Source: an uncultured Gammaproteobacteria bacterium (GTDB lineage Bacteria > Patescibacteriota > Patescibacteriia > UBA9934). Taken from it: a DNA stretch of 64,000 bases. The stretch spans positions 7,197 to 71,196 of the forward strand of contig CAZMTL010000003.1 in assembly GCA_964569575.1 (NCBI GenBank). The letters run 5' to 3'. The notes below the pieces were generated by a model. The model was not told the DNA's origin. It saw nothing but the letters and a program-made list of their open reading frames with translations, and did no database searches. Shown here piece after piece: positions 1 to 64,000 of the stretch (within the stretch, counting starts at the first letter, position 1; the number at the start of each line of letters is the position of its first letter). A program made the translations under genes and the position numbers.

Positions 1-2
1 AC

Positions 3-1139
3 GCAGCGAATAAAAAGACACTACTACCCGAAATAACACTTGCGCCAGGAGCATTTCACATCGTAGAAAATCCAGCCGGTAACCTAAACAACGCAAGCGA
101 ATCTGTCTTCTTACTAAACGCAAACAACGAAACGGTTGACCAAGTACACTACGGCACCGAATCGCTCGCCGCGCCAAAAAAAGGTGAAAGCCTTGCGCGC
201 GTAAACAACGAATGGATTGTAACAACAAACATAACAAAAGCCGCTGCAAATCAGTCAGCGGAACTAACAAGCGCTTCCGCGAACGAGTCGGAAGAAACCT
301 ATGCATCAACAAACAATGGAGTGGGATCGTCTACTAACACTAGTCAAAACAGCTCAACAGCTGAATCACAAACAGTTTCGGGAACTAACAATTCATCCCA
401 AAACCAACAAACAGTCGTCGCTACCGCTACCGGAAATAATCAATCATCAAACAGCTCTTCTGGAACAACAAGCAGCACAAACAAATCAATCGTAGAAGGA
501 ACCGTCACGGCACTACCAGGAATATTCGGCTCACAAATCGCCTACATCAACGGAACGCAGCTCTACTTTTACTATGCAGATTGGCCAACACTAAAACTTG
601 GTGACACAGTAAAAGTAACAGGCGAATACTCAAGCAACCGCGGCGAAACACGACTCAAAATCGCAAAGAAGGACGACATTCAAATCATCAGTTCCGAAGA
701 AATTCGCCCAACATTTGTAGACGGATCAACCATTCACGCACAAACAGCAGGATCACTCATCACGATGACAGGTGATGTCCTGAAACGTGAAGGAAAATTC
801 TACCTCGTAGATCAGCACGGCGAAATCGAACTAGTTATTCATGCAAACACAAACATCAAGTCAACAGAACTCGCCGGCAGCTACATGAACATCACAGGTG
901 TTGTACGCGTTTTCGACGGCACACGAAAACTCTACCCACGCAGCGAAGAAGATGTTGAACACGCAGAATCACCAATCACCGAAGAAGAATCAAAAAACAC
1001 CGAACCAGCAACACCGGTACTACGAACTCAATCAACAACACCATGGATCGGCGGAGGCCTTGCAACGCTAGCGCTCGGCACCCTCGGCTTCTGGTACGCA
1101 AAACACAAAAAACTTAACTTCATTCAACAGCCAGCATAA
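3..1139 (+). CDS. 5'-truncated cell-surface protein with a lamin-tail-like domain, two OB-fold-like segments, an S/T/N/Q-rich linker and a C-terminal TM anchor
   Basis: The frame is open from the window edge (codons start at nt 3). An LTD-like motif (ITLAPGAFHIVENPAG...SVFLLNANNETVDQVHYG...KGESLARV) is present. A low-complexity S/T/N/Q tract follows. Two OB-fold-like blocks occur (LYFYYADWPTLKLGDTVKVTGEY; KFYLVDQHGEIELVIH). The C terminus is a hydrophobic helix plus KHKK. Confidence 0.5.
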   Translation, partial: AANKKTLLPEITLAPGAFHIVENPAGNLNNASESVFLLNANNETVDQVHYGTESLAAPKKGESLARVNNEWIVTTNITKAAANQSAELTSASANESEETYASTNNGVGSSTNTSQNSSTAESQTVSGTNNSSQNQQTVVATATGNNQSSNSSSGTTSSTNKSIVEGTVTALPGIFGSQIAYINGTQLYFYYADWPTLKLGDTVKVTGEYSSNRGETRLKIAKKDDIQIISSEEIRPTFVDGSTIHAQTAGSLITMTGDVLKREGKFYLVDQHGEIELVIHANTNIKSTELAGSYMNITGVVRVFDGTRKLYPRSEEDVEHAESPITEEESKNTEPATPVLRTQSTTPWIGGGLATLALGTLGFWYAKHKKLNFIQQPA

Positions 1140-1141
1140 AT

Positions 1142-1348
1142 ATGAACATCGTAAAAAATCCTCAAGCAAAATGGTACATGGAATTAATGGATAAATTTAA
1201 TCACCTAATGGAACGGATGGGAGTTCCCGAAAGCATCTCAAACGAATTCAAAGTCCTCCTTATCGACGTTGCCCGAGACCAATACATGGCTGGCAACCGC
1301 TCAGGAATTTCGTGGATCAAAAAACAAATGGCCGGTGAACGTGCGTAA
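1142..1348 (+). CDS. small hypothetical protein (68 aa)
   Basis: The ORF starts 3 nt after the upstream stop, suggesting coupling. There is no recognisable motif. Confidence 0.3.
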   Translation: MNIVKNPQAKWYMELMDKFNHLMERMGVPESISNEFKVLLIDVARDQYMAGNRSGISWIKKQMAGERA

Positions 1349-1350
1349 AC

Positions 1351-1384
1351 AAAAAAGGGTCCCGACAAACATCGGGACCCTTCT
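1351..1384. terminator. hairpin GGGTCCCG-loop-CGGGACCC with flanking A/T runs; terminator between convergent genes
   Basis: An 8-bp GC stem is preceded by AAAAAA on the plus strand, which reads as a T-run on the minus strand. Confidence 0.5.
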
Positions 1385-1394
1385 CGAAAGGAAT

Positions 1395-1805
1395 CTAACC
1401 AATCAAATGAATAATCAACGCCATCACCATCAAACTCACCAACCAATAAGAAGAGTTGATCGCGTACAGCTTCAACGTACGTTTTTCCCAAAGCACCGTA
1501 TTTAACAAAATCGGCAATACAAACCCCAACCACACCCAAAACGCCGAAGTAAACACATTTCCAACATCCAACGCCGAAGACATTGCAGCTACATACGCCA
1601 ATACATACGCAACAAGAATACTCCCAACGACCGCAAAGAAAACGCGTGTAAACATATCCTTCGCACTCAATCGTTGACCCATGCTGACACCAACCTCCTT
1701 CATCCAAGGCTTACCCAAAAAAGCAGGCGAATACCAAGTCATTCCAAGAACAATATTCGAAAGACCCGCAAGCACAATAGCGAGTAAAGACGTTTCCAAT
1801 AACAT
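1395..1805 (-). CDS. DUF1761-family small membrane protein
   Basis: MLLETSLLAIVLAGLSNIVLGMTWYSPAFLGKPWMK matches the DUF1761 N-terminal pattern. There are 4 TM segments. The start was moved to the internal ATG at 1805 because the longer ORF runs into the tRNA. Confidence 0.55.
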   Translation of the reverse strand: MLLETSLLAIVLAGLSNIVLGMTWYSPAFLGKPWMKEVGVSMGQRLSAKDMFTRVFFAVVGSILVAYVLAYVAAMSSALDVGNVFTSAFWVWLGFVLPILLNTVLWEKRTLKLYAINSSYWLVSLMVMALIIHLIG

Positions 1806-1832
1806 AGTAAAGATAATTAAATAATGCGCTAA

Positions 1833-1880
1833 GTATAAACAAATTTTCACAAAAATAAAACACACCGGCAAACCGGTGCA
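1833..1880 (-). terminator. hairpin CACCGG-TTTG-CCGGTG followed by a T-rich tract downstream of tRNA-Gly (an A/T run on the plus side too)
   Basis: The inverted repeat caccggcaaaccggtg is flanked by T-runs on both strands. Confidence 0.5.
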
Positions 1881-1898
1881 TCTTCTTTTTTTTACGCT

Positions 1899-1973
1899 TG
1901 GAGCGGTAGACCGGGTTCGAACCGGCGACCTCTTCCTTGGCAAGGAAGCGTTCTACCACTGAACTACTACCGC
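1899..1973 (-). tRNA. tRNA-Gly (anticodon GCC), CCA encoded
   Basis: The reverse complement gives GCGGTAGTAGTTCAGTGGTAGAACGCTTCCTTGCCAAGGAAGAGGTCGCCGGTTCGAACCCGGTCTACCGCTCCA. This folds as a cloverleaf with a GGTTCGAA T-loop and anticodon loop TTGCCAA. Confidence 0.85.
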
Positions 1974-2090
1974 TTATGTGGACCGATTGTAGCAAGGCTC
2001 AAAACCGTCGTCAACGAGCAAGTGATCAATTTCGTTGACAAACACGCTATTTTCGAGTGTTATAATGGCAACTCGTTCCTTGGAGCCTTC

Positions 2091-2537
2091 ATGAAGCGTA
2101 AGCTCAGCAACACGGCAATCGGCAAGCCACTCTTCAGCGACGAACACAAGCTCGAACTCAGTCTGCCGGACGAGTTCCCAGACATCCAACGACTGATTGA
2201 GGTGATTCTAACAGAGAACTACCGACGTGGAATACTCTTCGCCTACCTGAGGCGTGAGCTAGGGGAAACACCGCTGTATCTCAAGAAATGGAGATTCAGG
2301 TGTCTCGGACCGGCAGCCGGAGCAACAAACACGGTGCTGAGACAGATCCCGAACAACCCGGCCTGGATCGACATGGTAAAAGAACGCTACTTCTGGAGTC
2401 CTCTCGAGGCACACCAGTTGCTCCTCCTGGCATGGCTAACAGGAGACGTGAAACCAGAACTCACCTATGGTTACCCAAAGCTGCAAGAAGCGGTGGACGA
2501 AAAAACACTCCCTCTTCTCAAGCGTCAAGCATGGTAA
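2091..2537 (+). CDS. hypothetical protein in an atypical-composition segment next to tRNA-Gly (alternative GTG start at 2022)
   Basis: The 171-codon ORF has higher GC (about 53%) and a codon style distinct from its neighbours. A GGAG Shine-Dalgarno sits 8 nt before the ATG at 2091. A GC-rich terminator follows at 2551-2586. Confidence 0.45.
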   Translation: MKRKLSNTAIGKPLFSDEHKLELSLPDEFPDIQRLIEVILTENYRRGILFAYLRRELGETPLYLKKWRFRCLGPAAGATNTVLRQIPNNPAWIDMVKERYFWSPLEAHQLLLLAWLTGDVKPELTYGYPKLQEAVDEKTLPLLKRQAW

Positions 2538-2550
2538 CCGCACCCCTCAA

Positions 2551-2586
2551 CGCACCGCCCAACAGCGCGGTGCGTCTTCTTTTTCA
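2551..2586 (+). terminator. intrinsic terminator CGCACCGC-loop-GCGGTGCG followed by TCTTCTTTTTC
   Basis: An 8-bp GC stem is followed by a T-run. Confidence 0.6.
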
Positions 2587-3114
2587 AAATAAATGGGGGT
2601 TCTTGAACGGCGAAAGCGCGAGCATAACGGCGTGCACATATTCACCACGCCGATCAATCGCGTCATCGGTCAAAAAACCAATAATCCCACCCTGCGTCTT
2701 GCAGCTATCTGATTTAAAAATAACATCATTCGCATCCCCCATCTCCAACCCCGAATCAATCCCATCACGCACAGCAACTGGAATCGCATACATCACCGTC
2801 TTCGCCCTTCCCCAAACACCACCCTTCGACAACACCGCCATCCAAGCAAACGTAAACATTTCCCCATAAAAACAATCAACCCCACCTTCCAGTCCAACAA
2901 AAAAATCTCCATCAGCAACCAATTCCTTCGCCCCTTTCGCGCGATTCATCGCCCCACGCAACGTCTCTTCGTCACTCTTCGGCTGATCCGCAACACCCGA
3001 ATTAACCGAGACACCTTCAAACACAAACTTCTCATCCGGAAACATCAACCCAAACGCCTCCTCCACCGCCCCAATCTTCACAGGATTTTTCGATGCCACA
3101 ACAACTTTTTTCAT
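2584..3114 (-). CDS. yjjX: inosine/xanthosine triphosphatase, YjjX-family non-canonical NTPase
   Basis: MKKVVVASKNPVKIGAV...SGVADQP...AVMLALSPFKNP matches the YjjX/Maf-Ham1-like pattern. The start was taken at the internal ATG. Confidence 0.65.
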   Translation of the reverse strand: MKKVVVASKNPVKIGAVEEAFGLMFPDEKFVFEGVSVNSGVADQPKSDEETLRGAMNRAKGAKELVADGDFFVGLEGGVDCFYGEMFTFAWMAVLSKGGVWGRAKTVMYAIPVAVRDGIDSGLEMGDANDVIFKSDSCKTQGGIIGFLTDDAIDRRGEYVHAVMLALSPFKNPHLF

Positions 3115-3115
3115 A

Positions 3116-3412
3116 CTAATATTCATCCAAAACCACCCGCCCCTCAAATCCTCCTCGCTCCTCCTTTTTCGAAACTCGCACCCGCTCCACCTCCTCGCGC
3201 TCAATGTTCTTAAACTTCAAAATAGCCTCAATCACCTCAAACACATCCGCCATCTCCTCCACACTCTCCGCCTCCAAAAACTCCCCCACCTCTTCCATCA
3301 ATTTTTCCTTTAACCGCCCCCAATACTCAACATCCTCCGCAACATGATGCACGCACGCCTCACCCTTACTTTCAATAATCCGCGGAATGAAATCACGAAC
3401 CAATTTTGTCAT
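3116..3412 (-). CDS. MazG-like / PRA-PH family nucleotide pyrophosphohydrolase
   Basis: MTKLVRDFIPRII...EEMADVFEVIEAIL...KKEERGGFEGRVVLDEY. It is adjacent to yjjX as a house-cleaning NTPase pair. Confidence 0.6.
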   Translation of the reverse strand: MTKLVRDFIPRIIESKGEACVHHVAEDVEYWGRLKEKLMEEVGEFLEAESVEEMADVFEVIEAILKFKNIEREEVERVRVSKKEERGGFEGRVVLDEY

Positions 3413-3439
3413 ACCCACAAAGTATACCAACCCAAACAA

Positions 3440-3466
3440 AAAACGCCGAGTAATCAGCGTTTTTTG
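3440..3466. terminator. hairpin AACGC-loop-GCGTT followed by TTTTT, on both strands
   Basis: Seen in sequence between tRNA-Leu and the MazG-like gene. Confidence 0.5.
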
Positions 3467-3550
3467 GTGGGCCGGGCGGGATTCGAACCCGCAAGGTCTT
3501 TCGACCAGGAAATTTTAAGTCTCCCGTGTATACCCTTCCACCACCGGCCC
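3465..3550 (-). tRNA. tRNA-Leu (anticodon TAA), long variable arm, CCA encoded
   Basis: The reverse complement gives GGGCCGGTGGTGGAAGGGTATACACGGGAGACTTAAAATTTCC...GGTTCGAATCCCGCCCGGCCCACCA. The anticodon loop is CTTAAAA. Confidence 0.85.
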
Positions 3551-4018
3551 TTATTTTCTATTCGCACCCCTATGCGTCGCCTTTAAGCTATGGCAATTGG
3601 GGCAAAGAACGCGCAAATTTTCCAAACGATGATCTCGCGAATCTCCATTAATGTGATCAAGCTCTAACGGCAGCCTACCATCGGCAGAAATCCGAGCCCA
3701 CCCGCATTCTTCACAATTTTGCGGCTTAAGTCTAGCGCGAAACAATCTTTTTTTCAATTTATACGTTTGGTACGAACTATTCTGGACCAAAATACTCTCC
3801 AATGGAATACGTGGAGAAAATTGTTTACTAACACCCTTAGACCAAGATCGACCAACAAAATGGGAAATATCAATATTATATAACTGCAAATATTTCTTAA
3901 TTTGAGAATAATTACCCCCTGCCTCCTTCAATCCAAGACACGTCAAAACCTGACGAATGCTTCTCGATTCCTTCACGGCCTTATCCAAATCAATTTTCGA
4001 CCATTTTCTAAGTCTCAT
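3551..4018 (-). CDS. HNH endonuclease (homing-endonuclease-like) directly abutting tRNA-Leu
   Basis: An HNH motif is present (ELDHINGDSRDHRLENLRVLCPNCHSLK). The stop codon is immediately adjacent to the tRNA 5' end. The start was taken at the internal ATG. Confidence 0.7.
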   Translation of the reverse strand: MRLRKWSKIDLDKAVKESRSIRQVLTCLGLKEAGGNYSQIKKYLQLYNIDISHFVGRSWSKGVSKQFSPRIPLESILVQNSSYQTYKLKKRLFRARLKPQNCEECGWARISADGRLPLELDHINGDSRDHRLENLRVLCPNCHSLKATHRGANRK

Positions 4019-4109
4019 ACTAGCAGAATAGCAAATGGCAGAGGTACAAACAAGACACAACACCAACCTCTGCCTAATAATAAAATCAAAGATTCAGTAT
4101 AATGAAGAC

Positions 4110-5123
4110 ATGATCGAATCAAACCAGGAAGAAACCGAACGTGTCGTTGAACCGAAAGCGGGGGAAGAAGAGCAACGATTCGAAGTCGGACTTCGACCGC
4201 AGTCGCTACAAGATTTTATAGGTCAGGAGGGCTTGAAAGAAGGCCTTTCTATTTTTATTGAAGCTGCGAAAAAGCGCGAAGAGCCGCTGGAACACGTCCT
4301 TCTCTACGGAAACCCAGGTCTAGGAAAAACTACCCTGGCTCACATTATCGCAAACGAAATGGGATCAAACATCAAAATCACCAGCGGCCCCGCATTGGAA
4401 CGCGTAGGTGATTTGGCAGCCATTCTCTCCAACCTTCAAAAAGGCGACGTACTCTTCATCGACGAAATCCACCGTCTCAACAAATCCATCGAAGAAATTC
4501 TCTACCCAGCCATGGAAGATTACGCGCTCGATTTAGTGGTCGGCAAAGGACCATCCGCTCGAACACTGCGATTAGGACTAGAAAAGTTCACCGTTATCGG
4601 AGCAACCACCAAACTCTCCCTTCTCTCTTCCCCACTCCGCGACCGATTCGGCTCCACCTACAACCTTCATTTCTATACAGAAGATGAAATGAGCAAAATA
4701 ATCGGCCGAAGCGCACAGCTTCTAAACGTAAACGCAGACCAACCAACTTGCGACTTAATTGCCACACGCTGCCGAAAAACCCCGCGTATCGCCAACCGCC
4801 TTCTAAAACGCGTCCGCGATTTCGCTGAAGTACGACACGACGGAACGCTTACCGCCACAATCGCAAACGAAGCACTCAACATGCTGGGCGTTGATGAACT
4901 CGGACTAGATGGTACCGATCGCATGATTCTTCAAACCCTAATCGAAAAATTCCAAGGCGGCCCAGTCGGCCTCCAAACCCTCGCCGCCGCAACTCACAGC
5001 GAAGAAGAAACCCTCGAACTCGTCCACGAACCCTTCATGCTCCAACTAGGCCTACTAGAACGAACCCCTCGAGGCCGCATGGCAACAAAGGCAGCGTACG
5101 AACATTTAAAGAAAAAACTTTAG
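4110..5123 (+). CDS. ruvB: Holliday junction branch-migration helicase RuvB
   Basis: Walker A motif [22 protein letters not shown] within a RuvB-like AAA+ N-terminal region and winged-helix C terminus. TATAAT lies 6 nt upstream of the ATG at 4110. Confidence 0.9.
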
Positions 5124-5127
5124 CAAA

Positions 5128-5160
5128 AACATCCCAGAAATATGGGGTGTTTTTGCCTAT
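5128..5160 (+). terminator. ruvB terminator hairpin (ACATCCC/GGGGTGT) followed by TTTTT
   Basis: Seen in sequence. Confidence 0.5.
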
Positions 5161-5497
5161 AAACCAACAAAATGCAATCACTCATCAAGGCAAGTTGAGA
5201 GTGGTCACGCACGAATCCTCCTCATCTTAAATCATCGTCATCTCGATCCTGATCCGGAATCCATCGCCTCTCAGACGCACTTCCTGCCCTTACCAAGGGG
5301 AGGTTCCGCACTGATCAAATGCGATCACCTCACCTTGTCGGCAAGCAAAACGTGGCAATCTATTCGATTGCGCAAGAGACGAGAGATTGCCACGTCGACT
5401 GCATCTCCTCGCAATGACAAAGTGAATTTCCACCCCTACTCCCTACCGCCGAAACACTACTCTCTCCTCTCCCTCCCCAACATGCTATAATCACCTC

Positions 5498-5758
5498 ATG
5501 ACCTTCCCACTCACCTACCTTCTCATTCTCTACGCACTTGCGGCATTTCTAGGATTTTTATTTACGTTCTTCAATGTCTTTCACATTGCAAAGTTTGGAT
5601 TACAATCAACCAAAACAAGCATCATCATCATGATCTACACCTTTGCATTTATTGGAATTCTAACGGTCAGCGGTCTAGCTATTCTCACGTTCAACTGGAA
5701 CGCCGTCATCGCTCTGCCAAACATTTTTTCGTTCGGAACACTTACGATAGGCCAATAA
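5498..5758 (+). CDS. small 3-TM membrane protein (86 aa)
   Basis: The protein is hydrophobic. An extended -10 (TGcTATAAT, 5483-5491) lies 6 nt upstream of the ATG, implying a leaderless transcript. Confidence 0.4.
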   Translation: MTFPLTYLLILYALAAFLGFLFTFFNVFHIAKFGLQSTKTSIIIMIYTFAFIGILTVSGLAILTFNWNAVIALPNIFSFGTLTIGQ

Positions 5759-5759
5759 T

Positions 5760-6335
5760 ATGTTGAACCTGAAAAATCTTCCAAATCAACAACGCGACGA
5801 AAAAACAGTTCTCTTTCTTCGCCGTCATTGGATCGAACTTCTCCAAATCGCCCTCTACTTCATTGTACTAACCGGAGTACCAATTGGATTCTTGTTCCTA
5901 CTAAACGAAATAAGCACCCAATCGCCCGCAGGATACTGGCCGCAGATTTTAACACTCCTCCTTTCCTGCTACGCCTTCTGCGTTATCATTATCACCATGA
6001 CCCAGTTCACGGATTTTTACCTCGACACATGGATTGTAACGAATGAGCGAATTATCAACATCGAACAAAAAGGACTCTTCTCGCGCATCGTGTCGGAACT
6101 ACACCTGAACCAAGTCCAGGACGTTACAAGCGAAACCCACGGATTCCTTCCAACGATGTTGAGCTACGGAAACGTCTACATTCAAACCGCCGGAACACGC
6201 GAACGATTCAACTTCAAAACAGTCGACAACCCAGACGAAGTAAAAAAAATCATTACTCGATTAGTGGAAGAAGATAAACGACGACACGGCGACGCTTCTC
6301 AACCAACCACCGCGCCACTGACTCCCGCAACATAA
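5760..6335 (+). CDS. membrane-flanked bacterial PH-domain protein (bPH_2, YdbS/YdbT-like)
   Basis: Two N-terminal TM helices are followed by a PH-like domain (TWIVTNERIINIEQKGLFSR...YGNVYIQTAG). The start is 1 nt after the upstream stop. Confidence 0.55.
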   Translation: MLNLKNLPNQQRDEKTVLFLRRHWIELLQIALYFIVLTGVPIGFLFLLNEISTQSPAGYWPQILTLLLSCYAFCVIIITMTQFTDFYLDTWIVTNERIINIEQKGLFSRIVSELHLNQVQDVTSETHGFLPTMLSYGNVYIQTAGTRERFNFKTVDNPDEVKKIITRLVEEDKRRHGDASQPTTAPLTPAT

Positions 6336-6362
6336 AAAGAGCCATCAAGGCTCTTTTTTCAT
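6334..6362. terminator. bidirectional terminator AGAGCC-loop-GGCTCT with A-run/T-run flanks
   Basis: Located between convergent genes. Confidence 0.6.
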
Positions 6363-6376
6363 TCATCATATTGGAA

Positions 6377-7450
6377 CTACTGTCTGTCCCAGTCATACAC
6401 CTGCCAGGCCCAGCGAGCCAAACTCGCCGCGTCATCAAAGCTCTCGCGCCGCGAATCCCCTCCAAACAACACAATCAACACAGACTCATCATACGTCCCA
6501 TCCATCGGGTGCATGCGCACAACCAAATTCCATCCTGATTCGTTCAAATATCCAGTCTTCCCTGCGGTCACATACACATCATCATATGCACGATCGTACA
6601 GCAACCAATTCGTACTACTAATCGCGCGATCATATTCTGGATTACTGATACTCTGAATCTTCAAAGCTGATGTCCCCGAAAATCGTCGAACCGTTTCATC
6701 TTCAAAAATCTCACGCGCCATAAATGCCACTTCGCGCGCCGTTGAAACGTTTCCAAGCTCAATTCCAGTCGGATCAACAAACCGCGTGCGCCCCAAATTC
6801 ATCCGCTCCGCCTCGCTATTCATTCGCTCAATAAATGTCCCTTTCGAAAGTCCGCTCAATCGAGCCACCGCATTCGCCGCATTATTCGCCGAAGCAATCA
6901 ACGTCGCTCGCAACAAATCCATTGTATAAAACGTACTTCCCGAATTCGCATACAACTTTGCGCCCCCAACATCATCCGCATCCAACACATTCCCCACTCC
7001 GTACAAATCCAACCCTTGATCAATCGCCACTTTTGACGTCATCAACTTTGTAATCGAAGCGATCGGCCACAACTGCTCAGCTCCCTGCGCAGCTAAAATG
7101 TCACCAGTAGCATTATCGATCACAATATAATAATCCGATGTAACCGTAGGCACGGGTCGAGTAGAAACAAACCGAAGCGAGGGAACGGCCGGCGCAAACG
7201 CAGCTAATTCGGGATACTCTCGCCATCCGTACTGCCGAGCCCAATCCTCAACATCGATCAAAAACCCAGCCGCCGTTCCGGGAATCGCCCGCAACGTTTC
7301 AATCTCAAACGCCGCCTGCAAATCACCTCGCGATTCATACACCTTGCGCAAAACAGACGCGTCCTGAGCATGCACAAAACCAGGCGCAAACAATGCGGTA
7401 AAAAAACAAAGCGCTAATGCAGTTGAGGTAATACGCATACTTATCGCCAC
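6377..7450 (-). CDS. D-alanyl-D-alanine carboxypeptidase (serine-type, PBP5/DacC-like) with signal peptide
   Basis: SxxK (SITKLMT), SxN (SAN) and KTG (AGKTGY) motifs are present, along with an N-terminal signal peptide. Confidence 0.75.
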   Translation of the reverse strand: MAISMRITSTALALCFFTALFAPGFVHAQDASVLRKVYESRGDLQAAFEIETLRAIPGTAAGFLIDVEDWARQYGWREYPELAAFAPAVPSLRFVSTRPVPTVTSDYYIVIDNATGDILAAQGAEQLWPIASITKLMTSKVAIDQGLDLYGVGNVLDADDVGGAKLYANSGSTFYTMDLLRATLIASANNAANAVARLSGLSKGTFIERMNSEAERMNLGRTRFVDPTGIELGNVSTAREVAFMAREIFEDETVRRFSGTSALKIQSISNPEYDRAISSTNWLLYDRAYDDVYVTAGKTGYLNESGWNLVVRMHPMDGTYDESVLIVLFGGDSRRESFDDAASLARWAWQVYDWDRQ

Positions 7451-9279
7451 TTTTTCACTAAATCAACTCCTTGATAAAAATACATCAAAATCTCATCAAA
7501 CTTCTTCCCATCCTTCGCCATACAAAGCGCCCCCGAAGCCGGCATTCCTACTCCATGCCCCCACTGCGTCTTCCCCTTGTCACACGCAACCTCTACAGAC
7601 TTAATATACGGAATGTTGCCACTCCAAACCTGATTCCAATCCTTTGTTTTTCCATTCGATCGCGCAAAGTACGAAGCAAGCGCAACATCACCCTGGTACA
7701 TAATCGCCATACCACGCGTCTCTTCTACAGCTTTCACAATAGTTGGAGATCGTCTTTCTTGCTCATAACCGTTATACACCTGATCTTCCGACCAACTTAC
7801 CAAATGAACATGATCCTTCACGCGCTTGGTATTCCGGGTCCAGTGATAGAAAGCAAAACTTCGAGCAGCGGTGATCATTGACTTTTGATATTCATGATCA
7901 TCATTATTTGAAGTCTCGCCAAGCCCACGAAGGTAATACTCAATTTGCAATTCGTTGATCAACCAAAGACGATCTTTCGATTCCGAATACCGCAATTCGA
8001 GTACATTTCGAAATTCATTAAACGCGTGAATGTGCCCGCGTGTTGCTCTGCGATCAAAATTGGTCACCTTCATAACCGCATGATCAACTTCCGGAACAAA
8101 CCGCAAACCAGAAGTCGTCTGCTTCATCTCGCCATCAACCTCATAAAAATACACACCGTTTCGGTAATGCGCCGTCACCTTCTTTCCTTTTTTCACCTCT
8201 GCAAGCACAGCACCACTCAAATCAGTCACTGTAAACGCAGACTCCTCCGAAGTAATCACTACCTCATCATCCGTTTCTTCATCCACAATCAACACACCAA
8301 CACGTAAAACAGGTTGTTCAACAATCTGAGATTCATCAATTGCCTCCGCGACTTCTTCATCATCTCGAATCGGAGCCTGCGCAGCTTCGCCACTTCCACC
8401 TGTCACATCCACCGGAATACGAATCTCTCCACCTTCCACCAACTCACCATTCGCCTTCAAAGCGAAAACGGCAGCATGACTTCCATTTGTCGCCGGCGCC
8501 GTGAAGGCAAATTGCACAACACCCACTTCACCCGGCTTCACCGCACCCTCTCCAAGTCCAACGCGCGACCCAGACCACGAAAGATGCCTAAACGAAGTCA
8601 CTGCATTCGCCACACGTAAATCATCTTCGTACAAACCAAACTCGTTCCAAGTAGTTTTTCCGGTATTTGTAAACGCAACCGTAAACAACACCGGCTTTCC
8701 AGCAACCACCTTCACCTGATTCGCGCTTCGCATCGCCACTTCTGCCGACAAAGCACTCGAAGCGTCAGCATCATCAGTAGGAACCTCTGCAGTGGCGTCT
8801 TCCGAAACCGTAATAGCTAATTTCAATTCCGCGCCACCAATCCACGCCTTATTCTCGGAAGCCAACCAAAAAACCTCCTGATACTCCCCAACCTTGTCCG
8901 GCGCATGCAATTCAAACGACATAGTCGCAATAGCGCCCGGCACAACACTCGCCTGCTCAATTCGCTTCAACTGATCACCCCAAATCCACGTCCCTGGGTC
9001 GAACACACTTCGACGATACTTTGGCCCGTGCGTATACAGCGAAACAAATCCCGGGCCATCATTCTTCCAAGTCTCGGTACCTGTATTTTTAAATGAAACA
9101 TCTACCGTCACCTTTTCACCAGGAGCCATCGTAATCACACCATCATCCGTCACGCTTACAATTTCCGCTGCATACGCAGCTGCAAACGTAGGCTGAACAA
9201 AAGCAAATAAACTAACAAAAAACGCAAAGAACACCGCCACGCCAACAAGTCGAGTCGAAATAATAGATGAAGTAAACAT
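7441..9279 (-). CDS. SpoIID/LytB-domain protein with signal peptide and Ig-like repeats
   Basis: The C-terminal SpoIID-like region is ...ELQIEYYLRGLGE...AARSFAFYH. Confidence 0.6.
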   Translation of the reverse strand: MFTSSIISTRLVGVAVFFAFFVSLFAFVQPTFAAAYAAEIVSVTDDGVITMAPGEKVTVDVSFKNTGTETWKNDGPGFVSLYTHGPKYRRSVFDPGTWIWGDQLKRIEQASVVPGAIATMSFELHAPDKVGEYQEVFWLASENKAWIGGAELKLAITVSEDATAEVPTDDADASSALSAEVAMRSANQVKVVAGKPVLFTVAFTNTGKTTWNEFGLYEDDLRVANAVTSFRHLSWSGSRVGLGEGAVKPGEVGVVQFAFTAPATNGSHAAVFALKANGELVEGGEIRIPVDVTGGSGEAAQAPIRDDEEVAEAIDESQIVEQPVLRVGVLIVDEETDDEVVITSEESAFTVTDLSGAVLAEVKKGKKVTAHYRNGVYFYEVDGEMKQTTSGLRFVPEVDHAVMKVTNFDRRATRGHIHAFNEFRNVLELRYSESKDRLWLINELQIEYYLRGLGETSNNDDHEYQKSMITAARSFAFYHWTRNTKRVKDHVHLVSWSEDQVYNGYEQERRSPTIVKAVEETRGMAIMYQGDVALASYFARSNGKTKDWNQVWSGNIPYIKSVEVACDKGKTQWGHGVGMPASGALCMAKDGKKFDEILMYFYQGVDLVKKWR

Positions 9280-9628
9280 GAAACAAAAACAAGAGAGATG
9301 TTATGGCTAAAGTATACCGAATTTCACCCTCAAAAAATAGACGACTTTTCCACCGAAGATGAATTTTTCGCAACAGTTAACCAAATTCCTAAAACGATTG
9401 TTCAGGAACACAATTAGGCATCAAATATTCCCTCTCTACATGACGGTTCGGGGCCGTCACCAACAACACAATAATCACCACTCCCACAAGCACCAACACC
9501 GACAACAAAACAACGATCAATTTTTGAAACAAGGTCATAGGAAACAAGTATAGCAAACCCGTCATCGTTTATCCGCGACGGAAAAACACCTACCAAAAAA
9601 GCCCAAAAACCACTACACTAAACACACT

Positions 9629-11071
9629 ATGAGTGAACACAAAAAGCTTGCAATCAGTTCGGTGGTACAAATCGGAGGAAAAGTATTAGCCGTTGTATTC
9701 GGAGTCTACACGGTTGCCATTTTTACACGACATCTTGGAGAAGCAGGCTACGGACAACTTTCAACCGTACTCAGCTACCTATCTGTGTTCGCGATCATTG
9801 TGGATTTTGGACTTACGCTCACCACAACACAGATGATTTCCGAAAAAGAAGCCGACGAAAAATCACTCATCGGAAACCTAGTCACGCTTCGAGTCGTCTC
9901 AGCAAGCATCTTCCTCGCCCTCGCTCCACTTATCGCAATCGCTGCCCCCTTCCTTCCCTACGACAACACCATGATCGTCGCGATCGCAATCGGTGCCATT
10001 TCGTACCTATTCGGCAGCACGTCTCAACTATTCGTTGGGGTATTCCAAAAGCGCCTCCTCATGGGACGCGTCGCGTTCGCCGAAATGATCAACCGCCTCG
10101 CCGTATTCTTGGGCGCAATTCTCGCCCCAATTCTAGGGTTCGGCATCGTGGAAATTATCTGGCTAATGACTATTGGAAACGCCTTTCAACTCATTTTAAA
10201 CATCATCTTCGCTCGCCAACTGCTCAAATTCAGTCTGGAATGGAACATCTCAACCTGGATAGAGGTAATTAAACGCAGCTGGCCAATCGGCGCATCCATC
10301 TTTTTCAACCTCATCTACCTGCGCGGAGACATGATCTTCCTCTCTATTTACCGTTCATTCGAAGAAATCGGTCAATACGCTGCGGCGTACAAAATAATGG
10401 ACGTGGTAACCGTGGTACCGGTCATGTTCATGGGACTCATTTTGCCAAAACTGGTACATGACTGGAAAGAAGGGAACAAAGACGCCTTCAACAACCGACT
10501 TCAAACCACGTTCAACCTGTTTTCGTTAATCGCGCTTCCATTCGCCTTCGGAGCTATCGTGACCGGGGTGCCTTTAATGGTACTTATCTCTGGTGACAAC
10601 TTCGCGGAAGCCGGACGTGTCCTTGCAATTCTGGGCCCTGCCGCCGCCATCGTCTTCTACGGCGCCCTTTCCGGCCACGCCATTGTTGGCCTTCAAAAAC
10701 AAAAAGTGATGACGTGGGGATACCTACTCGTCGCCATCATCACCGTCGCCGGCTACATGTACTTCATTCCAACCTACGGAATCTGGGCCGCCGCTTGGTG
10801 GACGCTAATCGCAGAAATTCTGATCTTCCTTCTTACAGCCGCCGTTGTGATAAAAATCACAAACTTCAAACCAAACTTCACCTCAACCGCCAAAGCACTC
10901 GCCGCCAGCATCATCATGACCATCGCTCTCTACACCCTGCCAAACATGCACGTGATCTTCACCATCACTATCGGAACCATCATCTACACCATCTGTCTCC
11001 TCCTCTTCCAAGAACCAACCCTGAAGAAAGCTTCAATGCTATTTTTACCAGAAAATCCACCCATAAAATAA
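9629..11071 (+). CDS. polysaccharide biosynthesis protein / oligosaccharide flippase (Wzx, MOP superfamily)
   Basis: About 14 TM helices and Wzx-like N-terminal region. Confidence 0.7.
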   Translation: MSEHKKLAISSVVQIGGKVLAVVFGVYTVAIFTRHLGEAGYGQLSTVLSYLSVFAIIVDFGLTLTTTQMISEKEADEKSLIGNLVTLRVVSASIFLALAPLIAIAAPFLPYDNTMIVAIAIGAISYLFGSTSQLFVGVFQKRLLMGRVAFAEMINRLAVFLGAILAPILGFGIVEIIWLMTIGNAFQLILNIIFARQLLKFSLEWNISTWIEVIKRSWPIGASIFFNLIYLRGDMIFLSIYRSFEEIGQYAAAYKIMDVVTVVPVMFMGLILPKLVHDWKEGNKDAFNNRLQTTFNLFSLIALPFAFGAIVTGVPLMVLISGDNFAEAGRVLAILGPAAAIVFYGALSGHAIVGLQKQKVMTWGYLLVAIITVAGYMYFIPTYGIWAAAWWTLIAEILIFLLTAAVVIKITNFKPNFTSTAKALAASIIMTIALYTLPNMHVIFTITIGTIIYTICLLLFQEPTLKKASMLFLPENPPIK

Positions 11072-11125
11072 CGACATCGATCCCTTTTTGAATAAGGGAG
11101 CAGCTTAGCAACCTCATCACCCTCT

Positions 11126-12403
11126 ATGCTTCATTCCCTCTTTCCAGCCCTCATCACGACTCTCACCCTCGCCGTCGCTTTCCTCTCCTACAAAAACGCC
11201 AAAATGGCACTGACACTTTTGTTTGGATTGCTTCCTTTGTACCTTGTTCAATTCTCAATCGGCTTTTTTCCGACAAATTTATTTGAACTTATCGCAACTG
11301 CGTTCATCGTGACACAACTGCCAAAAATTTCGTGGCAACGTGACAGGTACATACTTGCTCTTCCGCTCACACGACCACTCATCCTTCTTCTTGCCGCCGC
11401 TTGTTTCGGTGTCGTCATCGCAAATGACTCTATAAGCGCGCTTGGGATTTGGAAATCCTACTTCATTCTTCCAGCCGCACTTTATTACTTCAGCCTTAAA
11501 ACATTCACACACGAACAAGACTGGAAACACGCATTCGCGGCACTCGCCACAAGCGCAATCGCCCTTTCAGTATTCGCCATCGCACAAGCAACAACAGGAA
11601 TCGGGGTTGTGCCGCCGTGGGACACAGACGGGCGCATGACCAGTTTCTTCCTCTATCCAAATGCCCTTGGACTGTTCCTGGCTCCAATCACAGCAGCGGC
11701 AATCGTACTCGCGACACAAAAGTCGTATCGAACGCTCTGGATCATCACGGCCCTACTCGGAACAACCGGAATTCTGCTCGCGCAAACCGAAGCGGCCCTC
11801 GCCGCAATCCCAGCAGGACTACTTGCCGCTTTTCTTATCTCGAAAGGCCAGACAAATATGAAAATCCGTGTCACGGCCGAAATCATTATCCTAGGCATTC
11901 TGGCATTCGCCATTTCACCATTCCTGCGAAGCAAAATCCTGCTCCAAGATACCTCCGGCCAAACACGACTGGCGCAATGGGGCGAAACACTCGCACTGCT
12001 AAAAACACGCCCTCTCACAGGCGCTGGACTAAACGAATATCCAAACGCACTCAAACCATTCCACGACCCAACCTTTTACGAAATTTTCCAATACCCACAC
12101 AACATCATCCTCAACACCTGGACTGAACTGGGTGCACTCGGATTAATCGCTCTCGCATGGATCGCGTTGCGCACAATGACAGCGACTAAAACACAAAACA
12201 GCAATCCACTCATCCTAGCCGCGTTCGCAGCGCTCGTCACCATGGCAATTCACGGACTGGTCGACGTTCCGTATTTCAAAAACGATCTAGCCGTCATGAC
12301 CTGGTTTTTCTTCGCCCTTCTATCCGCACAGCACCTATTCTCTTCAAAGAAAGAACCAAAAACACCTCCACAAAAACCAACAACGAAAACAATCACAACA
12401 TAA
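11126..12403 (+). CDS. O-antigen ligase/polymerase family protein (Wzy_C domain)
   Basis: Polytopic protein with the Wzy_C motif YPHNIILNTWTELGALGLIA. Confidence 0.7.
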   Translation: MLHSLFPALITTLTLAVAFLSYKNAKMALTLLFGLLPLYLVQFSIGFFPTNLFELIATAFIVTQLPKISWQRDRYILALPLTRPLILLLAAACFGVVIANDSISALGIWKSYFILPAALYYFSLKTFTHEQDWKHAFAALATSAIALSVFAIAQATTGIGVVPPWDTDGRMTSFFLYPNALGLFLAPITAAAIVLATQKSYRTLWIITALLGTTGILLAQTEAALAAIPAGLLAAFLISKGQTNMKIRVTAEIIILGILAFAISPFLRSKILLQDTSGQTRLAQWGETLALLKTRPLTGAGLNEYPNALKPFHDPTFYEIFQYPHNIILNTWTELGALGLIALAWIALRTMTATKTQNSNPLILAAFAALVTMAIHGLVDVPYFKNDLAVMTWFFFALLSAQHLFSSKKEPKTPPQKPTTKTITT

Positions 12404-12406
12404 CTT

Positions 12407-12796
12407 ATGAAAATTCTTGCCATCATCACAGCACTTGGCGTCACCGCCATCATCGCCTTCTTTGCACTCAACCAACACATTTACAATCAAAAGCAGCAGC
12501 CTAACATTGCAGAAGCTTACCAAGCAGAACTCTCTGGCACCTACGTTTGTCTTCCGCACAAATACACAGACGGCACGCAAACAGACGAATGTGCCGCAGG
12601 CATACAAACACAAAACGACGAATACTACGCCCTCGATCTCGCTCTGCTGTCGCAAGGCGCGCCCGAACTCTCGATCGGTGACAACATCTCAGCAAACGGA
12701 ACCATCACCCCCATCGAACTCCTCAGCACCAACCACTGGCAACAATACAACATAGAAGGAATTTTCTCCGTAACTGACTCCCTCCAAATAAACTAA
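12407..12796 (+). CDS. secreted hypothetical protein (signal peptide)
   Basis: The N-terminal signal is MKILAIITALGVTAIIAFFAL. It is coupled 3 nt after the ligase stop. Confidence 0.4.
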   Translation: MKILAIITALGVTAIIAFFALNQHIYNQKQQPNIAEAYQAELSGTYVCLPHKYTDGTQTDECAAGIQTQNDEYYALDLALLSQGAPELSIGDNISANGTITPIELLSTNHWQQYNIEGIFSVTDSLQIN

Positions 12797-12825
12797 AAAG
12801 AGCCACCCGGCTCTTTTTAGTTTTA
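12795..12825. terminator. bidirectional terminator AGAGCC-ACCC-GGCTCT + TTTTT
   Basis: Located between convergent genes. Confidence 0.6.
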
Positions 12826-12838
12826 AACCCCTCCATTC

Positions 12839-13753
12839 CTACCCCCTACTCCCTCCCTCAAACGCCTCCTCCAACATGCCGACATCCAACTTCTTCATTT
12901 TCAACATCACTTCAGTCATACGATCCACCTGCTCCTGCGTCCCACGAATCATCATGTCGTTCATTGAACGTGGAACAATTTGCCACGAAACACCAAACTG
13001 ATCCTTCACCCACCCACACTGCTCCGCTTCGGGAACAGCCGAAAGTTTCTGCCAGTAATAATCAACCTCTGCCTGATCATCGCACATCACCATCAGCGAA
13101 ACCGCTTCGTTAAAAATAAACTTGTGATTCTGCGCGCTATCCATCGCCGCAAACCAGGTGTCATACAACGAAAAATCCGCAAACATCACCCCCTCTTCTT
13201 TTTCGGGTGGATGTTCAGCACCATAACGCGCAATCTGACCCTTCTTCGACTGCTTAAACACCGACGTATAAAAATCGACCGCCTCCTCGGCACGGCCATA
13301 CACATCACCCACAAACAACAGCGAAGGGATAATATTCGGCCTCTCTTCACCATCCGGATCAGTCAAAATCAATTGCCACGAAAACCCATATTTATCCTGA
13401 ATCCAACCGTAACGCTTGCTAAATGGATATGCATCAAGCGGCATCAATACCTTTGCGCCATCCGACAACTTCTCCCAAAGGGTATTCAAATGCTCTTCAG
13501 CCTTCTCGTCGCGCGAAGGATCAAAATTAACCATGAAGGAAATCGATGGATTTGGAACAAAATATGGACCAGCGCTAATCGCCATAAACGGCTGACCAGC
13601 AAGTTGAAACGAAAGAACATCGCAATCGCCCGAAGGAGTCTTGGTTAACAACGCACTTCCAAGAACTTTTGAATCCGGAAACGCCGACACATAAAAATCA
13701 ACCGCCTCTTTTGCCTGATGATCGAACCACAAATGAGGAACAATTTTATTCAT
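12839..13753 (-). CDS. VOC-superfamily protein with two tandem PhnB-like (3-demethylubiquinone-9 3-methyltransferase-like) domains
   Basis: HLWFDHQAKEAVDFY... and a second repeat LLFVGDVYGRAEEAVDFY.... The start was taken at the internal ATG (MNKIVPHLWFD). Confidence 0.55.
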   Translation of the reverse strand: MNKIVPHLWFDHQAKEAVDFYVSAFPDSKVLGSALLTKTPSGDCDVLSFQLAGQPFMAISAGPYFVPNPSISFMVNFDPSRDEKAEEHLNTLWEKLSDGAKVLMPLDAYPFSKRYGWIQDKYGFSWQLILTDPDGEERPNIIPSLLFVGDVYGRAEEAVDFYTSVFKQSKKGQIARYGAEHPPEKEEGVMFADFSLYDTWFAAMDSAQNHKFIFNEAVSLMVMCDDQAEVDYYWQKLSAVPEAEQCGWVKDQFGVSWQIVPRSMNDMMIRGTQEQVDRMTEVMLKMKKLDVGMLEEAFEGGSRG

Positions 13754-13804
13754 ACACGAAGAATTTAATATCAAACTCTTCCACTGTACCACATCCTCAT
13801 CGCG

Positions 13805-14635
13805 CTAAAACAACTTCGCAGCAGCAAGAAAGAAAAGAATCGCGCCAATAACAGTATTTACAAACGGAAACACACGGTACACGGCAAAAATTCCACCTGA
13901 ACCTTTTACAAACGAAGCAATCATCAATGCCACATAGACACCCGCAAACACCACAGCAAAAATCGGATGATGTAACGCAAACAATCCACCAGCCGCAACA
14001 TACAACAACCCGCACAGCACCAACGTACGCGTAAACCCAAGTGCCGTTGCAATCGTACGCAGCTTTACCGCACGATCAGCCTCAATATCAGGAACAGCCG
14101 AATACGCATGCATCGCCATCGCCCACAAACACGCCGCAAAAACCAATTCAAATGGCGGAGCGACTTCCGAAACAAGAAACCATCCCACAAGCGCAGGACA
14201 AATATACAAAATGTTATACGCTGAATCCAAAAACGGCCGAGCCTTTGCACGAATAGGCGTCGCCGAATAAAAATACCCAAAAAAGAAAAACGCCGTTAAT
14301 GCCGCGACCGCAGAAGTGGGCAACAGAAAAAATAACGGCACAAAAGGCAACACACTCCACGCAATCGCACGCTTCAACCGCACATGATCCGAACGATCCA
14401 CCCGCACTTCATATGTCTGCTTCTTCGCATTCACCGCATCCGTCTCATAATCAAACAAATCATTTACGCCGTAAATGAACAAATTTGCCGGAAACGTAAA
14501 AAAGAGCGCTGCATACAGCAACAACGGATCAAGCAACATCTGAGCCGACTCAACCGAAGCTATCACCCCAATCGCAAACGGACCAAGTAAATACACCCAA
14601 AACCGAGGGCGACTAATCAAAAGTAAGGATTTCAT
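13805..14635 (-). CDS. UbiA-family prenyltransferase (lycopene-elongase-like; CrtEb/LyeJ-type candidate)
   Basis: NDxxDxxxD motif (GVNDLFDYETDAVN), a second Asp-rich motif (VPDIEADRAV) and 8-9 TM helices. It sits in the carotenoid gene neighbourhood. Confidence 0.6.
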   Translation of the reverse strand: MKSLLLISRPRFWVYLLGPFAIGVIASVESAQMLLDPLLLYAALFFTFPANLFIYGVNDLFDYETDAVNAKKQTYEVRVDRSDHVRLKRAIAWSVLPFVPLFFLLPTSAVAALTAFFFFGYFYSATPIRAKARPFLDSAYNILYICPALVGWFLVSEVAPPFELVFAACLWAMAMHAYSAVPDIEADRAVKLRTIATALGFTRTLVLCGLLYVAAGGLFALHHPIFAVVFAGVYVALMIASFVKGSGGIFAVYRVFPFVNTVIGAILFFLAAAKLF

Positions 14636-14657
14636 ACATCGAGTATACTATACCCGT
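14636..14657. promoter_or_regulatory. 22-bp divergent spacer with overlapping palindromic -10 boxes (TATACT on both strands) 6 and 8 nt from the two ATGs
   Basis: The spacer is acatcgagTATACTATAcccgt, and no Shine-Dalgarno is present on either side. Leaderless initiation is inferred. Confidence 0.5.
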
Positions 14658-15383
14658 ATGAAACACCGCATAATCACCGCAACAATCATCCTCTCGGCCA
14701 TCAGCGCCTTTTTCACGTACAAATTCATTCAGGAATCACCCACATTTCTCACCCCAATCTTCATCGCCGCCATCGCCCTACCAACCATTATCGGCCTTTG
14801 GAAGTCCTTAAAATGGCGAGGACTAGCGCTCTTCCTCGCGCTCGGTGCATTCGCCTGCGCAATCGAAACCATCGGCATCATCACCGGATTCCCTTACGGA
14901 GAATTCACCTACTCAAACGCACTCGGCGCAAAATTATTTGGCACAACACCCTTCCCCGTCTTCTTCGCCTGGTCGCCTCTCGTATTCGGATCGCTCGCCC
15001 TCGCGCAAATCACAACCAAAAAAATCACCTCACAATTTCTTCTCGCCCTAGCACTCCTCATCACCACCGATCTCATCCTAGACCCCGGCAGCGTCGCCCT
15101 CGGTTTCTGGACATGGAAAAACCCAGGCGCGTACTATGGCGTTCCGCTCATCAACTACCTCGGATGGATCATCTCGGGATCGATCGGCATCGCGATCGCA
15201 CAAGCGATGCAAAAACATCATGAACACAAAAGAGCGTCAGCAAGCACATGGATTATTCTGCCGCTGCTGTTCAGCATCTATTTCTGGACCGCAATAAATA
15301 TTCTTGTCACAAACAGCATTCCAGCCATACTAGGCATCGTTTTCTCAGTAATCACGACCGTACTATTCTACAAAAAAATATGA
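14658..15383 (+). CDS. carotenoid biosynthesis membrane protein (Caroten_synth/DUF422, CruF-like candidate carotenoid 1,2-hydratase)
   Basis: About 7 TM helices and a GFPYGEFTY motif. The stop overlaps the photolyase start (ATGA). Confidence 0.45.
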   Translation: MKHRIITATIILSAISAFFTYKFIQESPTFLTPIFIAAIALPTIIGLWKSLKWRGLALFLALGAFACAIETIGIITGFPYGEFTYSNALGAKLFGTTPFPVFFAWSPLVFGSLALAQITTKKITSQFLLALALLITTDLILDPGSVALGFWTWKNPGAYYGVPLINYLGWIISGSIGIAIAQAMQKHHEHKRASASTWIILPLLFSIYFWTAINILVTNSIPAILGIVFSVITTVLFYKKI

Positions 15384-16732
15384 TCGACCCACGCCGAATC
15401 CGCTCGCACAACACACATGAATACAAAAATGGTCCAGTCATCTACTGGATGGACCGCGACATGCGCGCCTCGGACAACTGGGCGCTTCTTCACGCAGCCG
15501 AGCTCGCAAAAAAACACAACGCCCCTCTCGCCGTCGTCTACAATTTAGTCACGGATTTTTTAGGCGGCGGCGCAAGACAACTCGACTTCAAACTCCGCGC
15601 ACTCGAATTGCTGGAAGAAATGTTTCAAAAGAAACACATCTCGTTCACCGTTCTTGTAACAGACGATTCAACAAAAGACCTTCAGGATTTTTTCAAGAAA
15701 ACAAAAGCTGGCTGCATCGTAACAGACTTCTCTCCACTAAAAATCCAACGCAAATGGAAAGCTGAGCTCGCAAAAACGCTCACCGTTCCCTTCCGCGAAG
15801 TCGACACACACAACATCGTGCCTGCTTGGGAAGCATCGAACAAAAAAGAATTCGGAGCCTACACCATCCGACCAAAAATCCACCGCCAACTTAGCGATTT
15901 TCTTGTTGAATTTCCAAAACTCACAAAAACCGAATCGATTTCCCCGCCAACAAAAAACAATTGGACCGAATGGAAAAAATTAATTGGCACTCACCCAACG
16001 CCCCTCACCCTTCCCGCCGGCGAAACAGCCGCAAAAAAAGCGCTTCAGCACTTTTTCAAAAACCGCCTACGAGGCTACGCCGAAAAACGAAACGACCCAA
16101 CGCTCGACGGCCAATCAAACCTGTCACCCTATCTCCACTACGGCCACATCAGCACTCAACGCATCGCGCTCGAACTCAAAAAAGAACACTCGCCACTCGA
16201 AGACAAAGAAGCATTTTTCGAAGAACTTGTCGTCCGAAAAGAACTGGCCGATAATTTTTGCTACTACGAACCCAACTACGATTCCACAAAAGGATTCCCG
16301 ACCTGGGCAAAGCAAACCCTTCTCGACCACGCAAACGACGAACGCGCATTCCTCTACACCAAAAAAGAATTCGAACAGGCAAAAACACACGATCAGCTCT
16401 GGAATGCGGCTCAAATGGAAATGGTGCTAACCGGAAAAATGCACGGCTACATGCGCATGTACTGGGCAAAGAAAATTCTCGAATGGACAAAATCACCAGA
16501 CGAAGCGATGAAAATCGCCATCTACCTCAACGACACCTACGAACTAGACGGCCGCGATCCAAACGGGTACACCGGAATTTCGTGGTCCATCGGCGGCACC
16601 CACGACCGAGCCTGGGGCACCCGTCCAATCTTCGGCAAAATCCGCTACATGAACGACAAAGGCGCAAAGCGGAAATTTGATGTTGAAGCGTACGTAAATA
16701 AATGGATGGGAACGGGCGGATTAGGAATATAA
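15380..16732 (+). CDS. class II CPD (deoxyribodipyrimidine) photolyase
   Basis: The N terminus is GPVIYWMDRDMRASDNWAL. The C-terminal class II signature is WSIGGTHDRAWGTRPIFGKIRYMNDKGAKRKFDVEAYV. Confidence 0.8.
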   Translation: MIDPRRIRSHNTHEYKNGPVIYWMDRDMRASDNWALLHAAELAKKHNAPLAVVYNLVTDFLGGGARQLDFKLRALELLEEMFQKKHISFTVLVTDDSTKDLQDFFKKTKAGCIVTDFSPLKIQRKWKAELAKTLTVPFREVDTHNIVPAWEASNKKEFGAYTIRPKIHRQLSDFLVEFPKLTKTESISPPTKNNWTEWKKLIGTHPTPLTLPAGETAAKKALQHFFKNRLRGYAEKRNDPTLDGQSNLSPYLHYGHISTQRIALELKKEHSPLEDKEAFFEELVVRKELADNFCYYEPNYDSTKGFPTWAKQTLLDHANDERAFLYTKKEFEQAKTHDQLWNAAQMEMVLTGKMHGYMRMYWAKKILEWTKSPDEAMKIAIYLNDTYELDGRDPNGYTGISWSIGGTHDRAWGTRPIFGKIRYMNDKGAKRKFDVEAYVNKWMGTGGLGI

Positions 16733-16785
16733 ACACGAAACCTCCCTTCCGTCCTTCGCTAAAGCTTCAGAGGACCCCCCCGTAG

Positions 16786-16915
16786 CCTTGGCGAAGGTGG
16801 GTAGTCCTCATTGTGGATCTAAGAAGGAGGGGAAACGCGTTTTGATTTTCGCCGAAAGACCCCTCCTCACCTCCCCTTGGTAAGGGGAGGAAACGCTTCG
16901 AGCTCATGCTCTCCC
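16786..16915. repeat. GC-rich palindromic repeat element, copy A (core tgtggatctaagaaggaggggaaacgcgttttgattttcgccgaaag plus hairpin ctccccttggtaaggggag)
   Basis: Its reverse complement is about 85% identical to the element at 63880-63929. Confidence 0.6.
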
Positions 16916-17267
16916 CTACGAAGAGAGACGAAGTCGAACGCCAGCGGAGCTCAACAAGCTGTGACAAAGAAAACGTGTAACTAAATCACTGTAACAAAAT
17001 CAGCGAAGGTCGAGCATTTTTCTCGTGTCTGCGGAGAGGGCTTGACCCTCGGAGACAGACATTGCAAAGAAAAATGCGATCGGTCACTTTCCAAAATTTA
17101 AAAATAAATGTTCGTGCCGCCGAGCCAGGAAAGGCTCTTTCTTTTGCCTACTTCTCTTTGAGCCAGCAAAGAAAAGTAGGTCGGGGTTCGGGGGTGAAAC
17201 TCCCGATCGTTGTGACAAAGTCGAAGCGACGCAGTCGCCTCAGACTCGCGCGCGATCGATCAGCGCG

Positions 17268-17342
17268 TAACCACCCCTCACCCCTCCTTGCGGATCTGAG
17301 AAGAAAGGGAAGCGCGTTATGATTTTCGCTCGAAACAAAAAA
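17268..17342. repeat. GC-rich palindromic repeat element, copy B
   Basis: tgcggatctgagaagaaagggaagcgcgttatgattttcgctcgaaac is about 80% identical to copy A. Confidence 0.6.
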
Positions 17343-17486
17343 GCGATGGATCCCAGCCTGCCCGGCCTTTAGTGCCGGGGATCAGGTCCGGGATGACAAA
17401 TATTTAGAACAATCAAAAAAACGACGCACGCGCTCCCGAAAGAACACGGCGTCGTCAGAAACAGGATCCAAAAATCCACCCTCACC

Positions 17487-19001
17487 CTAAACCTCATTCA
17501 ACGGCCCCGCCGTCCCATCCCCCACCATCCTTTTATAAACCAACTCCGCACTAATCAAACACGTCGGCATCCCGATTCCCGGATTTGTACTGGCTCCCAC
17601 ATAGTACAAATTCGGAATTTTTTTACTCACCGTATCTGGTCGAAAAATAGCCGTCTGAAAAAACGTATGCGCTAACCCGAGAGCCGTCCCTTTAAACGAA
17701 TTGTATCGCTCTTCAAAATCCCGTCCCGAAAAAATCCGTTTATAACAAATCCGCTCCCGCAAATTTGCAATCCCCATATCGCGCTCCATTCCCTCCAACA
17801 CCTTTTCTGCATACGCTTCAAGCAACGCATCATCTTCTTCCATCCCCGGCGCAATCGGCACCAGCACAAATAAATTCTCCTTCCCTGCAGGCGCCACAGA
17901 ATCATCCGTTACACTTGGCGCGCACACGTAATACGAAGGATCATCCGGCCATGTTGGTTGATCAAAAATCTGACCAAAATTTTTCTTCCAATCTTTCGAA
18001 AACACTAAATTATGATGAACCACTTCGGGAATCTTCCCTTCTACTCCCAAGTACAAAATAAACGCTGAAGGCGAAAGCACACGCTTTTCCCAATACGCAT
18101 CCGTAAACGAACGATGCGACGCGTCGAGCAGCTTCGTTTCAGTAAAATGAATATCGGCATTCGACACAACTTCATCCGCAAAATGTTCTTCTCCATTTTC
18201 GAGTCGAACACCAACAGCCCGACCATCCTTCACCAAAATCGTCTCCACCGCCGCCGAAGTCCGAATCTGAACCCCATGCTTTTGCGCAATCTTCACAAGT
18301 GCCTCGATAATCGTATAAATCCCACCCATCGGGTAATACACACCCATATTGAAATCGATGTGACTCATAATGTTATACAAAGCCGGCGTGTTATAAGGCG
18401 AGCTTCCCAAAAACACGAGAGGGTACTGCACAATCTTCTGCACTTCGTCGGTTGAAAAAAACTTCGACACATACCGCTGCATACTAGAAAAAACCGACAA
18501 CTTCGGACCCTGTGTCATCACCTCCCAAGTAAGAAAATCAAAAATGTTGCGATAATTTTTATACATAAACCGCTGCGTCGCAATCGCATATTGCTTTTCG
18601 GCCCGCGCCAAATAATCACGCATGCGATCGGCACTTCCAGGCTCCAACTTCTCGAGCGTCGCTGCATCACGGCTCATGTCTGAAAAAATCTCTACCTCTT
18701 TGCCGGTATCTTTAAAAAAGATTTTATAAGAAGGCTCCAATCGATGCAGCTGCAAATGATCTTCCACGCGCTCACCCATCAACCGAAAAAACTGCTCAAA
18801 AATATCGGGCATCAAATACCACGAAGGTCCCATATCAAATCGAAATCCTTCCGCCTCAAACACACTTGCTCGACCGCCAGGCGCTTCGTTCTTCTCAAAC
18901 ATCTGGACTTTGGCTCCAGCTTTACCAAGCAAACAAGCAGCCCCTAGTCCACCAAACCCCGAACCAATTACGATTACGTTCTTTCCTTCAAGCTTTGCCA
19001 T
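17487..19001 (-). CDS. crtI: phytoene desaturase CrtI
   Basis: N-terminal FAD fold (KNVIVIGSGFGGLGAACLL) consistent with the CrtI family. The start at the internal ATG overlaps the crtB 3' end by 28 nt. Confidence 0.8.
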   Translation of the reverse strand: MAKLEGKNVIVIGSGFGGLGAACLLGKAGAKVQMFEKNEAPGGRASVFEAEGFRFDMGPSWYLMPDIFEQFFRLMGERVEDHLQLHRLEPSYKIFFKDTGKEVEIFSDMSRDAATLEKLEPGSADRMRDYLARAEKQYAIATQRFMYKNYRNIFDFLTWEVMTQGPKLSVFSSMQRYVSKFFSTDEVQKIVQYPLVFLGSSPYNTPALYNIMSHIDFNMGVYYPMGGIYTIIEALVKIAQKHGVQIRTSAAVETILVKDGRAVGVRLENGEEHFADEVVSNADIHFTETKLLDASHRSFTDAYWEKRVLSPSAFILYLGVEGKIPEVVHHNLVFSKDWKKNFGQIFDQPTWPDDPSYYVCAPSVTDDSVAPAGKENLFVLVPIAPGMEEDDALLEAYAEKVLEGMERDMGIANLRERICYKRIFSGRDFEERYNSFKGTALGLAHTFFQTAIFRPDTVSKKIPNLYYVGASTNPGIGMPTCLISAELVYKRMVGDGTAGPLNEV

Positions 19002-19843
19002 AAAAGCGGTGCAATAAATAAACATTTTTCAAAAAAACTAGTACGTGCGCGACCAAGAAACGGGTTACAATCCTGCGCCTCTAACTTCTCCAAAATCGCT
19101 TCGTACAACCTAGACGCCACGCGCACAGAAAACCGACCACCTCGATTGAGCATCGGAATCCCCAGGTCCGCCTCGCGATACAGTGCCCGAGCACGAGCGA
19201 TTTCAAACTGCATCAACTGCTTAAACGCGTCATCAAAACGTCGTTCAACAATCTGCTCACGCGTCACTCCGAAACGCTTCAAATCTTCTTCCGGCAAATA
19301 AACGCGCCCGCGTTCAATCATGTCCTCGTCCACATCTCGCAAAAAATTCGTCAGCTGCATCGCGTATCCAAGCGCTTCAGCATACCCAAGCGCACGCGCG
19401 TCCGAATACCCAATTACATACGTCATCATCAACCCAACAACAGCCGCGGAACCATACATATAGCCTTTCAAATCTTCGTACGTGGCATAAGAATCTACAA
19501 ACACATCCTGCTCCATTGCATCCAAAAATGCTTCGCTATATTCAAACGGAATTCCATATCGCGAAAACACCTCCGCCGTCGCGCGCAAAACAGGGTGATC
19601 ACTCTCGCCCGTCGCATATGCACTTCGCCACTTCTCTCGCCACGCACTCAACTCCGCTCGAACATCTTCCTGCGTACGTTCACCTGCAAAATCAACAACG
19701 TCGTCTGGCACCCGAAAAAACGCATATAACACAAACGTCGCCTCGCGCAATTCACGCGAAAAAAACTTCGTCGCAAAATAATAACTCTTCCCATGCTTAC
19801 GATGAATCGCCTCGCAATACGCCACGTCAGTCGCAAGCAACAT
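18974..19843 (-). CDS. crtB: phytoene synthase CrtB (squalene/phytoene synthase family)
   Basis: YCEAIHRKHGKSYYFATKFF...FFRVPDDVVD and a second Asp-rich motif. Confidence 0.8.
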   Translation of the reverse strand: MLLATDVAYCEAIHRKHGKSYYFATKFFSRELREATFVLYAFFRVPDDVVDFAGERTQEDVRAELSAWREKWRSAYATGESDHPVLRATAEVFSRYGIPFEYSEAFLDAMEQDVFVDSYATYEDLKGYMYGSAAVVGLMMTYVIGYSDARALGYAEALGYAMQLTNFLRDVDEDMIERGRVYLPEEDLKRFGVTREQIVERRFDDAFKQLMQFEIARARALYREADLGIPMLNRGGRFSVRVASRLYEAILEKLEAQDCNPFLGRARTSFFEKCLFIAPLLWQSLKERT

Positions 19844-19844
19844 A

Positions 19845-20888
19845 TTACGAAAGTCGTTTTACAATCTTGCCAAGCAAATCCGAAAACTGACCGCGCAACT
19901 CATCCTTCACAGCACCACTGTCCAAAACAGATTTCGCCGACTCGAAATGACCATCCATAATCTGCCGTACGTTCTGCACAACGTCATTCTTTTCAAAAAA
20001 ATCCCGTAACTGCCCTCGCTCTTCTTCCCGAAAATCTCGTCCAAAAAATCCTTCAAAAAACTCCTTATCTTCCACACTTCCTTCCGACCGAATCTTCATC
20101 GACAAATACGTATGCTGACCATCTCGCACATCCGAAAACAATCGCTTTCCGGTCTTTTCCTCGTCCCCAATCACATCAAGTAAATCATCCTGAATCTGAA
20201 ACCCAATCCCAAGCTCACGCCCGAACGCATCAGCAAAAGCAAAGTAATCACCATTCAGCCCCGCAAGCGCAAACCCAATCCGCAACGGTCGCACAAACGT
20301 ATAACTCGCCGTTTTAAAATACATCTTCGCTAAAATATCTGCTTGCTCGGCCTGCGCGCTAGTCATCAAATCAACATCCAACATCTGACCAACGACCACT
20401 TCATCCATCATCATCCGCACCTCACGCCAAGCAGCTGCATTCGCACCAATCGAAGAATACAACGCATCCAAGGCCCATCCGAACACTAAATCACCTACTA
20501 ACACGGCCTGACTATTAGAAAGATGTCCCACGTCACCTCGCGCCTCGCGCGCAAGCATCGTCCGCAAAAAATACGCATGCACTGTCTCCTCCCCACGCCG
20601 CAACGCCGCACGATCAATCACGTCGTCATGAATCAAGCAAAACGCATGAAACAATTCAATCCCAACCAACGCCGAAACAATCTCTTCCCGCGACTTCCCG
20701 CCCGCCGTATACGCAAGTGCAATAATATAAGGACGAATCCGCTTCCCCGTCGCACTAATCCGCTGCACCCGCCTTAAAGCATCGAGCAATTCTTGATTGT
20801 CGGTCATTCCCGCCACCTCCAAAATTCGATCCGAAATCACCTCCGAAAACCGTGGATCAAACCACTCCCGAAATTCCTGTAGAGACAT
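19845..20888 (-). CDS. crtE: polyprenyl synthetase (GGPP synthase, CrtE/IdsA-like)
   Basis: FARM motif LIHDDVID and SARM motif GFQIQDDLLD. The start was taken at the internal ATG. Confidence 0.75.
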   Translation of the reverse strand: MSLQEFREWFDPRFSEVISDRILEVAGMTDNQELLDALRRVQRISATGKRIRPYIIALAYTAGGKSREEIVSALVGIELFHAFCLIHDDVIDRAALRRGEETVHAYFLRTMLAREARGDVGHLSNSQAVLVGDLVFGWALDALYSSIGANAAAWREVRMMMDEVVVGQMLDVDLMTSAQAEQADILAKMYFKTASYTFVRPLRIGFALAGLNGDYFAFADAFGRELGIGFQIQDDLLDVIGDEEKTGKRLFSDVRDGQHTYLSMKIRSEGSVEDKEFFEGFFGRDFREEERGQLRDFFEKNDVVQNVRQIMDGHFESAKSVLDSGAVKDELRGQFSDLLGKIVKRLS

Positions 20889-20988
20889 AGTGCACCAAAT
20901 ATAACAAAAAGAGGCAGATTTGGGAAAATGAAACAAATAAAAAACACCCCTTACTGCTCCTAATATTCAAACCAGAAACAAAAAGGGG

Positions 20989-21078
20989 TGGCGGAGAGAG
21001 AGGGATTCGAACCCTCGATACCCGTAAAGGCATACACGATTTCGAGTCGTGCGCTTTCGACCACTCAGCCATCTCTCC
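20989..21078 (-). tRNA. tRNA-Ser (anticodon CGA), long variable arm, CCA encoded
   Basis: The reverse complement gives GGAGAGATGGCTGAGTGGTCGAAAGCGCACGACTCGAAATCGTG...GGTTCGAATCCCTCTCTCTCCGCCA. Confidence 0.85.
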
Positions 21079-21149
21079 AAAAACACCACCAAATTATCAC
21101 GACCACAAAAGTTGAGCAACGTACAACAAACCGAGTACAATAAAGCTAT

Positions 21150-21503
21150 ATGCGCACAACAAAGCCAGCCGGCTCAATTCCCGACTATATAAAATCGGCT
21201 CCAAAAGAAGTCCAACCCATCCTGAAAAAAATCTACAAAATCATCCAATCAGCCGCGCCAGAAGCAGTCGAAAGTATCACCTACGGAATGCCTGCCTTCA
21301 AACTGAACAAAAAACCCCTCGCCTACTTCGCCGCCTTCAAACACCACATCGGCCTCTACCCACCCGCTCCAAAATCCCTAACGAAGGAGGTAAAAAAATA
21401 CGCCGGCCCAAAAAACAACCTAAAATTCCCACTAGACGAACCAATTCCTTACGTGCTGATTAAGAAAATCATTCAGACACGGACGAAGGAGATGAAAGAA
21501 TAA
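21150..21503 (+). CDS. DUF1801-domain protein (YdhG-like)
   Basis: YIKSAPKEVQPILKKIYKII...AFKHHIGLYP pattern. TACAAT lies 8 nt upstream of the ATG. Confidence 0.5.
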   Translation: MRTTKPAGSIPDYIKSAPKEVQPILKKIYKIIQSAAPEAVESITYGMPAFKLNKKPLAYFAAFKHHIGLYPPAPKSLTKEVKKYAGPKNNLKFPLDEPIPYVLIKKIIQTRTKEMKE

Positions 21504-21619
21504 CTCCGGACTCAAAACGCTAACCTTGATAGACCTGATCGGATTCAAATCGATATATCGCGGGTGACAATTCTGCGTGAATTGACGCTATTCTACAGGC
21601 CCATACTTGCCTCAAAAGA

Positions 21620-21662
21620 AATAAAATACTCCCTCACAATAAAGTGATGGGAGTATTTTTTT
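21620..21662. terminator. bidirectional terminator ATACTCCCTCAC-loop-GTGATGGGAGTAT + TTTTTTT
   Basis: A 12-bp stem lies between convergent genes. Confidence 0.65.
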
Positions 21663-21750
21663 GTCACCCACGAATAACCTCGAAAGATTCACACCGGATG
21701 ATTTCAACGTAACAAATCGCTGCATCATCAATAAAATATCAACTACAACC

Positions 21751-22248
21751 CTACACCATCTCATCCTTCTTAATCTTCTCCACCAAGGGCCCATCTTCCA
21801 GTCGGACTTTAAACTGATCAAAAATCGTCACGTCAAAAGTTGTATGGTGTGGGCGGACAACTTTTTCGAAAATGATTCCTTTTTCCTCAAGATCGTAAAC
21901 AAAATCTTCCAACTGTCCGGACTTGGGATACAATTCAATATGATCAAACCCGCTCACCTGACTTCCGTCCGGCTTCTGATCCGACAATTCCAAAAACGAA
22001 ATGTCACCCAACGACGTCGCGATCGGAGTCAAAAACTTTACAATCGCAATCCGTCGCTTCGAAATAATCGATTGGTACACAAACACACTCTCCCCTTCAA
22101 ACATCGCCCTCATCCGCTCAAACTCCTCCGCACTCTCGCACTTAAAACAAATGTGATCCGCCACCGCATCCGGCGCAACCCGCAAAACCCACTCATCAAA
22201 CCGCGAAACAATCACGCGTGCTTGAGTAAAAAAATCTTGAATATTCAT
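21751..22248 (-). CDS. YecM-like VOC-fold protein
   Basis: ADHICFKCESAEEFERMRAMFE and FDHIELYP resemble the YecM family. Confidence 0.45.
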   Translation of the reverse strand: MNIQDFFTQARVIVSRFDEWVLRVAPDAVADHICFKCESAEEFERMRAMFEGESVFVYQSIISKRRIAIVKFLTPIATSLGDISFLELSDQKPDGSQVSGFDHIELYPKSGQLEDFVYDLEEKGIIFEKVVRPHHTTFDVTIFDQFKVRLEDGPLVEKIKKDEMV

Positions 22249-22337
22249 ACATAGACAGTATAACATCAGGAAAGGAACGCATTGCCTCAATCACAAAAAA
22301 AGACTAAAATACTTCAATCAATCTTCAGAAACCTACT

Positions 22338-23324
22338 ATGAACATTCTTGTCACCGGCGGAGCTGGATTTATTGGGTCAAACCTTGTTCGTCGACTACTC
22401 GCCTCGGGCCACCAAGTAACAGCCTACGACGCCCTTACAACGGGAGTAAAAAAGAACCTTGAAGGCGTAGATGTTGAATTAATCGAAGACAACATCATCA
22501 ACTTCGACGCGCACGATGTCTCAAAATTCGACGCCATCATCCACCTTGGAATGCCAAGCACCATGATGATTTACCGAAACGATTCAGTAGGAGCAACTCA
22601 GGAGGCAACCGTTGGAATGCACAAAATTCTTGAAGCGTGCCGAAAACACAACATCAAACTGATTTTCGCAAGTTCATCAAGCGTCTATAACGGACTCGAA
22701 CTGCCACACCACGAAGAACGCGAAGTGCTCATCAAAGACTTCTACACCGAAGCACGCATCACCATGGAACGCCTCGCGAAACTCTACACAGATTTATACG
22801 GCATCAACTCTATCGGCTTCCGATTCTTCGCTGTTTATGGCCCTCACGAAGAAGCGAAAAAAGGCTACGCAAACATGATTTCACAATTCATGTGGGGAAT
22901 TATGAAGGGTGAGCCGCTTCAAGTATTCGGAGACGGTACACAAACACGCGACTTCACCTACGTAGATGACGTAACACGCATTCTGGAAGAAGCCCTTACA
23001 AAGAAATTTGATCGAACCGAAATTTTCAACATCGGAACATCACACAACTACACCTTTAACGACATTATTGCGGCTATTGGAAAAGAATTGGGAATCGAGC
23101 CAAAAATCGACTACATCGAAAATCCCATTCGAAACTACGTTCATTCACTTCTAGCCGACACAACAAAGTTGAATCAACATTTTGGCAAAGCCGAAATTCA
23201 ACTCGAAGAAGGGGTGAAGCGATTAGCGGACTACTACCGAAGCGAATCAACTCCACCGGAAATGAAGGAGATGCTTAGCTACTACGTCTCGAACGTAAAA
23301 ACAAAAGACCCAAATGAAAAATAG
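22338..23324 (+). CDS. NAD-dependent epimerase/dehydratase (UDP-sugar 4-epimerase-like)
   Basis: Rossmann N terminus ILVTGGAGFIGSNLVRRLL and a YxxxK-type catalytic region. Confidence 0.75.
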   Translation: MNILVTGGAGFIGSNLVRRLLASGHQVTAYDALTTGVKKNLEGVDVELIEDNIINFDAHDVSKFDAIIHLGMPSTMMIYRNDSVGATQEATVGMHKILEACRKHNIKLIFASSSSVYNGLELPHHEEREVLIKDFYTEARITMERLAKLYTDLYGINSIGFRFFAVYGPHEEAKKGYANMISQFMWGIMKGEPLQVFGDGTQTRDFTYVDDVTRILEEALTKKFDRTEIFNIGTSHNYTFNDIIAAIGKELGIEPKIDYIENPIRNYVHSLLADTTKLNQHFGKAEIQLEEGVKRLADYYRSESTPPEMKEMLSYYVSNVKTKDPNEK

Positions 23325-23334
23325 CTCACTCGAG

Positions 23335-24267
23335 CTATTTTTCTGTATGCACTACTTCACCTTGTTTCGCGCCCCCTTCAATCACCGCGTTCGCATTCAC
23401 CACACAGTCTTCCAATCGCGCATCCGACACACGCGCACCGGCGAGCACAATACAATTTTTCAAATGTGAACGCTCCACCTTGGCCGTTGCGTGCACATGA
23501 TTCACACCTTCAAACACATTCCCAAGCGAATCATCGAACAATTCCGCAGGCACATCCTGATCTGCAACACGCTTATGCGCATCCATATACGCATTCATGG
23601 TTCCAATATCATTCCAATAGCCATCAAATGTATACACCTTGGGCGTTAACCCATTTTTCAAAAAATGTTCAAACATCCCGCCAAGCCGATCGGGCGTTTT
23701 CGCCGCCAGCTCGTGCAATAACCCAAACGCGGTTTGCGGCACATAAAAACAACACGTCGCCACCAACGTCGAACGCGGCGCCTGTGGCTTTTCTTCAAAA
23801 TCAATCAAACTCTCGCCTTCCGCAACCGCAACACCATATTTCTTCGCCTCTTCCAACGACTTCACGTCATACACGGCAAGCATCGGGTCGACACCGGCGC
23901 GCGAAATAAAATCATCAATCGAAAACGAAAACACATTATCACCTCCCAAAATCAATAAATCATCCTGCAAATCATTCTTCTCCAAAAACAACGAAACCGC
24001 TCCAAGCGAACCCTTCTTTGTTTCTTCAGAAAACGCATCTTCCACAAAAACCGTAATTTTATACTCAGGATGCAGCGCCTTCCATTCCTCAAACGCCGGC
24101 GCAAAAAACGCATTCGTGCTCACAAAAATTTCGTGCACCGCGTCCACGCTCGACAAAATACGCGAAATAACCGAACGACTCCCAAGTGGCAACAAGGGTT
24201 TCGCTTTTTGCAATGTAATTGGGTGCAATCGCTTAGCAAATCCGCCAGCTAACAACAAAATCTTCAT
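23335..24267 (-). CDS. sugar-phosphate nucleotidyltransferase with C-terminal left-handed beta-helix
   Basis: MKILLLAGGFAKRLHPITLQKAKPLLPLG nucleotidyltransferase motif. Confidence 0.65.
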   Translation of the reverse strand: MKILLLAGGFAKRLHPITLQKAKPLLPLGSRSVISRILSSVDAVHEIFVSTNAFFAPAFEEWKALHPEYKITVFVEDAFSEETKKGSLGAVSLFLEKNDLQDDLLILGGDNVFSFSIDDFISRAGVDPMLAVYDVKSLEEAKKYGVAVAEGESLIDFEEKPQAPRSTLVATCCFYVPQTAFGLLHELAAKTPDRLGGMFEHFLKNGLTPKVYTFDGYWNDIGTMNAYMDAHKRVADQDVPAELFDDSLGNVFEGVNHVHATAKVERSHLKNCIVLAGARVSDARLEDCVVNANAVIEGGAKQGEVVHTEK

Positions 24268-24379
24268 ACGCCTTTGTTTTATCACAAAAACAAATTATTC
24301 GAAACCAAAACGCTCACATTCACCATCACCATTTCCTGCGCTCTATGTTATAATTCCCCTATAAATATCGTGATCATCT

Positions 24380-25249
24380 ATGAATATCAGAACCGCTATT
24401 ATTCCTGTTGCCGGCATGGGAACTCGATTTCTTCCAGCAACAAAAGCTCAGCCAAAAGAAATGCTTGCCGTGGTAGACAAACCCGTCATTCAATACATTG
24501 TTGAAGAAGCTGTATCTGCCGGAATCGAAAACATCATTTTCGTGACAGCAATTGGAAAACGAGCCCTGGAAGATCACTTCGACCGCAACTTCGAGCTAGA
24601 ATACCGACTCGAACAAAAGAAAAAAACAAACGAACTAGAACTGGTACAGCGCATCGGAAAATTGGCGAAATTTTCATTCGTTCGCCAAGACAAACCACTC
24701 GGTGACGGTCATGCAATCCTAACCGCCCTGCCATTTGTTGATCCAAACGAACCTGTCGCGGTACTATTCGGAGACGACATCATCGACGCAAAAAAACCGG
24801 TCATTGGACAGCTCATCGAAACCTACAAAAAATACGGAGACCCGGTAGCAGCAGTGCAAGAAGTCCCTAAAAAAGACGTATCTTCGTACGGAGTAATCGG
24901 CGGAAAAGCTATCAACGAAACCGTTTGGGAAGTAAACAAATTCGTCGAAAAACCAGCGATCAGCGAAGCCCCTTCAAATCTAGCAATTGTTGGTCGATAC
25001 GTGATCACGCCCGAAATCATGCACCTGCTTAAAACACAAAAAGCTGGAAAAGATGGCGAAATTCGACTCGCCGACGCGTTCATCACTCACCTCAAAAACG
25101 GCCGACCAATCTACGGAAAGAAATTTGAAGGCGTGCGCTACGACTGCGGAAACAAACTACAGTTCATTCGAGCGCAAATCGAACTTGGATTAAAACATCC
25201 AGAAGTGAAAAAAGGACTAAAAGCGTATTTAAAAAAACTTGGCCTATGA
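24380..25249 (+). CDS. galU: UTP--glucose-1-phosphate uridylyltransferase GalU
   Basis: AIIPVAGMGTRFLPATKAQPKEMLAVVDKPVIQYIVEEA. Confidence 0.8.
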   Translation: MNIRTAIIPVAGMGTRFLPATKAQPKEMLAVVDKPVIQYIVEEAVSAGIENIIFVTAIGKRALEDHFDRNFELEYRLEQKKKTNELELVQRIGKLAKFSFVRQDKPLGDGHAILTALPFVDPNEPVAVLFGDDIIDAKKPVIGQLIETYKKYGDPVAAVQEVPKKDVSSYGVIGGKAINETVWEVNKFVEKPAISEAPSNLAIVGRYVITPEIMHLLKTQKAGKDGEIRLADAFITHLKNGRPIYGKKFEGVRYDCGNKLQFIRAQIELGLKHPEVKKGLKAYLKKLGL

Positions 25250-26640
25250 AGCACTTCAAAAGAATAACCTCTACCTTGCTTGCCCTAAGCGTCTTTGTGT
25301 TCGTCGGGCAAGGGTGTATTGGTGGCGGAGGATCAACCGCAGGACAAACCATTCCACAGGTCACACTGGAATACTGGCGCGTGTTCGATGGTGAAGAAAG
25401 TTTCCGCACAACCATCAACGCGTACCGGGCTCTACATCCAAACGTACGTATCAACTACCGACGACTGCGATTCGATGAATACGAGCAAGAATTACTCCAA
25501 GCCTTCGCCGAAGGACGCGGTCCGGACATCCTTTCCATTCACAACACGTGGATGAAAGAATATCAACCACTGCTTCAGCCAATGCCAGCGTCCGTAACCA
25601 TCGTGCAGCAAGAACAGCGTGGTAGCCTGCGAAAAGAAGTGGTGAACGTCGCCGTAGAAAAACCAACTATTTCACAAAAAAATCTACGCGAACAATACGT
25701 AGACACGGTTCCCCTCGACGTTATTCTGACCGATCCAGATGCTCAACAAGGCAGCGCCGACAAAATCTACGGTCTTCCTCTTTCGGTCGACACCCTAGCC
25801 CTGTTCTACAATCGAGATCTACTAAACAGCGCCGGCATCGCAACTCCTGCGACAGACTGGCAAACATTGATGGATCATGTAGAAACGCTCACAACGCTAA
25901 ATACGTCAGGTGATGTCCTACAAGCAGGAATCCCTCTTGGAACAGCAGAGAACGTGGAAAGATCAGCCGATATCCTCTCACTGCTGATGATGCAAACCGG
26001 CACAAATATGACCGACGAACGAGGCCGAATCGCCTTCCACACAGCTCCAGCCGGATTCGCAAACGATCTTCCAGCCGTAAACGCGCTTCAGTTCTACACC
26101 GATTTCGCACGCCCAGTACAAAGCGTCTACACATGGAACGACGACATGCCAAATTCATTCGAAGCATTCACAAACGGAACAGCGGCCTACTTCCTTGGAT
26201 ACAGCTACCACACGCCACTCATCCAAACAGCAGCGCCACGACTGAACTTCGGTGTTTCAACCGTGCCACAAATTGCTGGTTCGCAAGAAGTAAACTACGC
26301 AAACTACTGGATCGAAACAGTCTCAAAACAAACCGAATTCAGTGACTGGGCATGGGATTTTCTCCAGTTCGCTTCTCAGCCAGCGAATGTGACAAGCTAC
26401 TTGAACGCAACAAAAAAACCAACCGCTCTTCGACTTCTACGCGAAGAACAGTTGGACGATGAGTTGATCGGTCCATTTGCAGAACAACTTCTGACAGCAA
26501 AAACATGGTACCGCGGTCGCGATGTCGGAGCAGCAGAAACAGCCCTACGACAATTAATCAACGACATTCTAAACGGCACCTACCAAAGTCCCGAGGAAGC
26601 CCTCACCGTTGCCGCAAACAAAGTAAGTCAAACCCTATAA
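25246..26640 (+). CDS. ABC-transporter substrate-binding (extracellular solute-binding family 1-like) lipoprotein, orphan
   Basis: The signal/lipobox-like N terminus is followed by a solute-binding-protein-sized domain. ATGA overlap with galU. No permease or ATPase gene is adjacent. Confidence 0.55.
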   Translation: MKHFKRITSTLLALSVFVFVGQGCIGGGGSTAGQTIPQVTLEYWRVFDGEESFRTTINAYRALHPNVRINYRRLRFDEYEQELLQAFAEGRGPDILSIHNTWMKEYQPLLQPMPASVTIVQQEQRGSLRKEVVNVAVEKPTISQKNLREQYVDTVPLDVILTDPDAQQGSADKIYGLPLSVDTLALFYNRDLLNSAGIATPATDWQTLMDHVETLTTLNTSGDVLQAGIPLGTAENVERSADILSLLMMQTGTNMTDERGRIAFHTAPAGFANDLPAVNALQFYTDFARPVQSVYTWNDDMPNSFEAFTNGTAAYFLGYSYHTPLIQTAAPRLNFGVSTVPQIAGSQEVNYANYWIETVSKQTEFSDWAWDFLQFASQPANVTSYLNATKKPTALRLLREEQLDDELIGPFAEQLLTAKTWYRGRDVGAAETALRQLINDILNGTYQSPEEALTVAANKVSQTL

Positions 26641-26665
26641 AAGCAGGCGAAAGCCTGTTTTTATT
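26641..26665 (+). terminator. terminator CAGGC-GAAA-GCCTG + TTTTT
   Basis: Seen in sequence. Confidence 0.55.
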
Positions 26666-26777
26666 ATTCCCGCCAAAAAACAAGAGGGGCCCCGAGCAGA
26701 ACACGCAGTCGCGCATTCAACTCAGAGCCCCGAAGCCCCGATCCCCACCACACGTAAGCGGTGAGGATATCAGACTT

Positions 26778-28835
26778 CTACTTCACCACGTCACAGGCGC
26801 AGCGTCCGACCTTCTTCAAGGCATGGACACAGAGCCGATCGTAATCCGCCTGCGTGATCACGCAAGCGGAAGCCGTGGCAGTTGGTACTGCTACGACCAC
26901 CATCTGACGCGTTTGCCACACCGCCAGAATGCCGGTTGTGGCTACGGTGCCGAGGATGACCAGGGTCATCGTACGGCTGACAGCACGGCTGGCCGCGTAA
27001 GCCATGGTTCCGTAGACGTCCTTGTCGTTGACCTTCGGTCCGAGCATCGTCAGGAGCTCGGCACAGAGACCAAGAACAACGCCCGAAGTGGTGTAGAGCC
27101 ACCCCGCGAACCGAACGACCGAGCTGAAGCCGTGCATGGCCGGAAAGCCCGCCAGGTTGATCAGCAGGATCACCAACGACACGACGTTCGCGCGAACCGC
27201 GATACCGACAAGTCGAGGATGAGGAGGCTTGGCATGCGGGTTGCGCTCACGCTCCTTCTCGAGAAGCGAGAACACCCGACGCCGATCCTCTGCGCTCTGC
27301 TGAGCCCACCGTTGCAAGGGCTCGAGGTCAGAGACGCCCACCTTGACGAGGAGGTCCTTCATTGCGGTTGCGGGGAACGTGAGCCAGTTGGGGTTCGGGA
27401 TGAACCCTCCCAGCATGCTGATGACGTCGTCCTGCAGTCGAGCGATCAGCCGACCAAGGAAGACGAGTACGGCGCCCGAAGCCGAAACGGTCAACAGGAG
27501 CGCGTGCAGCCACGCGGGTCCCGAAAAACCGATGATGGCCGGAACCGCCATGGTGCCGACGAAGGTAAACGCGTGCAGGAAGTACCCGCCCACGATCGCC
27601 AACCACGGCACCACCATGAACACCAGGAAGGTGCCCAAGGCCAGCACGGATCCGCCACCCATCATCACCGCCAGGACTCGAATGAGCCAGGGCAGGTCAC
27701 GGAAGCGGCCTTCACGCAGGTTGGTGAACTGCCGCACGAACCAGGCCCGGATCAGCGGAACCGGCACGAACCGATCGATCTGGTCCATGCCCCAGGCATA
27801 CCAGCTCGGCGTATGCATCGTGGAGATGTCCACGACGAACTTGCCAAGCGCGGCATGGATCTGCGCAGGAGTCGACGCGTCGTTGAGCTCCGGCAGAATG
27901 CTGATGAGCGCCTGCGGATTGTTCCTCGCAAGCGTGATCAGCCCCTCGAAAGCGCTGTAGGCAAAGCCGTCGTAGGACGGCGGCAGCTGCCCCAGAATCC
28001 ACCCCTCACGTCCGGGGGTGAAGTTCGCAATACGACCACCAGGCATGACCTGATTCAGTCGTTCCTGCGCCTGGTCGGTGTCGCGGTACATGTACCACAC
28101 CAAGTTCCAGTACAGGATGTAGAACCCTGGCAAGAGGTGTTCCGGACACTGCTGCAGGAAGGTCTTGGCGACCCCTGCGTCGGTCGGCGGCTCGCCTTCC
28201 GGCTCCTCGTCCGGACTCACCGTCTCGACGACGATCGTAACCACATCGTTAGGGAAGCAGTCACGACAGAAGGCCTTGTGGAGATTCTCGAGAACCTCGA
28301 GACCACTCAGCTCAATCGAACGGTGATCGCCGGAAACCCCACACAGCACGCCCTTTCGATGAATGTTGTGCTGCCGATGTGGCCCGGTCTGGAACTTCTT
28401 CTCTTCCAGATCGCGCTTTTCGCTCGAGTTGTTCCACGAGTCCATAATGCGCGCCTTCAGGTCATCCTCACTCAAATCGCCATTCGAAAGGATGTTCTTT
28501 GCCATGGAGGCAAAGTTACCAATGAACATGCCGATCGGGTATCGAATAACCAGCGGAACACCCTTCATGCTCTTCACGGTCTCGCCCATCAACTGACCCA
28601 GGAAGATTCGTACGGGCACAGGAATGGCCACGAAGGCGCGGTAGACAAACTCCCAGAAGGGAGCCTTACCGAGCGCCTCCTTCAGGCTATCGCGATGCTC
28701 ATGGAAGAACTTCCCCATGAACTTACGCAGAAGCTCTTGAGTGCCTTGATCGATGGTCTCACCGACCACCGACTCCAGCCCGGGCACGGCGTCGATTCCC
28801 TTCTTGAATTCACGCACCAGCAGGTCGATATTCAT
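26778..28835 (-). CDS. uncharacterised 685-aa polytopic membrane protein (about 390-aa N-terminal soluble domain plus 6 or more TM helices) in the high-GC island
   Basis: The minus-strand ORF has clear TM helices. A GGAG Shine-Dalgarno sits 6 nt upstream of the internal ATG (MNIDLL), and GC is about 62%. Confidence 0.5.
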   Translation of the reverse strand: MNIDLLVREFKKGIDAVPGLESVVGETIDQGTQELLRKFMGKFFHEHRDSLKEALGKAPFWEFVYRAFVAIPVPVRIFLGQLMGETVKSMKGVPLVIRYPIGMFIGNFASMAKNILSNGDLSEDDLKARIMDSWNNSSEKRDLEEKKFQTGPHRQHNIHRKGVLCGVSGDHRSIELSGLEVLENLHKAFCRDCFPNDVVTIVVETVSPDEEPEGEPPTDAGVAKTFLQQCPEHLLPGFYILYWNLVWYMYRDTDQAQERLNQVMPGGRIANFTPGREGWILGQLPPSYDGFAYSAFEGLITLARNNPQALISILPELNDASTPAQIHAALGKFVVDISTMHTPSWYAWGMDQIDRFVPVPLIRAWFVRQFTNLREGRFRDLPWLIRVLAVMMGGGSVLALGTFLVFMVVPWLAIVGGYFLHAFTFVGTMAVPAIIGFSGPAWLHALLLTVSASGAVLVFLGRLIARLQDDVISMLGGFIPNPNWLTFPATAMKDLLVKVGVSDLEPLQRWAQQSAEDRRRVFSLLEKERERNPHAKPPHPRLVGIAVRANVVSLVILLINLAGFPAMHGFSSVVRFAGWLYTTSGVVLGLCAELLTMLGPKVNDKDVYGTMAYAASRAVSRTMTLVILGTVATTGILAVWQTRQMVVVAVPTATASACVITQADYDRLCVHALKKVGRCACDVVK

Positions 28836-28940
28836 GTTGCACTCCACGCAGCTTAGCTGCATTTATGTTTCGGGATATTGAAGTAGAATGTGAAAGAATA
28901 TCCGCAATGCGGAACGCTAAAAAATAACAGATTTTAAGGC

Positions 28941-29011
28941 TTTTGTCAATGTTAAGTCATCAAAACAAACAAAGACTAATGAATGAAATACACGTGCCAA
29001 CATTGACAAAA
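28941..29011. promoter_or_regulatory. 13-bp inverted repeat TTTTGTCAATGTT ... AACATTGACAAAA in the AT-rich divergent promoter region of the island
   Basis: The two perfect arms are 45 bp apart. This is a candidate operator. Confidence 0.4.
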
Positions 29012-29077
29012 AGCATTTTTTCTGATAAATAAAGAGGTTCCGTAATTCACGGAAGCAAAACCACCAAGGAGTACATC

Positions 29078-29365
29078 ATGTTCCTGCTATTCCTCGGCAT
29101 CACCAGCGCAAACCCGCCCTCGCCCTTCGCGAAGGCGGAGGAGAACCTGGTGCTCACCGAAGCACAACGCAGCGAGATGGTATCGCTGCGTAGTCAGCGA
29201 GACGAGCTGGCAGACGAGCTGCTGAAGGCCCTGAAGGAAGTCGACCGGCTGAAGAGCCTGGTACAGACCACCGAAGCGGAGCGCGACAAGTTCAAAGGCA
29301 CGGCGAGCAAGTACGAGCAGTGCCAAGCGGCGCTGACCGACCTGCTCGAGGAGTGTGCCCAGTGA
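29078..29365 (+). CDS. small coiled-coil protein with hydrophobic N terminus (95 aa), island
   Basis: An AAGGAG Shine-Dalgarno sits 7 nt upstream. The sequence is heptad-like (LADELLKALKEVDRLKSLV). Confidence 0.4.
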   Translation: MFLLFLGITSANPPSPFAKAEENLVLTEAQRSEMVSLRSQRDELADELLKALKEVDRLKSLVQTTEAERDKFKGTASKYEQCQAALTDLLEECAQ

Positions 29366-29883
29366 ACGTCCTGTTCCTGCTGCTCGCGAACGCGTCGGCA
29401 AGCGACACGATCGACGAGCTGTGCAACAAGCATCCGGGTCTGCAGACCTGCGCAGCACGCGCAACTGCAGAGCACCCGTACTACATCTGCAAGGTGGGTC
29501 TTTCGCTGGAAGCGTTGAATTGGTCCGACGCCATCAGCGTCACCAACAACCCAAACGGCGAAATTGCGCTCGCCGTTGACGGAAACGAAGTGAAAATCGT
29601 AGACGTCAACAACAGGGCGCAGCTGGCCCAGACCGTCGACGGAACCTGGGTCTACATGCTGAAGCCCAGGCAGTCCTGCACCATGATGGTGCCCGCCCAG
29701 GACCAGTGGCAGGTCACCGCAACGAAGGTGGGCAGCAACAACAACGGCGGCACCATCGAAACGGAAGTGGTGGCCTGGCGCAGCGGTCGAGTACAGCTGT
29801 ACGCGACCTACACACAACCTCTCGGCGGCAGGGGCTACGGAAAGCACTGGGTGCTGACCCCAAGCCTGTTCAAGAAACCGTGA
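29362..29883 (+). CDS. secreted beta-rich hypothetical protein (signal peptide), island
   Basis: A GTG start overlaps the upstream stop (GTGA). The signal peptide is LFLLLANASA. Confidence 0.4.
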   Translation: MNVLFLLLANASASDTIDELCNKHPGLQTCAARATAEHPYYICKVGLSLEALNWSDAISVTNNPNGEIALAVDGNEVKIVDVNNRAQLAQTVDGTWVYMLKPRQSCTMMVPAQDQWQVTATKVGSNNNGGTIETEVVAWRSGRVQLYATYTQPLGGRGYGKHWVLTPSLFKKP

Positions 29884-29899
29884 ACGGCTCGCCGAAATC

Positions 29900-29947
29900 A
29901 AAAGCCCCCGACCACACGCTGTGCGGTCGGGGGCAATCTGTTTTTAT
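29900..29947. terminator. strong GC-rich terminator GCCCCCGACC-loop-GGTCGGGGGC + TTTTT
   Basis: The 10-bp GC stem sits at the island's right border and downstream of a pilin-like gene. Confidence 0.7.
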
Positions 29948-29950
29948 TAA

Positions 29951-30340
29951 CTAAGTAGTGGTAGCGTTTCCTAATTCGGTAATCACGAATTCCGAAATCG
30001 CATAAGCACTCAAGATGATCACTAAACCAATTACAGCTTGTACCAACAATTTCTTTGCTTTTTCAACGTTATCAGTATTACCAGCCGCCGTCATCCAAAG
30101 TCCACCAGCGTAAAGCACGAGAACTAAAAAGACGATTCCTAAAAAGCCCAAAACTGCCTGAATCAAACTTCCCAAAGTCTCCTCTAACGTTCTTCCACCA
30201 GAACCAAACGCCTCATCTCCGACATCGCTAAGTCCAGTTGTTAAATCAATCTGCGCTTGCGCAGGAGTACTAGCGAACAAACCTGCCAACAAAACAAATC
30301 CCACCGTCGGAACCGCTAAAAACTTTAATGCCAAATTCAT
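29951..30340 (-). CDS. VirB2/TrbC-topology pilin-like protein (T4SS pilin-like), paralog 1
   Basis: A signal peptide ending AQA is followed by a variable region. The C-terminal conserved two-helix module is LGFLGIVFLVLVLYAGGLWMTAAGNTDNVEKAKKLLVQAVIGLVIILSAYAI. Confidence 0.55.
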   Translation of the reverse strand: MNLALKFLAVPTVGFVLLAGLFASTPAQAQIDLTTGLSDVGDEAFGSGGRTLEETLGSLIQAVLGFLGIVFLVLVLYAGGLWMTAAGNTDNVEKAKKLLVQAVIGLVIILSAYAISEFVITELGNATTT

Positions 30341-30444
30341 AAATAAATTAAGTAATTACTCAATTAGTACTTCTAGTATAGCACGTTCAGCAACAACCTA
30401 AAGGATATCTGGGGATAGTCTTGAAACCGCGATCAAAACAGAGA

Positions 30445-30858
30445 CTATTCCACAGCAGGAATACCCTGCGTACCTTCTTGAACGCTATCCGTGGTAATGC
30501 CGGAAAGCTCATTCATTACCGTAGTCGTAATGACGTATGCTGAAATAATAAGCACTAAGCCTATCACAGCCTGAACAATTAAACGCTTTGCCTTCGCAAC
30601 CAATTCTACATTTCCTCCAGCTGTCATCCACAAAAAACCTGCGTACAGCATCAGTACAAGAAAGAGAATACCCACGAATCCAAGAGCAGGTGCAATAATG
30701 CGCTCCCCTAAAAAGTCAGGCAAACTCGTTTCTGCGTCAGCTCCATACACAGCAGTGCCCGTAGCTGTTAATCCACTATTTTCAGGATCAAACTGCGCAA
30801 ATGCAAAAATTGGCATCAACAGCAAAGAAATGGCGAGGAGGGATAGCAGTTTTCGCAT
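30445..30858 (-). CDS. VirB2/TrbC-topology pilin-like protein, paralog 2
   Basis: The module is LGFVGILFLVLMLYAGFLWMTAGGNVELVAKAKRLIVQAVIGLVLIISAYVI. Confidence 0.55.
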   Translation of the reverse strand: MRKLLSLLAISLLLMPIFAFAQFDPENSGLTATGTAVYGADAETSLPDFLGERIIAPALGFVGILFLVLMLYAGFLWMTAGGNVELVAKAKRLIVQAVIGLVLIISAYVITTTVMNELSGITTDSVQEGTQGIPAVE

Positions 30859-30902
30859 AACGGAACGTTCGAAGAAAGTTCGAACGAACCGTCATGTGAC
30901 AA

Positions 30903-31316
30903 CTAGTTAGTTGCTCCAATGATGGCTCCAACCACGAATTGCGCGATTGCCCATGCAGAGAAAATGATGGCAAGACCGATCACTCCAGAAATAAGGAGTT
31001 TCTTGGCTTCCTGCACCTTTTCGTCGTTTCCTCCCGCGGTCATCCATTTGAATCCCGCGAAAAGCACGATGATCACCGCAATGATTCCGAGGAATCCAAG
31101 CACAGCATTGATCAACCCACCAATCGTTTCCTGAAGATCAGTGTCTCCAAGACCCGTGTTGGCACGGAAGTCGTCGTCCAAGATTGTACTTGGATCATTT
31201 GCATCAAACTGAGCGTGCGCGATTTGAGTCATTCCAAGGAATGAAAGCGCGAGCGCTAGTCCGACACCAATGCTTGCTACATAGCGTAGAAGTGTGTGCG
31301 TCATAAAATATGACAT
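30903..31316 (-). CDS. VirB2/TrbC-topology pilin-like protein, paralog 3
   Basis: The module is LGFLGIIAVIIVLFAGFKWMTAGGNDEKVQEAKKLLISGVIGLAIIFSAWAI. Confidence 0.55.
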   Translation of the reverse strand: MSYFMTHTLLRYVASIGVGLALALSFLGMTQIAHAQFDANDPSTILDDDFRANTGLGDTDLQETIGGLINAVLGFLGIIAVIIVLFAGFKWMTAGGNDEKVQEAKKLLISGVIGLAIIFSAWAIAQFVVGAIIGATN

Positions 31317-31340
31317 TGTTAAGGTTTATTAGACATGTTA

Positions 31341-31691
31341 TTAGCCCGTAACACTACCGGTCGCAAGACCTTGGAAGATAGCCGTTACAAGCACATAAGA
31401 AGAAGCGATGAGTACCAGGCCCATAACGGCCCAAAGTAACACATTCTTCCCCTTTTCCACCGCCGTGGCGTTCCCGGCTGAAGTCAGCCACAGAAACCCA
31501 CCATACACAAACATCAGCAACGCTACCGAACCTACAATCGAAAGGGCAGCCTGAATCACTCGCGCAATAATCAAGCGAGGATCAGTCACACCATCTCCAA
31601 GCGGATTCACAAGCGTCACGACGTCCTGAGCATGCACAACGATTGGAAGAAAAAGCAGACTTATGAAAATAAGATAAGGAAGCTTTTTCAT
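31341..31691 (-). CDS. VirB2/TrbC-topology pilin-like protein, paralog 4
   Basis: The module is LSIVGSVALLMFVYGGFLWLTSAGNATAVEKGKNVLLWAVMGLVLIASSYVL. Confidence 0.5.
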   Translation of the reverse strand: MKKLPYLIFISLLFLPIVVHAQDVVTLVNPLGDGVTDPRLIIARVIQAALSIVGSVALLMFVYGGFLWLTSAGNATAVEKGKNVLLWAVMGLVLIASSYVLVTAIFQGLATGSVTG

Positions 31692-31743
31692 ACAAGTATT
31701 ATAACATTAATACAAACACTCATGAACACGATTGTGTATATGT

Positions 31744-32232
31744 TTACTGCGTGTCGATAACATTCGTCGCGCCACTTACATCTTCAACCGTCTGTCCGTC
31801 GCTTGGGAGCTGCCCCGTACGAATCAAACTGATCACAATCGTAATCAACGAATACGACGTAAAAATAATCACAAGCCCAATCAACGCTCCAACTAAAATC
31901 TGCTTCCCTTGCTCAACACGTGCCGCATTCCCACCAGAAATCAACCAAAGAAATCCGCCATACACAAACATCAACAAAGCAAGCGAACCCGAAATACTCA
32001 AAATCAACGTAATAATATTCACCATCACCTGCAAAATATCTGAAATTTCGCAGTCGCCACTATCACGACAAGGACATTCCGCGGCACTCGAAGTACAGAT
32101 GCCGGCAAAAATAACTCCCTGCTGACGAATCTGTTCGTATGTTACCGGGCCACCTTGAGCAAACGCAGCCGTTGGAACAAAAAAAGAAACAAAGAGTGCA
32201 AACGACAAAACAAGTTTCGAAAACATATACAA
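31744..32232 (-). CDS. VirB2/TrbC-topology pilin-like protein, paralog 5 (Cys-rich variable region)
   Basis: The module is LSISGSLALLMFVYGGFLWLISGGNAARVEQGKQILVGALIGLVIIFTSYSL. It has 6 Cys in the exposed region. Confidence 0.5.
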   Translation of the reverse strand: MYMFSKLVLSFALFVSFFVPTAAFAQGGPVTYEQIRQQGVIFAGICTSSAAECPCRDSGDCEISDILQVMVNIITLILSISGSLALLMFVYGGFLWLISGGNAARVEQGKQILVGALIGLVIIFTSYSLITIVISLIRTGQLPSDGQTVEDVSGATNVIDTQ

Positions 32233-32272
32233 AAGTATAACACAACCGGTTCTCGGTTGTGTGAATGACTAT

Positions 32273-33265
32273 CTAGCTAATCGTCACCTTGTTCAAAAGC
32301 GCAGAATAATACGCAAGGAAATAACCAAACTGCAGCAACTCAGCTACTTCGTCGAGCGGAGTTTTGCCGCGCGCCTCGTAATCAATCACTTCGGCACCCG
32401 CTTCTTCCAATCCATCTACCACATCCGAAAGTCGCTTCTTCAATGTCTTGTCATACAAATGAGAACGTAGAGCAAAAATGCGCGAAGAAGATCGAGCAGC
32501 GTCCGGCGCCTCTTTCAAAACCGACGCACTCGGAGCGATAGATTCATCCGCAAACACCGCCAACCAAAATTGAATCAACGCCCGAGTCGACACCAAGTGC
32601 CCTTCCGCCAACAACAAGGAACGCTCACCATGCAACGCATTTGCCACAATTTTCGCCGGATTTTCTTCTGATTTTACAGTGATATCGGACGAATCAATCA
32701 CCTCAATCATGGCGTTGACCGCATTACGCACACGCCCCTTTCCAATTTTACAAACACTAGCAACCTGCAAAACACCTAGCAATATACCAGCAAAAAATCC
32801 TCCATGAACACGCTGGCGGTGCATATCATCTTCAGAATCAAACGAAAAATACGTACAACCTTCCTTTTTCGCAAGTGCAGCAAATTTCGAACTCAACCCC
32901 GCGCACAACACCTTCAGTTTCTTCGCACGCGCCTGTCGAACAATGGTCGAAACAAACAAACTATCTTCAATATCAAACGCCACAACAAGCGTATTCGTTC
33001 GCGCAAACTTCGGAAGCTCACCCTCAGTCAAAACAACTACCGGAACAGAAATCTCGGCCTGCAGTGCCGACAAAAACGCCCGAGAAACAAGCGCTGTTCG
33101 CGTATCCGCACAAATCAAAACCGATTCGATCTTCTTTGGAAGAACGCCCTTCTTCACCTCCTGAACAACTTCCCAAGCTCGCATCATCGCCTCCGGCAAA
33201 CGTTCGATACTAAAATTCAGCTCTCCTGGATCAAACGCTTCGTAAGTTTTAATGTCGTCGAGCAT
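32273..33265 (-). CDS. SIS-domain sugar isomerase (bifunctional PGI/PMI-like family)
   Basis: Its length and SIS-like segments fit the family, but the match is weak. Confidence 0.35.
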   Translation of the reverse strand: MLDDIKTYEAFDPGELNFSIERLPEAMMRAWEVVQEVKKGVLPKKIESVLICADTRTALVSRAFLSALQAEISVPVVVLTEGELPKFARTNTLVVAFDIEDSLFVSTIVRQARAKKLKVLCAGLSSKFAALAKKEGCTYFSFDSEDDMHRQRVHGGFFAGILLGVLQVASVCKIGKGRVRNAVNAMIEVIDSSDITVKSEENPAKIVANALHGERSLLLAEGHLVSTRALIQFWLAVFADESIAPSASVLKEAPDAARSSSRIFALRSHLYDKTLKKRLSDVVDGLEEAGAEVIDYEARGKTPLDEVAELLQFGYFLAYYSALLNKVTIS

Positions 33266-33270
33266 AGATA

Positions 33271-34449
33271 CTATACTAATTGAAATAATTCTTTGTTCTT
33301 AATCGCATTCGTGATCGCTTGTCGTCGGGAAACATCTCCAATCATGACTGCGCCAACCGTTCGCCCGTCCCGGTCAAACAATTCAAGCGACTCGCCATCC
33401 GTTGCAACCAGTTGCCGAACGGTCGCCTGCTCACGATCCACATCCCCAATAAACACCGCATCCTTCCCCAAAAAATCCGTTGCATACGACGACACAAGTT
33501 CGAACGGTGTTCGCTCCCCTGTCATCACCCGCGCAACATGACGTCCCTGCATAAGCGCATTCATCCAGTTACCAAGAAGTAACCGGCGCTCCGAAACAAT
33601 ATCAAAAAATTCAGCAACGTCCCCTGCAGTATACACGTTTTTCTGCGATGTTTCGAGAAATTCGTTTGCAACGACTCCGCCACCAACCTCAAAACCCGCA
33701 TCTGTAAATAATTCAAACGAACTTTCGATTCCCAAACCAACGCCCAATAATTGAACCTTCACCTCGGTCCCATCCTTCAAACGCACACCCTGCAACTGCT
33801 TTTCTCCAATCAATTCAGGCTGAGGTTCATTCAAAAACACACGAACACCCTGCGCTTCAACATGCGTTTTCATCACCTGCTGAGAATGCTGCGAAAGAAT
33901 CCGCGACCAAAACCCACCAGCTCGCATCGCAAGCGAGGTCGCAAACCCATGCGCATGAAAAATATTCAAATACTCAAGCGCAATAAACCCTCCGCCATAC
34001 ACAAACGCCGATCGCTCCGCGCCAAATTCCGTTTTCGCCTCCCCAATCATCTGCAATAACTGATCAACATCATCCAGTGTTCTCAGATACGAAACTCCGC
34101 GCACATCAGATTCGAGCAAACGAACATCTCCACCCGAAGCAATCAACAATTTGTCATACGGCAATTCGCGCCCATCAAACAACTCAACAAACGCATTTGA
34201 GACATCAATCTTTACCACCCGCATTTCGGGCAAGTATTCAATATTCTGAGCGGCATACCACTCCGGTTTCTTCAAAAAAACCTTCTCACGAGGAACACGC
34301 CCTTCTGCATAATGCGGAAGCAATACACGTGAATACAATCGGTGCGCTTCAGCTTCAACAATCGTAATCGAAGCCTCCGAATCACGCTTTCGCAATTCTT
34401 CCGCCGCCGTTACTCCAGCAATTCCGCCACCAATAATCACGTACTGCAT
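33271..34449 (-). CDS. FAD-dependent pyridine nucleotide-disulfide oxidoreductase (ferredoxin/rubredoxin reductase-like)
   Basis: YVIIGGGIAGVTAAEELRKRD plus a second NAD fold. Confidence 0.7.
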   Translation of the reverse strand: MQYVIIGGGIAGVTAAEELRKRDSEASITIVEAEAHRLYSRVLLPHYAEGRVPREKVFLKKPEWYAAQNIEYLPEMRVVKIDVSNAFVELFDGRELPYDKLLIASGGDVRLLESDVRGVSYLRTLDDVDQLLQMIGEAKTEFGAERSAFVYGGGFIALEYLNIFHAHGFATSLAMRAGGFWSRILSQHSQQVMKTHVEAQGVRVFLNEPQPELIGEKQLQGVRLKDGTEVKVQLLGVGLGIESSFELFTDAGFEVGGGVVANEFLETSQKNVYTAGDVAEFFDIVSERRLLLGNWMNALMQGRHVARVMTGERTPFELVSSYATDFLGKDAVFIGDVDREQATVRQLVATDGESLELFDRDGRTVGAVMIGDVSRRQAITNAIKNKELFQLV

Positions 34450-34450
34450 A

Positions 34451-34717
34451 CTAAATATCTGGAAACAACTGCACTCCTGCTTCATCAAAAATAAAAATCG
34501 CTAACGTTGGACAAGACTGGGCCGCCAAAATAAGCTGCTCCTTCTCGTCTTCATTCATCTCAACCGTGCGTTCGTACACGGGACCCCCTTCTTCCATCCC
34601 ATGATCAAGCACTTCCGCCTTATTTTCGGTATTCAAAACAAATGTCTGAGGATCAATAGTCACACAACTCGCCGCCCCAATACAAAGGTCTGGATCAACA
34701 ACTATACGTAATTTCAT
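34451..34717 (-). CDS. small ferredoxin (single Fe-S cluster)
   Basis: VDPDLCIGAASCVTIDPQTF...AAQSCP. It is adjacent to the reductase. Confidence 0.55.
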   Translation of the reverse strand: MKLRIVVDPDLCIGAASCVTIDPQTFVLNTENKAEVLDHGMEEGGPVYERTVEMNEDEKEQLILAAQSCPTLAIFIFDEAGVQLFPDI

Positions 34718-34868
34718 AAAAAAAATAGTTCGTGTCTATCCTAACATACAAAAACAACCGAAGAAAAGAACCAGCCAGATAAAACGAATACAAGAACAAA
34801 AAACCACTAAAGTATCGACTGGTACTTTAGTGGTTTTGATCAACCGCTTAAATCAGACCCCCACCACC

Positions 34869-35570
34869 CTACCCAAAATACTTCTCCTTATAAAACCGAA
34901 TCAACTCTTCAACCGCCGGCAACACGCCAGGATTCCCAACTCCAACCTTTGTCTTTTTCTGAACCGCCTCAAGCGTAATCGCGCCTTCCAAAACCGCTTC
35001 TTCAATATCGTGATCCGTCACTTTAGAAACAGGGTCAATCACGCGGGATGCCTCGACAACAATGTCGTCAAATCGCTCCGCTCGTCGGTAAAAATCATTA
35101 ATCGCATCTCGCAACGCCTTGTCGCACAACACCGAGCAATGAAATTTGCGCGCAGGCAACCCACCTAGTCGCGCCATAATGTCCTGAGGCTTAAGTGATC
35201 GAGCTTCGCTCAACGTCATTCCGCCATTTTCCGTCACCATTACCGAAGCAATCGACGTCGATGCAATTGCAGAACCGCAACCAAAAGTCTTCCAAGCAAA
35301 TCGCTCAATACGCTCAGTCTCTGGATTAACACGCAACCACACCTTCAACTCATCTCCACAAGCAGGTGACCCAACCTTTCCCAACGCATTAAATTCACCT
35401 TCTTCCGGTTCGTGATCCAAAAAATTCTTTGGATTAAAAAAGTGTTCCTTCACCATGTCTGTATAAAACCAAGATTGAGACTTATCGTGACTACTCACGT
35501 CTCCACCCGAACCTGCCTTTGCTTTCAATGCGTAATCATCTTTCATATTATTCAAAATATTTTTCATCAA
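34869..35570 (-). CDS. NifU-like Fe-S cluster scaffold (IscU-type N domain plus BFD-like domain)
   Basis: GSPACGDELKV, FGCGSAIASTS and ARKFHCSVL motifs. It overlaps the nifS 3' end. Confidence 0.7.
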   Translation of the reverse strand: MMKNILNNMKDDYALKAKAGSGGDVSSHDKSQSWFYTDMVKEHFFNPKNFLDHEPEEGEFNALGKVGSPACGDELKVWLRVNPETERIERFAWKTFGCGSAIASTSIASVMVTENGGMTLSEARSLKPQDIMARLGGLPARKFHCSVLCDKALRDAINDFYRRAERFDDIVVEASRVIDPVSKVTDHDIEEAVLEGAITLEAVQKKTKVGVGNPGVLPAVEELIRFYKEKYFG

Positions 35571-36756
35571 CTCGAACCGGACTAATTTTTCGAAGACGCT
35601 CTACCAGATCTGGCAAAACATCTAAAACATACTCAACATCTTCTTTGGTCGTCGAACGCCCCAACGTAAATCGAATACTTCCATGCGCGACTTCATACGG
35701 AAGTCCTAACGCAAGAATAACATGCGAAGGATCAAGCGACGCACTTGTACACGCAGAACCTGTTGCCGCATACACACCCTTCGCATCCAAATAAAGCAAC
35801 AAAGCCTCTCCTTCAATGTCCATGAAAGAAATATTCACGTTATTTGGCAAACGATTCACTCGATCTCCATTAATACGAATCTTCGGAATACGAGCAACAA
35901 CGCCTTCGATCAACTGCTCACGAAGCGGAGTCAGTCGAGCAACAAATGCTTCACGCTCTGCTTCGGCGATACGCATCGCTTCACCCAACCCAACAATCCC
36001 AGAAACAAATTCTGTTCCAGGACGTCGTCCCTTTTCCTGCTGTCCACCAAACTGAAGCGGCTCCAACTTTAAACCACGCTTCACGTAAAGCGCACCGACC
36101 CCCTTCGGTCCATAGATCTTCGAACCATTCACCGTCATCATGTCCACGTGCAAAGCGACCACATTCAAACTTAACGCTCCTGTCGCCTGACAGGCATCCG
36201 TATGAAAAACTGGATACAAACTTTTCTTCTCCTGCTTCAATTTTTGAATCCGCTTACCAATCTCGGCAATCGGCAAAATCGTTCCAATTTCATTATTGGC
36301 GTACATCAACGTCACCAAAATCGTATCCGGTCGAATAGCCGCCAAAACAGCTTCGGGCTCAATATTTCCTGCACGATCAACCTCTAAAAATGTCACTTCA
36401 AATCCCTCCTTCGCAACCAAATGCTCAACCGCTTCCAACACGGCCGGATGCTCCGTTTTTACACTCACAATATGTTTTCCGTGTTCAGCATTTTTTCGAG
36501 CAAATCCAAGAACCGCTAAATTGTCCGCCTCGGTTCCACCGGAAGTAAATGTTATTTCATCAGGTCGAGCACCCAAAACCACAGCAACCTGCTCGCGCGC
36601 TTCTTCAACCGCATCCTTTGCACGCTTTCCTACAATATGAAAACTGGAAGGATTTCCATATTCCATCTCTAAAAACGGTCGCATTCGCTCAAGTACACGC
36701 GCATCAATCGGCGTGGTCGAAGCATGGTCTAAATAAACATGTCGTTCTGCAAACAT
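35548..36756 (-). CDS. nifS: cysteine desulfurase NifS/IscS
   Basis: VYLDHASTTPIDARVLERMRPFLEMEYGNPSSFH and the SGHK-type PLP region. Confidence 0.85.
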   Translation of the reverse strand: MFAERHVYLDHASTTPIDARVLERMRPFLEMEYGNPSSFHIVGKRAKDAVEEAREQVAVVLGARPDEITFTSGGTEADNLAVLGFARKNAEHGKHIVSVKTEHPAVLEAVEHLVAKEGFEVTFLEVDRAGNIEPEAVLAAIRPDTILVTLMYANNEIGTILPIAEIGKRIQKLKQEKKSLYPVFHTDACQATGALSLNVVALHVDMMTVNGSKIYGPKGVGALYVKRGLKLEPLQFGGQQEKGRRPGTEFVSGIVGLGEAMRIAEAEREAFVARLTPLREQLIEGVVARIPKIRINGDRVNRLPNNVNISFMDIEGEALLLYLDAKGVYAATGSACTSASLDPSHVILALGLPYEVAHGSIRFTLGRSTTKEDVEYVLDVLPDLVERLRKISPVRVDEKYFE

Positions 36757-36851
36757 AAGAAGTCATCATACCAAAAACAAAAGAAAAGTCAATCAAAAAA
36801 ACAATCGCATTTAAACGATTGTTCTTCAAATAGACGATCAAACCACCCGAA

Positions 36852-37898
36852 CTATAGATCTCGACAACCCTGAAAGGTAAAGGCAAACAGCTCTAAATTG
36901 TCTGACGCTGTTTTAATCTTCAACGTTCCATGGTGATACGTACCAGAATCGATCAAATTATACATCCGAGCCTCTTTCACTTGTACAACAGCAACGCCAT
37001 CTTTAAAAACAACGTCATCCCCGGCCATGTCTTCCGGCAGCGGCTGACCATCAAGCTCAACAATAAATTGACTCTGCTTCTTACGACCGCTCAAGATCGG
37101 TCGAGCAACAACGTTCACCGAAAACGCACTGTAACGCACCGCCACAAACTCATTCGGCACAGCAAGTGCTCGAGTATGACGAATGCTCTCCCCGGCCATT
37201 TCCCAATGCCCATGCAGATACGCGACATCCTCTTCTTTTTCACCAACATCTTCAAAAACAGATTCATTATTCGGCACAAAACGATCCGAATTCCCCACTC
37301 TTCCACGCAAAAAACCTAAATACAATTCCGGCGTCATTCGATAACAAATACCTCCGCCAATGGATTCGTCTGACGAAACCGCAGGCAAGTGATTCTGCCC
37401 ATTCGCCATTAACGCTTTTTGAATCGCTTGTTCAGTTTCGGCATATCCACCTTCTCCAACATGATCATACACAATCACGCCCTTCGCATCGATCAAAAAC
37501 TTCCGTGGCCACCACCTATTCGCATACAGATGCCAAATTTTATAATCCGGATCAAGCACAACAGGATACGAAATCCCCAGCCTCTCAATCGCCGCCTCCA
37601 CTGTTGATTGATCCTGTTCAAAAGAAAATTCTGGCGTATGCACACCAATGACCACCAGCCCTTTATCCGCATATTTTTGATGCCATTCATTCACACGAGG
37701 AATCGTTCGCAAGCAATTCACACACGAAAGCGTCCAAAAATCTAACAAAACAACCTTTCCAGAAAGTCGTTTCATGGAAAGCGGATCAGATTGAAGCCAA
37801 GTGAGTTTTGAAGGGAATTCAGGCGCGCGAACTTTTCCCAATCGATGCAGAAACATGAGGTGAAAAAATGAATTTGAGCACAACAACGTTACACTCAA
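36852..37898 (-). CDS. thioredoxin-fold thiol-disulfide oxidoreductase (TlpA/ResA-like, CxxC = CVNC) with C-terminal beta-sandwich (DipZ-C-like)
   Basis: GKVVLLDFWTLSCVNCLRTIP...WWPRKFLID. Confidence 0.55.
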   Translation of the reverse strand: MSVTLLCSNSFFHLMFLHRLGKVRAPEFPSKLTWLQSDPLSMKRLSGKVVLLDFWTLSCVNCLRTIPRVNEWHQKYADKGLVVIGVHTPEFSFEQDQSTVEAAIERLGISYPVVLDPDYKIWHLYANRWWPRKFLIDAKGVIVYDHVGEGGYAETEQAIQKALMANGQNHLPAVSSDESIGGGICYRMTPELYLGFLRGRVGNSDRFVPNNESVFEDVGEKEEDVAYLHGHWEMAGESIRHTRALAVPNEFVAVRYSAFSVNVVARPILSGRKKQSQFIVELDGQPLPEDMAGDDVVFKDGVAVVQVKEARMYNLIDSGTYHHGTLKIKTASDNLELFAFTFQGCRDL

Positions 37899-37904
37899 AA
37901 CACA

Positions 37905-38576
37905 TTACGCCACCGCGGCCTGCGAAAGATCAAACAATGCCGACGCTCCTTGCCCGATAAAAAATCCCAAGAGCGCCGCGCAAAGCGAAACAACCAACAT
38001 CTCAAGTCCATTTCGAAATACCGATGTCTTTGTCATCAATCCAACGCCCATGCCCAGGAAAAACAAGACAGCCCCAGTTAACACAATCGAGGGCAAAATA
38101 GCTTCTTGCACCGAGAAAAATAGATACGGCAACAACGGAAACACGCCACCAACCAAATAAAACACTCCCATCACGAATGCAGCCACCAACGCGCCAGAAC
38201 GAATCGAGCGCGGTGATCGAAAAATAGAACTAACTAGCACACCAATATCACGCTTTGCTAATCCTTTTTTTAACAACCATTCCTGCATACGCAGCGCTCC
38301 GACACGCTTTTCCAAAAACTCCGCGCCGCGTTCTTCAACGCTCCCGCGTTCCATTTCCGAAGCAGATTTTGTCGACAAATAACTTCCAGCCGACATCGAA
38401 AGTGCTTCCACAAAAATCAACACAACGCCCGAAAGCAACACAATCTTCAAATCCCCCGTTCCAGCCGCCATTCCGGTCACGGCACCAAGCGTCGAAACTA
38501 AACTATCCTCCAAACCAAACACAATTTCACGCACATTGTCTCGTACAACAGATCGTCTCAAAAATCCTCCTAACAT
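37905..38576 (-). CDS. VIT1/CCC1-family iron/manganese transporter
   Basis: FGLEDSLVSTLGAVTGMAAG and 5 TM helices. Confidence 0.65.
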   Translation of the reverse strand: MLGGFLRRSVVRDNVREIVFGLEDSLVSTLGAVTGMAAGTGDLKIVLLSGVVLIFVEALSMSAGSYLSTKSASEMERGSVEERGAEFLEKRVGALRMQEWLLKKGLAKRDIGVLVSSIFRSPRSIRSGALVAAFVMGVFYLVGGVFPLLPYLFFSVQEAILPSIVLTGAVLFFLGMGVGLMTKTSVFRNGLEMLVVSLCAALLGFFIGQGASALFDLSQAAVA

Positions 38577-38616
38577 ATGAAGCCATTATAACACAGGCAA
38601 ATATTTGCTATACTAA

Positions 38617-39048
38617 ATGCGTATGAAAATTTCTGAACAATATCCGGCATACGAGAAAAAAACGCTGATCATCGTAACAAACAATGAAGTGGCCAGATTA
38701 TTCCTTGCCGTTGATCGCGAAATAGAAGAAATACTAAACGTTTTCGCCACAGATTCGGGGAAGAAACAAAAAAACATCGAACTCGAAAACGAAAAAACAG
38801 AAGAAGATCAAAAAAACGATCGCAAAAAACTACACAAACACATCTTGAAAGCATTAAAAAAACACGAAGCAGCTTACGAATCACTCACCCTCTGCGCACC
38901 CGAAGCATTAAAAAATGAACTTTTCGAAGCGCTTCCAGAAAAATACAAACAACTCAGTAACGAAGTGGTACCAAAAAATCTGGCATCACTCCCAATCGAT
39001 CAAATCGTCCGAATTCTCCAAGAGAAAAAAACAAACACCCGCCCGTAG
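38617..39048 (+). CDS. hypothetical protein (143 aa)
   Basis: The ORF has coding-like composition, but no motif is recognised. Confidence 0.35.
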   Translation: MRMKISEQYPAYEKKTLIIVTNNEVARLFLAVDREIEEILNVFATDSGKKQKNIELENEKTEEDQKNDRKKLHKHILKALKKHEAAYESLTLCAPEALKNELFEALPEKYKQLSNEVVPKNLASLPIDQIVRILQEKKTNTRP

Positions 39049-39063
39049 GCGGATGTTTTTTTA
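39035..39063. terminator. bidirectional terminator CCGCC-CGTA-GGCGG + TTTTTTT
   Basis: Located between convergent genes. Confidence 0.55.
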
Positions 39064-41991
39064 TTCTTCCTCTTGATCACCTCCCAACAGGTCAATCACG
39101 AGCCCCGGAGGACCCGCTGGGTCCTCCACCTTCACGCGAATAGGCGCAGCATCCACTGTTTGACCGTTCTGACGCGTCGCGCGTGCCGACAGAACATAAT
39201 GAGCTTCGTCCGGCAACGTCCAGCTAAACGACGTAATCGACTGCGGATTCGAAACTTCACCAATCACCGATTCGGCACCAGTCCACAAATTGCGAGCCGA
39301 CAACGTAAGCGAAGTAAGGTCTGCAATATTCTGCGATTCGATAATAATACTGTATGGCTGATCACTCTTTTCAATCGTCTGTAAGTTGAACGGATTTGTG
39401 ATACTGATACCTCGTACTACTTCACCATTTTGAATATCAATCTTGATTTCATCGGTTCCACTATTTTCAACATCATCGTAGGCCGTCACAGTCAACGTGC
39501 GACTTCCGCTTCCGACCCATGTCGGCAATTGAAGTGTGACGCCGGAAGGATTTTCATCTACTCGCACTAACGTTCCGTCAACAAAGTACTCAACTCGCAA
39601 GATCGGACGATTAGAGTTAATACGCAAATCAACTTCAAACGAACCCTGCACGGTCTGATTCGTTCCTGGCTGACGAATAGTTACACCCGGACGATTCTGC
39701 GCTGTATGAACATCGTCTGACTCGGTAGGAATTTCACACACCTCCATCGCTGGCTCTCCTGTTTCTTCAGCCTTTACTCGCTGTCGTTCCAAGTACGCCT
39801 GAACTCCAGATTCCCAAGAAGCATACATCGGATTTCGCTCAGGGTTCGAAGGCGCATCCCCACGAGGATTCGATGGATTCACGAAGTGTAGAATAGTGTG
39901 AAACTCTCCACACGTTTTTGTTTCGCGGAATCGCTCTGGAGTTTCTTCGGTCGCAAGTAATCCAGAAACTGAATCAATCGTCACCGTTTCGGAAGGAATT
40001 TTTCCATCCAAAATATCTTTTCCGGTAACCGGAATGCTCGGTGCCGTAAAGTTCAACGCCGGCTCGCCTTCAAGCGCACGTCGCATATACGCATTCCAAA
40101 TAGGTGCCGCCGCACTCGAACCTCCTGCACGATTCATCTGAGTTCCGTCCGTATTCCCGGTCCAAACACCTGTAACTAATTGCGGAGTGTACCCCATCGT
40201 CCAAGCGTCGTTGTAATCATTTGTCGTTCCTGTCTTTGCAGCCACACGTCGTCCAGGAAGTGTCAGGTTGCTATTTCGTCCGAACGCATACGCGCGCGCA
40301 GCATCATCTGAAAGCACATCCGAAACCATTCGAGCCACATTCGCATCCATCACCCGCTCTCCTTCCGACTCGGTCCATTCTTGCAACACATCCCCAGCGC
40401 TTGTCTGCACCTTCAAAATCGGAACCGGTTCATGGTACACACCATCGTTCGCAAACGCCGCGTACGCTGCCGTATGCTCGATCAACTGAACTTCCGCCCC
40501 TCCAAGCACGATCGCCAACCCAAATCGCGAACGATCCCCAAATCCTGTATAGTGAAGTTTTTCCGCAAAATCCAATCCGCTATCAACACCAATCAACGCA
40601 AGCATCTTCACTGCCGGAATATTCAACGAACCCTGCAAAGCCTTACGAATCGTCACTGGACCATTCTCGTTCAAACTATAATTCCGAGGATGATAATTTC
40701 CAGTCGATGTCGCAAAATCTGTTTCCACATCCCACAAAATTGAGTTTGGCGTGTACCCAGCCTCGAACCCTGCAGCATAAATAATTGGCTTAAAACTAGA
40801 ACCTGGCTGTAACGGTCGAAGCGCCACATTTACCTGACCATCAATTTCGTCATCAAAATAATCGGCCGATCCAACCATCGAAACGATATGACCATTCGAC
40901 GGATCAAGAGCAACCAATCCAGAATTATTAAACTGATAACGCTCTCCGTTTTCGGCTTTATTATTCACCACAACCTCTTCTGCAATCTTCTGCTTTTCAT
41001 AATCAAGCGAGGTAATAACGGTCAATCCACCCTGCTCAACCATCCGTTCTCCATACTCTTCCACCAATAACTCCTTGACCCACAAAACAAAGTGAGGCGC
41101 TTCAATAGAACTAAAAGAGAGGACAACCGGCGTTGACTCTGCCTTCGCAGCATCAGCTTCTTCGCGAGTGATATAGCCCTCCTCAACCATGCTGTCCAAG
41201 ATCCAATGCTTTCGCCATTCCAAACGTTCCGGATTATTCAAAAATCGAGAAGGTGATTGTGGAAGTGCTGCAAGCGTCGCTGCTTCAGCTAGCGTTAGAT
41301 CTTTCGTAGACTTTTTAAAGTATGCTTGCGCAGCTGATTCAATTCCATAATTCCTCGACCCATATGGAATCTCATTCAAATACAACTGCAAAATCTCGTC
41401 CTTCTCATAACGTCGTTCAAGCGCAAGCGAAAGAAGAATTTCTTTCACCTTTCGAATATACGATTTTTCATTCGTCAAAATCGCATTTTTCACTAACTGC
41501 TGTGTAATCGTCGAAGCACCTTCGCCTGTCGGGTCAAAGCTGGTGATATTGCTAAACACGGCACGCATGATTCCCTTGATATCAATCCCCCTATGCTTGT
41601 AGAACTTTCGATCTTCCGCCGTAATTGTTGCATGCAAAAGATAATCCGGCATCTGATCAAGCGTGACCAATGTGCGCTTTTCGTCACCAGAAATTTCGTA
41701 CAACAAATGTTCGCCCGTGCGATCATAAATCTTTGTAGATTCCGGAACTTCACGTAAAGCAAGCGAATTTGGATCCGGAAGATCGCGAGAGATATACGCA
41801 AAAAATCCAAGGAATAAAATGATACAAAGCAATCCAAAAGCAACCACGCCAAGAAGAATATTCTTCAACATGCCTGTTTTTTTCAAACGTTCGTACACTG
41901 AACCAAGGGATTTTTTGATATTCGTAAGGTCAAAAAAGCGTTTTCGACGCTTCGAACTCCAACTCTGCCCTGTTCGCGGTAACTTGCTCAT
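39061..41991 (-). CDS. class A penicillin-binding protein (PBP1A: transglycosylase plus transpeptidase) with about 300-aa C-terminal extension
   Basis: GT51 motifs (EDRKFYKHRGID, TITQQLVKN), transpeptidase motifs SSFK, SLN and KTGT, and an N-terminal TM anchor. Confidence 0.85.
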   Translation of the reverse strand: MSKLPRTGQSWSSKRRKRFFDLTNIKKSLGSVYERLKKTGMLKNILLGVVAFGLLCIILFLGFFAYISRDLPDPNSLALREVPESTKIYDRTGEHLLYEISGDEKRTLVTLDQMPDYLLHATITAEDRKFYKHRGIDIKGIMRAVFSNITSFDPTGEGASTITQQLVKNAILTNEKSYIRKVKEILLSLALERRYEKDEILQLYLNEIPYGSRNYGIESAAQAYFKKSTKDLTLAEAATLAALPQSPSRFLNNPERLEWRKHWILDSMVEEGYITREEADAAKAESTPVVLSFSSIEAPHFVLWVKELLVEEYGERMVEQGGLTVITSLDYEKQKIAEEVVVNNKAENGERYQFNNSGLVALDPSNGHIVSMVGSADYFDDEIDGQVNVALRPLQPGSSFKPIIYAAGFEAGYTPNSILWDVETDFATSTGNYHPRNYSLNENGPVTIRKALQGSLNIPAVKMLALIGVDSGLDFAEKLHYTGFGDRSRFGLAIVLGGAEVQLIEHTAAYAAFANDGVYHEPVPILKVQTSAGDVLQEWTESEGERVMDANVARMVSDVLSDDAARAYAFGRNSNLTLPGRRVAAKTGTTNDYNDAWTMGYTPQLVTGVWTGNTDGTQMNRAGGSSAAAPIWNAYMRRALEGEPALNFTAPSIPVTGKDILDGKIPSETVTIDSVSGLLATEETPERFRETKTCGEFHTILHFVNPSNPRGDAPSNPERNPMYASWESGVQAYLERQRVKAEETGEPAMEVCEIPTESDDVHTAQNRPGVTIRQPGTNQTVQGSFEVDLRINSNRPILRVEYFVDGTLVRVDENPSGVTLQLPTWVGSGSRTLTVTAYDDVENSGTDEIKIDIQNGEVVRGISITNPFNLQTIEKSDQPYSIIIESQNIADLTSLTLSARNLWTGAESVIGEVSNPQSITSFSWTLPDEAHYVLSARATRQNGQTVDAAPIRVKVEDPAGPPGLVIDLLGGDQEEE

Positions 41992-42218
41992 AGAATCGTA
42001 AAAGATAATCAGTCAATTTGAATAATAGGCGTTTTTACAAAAAAAGGCAAAAATGACCAATTTTTCACTTCGCTAACATTAGCGAAAAAATAGACGTTTC
42101 GATTGACAAAAGGCCTAAAATATGGTAATGTGTGCTCATCCTCGAATTGACGAGGTATTTTTTATTGGCAAATTTCGTCAATTCACTTAGGTCTCATGGC
42201 GTCACAATAAGTGGCGCG

Positions 42219-42791
42219 ATGAGCTCTAACTTTCCCCCTATGAAAAAGACCATTTATTCGGCCATTTTCAAAACAATCAAAAAATCTCCCGTAGAATACG
42301 GATTTATCGCGCTTTCACTGATTGTGATCAGTGCCGTGATTGGGCCAAAAATCGCTCAAATTGCGTATGCGGAAGCCGAAGAAATCAACCAAACAATCCA
42401 AATTGAAACCGAATGGAAAGTAGCTCAGCTTAATAACGACGTACTTCCACACGGTTCATTGCCAAAATCAGAACGCGCAGCGCCACGCGAAGTAAGTAAA
42501 ATGACCGTTACAGCCTACAACTCCGTTCCGTGGCAAACCGACGATACTCCATGTATTGGAGCACAGGGAACAGACATTTGTGCCATTTACGCATCAGGAG
42601 AAAACGTGTGTGCAGCCAACTTCGTTCCGCTTGGAACCATCCTTCATGTTGAAGGACTAGGTGACTGTACCGTACGAGACCGTATGAATGCTCGATACCA
42701 TTACCGAGTAGACTGGTACATGGGAATGGACATCGACGGAGCACGACAGATTGGTGCAACGCAAAAAACCGTATCAAAATACAATTCCTAA
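42219..42791 (+). CDS. 3D-domain protein (MltA/YocH-like) with N-terminal membrane anchor
   Basis: TAYNSVPWQTDDTPCIGAQGTD...VPLGTILHVEGLGDCTVRDR. The start is uncertain (GTG 42132, ATG 42219 or 42240). Confidence 0.5.
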   Translation: MSSNFPPMKKTIYSAIFKTIKKSPVEYGFIALSLIVISAVIGPKIAQIAYAEAEEINQTIQIETEWKVAQLNNDVLPHGSLPKSERAAPREVSKMTVTAYNSVPWQTDDTPCIGAQGTDICAIYASGENVCAANFVPLGTILHVEGLGDCTVRDRMNARYHYRVDWYMGMDIDGARQIGATQKTVSKYNS

Positions 42792-42855
42792 ATCCAAAGA
42801 CGACCATTGCAGGTCGTCTATTGGTTTGTTAGGATGCTAAAAACAAAAGAAATCT

Positions 42856-43395
42856 ATGAAAAAACTCGCCCTACTCTTCCTTCCCCTTCTCCTCGTTGGA
42901 GCAGGTTGCGCCACTTCTCAAAATCAAGAAGTTGCAGACCAATCTTGGCATCTAACATTCGAACTTCCTGAAGGATGGGTCGAAACCACAGCATATAACG
43001 ACGGTGACGTTCGTAATGCTGAAAAAGAACTAACAAAAGAACTCGGAGACATCTACATTCAAAGCACTAACAAAACCGTTCTTCGTGGCGGAGCGGCCGC
43101 TGGAGAAATCGAAACCCTTTCTGAAGAACAAATCGAAAGCGAAAACTACAGCTTAATCCACGCATTCGCCCTCTCTCAACGACGAGCGATTCCAAGCGAG
43201 GCGGAAGATCTTGGAAATGGATTTTATAAAGTACAGGTGTGTAGCGAAGGAGAAGAATGTGAACAATACGGCGGAACCCTCTACGACTATTATCTAAAAG
43301 GCGAGAACGCAAACTACCAGTTCAAAGTCTACGAACGTGGAAATGGAGAAAATCAGTCCGAATCAGTTATCCTCTCAGCAACAGAAGTAAAATAA
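42856..43395 (+). CDS. putative lipoprotein (lipobox LVGAGC)
   Basis: MKKLALLFLPLLLVGAGCATS. Confidence 0.45.
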   Translation: MKKLALLFLPLLLVGAGCATSQNQEVADQSWHLTFELPEGWVETTAYNDGDVRNAEKELTKELGDIYIQSTNKTVLRGGAAAGEIETLSEEQIESENYSLIHAFALSQRRAIPSEAEDLGNGFYKVQVCSEGEECEQYGGTLYDYYLKGENANYQFKVYERGNGENQSESVILSATEVK

Positions 43396-43397
43396 AG

Positions 43398-43430
43398 AAA
43401 CCCTGCCCTTCCGGCAGGTTTTTCTTTTTC
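43398..43430 (+). terminator. terminator CCTGCC-CTTCC-GGCAGG + T-run
   Basis: Seen in sequence. Confidence 0.6.
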
Positions 43431-43503
43431 CATTTTACTCAACAATCACAATCAAGAACGCGCTTGATTCCTCCAAAAAAATCTGATACTTTAGCTCGCA
43501 CAT

Positions 43504-43579
43504 GGCCGCATGGCGAAGTGGGAACGCAGGGGTCTGCAAAACCTCGATTGAGTCGGTTCGATTCCGACTGCGGCCTCCA
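43504..43579 (+). tRNA. tRNA-Cys (anticodon GCA), U73 discriminator, CCA encoded
   Basis: GGCCGCATGGCGAAGTGGGAACGCAGGGGTCTGCAAAACCTCGATTGAGTCGGTTCGATTCCGACTGCGGCCTCCA. Confidence 0.8.
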
Positions 43580-43599
43580 CCAGACAAATAAATATCAAA

Positions 43600-43633
43600 A
43601 AAGCACCAGTGAAAACCGGTGCTTTTTTTTATT
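43600..43633. terminator. hairpin AGCACC..GGTGCT + TTTTTTTT after tRNA-Cys and facing the dnaN 3' end
   Basis: Seen in sequence. Confidence 0.5.
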
Positions 43634-43649
43634 TAAAACATGCCAATAC

Positions 43650-44792
43650 TTACTGACGAATAGGCATTACAATGTGACGATATCGTTCGTCGGCCGACTC
43701 GAATGCGGTAATTGTTAACGGTGAATTCTTCTCGATCCAAGAACAAAGCACCTTCTCGGCCCCAATCGCATTTACCGCGTCCATCAAATACCGAAAATTC
43801 ACCAAAATCGAATTCTCCTCCCCAGTAATCATCGCTTCAACTTCAACCTGGTTTTCCCCACGCTGACTATCGGTCGCATACAGCGTCAATTTCTGCTCAG
43901 CAACATTAGTTTTCATTTCCACGTCAAACAATCCATTCTTCGAAAACAAACTCACCGCCTTCACCGCCTTCAAAAACGACTGCTTGTCCGCCGCAACCGT
44001 TGTCTTCGCCTCTGTCGGAATAATGCGCTGGTACTCCGGATACGGTCCGTCGATAGTTCGCGAAGTAATCTCCACGCCCGCATAACGAAAGGCTGCCTGA
44101 TTTTCGAGTAACTCCACTTCAACCGCATCTCCCGCATCCACATCATCTTTAAAAACACCAAACACACGATTCAATTCAAGTAATGTGCGCTGAGGAATAA
44201 TCACCTGACGCATTTCATCACTTCCACCCGAAACACCAATAATCGCTTCTCCTAATCGATAACTATCCGTCGCGGCTAACACCAAGGTTCCTGCCCCTGC
44301 TGATTCGCCATGGAAGGACAGCAGTACCCCCGCCAACTCGGGACGTGACTCATTTGTCGCGGCAGCAAACAAAACCTGCGACAGCGCCCGCGAGAGGGCT
44401 TTAGAGGGCAGTGAATACTTCACGCCCCCCTCCACTGGAGGGATTGGAGGAAATTCCGATGTATCAATTCCTTTAATCTTCGTCTTCGCCTTCCCGCAAG
44501 CAACCGAAAGCGCATCATCGAGTAAATCGATTTGCACATTCTCATTTGGAAGCAAGTTCACGTAGTCAAAAAACAATTTTCCCGGAACAGTATATTCCCC
44601 TTGCTGCTCAACACGTCCCCGGACATGACAAGTAATAGCAATCTCTAGATTTGTCGAAATCAATTTCAATCCCCCAGAATCTGCTTTCAAATAAACATTA
44701 CTCAATATAGGCAAATGAACATTCTTTGTTCCAATATGACTTGTAATAGCAAGTCCTTGGTGCAAGTTTTCTTTGGTACAGGTAAGTTTCAC
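43650..44792 (-). CDS. dnaN: DNA polymerase III beta sliding clamp DnaN
   Basis: Three-domain beta clamp (MKLTCTKENLHQGL...). It lies immediately downstream of dnaA. Confidence 0.9.
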   Translation of the reverse strand: MKLTCTKENLHQGLAITSHIGTKNVHLPILSNVYLKADSGGLKLISTNLEIAITCHVRGRVEQQGEYTVPGKLFFDYVNLLPNENVQIDLLDDALSVACGKAKTKIKGIDTSEFPPIPPVEGGVKYSLPSKALSRALSQVLFAAATNESRPELAGVLLSFHGESAGAGTLVLAATDSYRLGEAIIGVSGGSDEMRQVIIPQRTLLELNRVFGVFKDDVDAGDAVEVELLENQAAFRYAGVEITSRTIDGPYPEYQRIIPTEAKTTVAADKQSFLKAVKAVSLFSKNGLFDVEMKTNVAEQKLTLYATDSQRGENQVEVEAMITGEENSILVNFRYLMDAVNAIGAEKVLCSWIEKNSPLTITAFESADERYRHIVMPIRQ

Positions 44793-45026
44793 AAGTTCAG
44801 TGTTATTAATAAATTAAGTACTAAATAGATACAGTAGTAATAGTAAGGGGTGTGTACAGCTCGGATAAGTCGATTTTTTGGCGAATGTAGGGCTCAATTT
44901 TTTCCACATTCTGTGCATGGACCAGGGTATGAACTGGTGGATGAAAGGTGGACAACTTTTGAAGCTCGGAAGCAAGGAGAAGTTGACCACAGGGTTTTCA
45001 ACATATTCGAGCGACTTATCGACAAG
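44793..45026. promoter_or_regulatory. dnaA-dnaN intergenic region: AT-rich tract plus degenerate DnaA boxes (oriC half, candidate)
   Basis: AT-rich 44797-44847, and box-like ggtggacaa / ttgaccaca. Confidence 0.4.
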
Positions 45027-46454
45027 TTACCCACTGTAGAGCTTTTGCTTGATAAGTTCGACATCTCGCTGCAATTGATCATCATTCTTGAGCAATTTCG
45101 AGATTTTGGTGTACGCATGCATGGCAGTCGTGTGATCCCGCCCTCCAAGCTCTCCTCCGATCGACGGATATGAGATCTTCATCTCTTCGCGCAGAAGGAA
45201 CATAATGATCTGCCGAGGGAACGCTAATCGTTTTTCGCGACTCTTCCCAAGAACGTCATCTGTCGAAATATCGAAGTACTCAGCAACTGTTGTAATGATG
45301 AACCGAGGAGAGACGGTCTTTTTGATCGCGTTCGTTTCCAAAGTAGCAATAAGCGGCTTAATGCTTTCGAGCGACGGAATCAAGTTCTTAAACTGGTGAT
45401 ACGCCATGATTTTATTAAGCGCACCCTCCAACTCTCGAACATTCGAATTGATATTCGAAGCAATATAGTGAAGAATATCGTGAGGAAGCTTAAGCGGTTT
45501 GTTCTGAGCTTTGATTTCCAAAATCGCTACACGCGTTTCTAGGTCAGGTGCCCCAACGTCAACCAACATCCCCCATTCAAGTCGAGACAAAAGACGTTTT
45601 TCGAGAGAAGCAATCGCCTTCGGTGGACGGTCCGAACAAATAACGATCTGTTTATTGTCCTGGTGAAGCGCGTTGAATGTATGGAAGAATTCCTCCTGCG
45701 TTCCCTCTTTTCCGGTAATAAATTGAATATCATCGATTAAAAGAAGATCCGCTTTTCGATACTTATCTTTAAATTCCTTCGCTTTCCCAGAACGAACTGC
45801 TTGAATAAAGTCATTCGTAAAGTGCTCGCAGGTCACATAGACAATGTTTGCGTTCGCATTTCGCTTCAAAGTTTCGTTTCCGATCGCGTGCAGCAAGTGC
45901 GTCTTTCCAAGCCCAACACCGCCGTAGATAAAGACAGGGTTATACGTTCCGCCTGGTTGAGCAGCGACCGCCTGAGCAGCAGCATGCGCGAGTTCATTCT
46001 GTTTACCAACGACGTATGAATGAAAGGTGTAAGAAGGATTGATGCTTACGCGCCCACCTCGAGCAGGCGGTTCCTCGTAAGTGCTAAAACCAAAGTCTTG
46101 CGAAGGATGTTGTGAATGCGCTGGTTGAGCAAACTCTTCCCTTTTTGGTGGTTCGATTGTTTCAAAAACAATAGGCTTAGGCTCCGTGGCACGCGTCTCC
46201 ACACGGTAGCTAAGCCGTTTAATATTCTTTTCTGTAATGTTTTGAAGCGAAACAAGAATGTCCTTGTGGTACTTTTTTTCAAGCCACGCTTTAGTAAATG
46301 TATTTGGAACGCCGATAATAATCTCTTCGGGTTGAAAATCTGAAATGAAAGTACTCCGAAACCAAGTGGTAAAGTGCGCTTTTGAAAGCTTGAGTTCAAG
46401 CTCGCCAAGAGCGGCCTGCCAAAGTTCGTGAGTATTCATAAGCGATTGAAGCAA
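45027..46454 (-). CDS. dnaA: chromosomal replication initiator DnaA
   Basis: AAA+ motif GGVGLGKTHLLHAIGN and C-terminal DNA-binding domain. Confidence 0.9.
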   Translation of the reverse strand: MLQSLMNTHELWQAALGELELKLSKAHFTTWFRSTFISDFQPEEIIIGVPNTFTKAWLEKKYHKDILVSLQNITEKNIKRLSYRVETRATEPKPIVFETIEPPKREEFAQPAHSQHPSQDFGFSTYEEPPARGGRVSINPSYTFHSYVVGKQNELAHAAAQAVAAQPGGTYNPVFIYGGVGLGKTHLLHAIGNETLKRNANANIVYVTCEHFTNDFIQAVRSGKAKEFKDKYRKADLLLIDDIQFITGKEGTQEEFFHTFNALHQDNKQIVICSDRPPKAIASLEKRLLSRLEWGMLVDVGAPDLETRVAILEIKAQNKPLKLPHDILHYIASNINSNVRELEGALNKIMAYHQFKNLIPSLESIKPLIATLETNAIKKTVSPRFIITTVAEYFDISTDDVLGKSREKRLAFPRQIIMFLLREEMKISYPSIGGELGGRDHTTAMHAYTKISKLLKNDDQLQRDVELIKQKLYSG

Positions 46455-46519
46455 AAATGGCGTCTCTTTTCTCGAAAAAATTGAGAGAAGAGCGCGACGA
46501 CGTGAGTATTTTATACCAG

Positions 46520-46606
46520 ATATCCACAGGGGTACAAGGGGCGACCCTGAGTGTAACCTGAGGATGAAGTGTGGATAAGATGTGAATTATGCACAGGTTA
46601 TCCAAA
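46520..46606. promoter_or_regulatory. DnaA boxes upstream of dnaA (aTATCCACA 46520-28, TGTGGATAA 46570-78, TTATCCAaA 46598-06)
   Basis: One perfect and two one-mismatch 9-mers lie between dnaA and rpmH. Confidence 0.6.
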
Positions 46607-46726
46607 TTCTTGACAAAAAGGGGGTCGAATGATATCTTTTCGTCACTTGTTGAGTTGCTGACAAAGGCAGGTAAGCCTTTCACAACAACAGCGTTTTGTG
46701 TAAACAGAGCGTGAAATAAGCCCATT

Positions 46727-46879
46727 ATGCCGAAGAGAACGTTTCAGCCAAAAAAACGGCGTCGGGCAAAGCGGCACGGCTTTCGCACTCGGATGAAGAC
46801 AAAGACAGGGCGATCGACACTACAACGTCGTCGCGCTAAAGGACGAAAGCGTCTTGCAGTTGCTGCACGACCCCGATAA
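46727..46879 (+). CDS. rpmH: 50S ribosomal protein L34
   Basis: Manual translation gives [50 protein letters not shown]. It is absent from the ORF track because it is under 60 aa. Confidence 0.85.
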
Positions 46880-46919
46880 ACAAACGAGCCCTAGTGGCTC
46901 ATTTGTTTTTGTATAATAA

Positions 46920-47267
46920 ATGCATATGCTTTCAAAAGAATTCCGACTTCGTCGAGATAAAGATTTTCAAACGCTATTTAAATCAAAAAAAGGAGTGTTT
47001 GATTCGGTTTGCGGAATTAAATTCAAACCAAACGGACTTTCGATCTCGCGATTCGCTGTTGTGGTAGGAGTGAAGGTAAGTAAAAGTGCCGTAAAGCGAA
47101 ATAAAATACGCCGACACTACCAAGAAATCCTCCGTCACCATAAAGAAGAGATCCTGACCGGATTCGACATCGTTCTACTTACAAGCAAGCCGGCGCTCGA
47201 TCTGGAATACGCAAAAAAAGAAATCCGTCTTTTACAAGTATTAAAAAAAGGAAAGCTTTTAAAATAA
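46920..47267 (+). CDS. rnpA: RNase P protein component
   Basis: Basic RnpA-like sequence follows rpmH. TATAAT at 46912-17 lies 8 nt upstream of the second ATG (46926). Confidence 0.8.
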   Translation: MHMLSKEFRLRRDKDFQTLFKSKKGVFDSVCGIKFKPNGLSISRFAVVVGVKVSKSAVKRNKIRRHYQEILRHHKEEILTGFDIVLLTSKPALDLEYAKKEIRLLQVLKKGKLLK

Positions 47268-47273
47268 TTAGGT

Positions 47274-47540
47274 ATGCCAACAGTAATTATTGGCAGAATA
47301 AGAAAGGCGTGGAGAAAGGTCGCGGCATTTCCGATAGTTATCTACCAAAAAACCCTATCGCCTGATCACGGACCGCTGAAGGCACTTTTCCCTTACGGCT
47401 ACTGTCGCTTTCATCCAACGTGCAGTGAATATACAAAGCAAACTATTTACAAAAGAGGCCTCACGATCGGAATCCTGAAAGGAAGTTGGCGCATTCTTCG
47501 TTGCAATCCATTCTCGAAAGGCGGAATCGATCCCGCATAA
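47274..47540 (+). CDS. yidD: membrane protein insertion efficiency factor YidD
   Basis: [39 protein letters not shown]. Confidence 0.8.
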
Positions 47541-47544
47541 AACA

Positions 47545-47575
47545 AAAGCAGCCCCGAAGGGCTGTCTTTTATTTC
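47545..47575. terminator. bidirectional terminator GCAGCCC-CGAA-GGGCTGT + TTTT
   Basis: Located between yidD and the convergent typA. No yidC follows. Confidence 0.6.
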
Positions 47576-49365
47576 TTTCCACTGCGCTTTCGGTCCGCTT
47601 CCGTCAAAAACTTCTTTCGGATACGTACAGATTGCGGCGTTGCTTCTACATATTCATCGTCACCAATGTATTCAAGTGCTCGCTCCAACGTCATGTCGAT
47701 TGGCGGCGTCAATTGAATTGAATCATCTGCACCGCTCGCTCGCATGTTCGTAAGCTGCTTCCCTTTTGTTGGGTTTACAGTCATTGATTCCTTCGAGCTC
47801 ATACCGATCACCATCCCTTCGTACACATCAACTCCAGGTCCAACGAACAACGTTCCTCGTTCCTGTAAGTTGTTAAGCGAGAAGGCGAGAGTCGTTCCGC
47901 CTACTCCCGAAATCATCGAACCGGTATTTCGTCGTTCAATTTCTCCAACGTACGGACCGTACTGCGCGAAGATGTGCGAAAGCGTTCCTTCTCCCTTTGT
48001 TGCGGTAACGAATTCAGTTCTAAATCCGAGCAATCCGCGTGTAGGAATGATGTATTCAAGTCGTGTAGACCCGTTCTCGCTTTGCATCTGCTTCATTTCC
48101 CCTTTTCGTTTTCCTAACCGTTCAATAATGGTTCCGGCAAAGGCATCTGGTAAATCGATGGTAACATTTTCGTACGGTTCCTGCTTTTCACCATTTTCTT
48201 CACGGAAGATTACCTGCGGCTGACTTACCTGAATTTCGTATCCTTCGCGTCGCATGGTTTCGATCAATACAGAAAGGTGCATTTCTCCGCGACCACTTAC
48301 TTTAAACATATCGGCAGAATCCGGAAACTCCACCTGCAAACCAACGTTCGTTTCAAGTTCGCGTTCTAGTCGTTCTCGAATCTGTCGAGAAGTCACAAGC
48401 GAACCTTCTTTACCGGCAAACGGAGAGTTGTTTACAAGGAAGTTCATAACAAGCGTAGGCGGATCGATTTTGATCGCTTCCAATGCTTCAGCATCAGCGT
48501 TTTCCGCAACCGTTTCACCTACGTTGATGTTTGGAATTCCAGCGATTGAAACAATGTCTCCAGAAAAGGCTTCCGTTACTTCAACTTTCGCTAATCCTTT
48601 TGAAGTAAGAATTTTGCTGATCTTGTGCTTTTCGCGTGTTCCATCAAGTTTGATGACGGTAACGGTTGAACCCGTCTTTAGCGTTCCTTCAAAGATTCGT
48701 CCAGTTGCAAGTCGACCAACGAAATCATCGTACCCAAGGTTAACGGGCTGAAATCGCAACGGCGCAGCAACATCGCTTTTTGCCGGAGGAACTTCTTTCA
48801 AAATCATATCAAACAACGGCTGCAAATCCTTTCCTTGATCGGTCGGCGAATTAACCGCAATTCCATCACGTGCAATCGCGTAGATATACTTAAATTCCAA
48901 CTGTTCTTCCGAAGCACCAAGTTCCACGAACAAGTCAAAAACCATGTTCAACACTTCGTCGGGTCGTGCCGTTGGCTTGTCGATTTTATTAATAACCAAA
49001 ATAGGCTTCAATCCAAGAGCAAGTGATTTTCGAAGCACGAACTTTGTTTGCGGCATCGGACCTTCGTACGCGTCCACCAACAAAAGTACAGAATCAACCA
49101 TACGCAACACACGTTCAACTTCCGAACCAAAGTCGGCGTGACCTGGGGTGTCGACGATGTTGATCTTGTCATCGCCAATCTGGATGGCAGTATTCTTGGC
49201 GTAAATAGTGATCCCACGTTCTTTTTCAAGATCGTTGCTGTCCATTACGCGCTCCTCAATAACGTCACGGTCAGAAAAAGTTCCTGACTGCTTCAGCATG
49301 GCGTCTACCAGGGTTGTTTTTCCGTGGTCAACGTGAGCGATAATGGCGATGTTTCGAAAATTCAT
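47569..49365 (-). CDS. typA: translational GTPase TypA/BipA
   Basis: NIAIIAHVDHGKTTLVD, DTPGHADF and NKID. The start was taken at the internal ATG. Confidence 0.9.
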   Translation of the reverse strand: MNFRNIAIIAHVDHGKTTLVDAMLKQSGTFSDRDVIEERVMDSNDLEKERGITIYAKNTAIQIGDDKINIVDTPGHADFGSEVERVLRMVDSVLLLVDAYEGPMPQTKFVLRKSLALGLKPILVINKIDKPTARPDEVLNMVFDLFVELGASEEQLEFKYIYAIARDGIAVNSPTDQGKDLQPLFDMILKEVPPAKSDVAAPLRFQPVNLGYDDFVGRLATGRIFEGTLKTGSTVTVIKLDGTREKHKISKILTSKGLAKVEVTEAFSGDIVSIAGIPNINVGETVAENADAEALEAIKIDPPTLVMNFLVNNSPFAGKEGSLVTSRQIRERLERELETNVGLQVEFPDSADMFKVSGRGEMHLSVLIETMRREGYEIQVSQPQVIFREENGEKQEPYENVTIDLPDAFAGTIIERLGKRKGEMKQMQSENGSTRLEYIIPTRGLLGFRTEFVTATKGEGTLSHIFAQYGPYVGEIERRNTGSMISGVGGTTLAFSLNNLQERGTLFVGPGVDVYEGMVIGMSSKESMTVNPTKGKQLTNMRASGADDSIQLTPPIDMTLERALEYIGDDEYVEATPQSVRIRKKFLTEADRKRSGKK

Positions 49366-49459
49366 AAAAGTATATTTGAAGGCGCAAGAATAGCACAAGC
49401 TGGCGACTTTGTAAATCTTTAAAGGCTAGTTTACCTCAGAAAATAACAGAATTTGCACG

Positions 49460-49705
49460 CTACCGCCTAATCTCAACCAGTTTTTTAGGGCTATTTACCC
49501 CTGTTTTAATGAAAATAAGACTCTTTGCTACGTCAAAATGAGCAGAAAGCACTTCAATTAACTCTTCGTTCGCTTTTCCGTCTCGAGCAGCGGCGCGCAG
49601 GGCGATGCGATAAGAATGTTCATCAATTTGTTCAATTCCAGGCTTTTTTGAATTCGGTCGAACGGTAATAGAGAGAATCATATATTCCAAAATTATTGAC
49701 AACAT
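49460..49705 (-). CDS. DUF167 (YggU-like) protein
   Basis: ITVRPNSKK...DGKANEELIEVLSAHF...KLVEI. Confidence 0.5.
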   Translation of the reverse strand: MLSIILEYMILSITVRPNSKKPGIEQIDEHSYRIALRAAARDGKANEELIEVLSAHFDVAKSLIFIKTGVNSPKKLVEIRR

Positions 49706-49747
49706 AGCAAAGATTCAGTATCCTCGCACGTCGTAGAGAGGTGAACG

Positions 49748-49921
49748 ATGGAAGAAGATGAGGAGTCGGATGAAGGGCAGGCGCCTCGCAGGCGAATGCC
49801 ATGCTTACTGGAAGAGAGTCACGACATCAGGAACGCCCAGTCTGCAGTGAATGTAGGAAGCGCCACAGCGGCGCAGCGAGAGCTTCTCGAGTGGTATCGT
49901 GAGGTTATGGGTGAACTGTGA
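49748..49921 (+). CDS. candidate small acidic protein (57 aa) with Shine-Dalgarno and strong terminator
   Basis: GAGAGGTG sits 6 nt upstream of the ATG. Translation gives MEEDEESDEGQAPRRR.... A GC hairpin terminator lies at 49927-49968. It is not in the ORF track. Confidence 0.3.
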   Translation: MEEDEESDEGQAPRRRMPCLLEESHDIRNAQSAVNVGSATAAQRELLEWYREVMGEL

Positions 49922-50008
49922 CAACGCGGGGCTCCGGCGAACATGTCGTCGGAGCCCCTATCATTTTCAAATAAACAAAAAAACGAGCTCAGGGCCCGTT
50001 TTTTTGTT

Positions 50009-51295
50009 CTACTTAACAATCTTTCCTTTCAAGAAATCAATCGTCTTTCGATTGGTCATCTGGTGCTTAACGTAATCTCGATACTGCGGATCGAACACAC
50101 GCTTTCGAGCATCCTCATTGTCTTTATATTGCTCGGCAACGCGATCAATTTCTGCATCCAATGTTTTTTCATCAATTTCGATCTTTTCTTTTGCAGCAAC
50201 TTCCTTCAATACAATCGCAACTTTGATTCGTTGAATGGCATTTGGGGTTAAATCAAGCTTTAATTCGGCCAACGACTTTCCGGACTGCTTCAAATATTCT
50301 TCAAAATCCCCACCTTGCTCAGTAATCTGATGTTTCATTTCATGCAACATCTTTTCAATTTCCTGATTTACCAACAAATCTGGGATTTTCTCGAACGTTG
50401 ATTTTTCAACAATCGCATCCAAAACCGCCTTGTCCTGGCGAACCGCTTCTTCGTGTTCATTTTCGCGCGTAAGATTTTCGTTCAGCTTCTGATCAAGTTC
50501 CTTGCGATCCTTCAATCCAACCGACTTCGCGAATTCGTCATTCATTTCTGGGGCATCCAATTTAAAAATCTCTTTCACGGCAACATCGAAATCAACTTTC
50601 TGATCTGCAAGATGTTTTTGGTAATGATCCTTCGGAAACTTCAGCGTGAACTGCTTCGACTCCCCTTCTTTCAGTCCAAGAAGTTCTTTTACAAATCCTT
50701 TTACGTAATGTTCTTCCCCTGTGTAAATTCCGTGGTCCTGACTCTCTCCGCCTTCAAGCACAACGCCGTCCTTCTTCATGCCAAGTGCAAGAACAACCTT
50801 GTCTCCAGCTTCAACGACTGACCCAGAATCTTTACGCACTTCCTTTGTCTGCATGTTGGCAAGATCTTTCAATGCGCGATCGATCATTTCTTTTGTAGGT
50901 TCAGTCGACTTCTTTTCAACTGACAGCTTCGAGTAATCTGCAAGCTTTGTTATCTTCGGGAAGAGGGCAACTTCCGCCGTGAACACAAGATCGTTTCCTG
51001 GAGCCATTTTTTCAACATTGAAGTACGGCTGACCAACAGTTTCCAAATCTTCCTCGATCATTGCTTTCAAAAAGTGGTCGCGGATCAATCCTTCAATAGC
51101 CGCTTCAAGCAACGGCATTTCGCCAACTCGACGCTTTACCGTTTCATAATCAGCCTTTCCTGGTCGGAAACCAGGAATTTTTGATGATTCCGCAAACTGT
51201 CCAGCAGCTTCTTTCATTCCAGCTTCAACCTCTGCGTGAGGAACAGTAATAGTGAGAGTGGCTTTGTTGTCTTTTGTTTCGATTTTGTATGGCAT
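50009..51295 (-). CDS. tig: trigger factor
   Basis: Three-domain trigger factor with an FKBP-type PPIase region. The start was taken at the internal ATG (MPYKIE). Confidence 0.85.
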   Translation of the reverse strand: MPYKIETKDNKATLTITVPHAEVEAGMKEAAGQFAESSKIPGFRPGKADYETVKRRVGEMPLLEAAIEGLIRDHFLKAMIEEDLETVGQPYFNVEKMAPGNDLVFTAEVALFPKITKLADYSKLSVEKKSTEPTKEMIDRALKDLANMQTKEVRKDSGSVVEAGDKVVLALGMKKDGVVLEGGESQDHGIYTGEEHYVKGFVKELLGLKEGESKQFTLKFPKDHYQKHLADQKVDFDVAVKEIFKLDAPEMNDEFAKSVGLKDRKELDQKLNENLTRENEHEEAVRQDKAVLDAIVEKSTFEKIPDLLVNQEIEKMLHEMKHQITEQGGDFEEYLKQSGKSLAELKLDLTPNAIQRIKVAIVLKEVAAKEKIEIDEKTLDAEIDRVAEQYKDNEDARKRVFDPQYRDYVKHQMTNRKTIDFLKGKIVK

Positions 51296-51389
51296 ATTGG
51301 GCGGAGTGTACGAAAAATAGGAGTGATTGTCAAAAGTCGCAAGCTTAAAATCAAGCAAATAAAAAAGAGAGCCCGCAGGCTCTTCTTTT

Positions 51390-53390
51390 TTACATAATGT
51401 TTGCAAGAACGATCAGGATAGCAACGATGTTCACAATTTTGATCATCGGGTTGATCGCAGGACCTGCAGTATCTTTGTACGGATCTCCCACCGTGTCTCC
51501 AGTAACCGCCGCTTCATGAGCAGGTGATTTCTTTCCACCGTAGTTTCCATCTTCAATATACTTCTTCGCATTGTCCCAAGCACCTCCTCCGGTTGTCATC
51601 GAAATGGCAAGGAAAAGTCCAGTAACAATCGATCCCATCAGCAATCCTCCCAACGCCGCTGGTCCAAGGAAGTATCCAACAAGGATCGGTACAACCACTG
51701 GAATAAGCGCAGGAACAATCATTTCGTTTAAAGCAGCCTTTGTAACGATGTCTACCGCTCGGCTGTAGTCAGGCTTCGCAGTTCCTTCCATGATTCCGTG
51801 AATTTCCTTGAACTGACGTCGTACTTCTTCCACAACCTTTCCAGCCGCCTTTCCAACCGCCTCCATTGCGTATGCAGAGAAGATGTATGGAAGCAGACCT
51901 CCGATAAATAGACCGACGATTACAAGTGGATCAGAAAGTGAGAAATCAACATCGATGTCTCGTAGAATCAATTCTTCTGTATAACTTGCAAACAATACAG
52001 TTGCGGCAAGTCCAGCAGAAGCAATCGCGTATCCTTTTGTAACGGCCTTTGTTGTGTTTCCAACAGCGTCAAGCGGGTCTGTTACTTCACTTCGAACCGA
52101 ACTTGGCAAATCAGCCATTTCGGCAATTCCGCCAGCGTTGTCGGTAATTGGACCATACGCATCAAGCGTTACAACCATACCGGTAAGTGAAAGCATCGAA
52201 GTCACAGCAAGAGCCGCTCCATAAATGCCTCCAAATTCGTACGCAAGCAAGATTCCACCAGCGATCACAAGTACCGGCAATACAGTTGAACGCATCGAAA
52301 GCGCTAGACCGGCGATAATGTTTGTTCCGTGTCCAGTCTGTGAAGCGGCTGCGATGTGACGAACAGGACCGTAAGCAGTCGAGGTGTAATATTCAGTAAT
52401 GACAACCATCAATGCAGTCACGACCAATCCGATAAGCAACGAAGCGAATACCGCATTTGTATCGATTCCAGCTACATCTGCAAGAAGGTATCGAGATGCG
52501 AAGTAGAACGCCACAGCCGAAACTAGTCCAGCTGCGATAAGTCCTTTATAAAGCGCGCCCATGATTGCTTTCGAACCAGTTCCAAGACGAATAAACTGAA
52601 CTCCAATCAATGTAGCGATAACCCCGATTGCTCCAATAGCAAGTGGGAAGGTAATGATCGCAGTAATATTTCCGAACAAAATCGATCCAAGAAGCATGGC
52701 TGCAACTGTCGAAACAGCGTATGTTTCGAACAAGTCAGCCGCCATTCCGGCACAGTCTCCAACGTTGTCTCCAACGTTGTCTGCGATAACGGCAGGGTTG
52801 CGAGGGTCATCTTCTGGAATTCCAGCTTCTACTTTTCCGACCAAATCTGCGCCAACGTCAGCGGCTTTTGTGAAAATTCCTCCACCAAGTCGAGCAAAAA
52901 CAGAGATAAGTGAACCTCCGAATCCAAGACCGATCAACGCATGCATGTCGCCTGTAAGAAGGTAAAGACCAGCAACTCCTAGAAGCCCAAGGGCAACAAC
53001 GATGATTCCTGTTACAGCACCACCGCGAACGGCAATGTTAAGAGCAGGCTTCATTCCAAGCTTTGCTGCTTCAGCCGTTCGTACATTGGCTCGTACCGAA
53101 ACAAGCATTCCAGTGTATCCAGCAAGACCAGAAAGGATCGCTCCAACAGCGAAACCAAGAGCAATTCCCCAGTCAACAAGTCCTAAAATAACGAACACAA
53201 CGGCACCGATAAGGGCAATAACACGGTACTGACGGTTCAAAAACGCATTCGCACCTTCCTGGATCGCAAGAGCGATACCAATCATCTTTCCTTCACCAGC
53301 TGGTTGTTGCATGATCCAGCGAATCATAAACGCGGTGTACACAAGTGCTACCGCTGCAACGATAATAGAGAGCAAGCTAATATCTGGCAT
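51390..53390 (-). CDS. hppA: membrane-bound H+(Na+)-translocating pyrophosphatase
   Basis: [27 protein letters not shown] and [13 protein letters not shown] motifs. Confidence 0.9.
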
Positions 53391-53605
53391 AGAGCCGTTT
53401 ACATAATAAATTAACAAGAAAAACGTGGTTATAATACGAATTCCATACAAACGTGTCAATGACAAAAAGACATTTTTCAATTGACGAAAAGCCAAAAAAA
53501 CGGTATTCTACCAAGGCCTAAACCGGCAAAAGTATTTCGTTAAAAGAATCGATTACACAAAAATTAGCAGGCTTAGGACTGGCTGGAATCCGTATTCTGG
53601 TCGCA

Positions 53606-54916
53606 TTGAAGCCATATATCCTAGGTGCAGGAAAAGCTGCATTTACACCGGTAAGAAGAATCGGACAAATTTTTTTGGACGGTTTTTTTGTACCCATCTA
53701 TCGAATCGCCTACACAATAAAGAAGCAATTTGATGCGTTCTGGCGACCGGCAAAGAATAAAATGATGGTATTCGTCACGAATCGTTACGCCGTTCACGTA
53801 GCAGTAGGTGTAATCGCCTGTGCGGTAGTGTTTTTAAATATTGGAACAAGTGAAGTACGTGCGGAGACATTTGGTGAAAAAAGCTTGATGTTCGCCATCG
53901 CGACAAACCAAGATGTCGAAATCATCGAAGAATTTGCCATCGACACAGAACGAGCAGAATACATGGCATTTTCGTACCGACCAGCCACAGCAATTTCGGC
54001 ATCTGGACGAGGCGGCACGGACTTCATAAACGAGGACACGGCGAGCCTGTCGGTAATCGGCGGTGGTGCACTGACGGCACCCACGATCTCGGAAGGAGCA
54101 GAATCAACCGCGCCACGAACAGAGGTCGAAACATATGCAGTCGCGCAAGGAGACACACTTTCAACCATCGCCGCAAAGTTCGGTATCTCGTTAAACACAC
54201 TTCTCTGGGCAAATAGTTTGACGGTGAATTCATCCATTAAGCCAGGAACCGAGCTAACCATCCTTCCGACAACAGGAGTTCAGCATAAAGTGGTGAGCGG
54301 AGACACCGTTTCAAAAATTGCGACAAAATATAAGGTAGAAGAAGCAGAAATTATCGCATTCAATCGACTCGCGAGCGCCGAAGACATCATTATCGGAGAA
54401 AGCTTGATCGTGCCGAACGGTGAAGTTCAGGCAGCGGCACCTGCTCGGCGACCAACAAGCGTAACCACCGTCTTTACACCGCCAGCAACGTCGTCATCGA
54501 TCCCAACAACCACAACGCCGTCAACGACAGCTCCGGCAACAGGCAGCGCATCAGGGTCAGGTGTAATGGTTTGGCCAACAGATCTGCGCGTGATCACTCA
54601 GTACTATGGATGGAGTCATACAGGGATCGATGTAGATTGTCACTTTACTCATGATAACTACGCAGCAGATTCAGGAGTAGTGCAATACGCGGGATGGAAG
54701 GGAGGATATGGGTATGCAGTCGAGATCAATCACGGGAACGGACTGGTGACCCGGTACGGCCATCACGCCTCGATGTATGTTTCTGCAGGCGAAACAGTAT
54801 CAAAAGGACAAGCGATAGGACGATGCGGAACAACTGGAATTTCGACAGGAACTCACCTTCACTTCGAAGTGATGTCCGGCGGAGCTTTCAAGAACCCGCT
54901 TGAGTACATTAGATAA
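53606..54916 (+). CDS. LysM-domain M23 metallopeptidase (peptidoglycan DD-endopeptidase)
   Basis: Two LysM repeats (YAVAQGDTLSTIAAKFGI; HKVVSGDTVSKIATKY). M23 motifs HTGIDV and GHHASMY...GTHLHFEV. Confidence 0.75.
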   Translation: MKPYILGAGKAAFTPVRRIGQIFLDGFFVPIYRIAYTIKKQFDAFWRPAKNKMMVFVTNRYAVHVAVGVIACAVVFLNIGTSEVRAETFGEKSLMFAIATNQDVEIIEEFAIDTERAEYMAFSYRPATAISASGRGGTDFINEDTASLSVIGGGALTAPTISEGAESTAPRTEVETYAVAQGDTLSTIAAKFGISLNTLLWANSLTVNSSIKPGTELTILPTTGVQHKVVSGDTVSKIATKYKVEEAEIIAFNRLASAEDIIIGESLIVPNGEVQAAAPARRPTSVTTVFTPPATSSSIPTTTTPSTTAPATGSASGSGVMVWPTDLRVITQYYGWSHTGIDVDCHFTHDNYAADSGVVQYAGWKGGYGYAVEINHGNGLVTRYGHHASMYVSAGETVSKGQAIGRCGTTGISTGTHLHFEVMSGGAFKNPLEYIR

Positions 54917-54956
54917 AGAACAAAGGGGCGAAAGCCTCTTTTTCTGTTGAGTGATA

Positions 54957-56483
54957 TTACTCAACAAGTTTCGGGCGATACTGCAGTGCTTCCGCAAGAT
55001 GCGAAACAGAAATAGATTCTATGTCATCCAAATCAGCAATTGTGCGAGCTACCTTCACGACTCGAGTGTAGGCACGTGCAGAAAGGTGTAGTCGTGCAAC
55101 GGCTTGTTTGAGCAGATCGAAACAATCAGCGGAAAGTGAACAGAATTCCGCTAAGTGCTTGCTCGTCAATTCCGAGTTAGAACAAATACCAAGCGACGCA
55201 TACCGTAAGCGTTGACGATTGACCGCATTCTGAACTCGAGCTCGAATCGAATCCGAATTTTCAACAGGCTGAGCATTAGTTAATTTATCGAAATCGACCC
55301 GAGGCACGTCGAGCGCTAAATCAATGCGATCAAGCAAGGGGCCCGAGATTTTTTGCTGGTAGCGATGAACCTGACTTGGCGTGCACTGGCATGCGCGCGT
55401 GGGTTCTGTGGCGTATCCGCACGGACAAGGATTCATTGCGGCAATCAGCATAAATTTAGCAGGAAATTCTAGTCGACCGGCCGCGCGAGAAATCGAAACG
55501 ATGCCATCTTCAAGTGGTTGACGCAAGTTCTCGATCGCGGTGCGTGGGAATTCTGGGAATTCATCCAAAAACAAAATACCCCGATGCGCCAACGAAACAT
55601 CGCCCGGCATCGGCCAAGTGCCTCCACCAATTAGTGCTACACTCGAACTAGAGTGATGCGGGGCACGAAACGGACGCACGCGCACCAGATTCGTTAACGG
55701 ACGCGAAGAAGAGATGGAAAGAATTTTGGTAATTTCGAGCGCTTCTTGAAAAGACAAATCTGGCAAAATAGAAGGTGTCGCACGAGCCAACATAGTCTTC
55801 CCGCTACCAGGAGGGCCCGTAAAAAGAATATTGTGACTACCGGCAGCCGCAATTTCGAGCGCACGTTTTGCCTGTTCCTGCCCCTTTACGTCTTCCATGC
55901 CAAACTGAGCTTTATGAGCCGAAAGCTTCTTGCGACTACGACGCGTAGGCATGACCGGTGCCTCGATAGTGCCATTTAAAAATTGAATCGCTTCCTGAAG
56001 AGTTGAAACAGGAACTACCCTTACACCTTTTACTAAAGCGGCCTCGTGCGCGCTTTCGCGAGGAACCATGATGGACTTAATGCCCTCGTCTCGAGCGAGA
56101 GCGGACGCGAGCAGAACGCTATTCGTTGGTCGTACATCGCCTTGTAGCGAAAGCTCGCCAACGATTAAGCACTCGCGTAATGCGTCCAGTCGCTGCAGCA
56201 CGCCTTCCGACGCCAAGATCCCGAGCGCAATGGCCAAATCAAATGCCGGTCCCTGCTTTTTAATATGCGCAGGAGCTAAATTGACCGTGACGCGTGTTCG
56301 CGGAAACGAAAATCCACAGTTCTTAATTGCCGCCCGAACGCGATCCCGCGACTCCGAAATAGCGGCATCCGGCAACCCGACAACTCTAAACGAAGGCAGC
56401 CCAGACGAAATATCTGTCTCAACTCGAATTAAATACGCTTCTAATCCAAAATGTGTCGCCGAGCGAATAAAAAAATCTCCCAT
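54957..56483 (-). CDS. YifB/ComM-family Mg-chelatase-like AAA+ ATPase
   Basis: Lon-like N domain plus Walker A FTGPPGSGKTMLA. Confidence 0.85.
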   Translation of the reverse strand: MGDFFIRSATHFGLEAYLIRVETDISSGLPSFRVVGLPDAAISESRDRVRAAIKNCGFSFPRTRVTVNLAPAHIKKQGPAFDLAIALGILASEGVLQRLDALRECLIVGELSLQGDVRPTNSVLLASALARDEGIKSIMVPRESAHEAALVKGVRVVPVSTLQEAIQFLNGTIEAPVMPTRRSRKKLSAHKAQFGMEDVKGQEQAKRALEIAAAGSHNILFTGPPGSGKTMLARATPSILPDLSFQEALEITKILSISSSRPLTNLVRVRPFRAPHHSSSSVALIGGGTWPMPGDVSLAHRGILFLDEFPEFPRTAIENLRQPLEDGIVSISRAAGRLEFPAKFMLIAAMNPCPCGYATEPTRACQCTPSQVHRYQQKISGPLLDRIDLALDVPRVDFDKLTNAQPVENSDSIRARVQNAVNRQRLRYASLGICSNSELTSKHLAEFCSLSADCFDLLKQAVARLHLSARAYTRVVKVARTIADLDDIESISVSHLAEALQYRPKLVE

Positions 56484-56518
56484 ACAAAAGTAAGCGGGAG
56501 TATTTAATCGTCCAAACT

Positions 56519-56968
56519 CTACAAACGAGTCGGTTCTTTTTTAGTATAGACCAAAAGCAAAATCGCGCCAGTCACAATGAGGATATCTGCCAAATTAATT
56601 GCCGATCGTCCAAAGAAAAGAAGGTAATCGGTTGTAAATCCGTTCACAAGTCGGTCAACCAAGTTATCCAACGCTCCAAAAAAAATCATCGAGGCAAACC
56701 CGCTACGCAAAGGCGCTTTCCTGAACTCGCGCAGAATGAAGTACCCTAGCAAACAGAGTAAGGCCAAGCTAATCGGTACAACGACAAAGAGTGGAGCGGG
56801 AATACTAAAAGCGATTCCTGGGTTTTTGTAGAGAAAGATTTGAAACAATCCCCCGCGTTGCGTTTCGTTTCCTTCCAGTAATTGCAGAGCGAGTACCTTA
56901 AAAACAATATCAGCCGCGGTAATCACGACTGATAGTGTAAGGAAAAAGTAAAAATACTTCTGACGCAT
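56519..56968 (-). CDS. lspA: lipoprotein signal peptidase II
   Basis: FGALDNLVDR and NLADILIVTGAILLL. 4 TM helices. Confidence 0.7.
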   Translation of the reverse strand: MRQKYFYFFLTLSVVITAADIVFKVLALQLLEGNETQRGGLFQIFLYKNPGIAFSIPAPLFVVVPISLALLCLLGYFILREFRKAPLRSGFASMIFFGALDNLVDRLVNGFTTDYLLFFGRSAINLADILIVTGAILLLVYTKKEPTRL

Positions 56969-56970
56969 GA

Positions 56971-57369
56971 TTAAAGTTCCTGTGTGAGTGTTTTTTTGCT
57001 GGCAACAGTGCTTGTCGAAGTCGGACGAGCACGCAAACGATCTTCGCCAATTGGTTCGTTTGTGTACTTGTCGATGCCGTAAGTACCTTTTTGAATACGT
57101 TCAAGCGCAGATTCTACATCTCGCAGCTCTTTTTCCAGCTCCTGTTCTAAAGAGAGGTTGTTGCTGTAATCTGCGATTTCCACAGCGTTCTCGTCTTCGT
57201 CGTCGCCGTATTCTGGAAAGCGAGCATCGTAATCTTCTTCGCTGGCAGAAATATTCTTCTTCGCAAAACGCGCGAGTGAAGTTGTGAGTCTTGTCTGTTC
57301 TTCTTCTAGTTTTGCACGCATTTCATCCAAAAACTCCTGACTGTACGAACCTGATGATTTTTTTGTCAT
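56971..57369 (-). CDS. DksA/TraR-family regulator (YteA-like, no Cys4 finger)
   Basis: GTYGIDKYTNEPIGEDRLRARP C-terminal motif and a coiled-coil N terminus. Confidence 0.5.
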   Translation of the reverse strand: MTKKSSGSYSQEFLDEMRAKLEEEQTRLTTSLARFAKKNISASEEDYDARFPEYGDDEDENAVEIADYSNNLSLEQELEKELRDVESALERIQKGTYGIDKYTNEPIGEDRLRARPTSTSTVASKKTLTQEL

Positions 57370-57940
57370 ATAACGTAATTACTTACAGAAAGTCTAGAGC
57401 AATTAACGGAAGAAAACAAGCAAAGGGCTGAAATGAGGAAAAAAGTGAGCAAATTGTTGTATAGAAAAAAGGAGCGCGGTTGTTGACAGGCATCTTTGTG
57501 GTTGTCCTGTACGGCTGCGCTCCTTACGAGCGACTTTTTGAAGGACACCGTTCATTGAAGGCTGGGCTCTTGAGACACCCCGATCTCTCGAGAACTCAAC
57601 CTTCAGTCGGCGTCGACTTTGAAAAAGTCTTTTGACTCTGACCGCTCTACCTCGTCCGGGATTGCACGGCGTGCAAAGAACGTGTGTGAACGACGCGGTG
57701 GATCCATGGTTCGCTTCCTTTCCCCCGAACTGAAGCGAGAAAACAAGATGGAGTACAGCGGTGAGATAATTCCCAGAGGTGGGGCTCTGGAAAATTTCCC
57801 CTGAGTCATGTTCGATCAATAATTGATCGAACGACGGGATTGTTGAAGGAGCGATCGAACTTGTAACTACATTGTATGATGGTGAACACTTAATGTCAAC
57901 AACGTATTAGTACCGAATTTATTGAGTAAAACGCGAAAAC

Positions 57941-58011
57941 TGTGGATAAGATTTTAAACTGTGGATAAAGAATATGTGGATAACTCTTAGTTCATGCACT
58001 GTTTATCCACA
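57941..58011. promoter_or_regulatory. cluster of four perfect DnaA boxes: TGTGGATAA at 57941-49, 57960-68 and 57975-83, and TTATCCACA at 58003-11
   Basis: All four are exact 9-mer consensus. Boxes 3 and 4 form an inverted pair. An AT-rich tract lies at 57884-57940. Confidence 0.65.
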
Positions 58012-58023
58012 GGCTGCGTGAAC

Positions 58024-59244
58024 TTAATAACAGAGCCGAATGCCATGTTTGTGCACGCGAATCTGTTCAAATAACAAAGGAAAAGCAGAGAATGACCCAA
58101 TGTCTGTTGATGAATCTAGGCGTAAAGTCGCGACCGACGGATACAAAAACAGTTCATTCGTTTTTACTGGGCATTTCGAAAAAGTGCTAGGCAGGCGTGG
58201 ACTTTCAGAATTCTTCCGCTCGATCCGAAGAAGTGTCTCGCCCGAAGCTCGCTCGAGCCGCAAACTAACAATCAACTCTTCGCTTGCGAAGGTGGTTCCA
58301 TAATATTCATCCGTGGTCTCGACAGTTACATCCCGAGTCTCCCCAATCGACAATTCTTGATAAAGTGAACCATCCGGCAGTGATGCGGAAGTACTGGTAA
58401 TAGAAAGAAGTCCAAAAACCTGTCGTCCAAGGCTGCCGAGCGACTCCAAATCCAGGTCAGAGCTAAAACGCACCTCGGTAATGTAAGAATTATTCAACGT
58501 ATATTCTGAAATAAGGCTTTCTTCCGAAATTTGATCAAAAAAGGCATTTAGTTGAGCCTGTGTATCGAGCTGCTCAGTGAACGTATCAAGTCCAACAACC
58601 TGCAGTGGAGAAAACGCCATAATCGGCGTCGAACCCTCGGGGAACAGATTAGTAGCGATAAAATCAGAGCGATGCTTTAGGAAAAGCGCGCCATGACGAT
58701 GAGACATGCGCGAAACCTCGAGATGATCAGCGAATTGAATAAAAAGCCCCGCATATCCAGGCAAAACACCTCGCGCGCCTAGGCGTTGTCCACCTTCTTC
58801 GGTAGCTAGATCATTCAGGGTCACAAGCGTACGTTTCTTCGATCGATAAACAGAGAGACGATCCGAAAGCTCATTTTCGAGCGTTTCATTCCCGATTCGT
58901 CCAACAGAAACACCAATTAAATCAGTCGAATCATAATAAAGGACCACATCCCCTTTTGAATGAGTGAGCAACTGCTCAAGCGTCCAAGGGTGCTGCGGAA
59001 GCAATGCTTGTGACCCGAGCTGCTGCAATAAAAAAGTCATATTCTTCCCAGTACGCGGGAATTCGATGGCATATTCCGTTGTGCTCGGATACGTGACTCT
59101 AGCCACAGAAGAAAGTGTAATAACACGGTAAACGCTCCACAAAACAAGAAAACTAAACAAGCAAATAACAAACATCCAAACAACCCGCCAGGATTTCCGG
59201 CGGGTGTTGGATGCATTCAAAGGGATGTTTAGATTGGTGTGCAT
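58024..59244 (-). CDS. hypothetical membrane-anchored protein (406 aa)
   Basis: The N-terminal TM anchor is VVWMFVICLFSFLVLWSVY. No motif is recognised. Confidence 0.4.
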   Translation of the reverse strand: MHTNLNIPLNASNTRRKSWRVVWMFVICLFSFLVLWSVYRVITLSSVARVTYPSTTEYAIEFPRTGKNMTFLLQQLGSQALLPQHPWTLEQLLTHSKGDVVLYYDSTDLIGVSVGRIGNETLENELSDRLSVYRSKKRTLVTLNDLATEEGGQRLGARGVLPGYAGLFIQFADHLEVSRMSHRHGALFLKHRSDFIATNLFPEGSTPIMAFSPLQVVGLDTFTEQLDTQAQLNAFFDQISEESLISEYTLNNSYITEVRFSSDLDLESLGSLGRQVFGLLSITSTSASLPDGSLYQELSIGETRDVTVETTDEYYGTTFASEELIVSLRLERASGETLLRIERKNSESPRLPSTFSKCPVKTNELFLYPSVATLRLDSSTDIGSFSAFPLLFEQIRVHKHGIRLCY

Positions 59245-59246
59245 GG

Positions 59247-61478
59247 TTATTTTGAACTTTGCGGTCGACGTGCAGGACGCTGATCGCGTCGTGGAGGTCG
59301 AGAAGAGCCAGAAGGCTTTCGTTCTCCGCTTGGCGCTGTTTGAGCTTTGGCTTTCATTTCGTCGGTGTAGACATTACCTTCCGCCTGCTTCATAGAAAGG
59401 TTGATACGTCCCATATCATCGATTTCGATCACCTTTACATGAACCTTTTGATCTATTTTAACAATATCGTTCACATTTTCAACTCTCCAAGGAGCAAGCT
59501 CCGAAATGTGAACCATTCCGTCTTTACCTGGAAGGACTTGAACGAAGGCACCAAAGTCCATAATTCTTACAACCGTTCCTTCAAAAAGCTCTCCTTTTTG
59601 AATCTCGCGAGTCAAATTATGAATCCAGTCATACGCCTTCGAACCACTTTCTCCATCTGTGGCTGTAATCATCACCAGTCCGTCTTGTTCGATGTCGATG
59701 GCTTGAACGCCAGTCTTCTCAATGATTTCGTTGATCATCTTTCCGCCCGGTCCGATTACTTCGCGAATTTTATCTGGGTGAATCTTGAGTTTAAGAATAC
59801 GTGGAGCAAACTTTGAAAGTTCGGCTCGCGGTTCCGCGATAACGGCGCGCATTTGCTTCAAAATTTCCAAACGAGCATTTTTCGATTGTCGCAAAATCTC
59901 TTCCATCATTTCCTGCGTGATTCCGTCGGTCTTCGTGTCCATCTGGATCGCTGTAATTCCTGCGTCTGTTCCAGTTGCTTTGAAGTCCATTCCACCCTTT
60001 CCGTCTTCCAAATCTTGAATGTCGGTAATGACCTTCCAATCGTTACCAATCGAGGCAAGTCCGATAGCGATCCCGGCAACCGGCGCACTGATTGGGACTC
60101 CTGCATCCATCAACGCAAGTGTTGAAGCGCACGTAGAAGCCATCGAGCTAGAACCGTTCGAGTTCATTGTTTCCGAAACCACACGAACCGCATAAGGAAA
60201 ATCTTCTTTCGAAGGAATCACCGGAATCAACGCTTTTTCCGCAAGCGCTCCATGACCGATTTCGCGTCGTCCTGCGCCTCGCAGCGGTTTCGCTTCACCA
60301 ACCGAAAACGGAGGGAAGTTGTAGTGGTGCATGTAGCGCTGTTCACCAACGGTTTCCATTCCATCAAGTGTCTGCTGATCTCCCGGCGCACCAAGTGTAC
60401 AAACGGAGAGGATGTGCGTTTCACCTCGATTGAAATGTCCGCTTCCGTGAACACGTGGCAACAATCCAACTTCGATTTCAAGATCTCGAACCTCTTCAAT
60501 CCCTCGTCCGTCCACGCGCTTCCCTTCTTCCAAAATCATTCGCGAAATTTCGTGTTGAACAAAGTCGTAAATCAAGTTCGTTCCAATTTTCAATTTATCT
60601 TCTGCGATTCCCTGTGAAAGAAGATGCTGTTGCAAGTCCGCTTTCAACTGTTCCTTCGCGTCATTCCGTTCTTGCTTCGTCGCCTTTGGGGCAGCAAAGA
60701 ACAGTTCCTGAATGCGTCCAATCATGAAGTCTTTCGAAAGCGCTTCGATACGTTCTTGTTCTTCTGTTGGAGTAGAAACAAGAATCGCTTTTTCTTTTCC
60801 AAGTTCGCCGCGAACGTGTTCGATAAGAGCGATGACAGGTGCAAGCTCTGCACGCCCTCGAGCAAATGCCTCAGCGATCACTTCTTCCGGAACCTGGTTC
60901 GCTCGCGCTTCGATCATACAAATCTTTTCGGTTGTTCCGGCAAGATCTAAATCAAACGAAGTAGATGTTCGTTGCGTGTAGGTTGGATTAAACACCCACT
61001 CATCTTCAATCTTACTCACGCGCACAGCAGCGATTGGACCACTCCAAGGAATGTTGCTCATGTGAAGCGCGCAAGAAGCGCCGATCAACCCAAGAATATC
61101 CGGATCATGTTCTTCGTCGAAAGAAAGTACGGTACAAATAATCTGAACTTCATTTCGAAGTGAATCATCGAACAGCGGTCGAATCGCACGATCAATAAAT
61201 CGACTTACAAGCACCGCTTCGTCAGTCGGTCGTCCTTCGCGTTTAATAAATCGCGAACCCTTAATACGTCCCGCCGCGTACAGCTTTTCCTCGTAATCAA
61301 CCATCAAAGGGAAAAAATTCATCCCTTCACGTTTTTCCTTGCTCATTACGGCCGTTACAAGAACGATTGTGTCACCCATGCGCACAGTGATGGCCGCATT
61401 TGCTTGCGCACCAAATCGACCACTTTCAATAACCAATTCCTTTCCAGCGAATTGAGTTGTAAATCTCTTAATATCCAT
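59247..61478 (-). CDS. pnp: polyribonucleotide nucleotidyltransferase (PNPase)
   Basis: Two RNase PH domains, KH and S1 domains. Confidence 0.9.
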   Translation of the reverse strand: MDIKRFTTQFAGKELVIESGRFGAQANAAITVRMGDTIVLVTAVMSKEKREGMNFFPLMVDYEEKLYAAGRIKGSRFIKREGRPTDEAVLVSRFIDRAIRPLFDDSLRNEVQIICTVLSFDEEHDPDILGLIGASCALHMSNIPWSGPIAAVRVSKIEDEWVFNPTYTQRTSTSFDLDLAGTTEKICMIEARANQVPEEVIAEAFARGRAELAPVIALIEHVRGELGKEKAILVSTPTEEQERIEALSKDFMIGRIQELFFAAPKATKQERNDAKEQLKADLQQHLLSQGIAEDKLKIGTNLIYDFVQHEISRMILEEGKRVDGRGIEEVRDLEIEVGLLPRVHGSGHFNRGETHILSVCTLGAPGDQQTLDGMETVGEQRYMHHYNFPPFSVGEAKPLRGAGRREIGHGALAEKALIPVIPSKEDFPYAVRVVSETMNSNGSSSMASTCASTLALMDAGVPISAPVAGIAIGLASIGNDWKVITDIQDLEDGKGGMDFKATGTDAGITAIQMDTKTDGITQEMMEEILRQSKNARLEILKQMRAVIAEPRAELSKFAPRILKLKIHPDKIREVIGPGGKMINEIIEKTGVQAIDIEQDGLVMITATDGESGSKAYDWIHNLTREIQKGELFEGTVVRIMDFGAFVQVLPGKDGMVHISELAPWRVENVNDIVKIDQKVHVKVIEIDDMGRINLSMKQAEGNVYTDEMKAKAQTAPSGERKPSGSSRPPRRDQRPARRPQSSK

Positions 61479-61613
61479 AGTACATAAATGTTTCGGTTCG
61501 AATCGGAAGATCGCTCAGTTTTGAATGAATCAAAACAAGATCTCGACGGCTCGAACCGAATAGAATTAATAAATGAACCAGCCCTGCGGTCGCGTAACCG
61601 CAGAAAAGAGCAT

Positions 61614-62150
61614 CTATTCCGACTTTGTTTTTTTGGAAGCTGTACGCTTTCGATCAGAAATCAAAAACGTTTTTCGATTGTTGGAAAGGTTTGTGTAAAG
61701 ATCAGCTGATTCGGCCAAAATGCCCGAAGTCGATTCGCGGAACGAAGCAACATGGAAGATCCTTCCGTGCGAACGCACGTAGTCCCCAAGCGGAACGAAG
61801 TCGCCGTCTCCAGAAACCAGCACTACCACGTCCAACATGCTAAGCGAGCGCACGACATCGATGGTCAACCCAACATCCCAATCCCCTTTCTTGGTACCAG
61901 AATCGAACTCGAGCAAGTCTTTCGAAATCACCTCAATCCCATTTGTCTCAAGCGCATCAAAAAAGGCTTCCTCCTCTCCACCTTTTGTAGAGATAGTATA
62001 CGCCATCGCACGAATTAATTGAGCATCCCCTACCGTTTCGCGAACAATCGCTGGAAAATTTACTTTACTTTGAAAAAGGTTTCGTGCGCTGTAGTACATG
62101 TTCTGTACGTCGATAAATACACCGACACGCCGTCCATTTGTTAAAATCAT
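61614..62150 (-). CDS. NYN-domain (LabA-like) protein
   Basis: VGVFIDVQNMYY...VVLVSGDGDFVPL. Confidence 0.6.
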   Translation of the reverse strand: MILTNGRRVGVFIDVQNMYYSARNLFQSKVNFPAIVRETVGDAQLIRAMAYTISTKGGEEEAFFDALETNGIEVISKDLLEFDSGTKKGDWDVGLTIDVVRSLSMLDVVVLVSGDGDFVPLGDYVRSHGRIFHVASFRESTSGILAESADLYTNLSNNRKTFLISDRKRTASKKTKSE

Positions 62151-62194
62151 AGTTGTATAAAAAGAACAAAAGCCCGCAAATGCGGGATTTTGTA

Positions 62195-62467
62195 TTACTT
62201 AGCTGTGCGCAACTTAAGCTCTTCTACAAGAGTGTCGTGTGCTGCTTTATTTTCACGTTCCAAATACTTCAGAAGGCGTCGTCGTTCTGTCACCTTCTTT
62301 AGAAGACCTCGTCGAGAGCTGAAATCTTTCTTGTGCTGACGCAAGTGCTGAGTAAGGTACTTGATTTCAGCGGTCAAGATAGCGATCTGCACTTGTGGCG
62401 AACCTGTATCCGACTCGTGAGTTTTAAATTTACTAATAATGCGCTGTTTTGATGCTTTATCTAGCAT
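62195..62467 (-). CDS. rpsO: 30S ribosomal protein S15
   Basis: HESDTGSPQVQIAILTAEIKYLTQHL...RRGLLKKV. The start was taken at the internal ATG (MLDKASKQ). Confidence 0.85.
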   Translation of the reverse strand: MLDKASKQRIISKFKTHESDTGSPQVQIAILTAEIKYLTQHLRQHKKDFSSRRGLLKKVTERRRLLKYLERENKAAHDTLVEELKLRTAK

Positions 62468-62682
62468 AGAAATGAATGTTCGTCTGATGGTCTTAGAAAA
62501 ACGTTGCGCAACGTAAATCCATGGCCAACAGCAATAAATTATGAAGCTAAAATAAGCCAAATCAAGAATAATGTCAATATAAACCATCAAAAACCCCTAA
62601 CTCAATCTCAAGCCCTGATATCTCTCCACCCCTAGTCCCTAACCCCTACAACCTATTCCTCCCAAGCGCCCTCGAAGAAACC

Positions 62683-62711
62683 TTGACAGAAGTGCGAAAT
62701 TCCGCTATATT
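62683..62711 (+). promoter_or_regulatory. sigma70-like promoter TTGACA-17 bp-TATATT
   Basis: A perfect -35 and a 17-bp spacer are seen in sequence. Confidence 0.5.
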
Positions 62712-62717
62712 CAGCGC

Positions 62718-62875
62718 ACTTTCATCTTCCTGGTCCGCCCGGCCAAACCAGCTTCCTCTCGTGCTGGCCGGGTGAGATCGGGAACCTCTCAGACCGCCCT
62801 CTTCGCGCAACTCGATTCGATAACGTACCCACCGTGGATATCGAGCCTGTGCGTAAGAGAGGCGGTCTTTTGATT
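62718..62875 (+). ncRNA. candidate small RNA or leader (about 155 nt) running from the promoter to a long hairpin terminator (GACCGCCCTCTT...AAGAGAGGCGGTC + TTTT)
   Basis: Promoter, internal stems and a terminal stem plus T-run define the unit. Its identity is unknown. Confidence 0.3.
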
Positions 62876-62896
62876 TGTGTCGTATAATATATTTGT

Positions 62897-63814
62897 ATGG
62901 CATCAAACATGGAAAAATGGATCATCCAATTTCTGGAATACCTAGAAGTCGAACGCGGTCGTTCGGTACGAACGGTGCGAAACTACGATTTCTACCTTCG
63001 TCGATTTTCGGAATGGGCAAACAACCCATCCCCCGCTTCGATTTCGCAAGAAATGGTCCACAAATATCGTCTTCACCTAAACCGCGACATCGAAGGACGC
63101 GAAGATGTGAATTTAAAAAAGAGCACCCAAAACTACCACCTTATCGCTCTGAGAGCATTTTTAAAATATCTTCAAAAGATCGACGTCAAAACAATGGCGC
63201 CCGAAAAAATTGAACTCGCAAAACAAACATCACGCAAAGTAGAATTTTTAGAAACAGAAGAACTTGCGCGACTGTTGAGCGAACCAAAAAAAGTCGGAGG
63301 ACTCGTCGGTCTGCGCGACACCGCCATTTTGCAATTACTCTTTTCGACCGGCCTACGCGTCTCCGAACTAGCGTCCTTAAAGATTGAGCAGATAAATTTG
63401 AAGCGCGATGAATTCACAGTGAAAGGAAAAGGGAGCAAGCACCGCATCGTATTCCTTTCGGAAGAAGCGCGCAAAGCATTGAAAGCGTACCTCGATACAC
63501 GAAAAGACGTTTCTCCATTCCTGTTCGTTAGTCACGACCGTGCAAAAGGCTCACGCGACTCGGGAGCAATCACGCCCCGCACCATTCAACGCATCGTAGA
63601 AAAATACGCGCTCGAAGCAGGAATCACAAAACGCATCACGCCTCACACCATCCGCCACACATTCGCCACAGACTTGCTGCGCAACGGTGCAGACATTCGT
63701 TCGGTCCAAGAAATGCTCGGTCACGAATCGATCACTACAACTCAAGTCTACACACACGTGACAAACAAACACCTAAAAAACATCCACAAAAAATTCCACT
63801 CGCAAGGTGAATAA
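62897..63814 (+). CDS. tyrosine recombinase XerC/XerD
   Basis: HTIRHTFATDLLRNGADIRSVQEMLGHESITTTQVYTHV. TATAAT lies 8 nt upstream of the ATG. Confidence 0.8.
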   Translation: MASNMEKWIIQFLEYLEVERGRSVRTVRNYDFYLRRFSEWANNPSPASISQEMVHKYRLHLNRDIEGREDVNLKKSTQNYHLIALRAFLKYLQKIDVKTMAPEKIELAKQTSRKVEFLETEELARLLSEPKKVGGLVGLRDTAILQLLFSTGLRVSELASLKIEQINLKRDEFTVKGKGSKHRIVFLSEEARKALKAYLDTRKDVSPFLFVSHDRAKGSRDSGAITPRTIQRIVEKYALEAGITKRITPHTIRHTFATDLLRNGADIRSVQEMLGHESITTTQVYTHVTNKHLKNIHKKFHSQGE

Positions 63815-63839
63815 AGCTTGCGAACATCACGAGCACTGT

Positions 63840-63940
63840 GAAGTGATCTCTCATCTCGCGCGAGCTCGAGAGATCTCTCGGCGAAATTCAAAACACGTTT
63901 CCCCTCCTTCTCAGATCCACAAGGAGGGGCTAGGGGTGGT
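63840..63940. repeat. GC-rich palindromic repeat element, copy C, plus adjacent palindrome gatctctc...gagagatc
   Basis: ggcgaaattcaaaacacgtttcccctccttctcagatccacaaggagggg matches the reverse complement of copies A and B. Confidence 0.6.
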
Positions 63941-64000
63941 TCTGCTTTTATCGAATGTGAACGCGCCGCGCAAAGTCGATTAACGCTGGATCCCGGATCA

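Follow-up and report, generated by a model that had tools for sequence, protein, structure and literature searches.

Five tandem VirB2-like pilin genes and a neighbouring high-GC3 gene trio in an Uhrbacteria/Magasanikbacteria-like Patescibacterium

Patescibacteria (CPR) are a huge and mostly uncultured group of ultra-small bacteria that live attached to other microbes. In a 64-kb stretch of DNA from an Uhrbacteria/Magasanikbacteria-like member of this group (the window, meaning the whole stretch analysed here), which represents a housekeeping chromosomal region, five small genes follow one another on the minus strand between positions 29951 and 32232. The locus raises the question of whether these genes encode pilins of a type IV secretion system (T4SS), where the machinery that would use them is encoded, and why there should be five divergent copies. 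Our analysis identified the locus as an ordinary further example of the VirB2-like pilin arrays of Patescibacteria and not as a new kind of system, since tandem arrays of divergent VirB2-like pilins have already been published for this group (PMC12102498, PMC10633639). To this picture, sequence comparisons with 80 related genomes add that co-directional arrays are usual in these relatives and that the paralogs are ancient positional orthologs. They also indicate that the first gene of the array typically encodes a longer, cysteine-rich protein, and that in close relatives the array is linked to a trio of genes with a high GC content at third codon positions (GC3).

Family assignment, topology and operon structure

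The initial annotation had described five consecutive minus-strand genes of 116–162 amino acids with a shared architecture, and both the open reading frames and an alignment of the five proteins agreed with this description. Each protein begins with a hydrophobic signal peptide, after which a divergent region leads to a conserved C-terminal module of two helices. Assignment to the T4SS pilin family was borne out by profile searches, as all five proteins scored above the gathering cut-off (26.6 bits) of the Pfam family PF18895 (T4SS_pilin), with 29.7–51 bits and E-values from 7e-7 to 1.6e-13. For PF04956 (TrbC/VirB2, cut-off 27.9 bits), paralog 3 was marginally above the threshold with 28.2 bits, while three of the other four scored 19.6, 10.4 and 18.0 and the remaining one gave no match. 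The NCBIfam model NF045849 (Mbov_0395 family pilin-like conjugal transfer protein, cut-off 40) recognized paralogs 3 (50.8) and 5 (42.6), and the other three reached 29.4, 20.1 and no match.

We numbered the paralogs in transcription order, and our paralog 1 is the protein previously called paralog 5. Paralog 1 (31744–32232, minus strand; PF18895 score 32.7 bits) is 162 aa long when read from a TTG codon; the ATG at 32226, giving 160 aa, is the more likely start, and the same gene is called as 160 aa in locus L001. Its exposed region contains four cysteines in the arrangement C-x7-C-x-C-x6-C, not the six originally counted, and its C-terminal tail comprises 28 aa. Paralog 2 (31341–31691, minus strand; 40.0 bits) is the shortest, with 116 aa and an exposed N-region of only 13 aa, and shares 54–60% identity with the position-2 proteins of loci L002, L005 and L088. 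Paralog 3 (30903–31316, minus strand; 51.0 bits; 137 aa, or 133 aa if translation starts at the ATG at 31304) has an acidic N-region and is the most conserved of the five, with 55–69% identity to position-3 orthologs; its sequence is identical to that of the database protein P0001. Paralog 4 (30445–30858, minus strand; 29.7 bits; 137 aa) carries an acidic C-terminal tail of 21 aa and is 52% identical to the position-4 protein of L088. The last gene, encoding paralog 5 (29951–30340, minus strand; 36.5 bits; 129 aa), is the counterpart of position 6 in six-gene arrays, and the position-5 paralog is missing from the window, as it is from L088.

A hydrophobicity scan found a signal peptide and two transmembrane (TM) segments in each of the five proteins. 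In the alignment, the signal peptides end in A/V-x-A followed by Q, with cleavage predicted from sequence. The signal peptides proposed initially are thus present, but the AQA ending ascribed to them occurs in only one protein, the shared pattern being A-x-A and then Q. Between the cleavage site and the conserved module, the exposed region measures 13–37 aa, shorter than the 30–70 aa first estimated. It is also the more divergent part of the proteins, with 28% identity among paralogs compared with 44% in the hairpin module. The two-helix nature of this module, expected from the beginning, was supported by the alignment, the hydrophobicity scan and an AlphaFold model of paralog 3, in which helices span residues 3–34, 61–92 and 98–136 and the last two form a hairpin at pLDDT >90. 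The hairpin loop is short and basic (W-M/L-T-A-G-G-N...K-x-K). Across the five proteins, the N-regions and tails are acidic while the loops carry a net charge of 0 to +2, in agreement with the positive-inside rule and an N-out/C-out hairpin. Judged by these sequence features, all five paralogs have the VirB2 topology, in which a helical hairpin with a basic loop is predicted to lie N-out/C-out. A search of PDB sequences with the five-pilin profile returned no match even at E-values up to 10, and in structure comparisons the hairpin model of paralog 3 was not separable from generic helical hairpins. We also considered type IV pilins (T4P, PilA-like), which are marked by a class III signal peptide (G, then F/M-x-x-x-E) and one hydrophobic helix at the N-terminus, and rejected them, as the proteins have two C-terminal TM helices and show neither a G-F-T-L-I-E-type motif nor a T4P match in Pfam.

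The pilin genes are separated by gaps of 24–104 nt. A strong intrinsic terminator hairpin at 29904–29934 (14-bp stem in which 11 pairs are G-C, 3-nt loop, then a minus-strand T-run) lies between the pilin operon and the convergent genes for secreted proteins on the opposite strand. Tight spacing and a single terminator suggest that all five genes are co-transcribed. Just before the first pilin gene, and after the upstream PGI-like gene, there is a terminator-like hairpin on the minus strand (32240–32262; 9-bp stem, a consensus match only), which suggests that the array is its own transcription unit. A repeat search revealed no invertible or recombination repeats flanking the array or within it.

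The array in related genomes and the location of the T4SS machinery

Homology searches retrieved 912 homologs, and all those with a named source came from Patescibacteria, Uhrbacteria or Magasanikbacteria. PF18895 is also the precomputed domain of homologs in the database. A pilin match was present in each of 80 species-representative loci, nearly always as a co-directional array, with array sizes from 2 to 13 genes and a mode of 6. Throughout this clade the chromosomal locus of the array is conserved, with a housekeeping synteny in the order NTP-transferase, SBP, pilins, PGI, Pyr_redox and NifU; in the window, dnaN/dnaA lie 11–13 kb away.

Within this locus, individual paralogs keep their places. 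Among 35 six-gene arrays, the best match lay at the same array position in 23, 20, 17, 15 and 20 cases for paralogs 1–5, respectively, paralog 5 being scored at the last position. With the L088 array, orthology is one-to-one at 49–69% identity. Position-1 proteins are generally longer (median ORF of 178 aa), and 70% of them have at least four cysteines. The initial annotation had interpreted the copies as hypervariable and diversifying, a view not supported by the N-regions themselves, whose mean identity is 42% among positional orthologs versus 28% among paralogs, or by the conservation of positions. Near-identical recent duplicates are absent from the array. Sequence comparison thus identifies the five pilins as ancient paralogs holding fixed array positions across related genomes, a pattern that fits specialised subunits better than ongoing diversification.

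Pfam and NCBIfam scans of essentially all ORFs of at least 120 aa detected no VirB4, VirD4 or VirB6 in the 64-kb window, as the initial annotation had stated. Similarly, a screen of ORFs of at least 500 aa with a Walker A motif located no VirB4 or VirD4 within 10 kb of any array in the 80 relatives; the large Walker-A ORFs that do lie near these arrays turned out to encode SMC, ComM and ABC-F proteins. In this clade the array is routinely away from the T4SS ATPase locus, as seen in the 10-kb flanks of the relatives and also in published data (PMC12102498). That survey counted 1,948 Patescibacteria assemblies with both VirB4 and VirB2-like pilins, and in only 1,135 of them did the pilins lie near virB4. 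To call the genes orphan pilins was therefore an overstatement, because they form a conserved locus that is routinely distant from the ATPase locus and linked to a conserved three-gene module downstream.

A high-GC3 gene trio beside the array

As noted initially, the array adjoins an island of high GC content: the adjoining segment has a GC fraction of 0.60–0.61, compared with a window mean of 0.47, and corresponds to the high-GC3 trio. The largest gene (26778–28862, minus strand; GC1/2/3 of 0.62/0.41/0.77) encodes a polytopic membrane protein of 694 aa. Its N-terminal soluble helical domain of ~390 aa has no signal peptide and contains an H...C...C-x-x-C-F motif; according to a TM scan it is followed by six to seven TM helices and then a C-terminal Cys pair. 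On the plus strand, and preceded by an AAGGAG Shine-Dalgarno sequence, a gene at 29078–29365 (GC3 0.82) encodes a secreted coiled-coil protein of 95 aa, for which only weak coiled-coil-type matches were obtained; its coiled-coil counterparts in other loci are L88_181, L87_163 and the C-terminal part of L5_299. The third gene (29362–29883, plus strand; GC3 0.78), convergent with the pilins, encodes a secreted protein of ~173 aa with the signal peptide MNVLFLLLANASA. No Pfam or NCBIfam model matched this protein, and its gene has positional equivalents in L005, L088 and the P0121 locus. Its GTG start shares bases with the stop codon of the gene before it (GTGA), an arrangement typical of coupled genes, and we rejected on this ground the idea that the two small ORFs are a single frameshifted gene. 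The 694-aa gene and the secreted-protein genes diverge from an AT-rich intergenic region (28863–29077; GC ~0.38) with sigma-70-like hexamers on both strands, which are consensus matches only. A 783-aa plus-strand ORF (26505–28856) that overlaps the 694-aa gene was dismissed as an antisense artefact, being rich in R, H and Q and having a GC1 above its GC3.

Neither Pfam nor NCBIfam matched the 694-aa protein, and a word-seeded homolog search was empty, failing even to return the protein itself; the source record presumably calls this gene region differently. Four matches were found among 1.84 billion representatives, and a homolog in L012 was recovered with an E-value of 2e-53. A profile of the family joined members from L005, L014 and L034, and P0121 and P0122 show the same synteny. 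By sequence, this is a very sparse, fast-evolving family of 630–760 aa found only beside these pilin arrays. The H/C...CxxCF motif of these membrane proteins is putatively zinc-binding. An identity as VirB6, TrbL or PrgH was considered and rejected, as Pfam and NCBIfam searches with this protein and eight relatives gave nothing consistent even at E-values up to 1; the domain order, with the 390-aa soluble domain before the TM helices, also differs from the canonical VirB6 layout. The AlphaFold model, built from five sequences, had a pLDDT of 49.7 and was too poor for fold comparison.

In the lineages examined, the trio has a GC3 of 0.58–0.89, against 0.35–0.53 for neighbouring genes or the locus median, and in 20 of 78 loci high-GC3 genes follow directly downstream of the array. 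We rejected a one-off foreign island as the cause of the high GC, as several relatives show the same GC3 excess at this position. An invertible element behind the inversion of the block was likewise rejected, no inverted repeats being present at the block borders. In the literature searched we found no mention of the three-gene module. Tentatively, and with doubt prevailing, pilins and trio could constitute one conserved surface module in which the trio is a hitherto unrecognised, lineage-specific partner of the T4SS pilus, serving as anchor or in assembly or host recognition. If so, its rapid divergence would reflect host specificity, and its codon usage special regulation or recombination. 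Fast-evolving and codon-biased, the trio offers concrete candidates for a part in host contact or assembly.

Proposed role of the array and comparison with known systems

We consider it likely, for the explanation as a whole and with its assembly steps included, that the five genes form one operon encoding Sec-exported VirB2-like pilins of a Patescibacteria-type T4SS. The assembly steps are modelled on VirB2/TraA pilins and on the Saccharibacterial system, and the partner T4SS is assumed. After cleavage of the signal peptide, the subunits would reside in the membrane as N-out/C-out hairpins. A T4SS powered by VirB4, with its genes in another part of the chromosome, would extract them from there and polymerise them into a tube or conduit resembling a pilus. 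The resulting structure would cross the cell wall and contact the host bacterium, and the high-GC3 trio would probably work with the pilins at the cell surface. On the pattern of conservation alone, the paralogs may be distinct structural subunits of a heteropolymer (a major pilin plus specialised, tip or nucleating ones) and not interchangeable variants. For the T4SS of Patescibacteria, the hypothesis now held in the field is that of a pilus or conduit; pilus polymerisation has not yet been shown, and no pilus visualised, in any Patescibacterium (2025 review, PMC12857230).

The main alternative, which we regard as rather improbable, is that the array serves antigenic or host-range variation as a repertoire of interchangeable major pilins, which differ in their exposed surfaces and are alternately expressed or selected to fit different host strains or to escape phages. 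Such a model has been proposed for the VirB2 paralogs of Bartonella and Anaplasma and suggested for Patescibacteria (PMC12102498), and it would agree with the stronger divergence of the exposed N-regions relative to the hairpin module and with the differences in array size between genomes. However, each paralog is conserved at its array position across species, N-region included, and the lack of recent duplicates and of recombination repeats, as well as the suggested co-transcription of all five genes, also speak against it. In addition, all pilin genes of the Southlakia epibionticum series were reported to be essential (PMC10633639), which argues against redundancy. That the paralogs form a fixed and conserved set, and that the first subunit is a distinct Cys-rich one, speaks for a structure built of several subunits more than for a variation repertoire.

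Slightly less probable still is that pilins and trio build a surface or membrane structure independent of VirB4, such as a Sec-dependent scaffold, a pore or an adhesion complex. This would agree with the lack of VirB4 and VirD4 within 10 kb of the arrays in this clade and with the tight synteny between arrays and trio; yet T4SS genes are commonly split over several loci. Moreover, this pilin family forms part of the T4SS cluster in other classes of Patescibacteria, where the two are essential together (PMC12102498, PMC10633639), and the 1,948 pilin-bearing assemblies mentioned above also have VirB4 (PMC12102498). Finally, we attach very little probability to the five proteins being small membrane peptides with a lytic or toxic function, such as holin-like or bacteriocin-like ones. 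Their small size, two TM helices and weak sub-threshold matches to FixQ and DUF6112 would be compatible with this possibility, but holins lack cleavable signal peptides, which are predicted here, and each of the five proteins scores above the curated T4SS_pilin cut-off. Next to the array lie SBP, PGI and the high-GC3 module but no lysis, immunity or ABC-exporter genes, and the locus is chromosomal and conserved in all 80 related species sampled. With profile matches, a predicted hairpin and a genomic context unlike that of holins or bacteriocins, the pilin reading first proposed survives.

Returning to the reading as T4SS pilins, the closest known systems are the pilin arrays of Patescibacteria (Quinonero-Coronel et al. 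2025, PMC12102498), the S. epibionticum series and the 'Sec-secreted array' of Nanosynbacter lyticus TM7x. In S. epibionticum ML1, a series of six pilins (SEML1_0006–0019 region) is essential (Wang et al. 2023, PMC10633639); in the one species tested, both the T4SS and its pilin series are essential. The five genes fall under the published definition of an array (at least two pilin genes in tandem or with one non-pilin gene between them, and low identity), of which 441 with 2–11 genes each were reported (PMC12102498). They share with these systems PF18895, Sec signal peptides, tandem co-directional paralogs, a chromosomal location near dnaA/dnaN and a low identity among paralogs, here 27–48% to the first sequence of the alignment compared with a reported mean of 25% and maximum of 54% (PMC12102498). 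In contrast to the known arrays, here and in the Uhrbacteria/Magasanikbacteria-like relatives the pilin operon is physically apart from the T4SS ATPases within the 10-kb flanks examined, neither in nor beside a virB4 cluster, and has its own housekeeping synteny and link to the high-GC3 module.

The VirB2/TrbC/TraA pilins of diderm bacteria (PF04956; T-pilus, RP4 and F pili) have in common with the five proteins the signal peptide, the N-out/C-out hairpin with a short basic loop and a mature size of ~70–110 aa, and one paralog marginally reaches their gathering score. They differ in that four of the five fall below PF04956, the host is a monoderm, and several conserved paralogs take the place of a single major pilin; VirB5, a relaxase and neighbouring T4SS genes are also absent here. 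The closest curated profile outside the CPR is that of the Mbov_0395/MMCAP2_0565 pilin-like proteins of Mycoplasma ICEs (NF045849), whose match spans the whole hairpin module and whose hosts likewise belong to a wall-less or monoderm lineage. The T4SS of Mycoplasma ICEs would be of the MPF-FATA class. Three of the five proteins score below the cut-off of this family, and Mycoplasma has a single gene in a mobile ICE as opposed to a chromosomal array of several paralogs. The effector-translocating T4SSs of Bartonella and Anaplasma also have multiple tandem, divergent virB2 copies, but whereas those copies are read as variation repertoires in animal pathogens, positional orthology argues here for fixed, specialised roles.

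Tandem pilin precursors of the T4SS_pilin family

An ORF scan located the five minus-strand pilin genes of the initial annotation at exactly the coordinates claimed for them, namely 29951–30340 (129 aa), 30445–30858 (137 aa), 30903–31316 (137 aa), 31341–31691 (116 aa), and 31744–32232 (162 aa). Their shared architecture was likewise seen in an alignment of all five and in a hydrophobicity scan: a hydrophobic N-terminus ends in A/V-x-A, an invariant Q comes next, and a divergent segment leads into a conserved C-terminal module. Each protein has a signal-peptide-like segment plus two transmembrane segments. The divergent region, put earlier at 30–70 aa, runs for 13–37 aa from the cleavage site to the conserved module, and we counted four rather than six cysteines in the Cys-rich paralog. 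An AlphaFold model of 30903–31316 (51 input sequences) placed helices 61–92 and 98–136 in a hairpin with pLDDT >90, after a signal-peptide helix and an exposed region modelled with low confidence. The N-regions and C-tails are acidic or neutral and the inter-helix loop (W-M/L-T-A-G-G-N...K-x-K) has a net charge of 0 to +2, a pattern that agrees with the topology of VirB2, in which the hairpin is N-out/C-out and its loop cytoplasmic.

All five proteins exceeded the curated Pfam cut-off for T4SS_pilin (PF18895; 29.7–51.0 bits vs 26.6), so their earlier assignment to this family is correct. Among them, only 30903–31316 passed, narrowly, the cut-off of PF04956 (TrbC/VirB2; 28.2 vs 27.9), and two exceeded that of the NCBIfam Mycoplasma ICE profile "Mbov_0395 family pilin-like conjugal transfer protein". 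We also looked for a holin or bacteriocin context around the array and found none; with both the HMM matches and the hairpin present, the pilin reading stands. These analyses show that the genes encode Sec-type precursors that belong to PF18895 and have the topology of VirB2.

The gaps between the pilin genes measure 24–104 nt. Upstream, a terminator-like hairpin (32262–32240) lies 3′ of a PGI-like gene, and the last pilin gene is followed by a strong terminator (29934–29904; 14-bp stem with 11 G-C pairs, and a T-run). The array therefore looks like a separate transcription unit, and the five genes probably form one operon.

Paralog positions in related arrays

The middle pilin has 912 homologs, and all those with a named source come from Patescibacteria, Uhrbacteria, or Magasanikbacteria; one of them, P0001, encoded on an NCBI contig of 132.5 kb, is the middle pilin itself with its start called four codons further on, at an ATG. 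Taking one genome per species, we collected 80 related loci, whose titles name Uhrbacteria, Magasanikbacteria, Falkowbacteria, or Patescibacteria, many others carrying the placeholder "uncultured Gammaproteobacteria". An HMM built from the alignment of the window pilins detected pilin genes in all 80, nearly always as co-directional arrays. The most frequent array size was six (36 clusters), followed by five (12 clusters), with a maximum of 13, so the array studied here is typical of the clade and slightly small.

Compared with the six-gene arrays of two relatives, the window paralogs best match fixed positions 1, 2, 3, 4, and 6, the position-5 paralog being absent. Across 35 six-gene arrays, paralogs 1 to 4 had their best match at positions 1 to 4 in 23, 20, 17, and 15 cases, respectively, and paralog 5 matched position 6 in 20. 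In a closer relative (locus L088), the array also has five genes, each the ortholog of one of ours (49–69% identity). In arrays of five to six genes, the first gene consistently exceeds the others in length (median ORF 178 aa), and 70% of first-position genes have at least four cysteines vs 2–22% at the other positions. The gene at 31744–32232 belongs to this long, Cys-rich type, and its C...C-x-C...C pattern is found again in position-1 orthologs. These comparisons show that the paralogs are old and conserved by position, with a specialised first subunit.

Arrays of this kind are already published, and our locus adds a further example. In 3,035 Patescibacteria genomes screened with profiles including PF18895 and PF04956, Quinonero-Coronel et al (2025; PMC12102498) described 441 arrays of 2–11 pilin genes across 383 assemblies, with a mean identity of 25% and a maximum of 54%; host-range or antigenic variation is one reading that they offer. 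The exposed regions of the present array had been called hypervariable. However, these N-regions share a mean identity of 42% between orthologs vs 28% between paralogs (59 vs 44% for the hairpin module), indicating that they are paralog-specific and conserved, and the term is not supported. Judged from sequence comparison, positional orthology argues for fixed, specialised subunits rather than a variation repertoire.

A high-GC3 gene trio next to the array

The array does border a high-GC island, with a GC content of 0.60–0.61 over 26.8–29.9 kb against a window mean of 0.47. Only third codon positions carry the excess, and only in three genes: a 694-aa polytopic membrane protein (26778–28862, minus strand; GC1/2/3 0.62/0.41/0.77), a secreted 95-aa coiled-coil protein (29078–29365, plus strand; GC3 0.82), and a secreted protein of ~173 aa (ending at 29883, plus strand; GC3 0.78). 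GC1 and GC2 of the trio are normal, its intergenic spacer is AT-rich, and the pilin and housekeeping genes have a GC3 of 0.42–0.49. An AAGGAG ribosome-binding site precedes the first small gene, which overlaps the second at a GTGA.

Two ORFs of more than 2 kb overlap here on opposite strands, 26505–28856 (plus) and 26778–28862 (minus); we rejected the former (783 aa) as an antisense artefact of the latter, high-GC3 gene. Public gene calls conflict even on identical DNA, related locus L005 having one 632-aa gene and L006 three antisense fragments (12750–14700). Since the 694-aa protein is absent from a collection of 5.8 billion proteins, its gene was probably mis-called in the source record as well.

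Only four matches to this protein were found in 1.84 billion representative proteins, and P0121 and P0122, the two whose loci were traced, occupy the same syntenic place, between a pilin array and a PGI gene. Locus L012 has a clear homolog after its array (E 2e-53), and a profile joined the positional equivalents of L005, L014, and L034. Members have an N-terminal soluble helical domain without signal peptide, 6–7 TM helices, and a C-terminal Cys pair, most with an H...C...C-x-x-C-F motif. The family had no Pfam or NCBIfam match, the AlphaFold model of the 694-aa protein was unusable, and none of the VirB6 tests identified it as VirB6.

A one-off insertion as the source of the high GC was rejected because relatives show an equal arrangement and GC3 excess. 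There, pilins are followed by one or two secreted or coiled-coil proteins encoded on the opposite strand and by a 600–760-aa polytopic membrane protein on the pilin strand, with a matching GC3 excess in L002, L005, L088, and others; GC3 excess, extreme divergence, and a place downstream of the array recur in L002, L005, L012, L088, and the P0121 locus. Across 78 loci, a high-GC3 outlier gene lay within 3.5 kb of the array in 20, downstream every time, and only four upstream outliers were flagged for any array, at 3.1–6.8 kb. The high-GC segment is thus a conserved partner of the array. Compared with L005, L088, and the P0121 locus, the whole block of pilins and trio (~26700–32270) has the opposite orientation with respect to its SBP and PGI neighbours, and its borders show no inverted repeats. 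Tentatively, this array-linked, fast-evolving trio might be an unrecognised pilus partner or host-contact module, a role we consider possible rather than probable.

Chromosomal setting and relation to known secretion systems

Pfam and NCBIfam annotation depicts the window as an ordinary chromosomal region, with genes for RuvB, a PBP1-type transglycosylase/transpeptidase, BipA, trigger factor, H+-pyrophosphatase, PNPase, a ComM-like protein, S15, NifU/cysteine desulfurase, and dnaN/dnaA (43650–46454, 11–13 kb from the array). GC skew is strongly negative to ~42 kb and near zero past that, which together with dnaN/dnaA is consistent with a nearby replication origin. A carotenoid-type cluster (13805–20936; UbiA prenyltransferase, Caroten_synth family protein, phytoene-desaturase-like amine oxidase, phytoene/squalene synthase, and polyprenyl synthetase), adjoining a DNA photolyase (15248–16732), is unusual in a reduced Patescibacterial genome; L088 also has the last three of the listed cluster members upstream of its array. 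A small protein (38617–39048) with sub-threshold matches to Host_attach (PF10116) and baeRF family 12 is conserved in L005 and the P0121 locus, in equivalent synteny. An HNH endonuclease ORF (3551–4066) directly adjoins tRNA-Leu (3465–3550) and is possibly what is left of a mobile or homing element.

As the initial annotation had noted, scans of essentially all ORFs of at least 120 aa with Pfam and NCBIfam detected no VirB4, VirD4, VirB6, or other T4SS family in the window. A cell-wall hydrolase with LysM and Peptidase_M23 domains lies at 53606–54916, 21 kb from the array; these are extra domains of some Patescibacteria VirB1-like T4SS hydrolases (PMC12102498). Among the large Walker-A ORFs within 10 kb of the arrays of the 80 relatives, none was VirB4 or VirD4; they proved to be SMC, ComM, and ABC-F. 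A pilin operon located apart from the ATPase genes therefore seems normal in this clade. Among assemblies with VirB4, the 2025 survey counted 1,948 that encode VirB2-like pilins, and in only 1,135 of these were the pilins adjacent to virB4 (PMC12102498). "Orphan pilins" is therefore not a supported label, the more so as the array has the conserved trio beside it. Overall, the initial observation was essentially correct, as was the family assignment; some details were wrong, and neither "orphan" nor "hypervariable" held.

In Southlakia epibionticum, Tn-seq showed the T4SS cluster, which includes a series of predicted pilins, to be essential for epibiotic growth (Wang et al, 2023; PMC10633639). 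A pilus-like conduit is the current hypothesis, and none has yet been seen (2025 review; PMC12857230). By analogy with VirB2/TraA biology and these Saccharibacterial data, mature pilin hairpins would gather in the membrane, a putative VirB4-driven T4SS encoded elsewhere would build a pilus or conduit reaching the host cell, and different paralogs could have distinct structural roles.

The proximity of the array to dnaA agrees with the published pattern, as Patescibacterial T4SS genes are frequently near dnaA (PMC12102498). The same paper left open whether the pilin came with an MPF-FATA-type system or was co-opted from diderm T4SSs. The nearest curated non-CPR profile to the window pilins is that of the Mycoplasma ICE (NF045849), and VirB4 of Patescibacteria clusters with the monoderm MPF-FATA class; arrival of the pilin together with that system, rather than co-option from diderm T4SSs, is therefore possible.

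Follow-up and report, generated by a model that had tools for sequence, protein, structure and literature searches.

DnaA-box clusters outside the replication origin

In Bacillus subtilis, clusters of DnaA boxes situated outside oriC stably bind DnaA and together restrain initiation, and they also act on the genes that adjoin them, sda being regulated upwards while ywlC and yydA are regulated downwards (PMC2533591, PMC3245932). These DnaA-box clusters (yqeG-sda, ywlC-ywlB, yydA-yycS, ywcI-vpr, gcp-ydiF and thdF-jag) share several traits with the locus reported here: they are intergenic and origin-proximal, contain at least four close consensus boxes, answer to the same criterion of density times affinity, and precede a promoter through which DnaA could control a gene. 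Besides, the oriC is bipartite in B. subtilis and apparently so here, and the window, i.e. the whole stretch of 64,000 nucleotides that was analysed, is, as far as can be seen in it, devoid of a SeqA/Hda-type context, as is B. subtilis. Unlike the Bacillus clusters, however, the present one precedes a candidate large structured non-coding RNA rather than a protein gene, and it is locked to that one gene throughout the clade at a fixed spacing, its binding by DnaA being predicted.

Other systems are comparable in part. The datA locus of Escherichia coli is likewise a group of high-affinity boxes distant from oriC, on which DnaA could be retained; it works by IHF-dependent hydrolysis of ATP-DnaA on five boxes, whereas the present site is placed upstream of a promoter. 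The core of E. coli DARS1 and DARS2 comprises three boxes, the first of which is opposed to the other two, as in one class of the relatives described below (class A), yet the opposed boxes are 5 bp apart in DARS and 19 bp apart here, and sister lineages have no opposed pair. The basal unwinding system (BUS) of oriC, made of tandem boxes and DnaA-trios, has consensus DnaA boxes in common with the distal site, which differs from it in having neither a trio array nor a strongly AT-rich element, the BUS of this genome being located in the dnaA-dnaN spacer. Finally, CcnA of Caulobacter crescentus is also described as a non-coding RNA gene with a control region involving the cell-cycle and replication machinery; it is an origin-located cell-cycle RNA of an unrelated organism (PMC8959179).

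The distal box cluster and its genomic setting

The first-pass annotation had reported four exact DnaA boxes within 71 bp, three of them direct repeats 19 and 15 nt apart and one an inverted partner, and a 9-mer search of the 64-kb window bears this out in number, position, spacing and strand. The four exact TTATCCACA/TGTGGATAA 9-mers are located at 57941-58011, with start-to-start distances of 19, 15 and 28 nt:

58003..58011, plus strand: DnaA box 1, exact 9-mer, TGTGGATAA when read in the sense of the RNA (minus); of the two inverted boxes, the distal one
57975..57983, minus strand: DnaA box 2, exact 9-mer, TTATCCACA in the RNA sense; forms with box 1 the inverted pair TGTGGATAA-N19-TTATCCACA
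57960..57968, minus strand: extra DnaA box, exact 9-mer, present only in this genome and without counterpart in relatives
57941..57949, minus strand: DnaA box 3, exact 9-mer, in the direction of box 2 and 34 nt downstream of it; equivalent to the third box of relatives

Five exact copies of TTATCCACA are found in the window, the single one outside the cluster being at 46570, upstream of dnaA, while shuffling leads to an expectation of 0.33 exact boxes per 64-kb window and none of 100 shuffles attained five. Boxes with one mismatch are not enriched overall (16, with 11.6 expected) and are concentrated at 46520-46606 and in the dnaA-dnaN spacer. Since an alignment of the window's DnaA with 1J1V indicates that all six base-contacting residues of E. 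coli domain IV are kept (R399, P423, D433, H434, T435 and H439), TTATCCACA is the expected target of this protein. Stable DnaA binding is associated, according to Ishikawa's criterion, with at least four closely clustered boxes and an A-value above the threshold of 0.3 (PMC2533591); the four boxes of 57941-58011 reach 0.77. In terms of position too, the cluster resembles those of Bacillus, as it is intergenic, between a 406-aa ORF and the RNA gene, and stands outside but near oriC, at distances of 11.5 kb (to dnaA) and 13 kb (to the unwinding module described below).

The gap that contains the boxes (57370-58023) is bounded by two ORFs of the minus strand, with PNPase encoded beyond the second:

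56971..57369, minus strand: gene for a Cys-less DksA/TraR-like protein of 132 aa, located downstream of the RNA; its homologues are named DksA/TraR and some match PF01258
58024..59244, minus strand: fast-evolving 406-aa ORF, last gene of the pnp unit, whose stop codon abuts box 1

Box 1 starts 12 nt past this stop codon. A Pfam search with the 406-aa ORF gave no match and a homology search retrieved the ORF itself as sole match; by tblastn, it is 24-31% identical to equally placed ORFs of relatives. Along the window, the genes follow each other as PBP1A, dnaN, dnaA, rpmH-rnpA-yidD (on the other strand), typA, tig, H+-pyrophosphatase, an M23/LysM peptidase, comM, lspA, dksA, the gap, the 406-aa ORF, pnp, an NYN-domain gene, rpsO and xerC, an order that is typical of Patescibacteria.

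A candidate non-coding RNA gene in the gap

The gap had been described as gene-free and without convincing ORF. While it indeed contains no credible protein ORF, it does hold a candidate RNA gene, recognised by its promoter, its covarying helices and its terminator:

57871..57899, minus strand: sigma-70-type promoter of the RNA, with the -35 element TTGACA at 57899-57894, a 17-nt spacer and the -10 element TACAAT at 57876-57871
57465..57864, minus strand: candidate non-coding RNA gene of about 400 nt
57465..57525, minus strand: intrinsic terminator, with the stem GGAGCGC...GCGCUCC at 57523-57471, two further A-U pairs extending it to 57525-57469, and U6 at 57470-57465

The promoter matches the consensus at 11 of 12 positions in a promoter scan, and transcription would start at about 57864. 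From its 5' end, the RNA comprises a conserved segment, GCUCCUUCAACAAUCCCGU, a first hairpin (57810-57832), a long-range helix, a 3' hairpin domain (57542-57653) and the terminator. Three elements noticed at first reading thereby find their place: the AT-rich tract, the palindrome and the hairpin are respectively the promoter, the first helix and the terminator of a conserved structured RNA gene. The long imperfect hairpin at 57471-57525 is as had been claimed, with a folding energy of -22.2 kcal/mol (z = -3.5) and, on the minus strand, U6 behind it; a hairpin with a U-run is equally placed in relatives. The perfect 21-nt palindrome is also present, at 57811-57831 instead of 57815-57835.

The stretch from promoter to terminator folds better than shuffled sequences on both strands (z = -4.5 vs -4.1), and folding energy is consequently uninformative for strand assignment; it is the frequent G-U pairs, the promoter and the terminator that designate the minus strand of the window as the transcribed one. 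The secondary structure was evaluated on a MAFFT alignment of 24 sequences which had not been fitted to any structure, with slid partners as control. The 32 predicted pairs are paired in 93.6% of cases vs 41-55% in the slid controls, and compensatory changes are seen in 21 of them, values that none of 500 shuffles attained. In the 3' hairpin, compensatory changes affect 17 of 19 pairs, and pairing amounts to 93%, vs 36-49% in the slid controls. Covariation extends to the long-range helix, in which CCGCUGUACU pairs with GGUAGAGCGG, and to the palindrome, GTTCGATCAATTATTGATCGAAC here vs GCCCGA...TCGGGC in relatives.

Regarding the identity of this RNA, Rfam 15 gave no relevant match at the gathering score for the window and six relatives, and nothing at relaxed thresholds of E <= 10 for the gap of the window or E <= 5 for 12 further loci. 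ARAGORN found no tmRNA, and no tRNA or tmRNA match was obtained in the gap. RNase P RNA, tmRNA, SRP RNA, 6S RNA and T-box were considered and rejected, their signature motifs being absent upon comparison by eye. Notably with respect to what we take to be the signatures of these RNAs, inspection by eye revealed neither CR-I/CR-V of RNase P, nor the acceptor/T-arm of tmRNA, nor SRP helix 8. Partial resemblances to known large RNAs (GGGGAAAUUUCCCG and AGAACCC) correspond to local hairpins supported by covariation, and not to a P4-like long-range helix. Given that Rfam 15 returned no match for 18 relatives, relaxed thresholds included, the RNA is provisionally treated as an undescribed family, its newness being judged by Rfam and our own inspection together with a literature check that was not exhaustive. 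A reading of the whole element as a 5' leader of dksA was rejected as the principal one, because the RNA has its own terminator and because a good promoter is visible, by eye, between this terminator and dksA in several relatives; the dksA-like gene apparently has its own promoter.

Conservation of the boxes and the RNA across relatives

Relatives were retrieved with the DksA-like protein, whose homologues are 50-73% identical and in some cases named Candidatus Uhrbacteria or Patescibacteria, and six contigs were considered with a flank of +/-10 kb. All six have in common a block made of xerC, rpsO, the NYN-domain gene, pnp, an ORF of 356-417 aa, a gap of 540-610 bp, dksA, lspA and comM, followed in three of the six by rnpA or dnaA-dnaN 6-10 kb further on. 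Each gap contains, at most about 10 nt past the upstream stop codon, an exact TGTGGATAA-N19-TTATCCACA pair, then a third box, then a TTGACA-17-TAnAAT promoter located 81-92 nt past box 2, and lastly a conserved sequence that ends with a hairpin and a U-run. The third box is TTATCCACA, TTATTCACA, TTATACACA or TTTTCCACA and lies 35-44 nt past box 2.

A metagenome scan with the DksA alignment provided 80 more loci. By iterated nhmmer searches and a covariance model of the 3' domain, about 40 Uhrbacteria-like loci were found to have the RNA ahead of dksA; throughout these wider loci, tblastn confirmed that pnp and the variable ORF are situated upstream and that lspA lies downstream. Among 32 distinct related loci, box 1 is an exact TGTGGATAA in 30, at least two exact boxes are present in 28, and a TTGAC -35 element with a TAnnnT -10 element is equally placed in 28. 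When the 300 kb of these 32 RNA-bearing loci are considered together, 65 of the 69 exact boxes are situated at most 260 nt upstream of the RNA, i.e. a density of 7.8 per kb vs 0.014 per kb elsewhere (about 570-fold), and three of the four others are upstream of dnaA.

Two main layouts can be distinguished. In class A, box 1 and its inverted partner form an opposed pair that is followed by a direct third box; the length of the N19 spacer is invariant in all class A relatives while its sequence differs, box 1 begins 4-13 nt past the upstream stop codon in every locus, and the distance from box 1 to the -35 element is 109-112 nt in 13 of 14 measured loci, the remaining one (L084) having 120. In class B, two direct TGTGGATAA boxes are 31 nt apart, and the same distance is 122-125 nt in 11 of 14 loci, the others having 103, 120 and 120. 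The sequence of the interval between boxes and promoter is not conserved. A third layout, seen in some subclade, has boxes flanked by palindromes. Distant loci keep the boxes, the promoter, a GTTCTTT..ACAA 5' end and the terminator, with rearranged RNA domains and different flanking palindromes. As to loci retrieved through ComM, which represent many phyla at about 50% identity, no comparable box clusters were found among the matches listed; of the other Patescibacteria and other phyla in that set, again among the matches listed, only locus L010 has the RNA, in a homologous context with zero exact boxes.

The boxes thus examined in relatives turn out to be strongly conserved in about 30 related genomes, and they appear, from these comparisons, to be under purifying selection. 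This conservation supports a non-origin locus of regulatory nature that DnaA is predicted to bind, which is the part of the earlier datA/DARS-like proposal that stands; the match to the DARS core is poor, its spacing being 5 bp vs 19 bp here.

Proposed role of the cluster

In the sense of the RNA, the upstream stop codon is followed first by the TGTGGATAA-N19-TTATCCACA pair and by one or two more boxes in direct orientation, and then, past some 45 nt that are not conserved, by a sigma-70 promoter close to consensus, a structured RNA of about 400 nt with its own predicted terminator, and the dksA-like gene. We are inclined, with moderate confidence, to see in it a Bacillus-type DnaA-box cluster outside oriC which would couple the transcription of a new non-coding RNA to DnaA. 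Bound DnaA would set the output of the RNA promoter, so that the RNA level would follow the amount or the nucleotide state of DnaA, and thereby the replication status. Repression or damping would be favoured over activation, as the promoter is already near consensus. A DnaA filament could start from the strong boxes and grow in the direction of the promoter, whose spacer contains in class A loci TGTGTTCAA, a sequence that matches a box at 6 of 9 positions. Both DnaA occupancy and the direction of regulation are inferred here from sequence, as would be any function given to the RNA.

Several observations sit uneasily with this promoter control. The boxes are at about -80 to -150 and hence clear of the core promoter, which makes direct repression not obvious. 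The RNA occurs without exact box in one homologous locus, the above-mentioned L010. Since compact genomes pack their elements closely, adjacency alone is weak evidence. Moreover, a second regulator is suggested by further palindromes of the region that are also conserved. The box arrangement and spacing also differ between subclades, which would fit the idea that any strong DnaA site will do, as in titration.

This last point leads to the reading of the cluster as a pure site of DnaA titration or inactivation, of the datA or yydA-yycS type, that would restrain re-initiation and next to which the RNA gene would be incidental. In its favour are the four perfect boxes with such an A-value, 11.5-13 kb from the origin; in B. 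subtilis, initiation is indeed controlled by origin-proximal clusters, which are also to be expected where SeqA and Hda are lacking, and the high affinity is retained while the layout varies among subclades. Nevertheless, the Bacillus clusters adjoin different genes in each species, whereas the present one is locked to the RNA promoter, at a spacing that is near-constant within a class (within 3-4 nt in most loci) despite DksA divergence down to about 52%. In addition, loci L081, L087 and L088 keep their boxes though dnaA is not within 10 kb downstream of dksA. It is the near-constant spacing to one promoter clade-wide, together with these boxes kept where dnaA is not within those 10 kb, that makes DnaA control of the RNA promoter preferable and pure titration unlikely.

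The cluster could also work as a DnaA roadblock or insulator that stops read-through from the pnp unit into the RNA gene and gives the RNA a defined 5' end. The capacity of DnaA-box complexes to block RNA polymerase is established for E. coli asnC/dnaA. The short distance that separates box 1 from the preceding stop codon in all class A loci would suit such a function, as would the fact that the window shows no terminator from the stop codon (58024) up to the RNA promoter, and that in several relatives a terminator hairpin has been added in the interval from box 3 to the -35 element. However, the boxes are kept as well in relatives which already have this terminator hairpin, and an inverted pair with a conserved N19 spacer would be unnecessary for a roadblock; we regard this as a rather improbable primary role. 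Blocking of read-through from the pnp unit, and the holding of some DnaA 11-13 kb from the origin, are on the other hand compatible with control of the RNA promoter, of which they would be side effects.

As for a DARS-like site that would convert ADP-DnaA to ATP-DnaA, the orientation pattern of class A is indeed that of the DARS core, with one box opposed to two boxes of the same direction, but boxes I and II are 5 bp apart there as against the invariant 19 bp here, class B consists of two direct boxes without opposed pair, and the DARS system is to date of the E. coli type, DARS2 requiring IHF and Fis; such a role seems very improbable.

Location of the chromosome origin

The proposal that the distal boxes could be the functional oriC was based on their number, on the adjacent AT-rich stretch and on the idea that the boxes beside dnaA are fewer and partly degenerate. 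The elements found around dnaA are the following:

44803..44868, minus strand: origin unwinding module in the dnaA-dnaN spacer, with boxes, GC cluster, trios and 85% AT up to dnaN
44868-44860 and 44859-44851, minus strand: tandem degenerate boxes TTATCCGAG and CTGTACACA of the dnaA-dnaN spacer, in the dnaA sense
44850-44847, minus strand: GC cluster CCCC, past the tandem boxes
44846-44826, minus strand: DnaA-trios TTA CTA TTA CTA CTG TAT CTA (lower strand 3'-AAT GAT AAT GAT GAC ATA GAT-5')
46520..46606, no single strand: box cluster between dnaA and rpmH, with one exact and three one-mismatch boxes

The BUS rule asks for at least three DnaA-trios (3'-NAN-5', consensus GAT) within 16 bp of a correctly oriented box (PMC8287927), and a scan of the 64 kb by this rule ranks the dnaA-dnaN spacer first, with four consensus trios. 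The AT content of 44803-44842 is 85%, among the four AT-richest 40-mers of the window. The same organisation is present in the spacer of L084 (TTATCCACG, CTGTCCACA, tgCCC, TAC TGT TAC TAC), and the layout is alike in L086, with box-to-trio offsets of 13 and 4 nt that are identical in the window and these two relatives. The tandem boxes of the window's spacer have three mismatches each; the strict rule of at most two mismatches is satisfied in L084, and in the window only by homology. On the other side of dnaA, the boxes of 46570-46606 have an A-value of 0.80 and are thus not sparser than the distal ones by this standard metric, contrary to what had been supposed. Equivalent boxes are found upstream of dnaA in L084 and L086, and the dnaA-rpmH cluster is a candidate for the upstream half of a bipartite origin and/or for a site of dnaA autoregulation. 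The unwinding module in the spacer and the dnaA-rpmH cluster together indicate a Bacillus-type bipartite oriC around dnaA, which, as judged from these motifs, is the predicted origin of the chromosome instead of the distal boxes.

The GC skew is informative in this respect. From 1 to 44792, the plus-strand GC3 skew per gene is mostly between -0.4 and -0.7 whatever the gene strand, the few exceptions being mainly within a GC-rich stretch at 26-31 kb, and from dnaA onwards it is about -0.1. Pooled values are -0.477 ± 0.011 (1-44792), -0.093 ± 0.026 (45027-57400) and -0.193 ± 0.035 (58024-64000), and the change-point of the all-sites skew is at 41.2 kb. The skew sign flips exactly between dnaA and dnaN in L084 and L086 (from -0.06 to +0.16 and from -0.19 to +0.21). 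No skew change occurs at 57.9 kb in the window, nor at the homologous gap of the six relatives, the sign being the same on both sides; the break is located at dnaN|dnaA.

To the right of an origin the skew should be positive, which it is not in the right arm of the window; the left arm is extremely skewed, the relatives being mildly and symmetrically skewed. A contig joined chimerically within the conserved dnaA/dnaN region could account for this odd pattern, as could an unusual mode of replication. The pattern fails to rescue a distal origin, since the skew to the left of the site is as flat and weakly negative as that to its right.

An origin or second unwinding site at 57.9 kb would have for itself four perfect boxes that adjoin a mildly AT-rich stretch, in an orientation which matches that of R1 beside the unwinding element of E. 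coli, a formal run of three NAN triplets within 16 bp of the box at 57949, and a cumulative skew of the window without clean minimum at dnaA. Yet this reading is hardly credible: the GC3 skew keeps its sign across the site while it steps from -0.48 to -0.09 at dnaA|dnaN in the window and flips in L084 and L086; beside any distal box at most one consensus trio is found, and it is not conserved, vs four in the dnaA-dnaN spacer with a layout common to three genomes; the bare NAN run at 57949 is expected by chance and not conserved in the six relatives; and the stretch at 57884-57940, formerly viewed as an unwinding element, is merely 65-70% AT vs 85% in the spacer, falls outside the 25 AT-richest 40-nt windows and coincides with the conserved promoter. 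With neither a skew change, nor a trio array, nor a strongly AT-rich element at the distal site, and with a complete, conserved, predicted origin flanking dnaA, the designation of the distal boxes as oriC is not supported.

Meaning for the biology of the clade

To our knowledge, replication control and the roles of non-coding RNAs are almost wholly unexplored in the bacteria of the Candidate Phyla Radiation, which are mostly uncultured. A literature search retrieved no paper that pairs DnaA boxes with Patescibacteria. The present data assign to the clade an origin that is predicted to be bipartite and of Bacillus type, its DnaA-trio module being placed in the dnaA-dnaN spacer, and they predict a second, deeply conserved chromosomal target of DnaA outside this origin. 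They also call for caution, in that clusters of perfect DnaA boxes can mislead origin predictors.

It may further be proposed, as a tentative generalisation with somewhat less than even chances, that Uhrbacteria-like Patescibacteria possess a new family of structured RNAs of about 330-400 nt, always situated between the pnp unit and a dksA-like gene, with a promoter hard-wired to DnaA by way of perfect boxes at a fixed spacing. If this is true, the RNA would be an output of the DnaA regulon, i.e. a replication- or cell-cycle-coupled RNA, and, given DksA as its constant partner, its target might be RNA polymerase or RNA turnover. The new structured RNA is well supported, and DnaA would be its sole visible regulatory input, which offers a testable link between the initiation of replication and an RNA-based function in these bacteria.

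Unwinding module and strand skew around dnaA

The spacer between dnaA and dnaN holds a basal unwinding module of textbook layout, made up of tandem boxes, a GC cluster, DnaA-trios and an AT-rich tract, in the window and in two related contigs, L084 and L086:

Window 44803-44868: basal unwinding module
L084 17945-17990: basal unwinding module
L086 17922-17965: basal unwinding module

The 13/4-nt offsets of this module are identical in these three Uhrbacteria-like genomes.

Across the window (1-64000) the strand skew is strongly asymmetric, with a break at 44793-45026. To the left of the dnaN/dnaA boundary the plus-strand GC3 skew amounts to -0.48, regardless of gene strand, while to the right it is merely -0.09 to -0.19 and of the wrong sign; in the relatives, by contrast, the skews are mild and symmetric. 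One possible cause of the asymmetry is that the contig is chimeric, with its join at dnaA/dnaN; another is an unusual mode of replication.

Within the strongly skewed arm, an island at 26000-30000 is nearly skew-free and reaches a GC content of 55-58%, against about 46%. No rRNA match was found in it, and it contains one long ORF:

26505-28856, plus strand: 783-aa ORF without Pfam match

This island may be recently acquired DNA.

The conserved block around the DnaA boxes

Between pnp and the four exact DnaA boxes (57941-58011) lies a further ORF:

58024-59244: ORF between pnp and the boxes, with equally placed ORFs in relatives

It is present every time, in the window as in the relatives, and measures 356-417 aa, yet its sequence diverges very rapidly (22-32% identity) and matches no Pfam family. 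In all class A loci, which carry an opposed box pair and a direct third box, box 1 adjoins its stop codon.

On the other side of the boxes, the 3' domain of the candidate structured RNA (window 57542-57653, minus strand) contains a near-invariant internal loop, 5'-GAGUU / 5'-AGAACCC, in a hairpin that otherwise covaries freely. The loop resembles loop-E/sarcin-ricin-type motifs, and is placed elsewhere in the RNA of distant relatives. The DksA/TraR-like protein (56971-57369) lacks the four zinc-finger cysteines (GTYGIDKYTNEPIG...) and stays below Pfam significance, in contrast to many homologues.

L010 (CAZVBP010000018.1) is labelled 'uncultured Gammaproteobacteria', probably in error, since it carries the pnp-ORF-RNA-dksA-lspA-comM block as in the window. 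Among the RNA loci, L010 alone has no exact DnaA box upstream.

Motifs accompanying the boxes

In the upstream regions of L081, L083, L134, L156, L157 and others, the DnaA boxes come with a second conserved motif. TGAACAC(A) follows the boxes, and its reverse complement, GTGTTCA, lies within the promoter spacer in class A loci (window 57880-57888). TTGAC-N5-GTCAA occurs in the promoters of class B loci, those with two direct boxes. In more distant loci, the DnaA boxes are flanked by two 23-bp palindromes, TTGTATACACTAGTCTATACAA. These accompanying motifs suggest either a further regulator that is specific to the lineage or DnaA sites of low strength.
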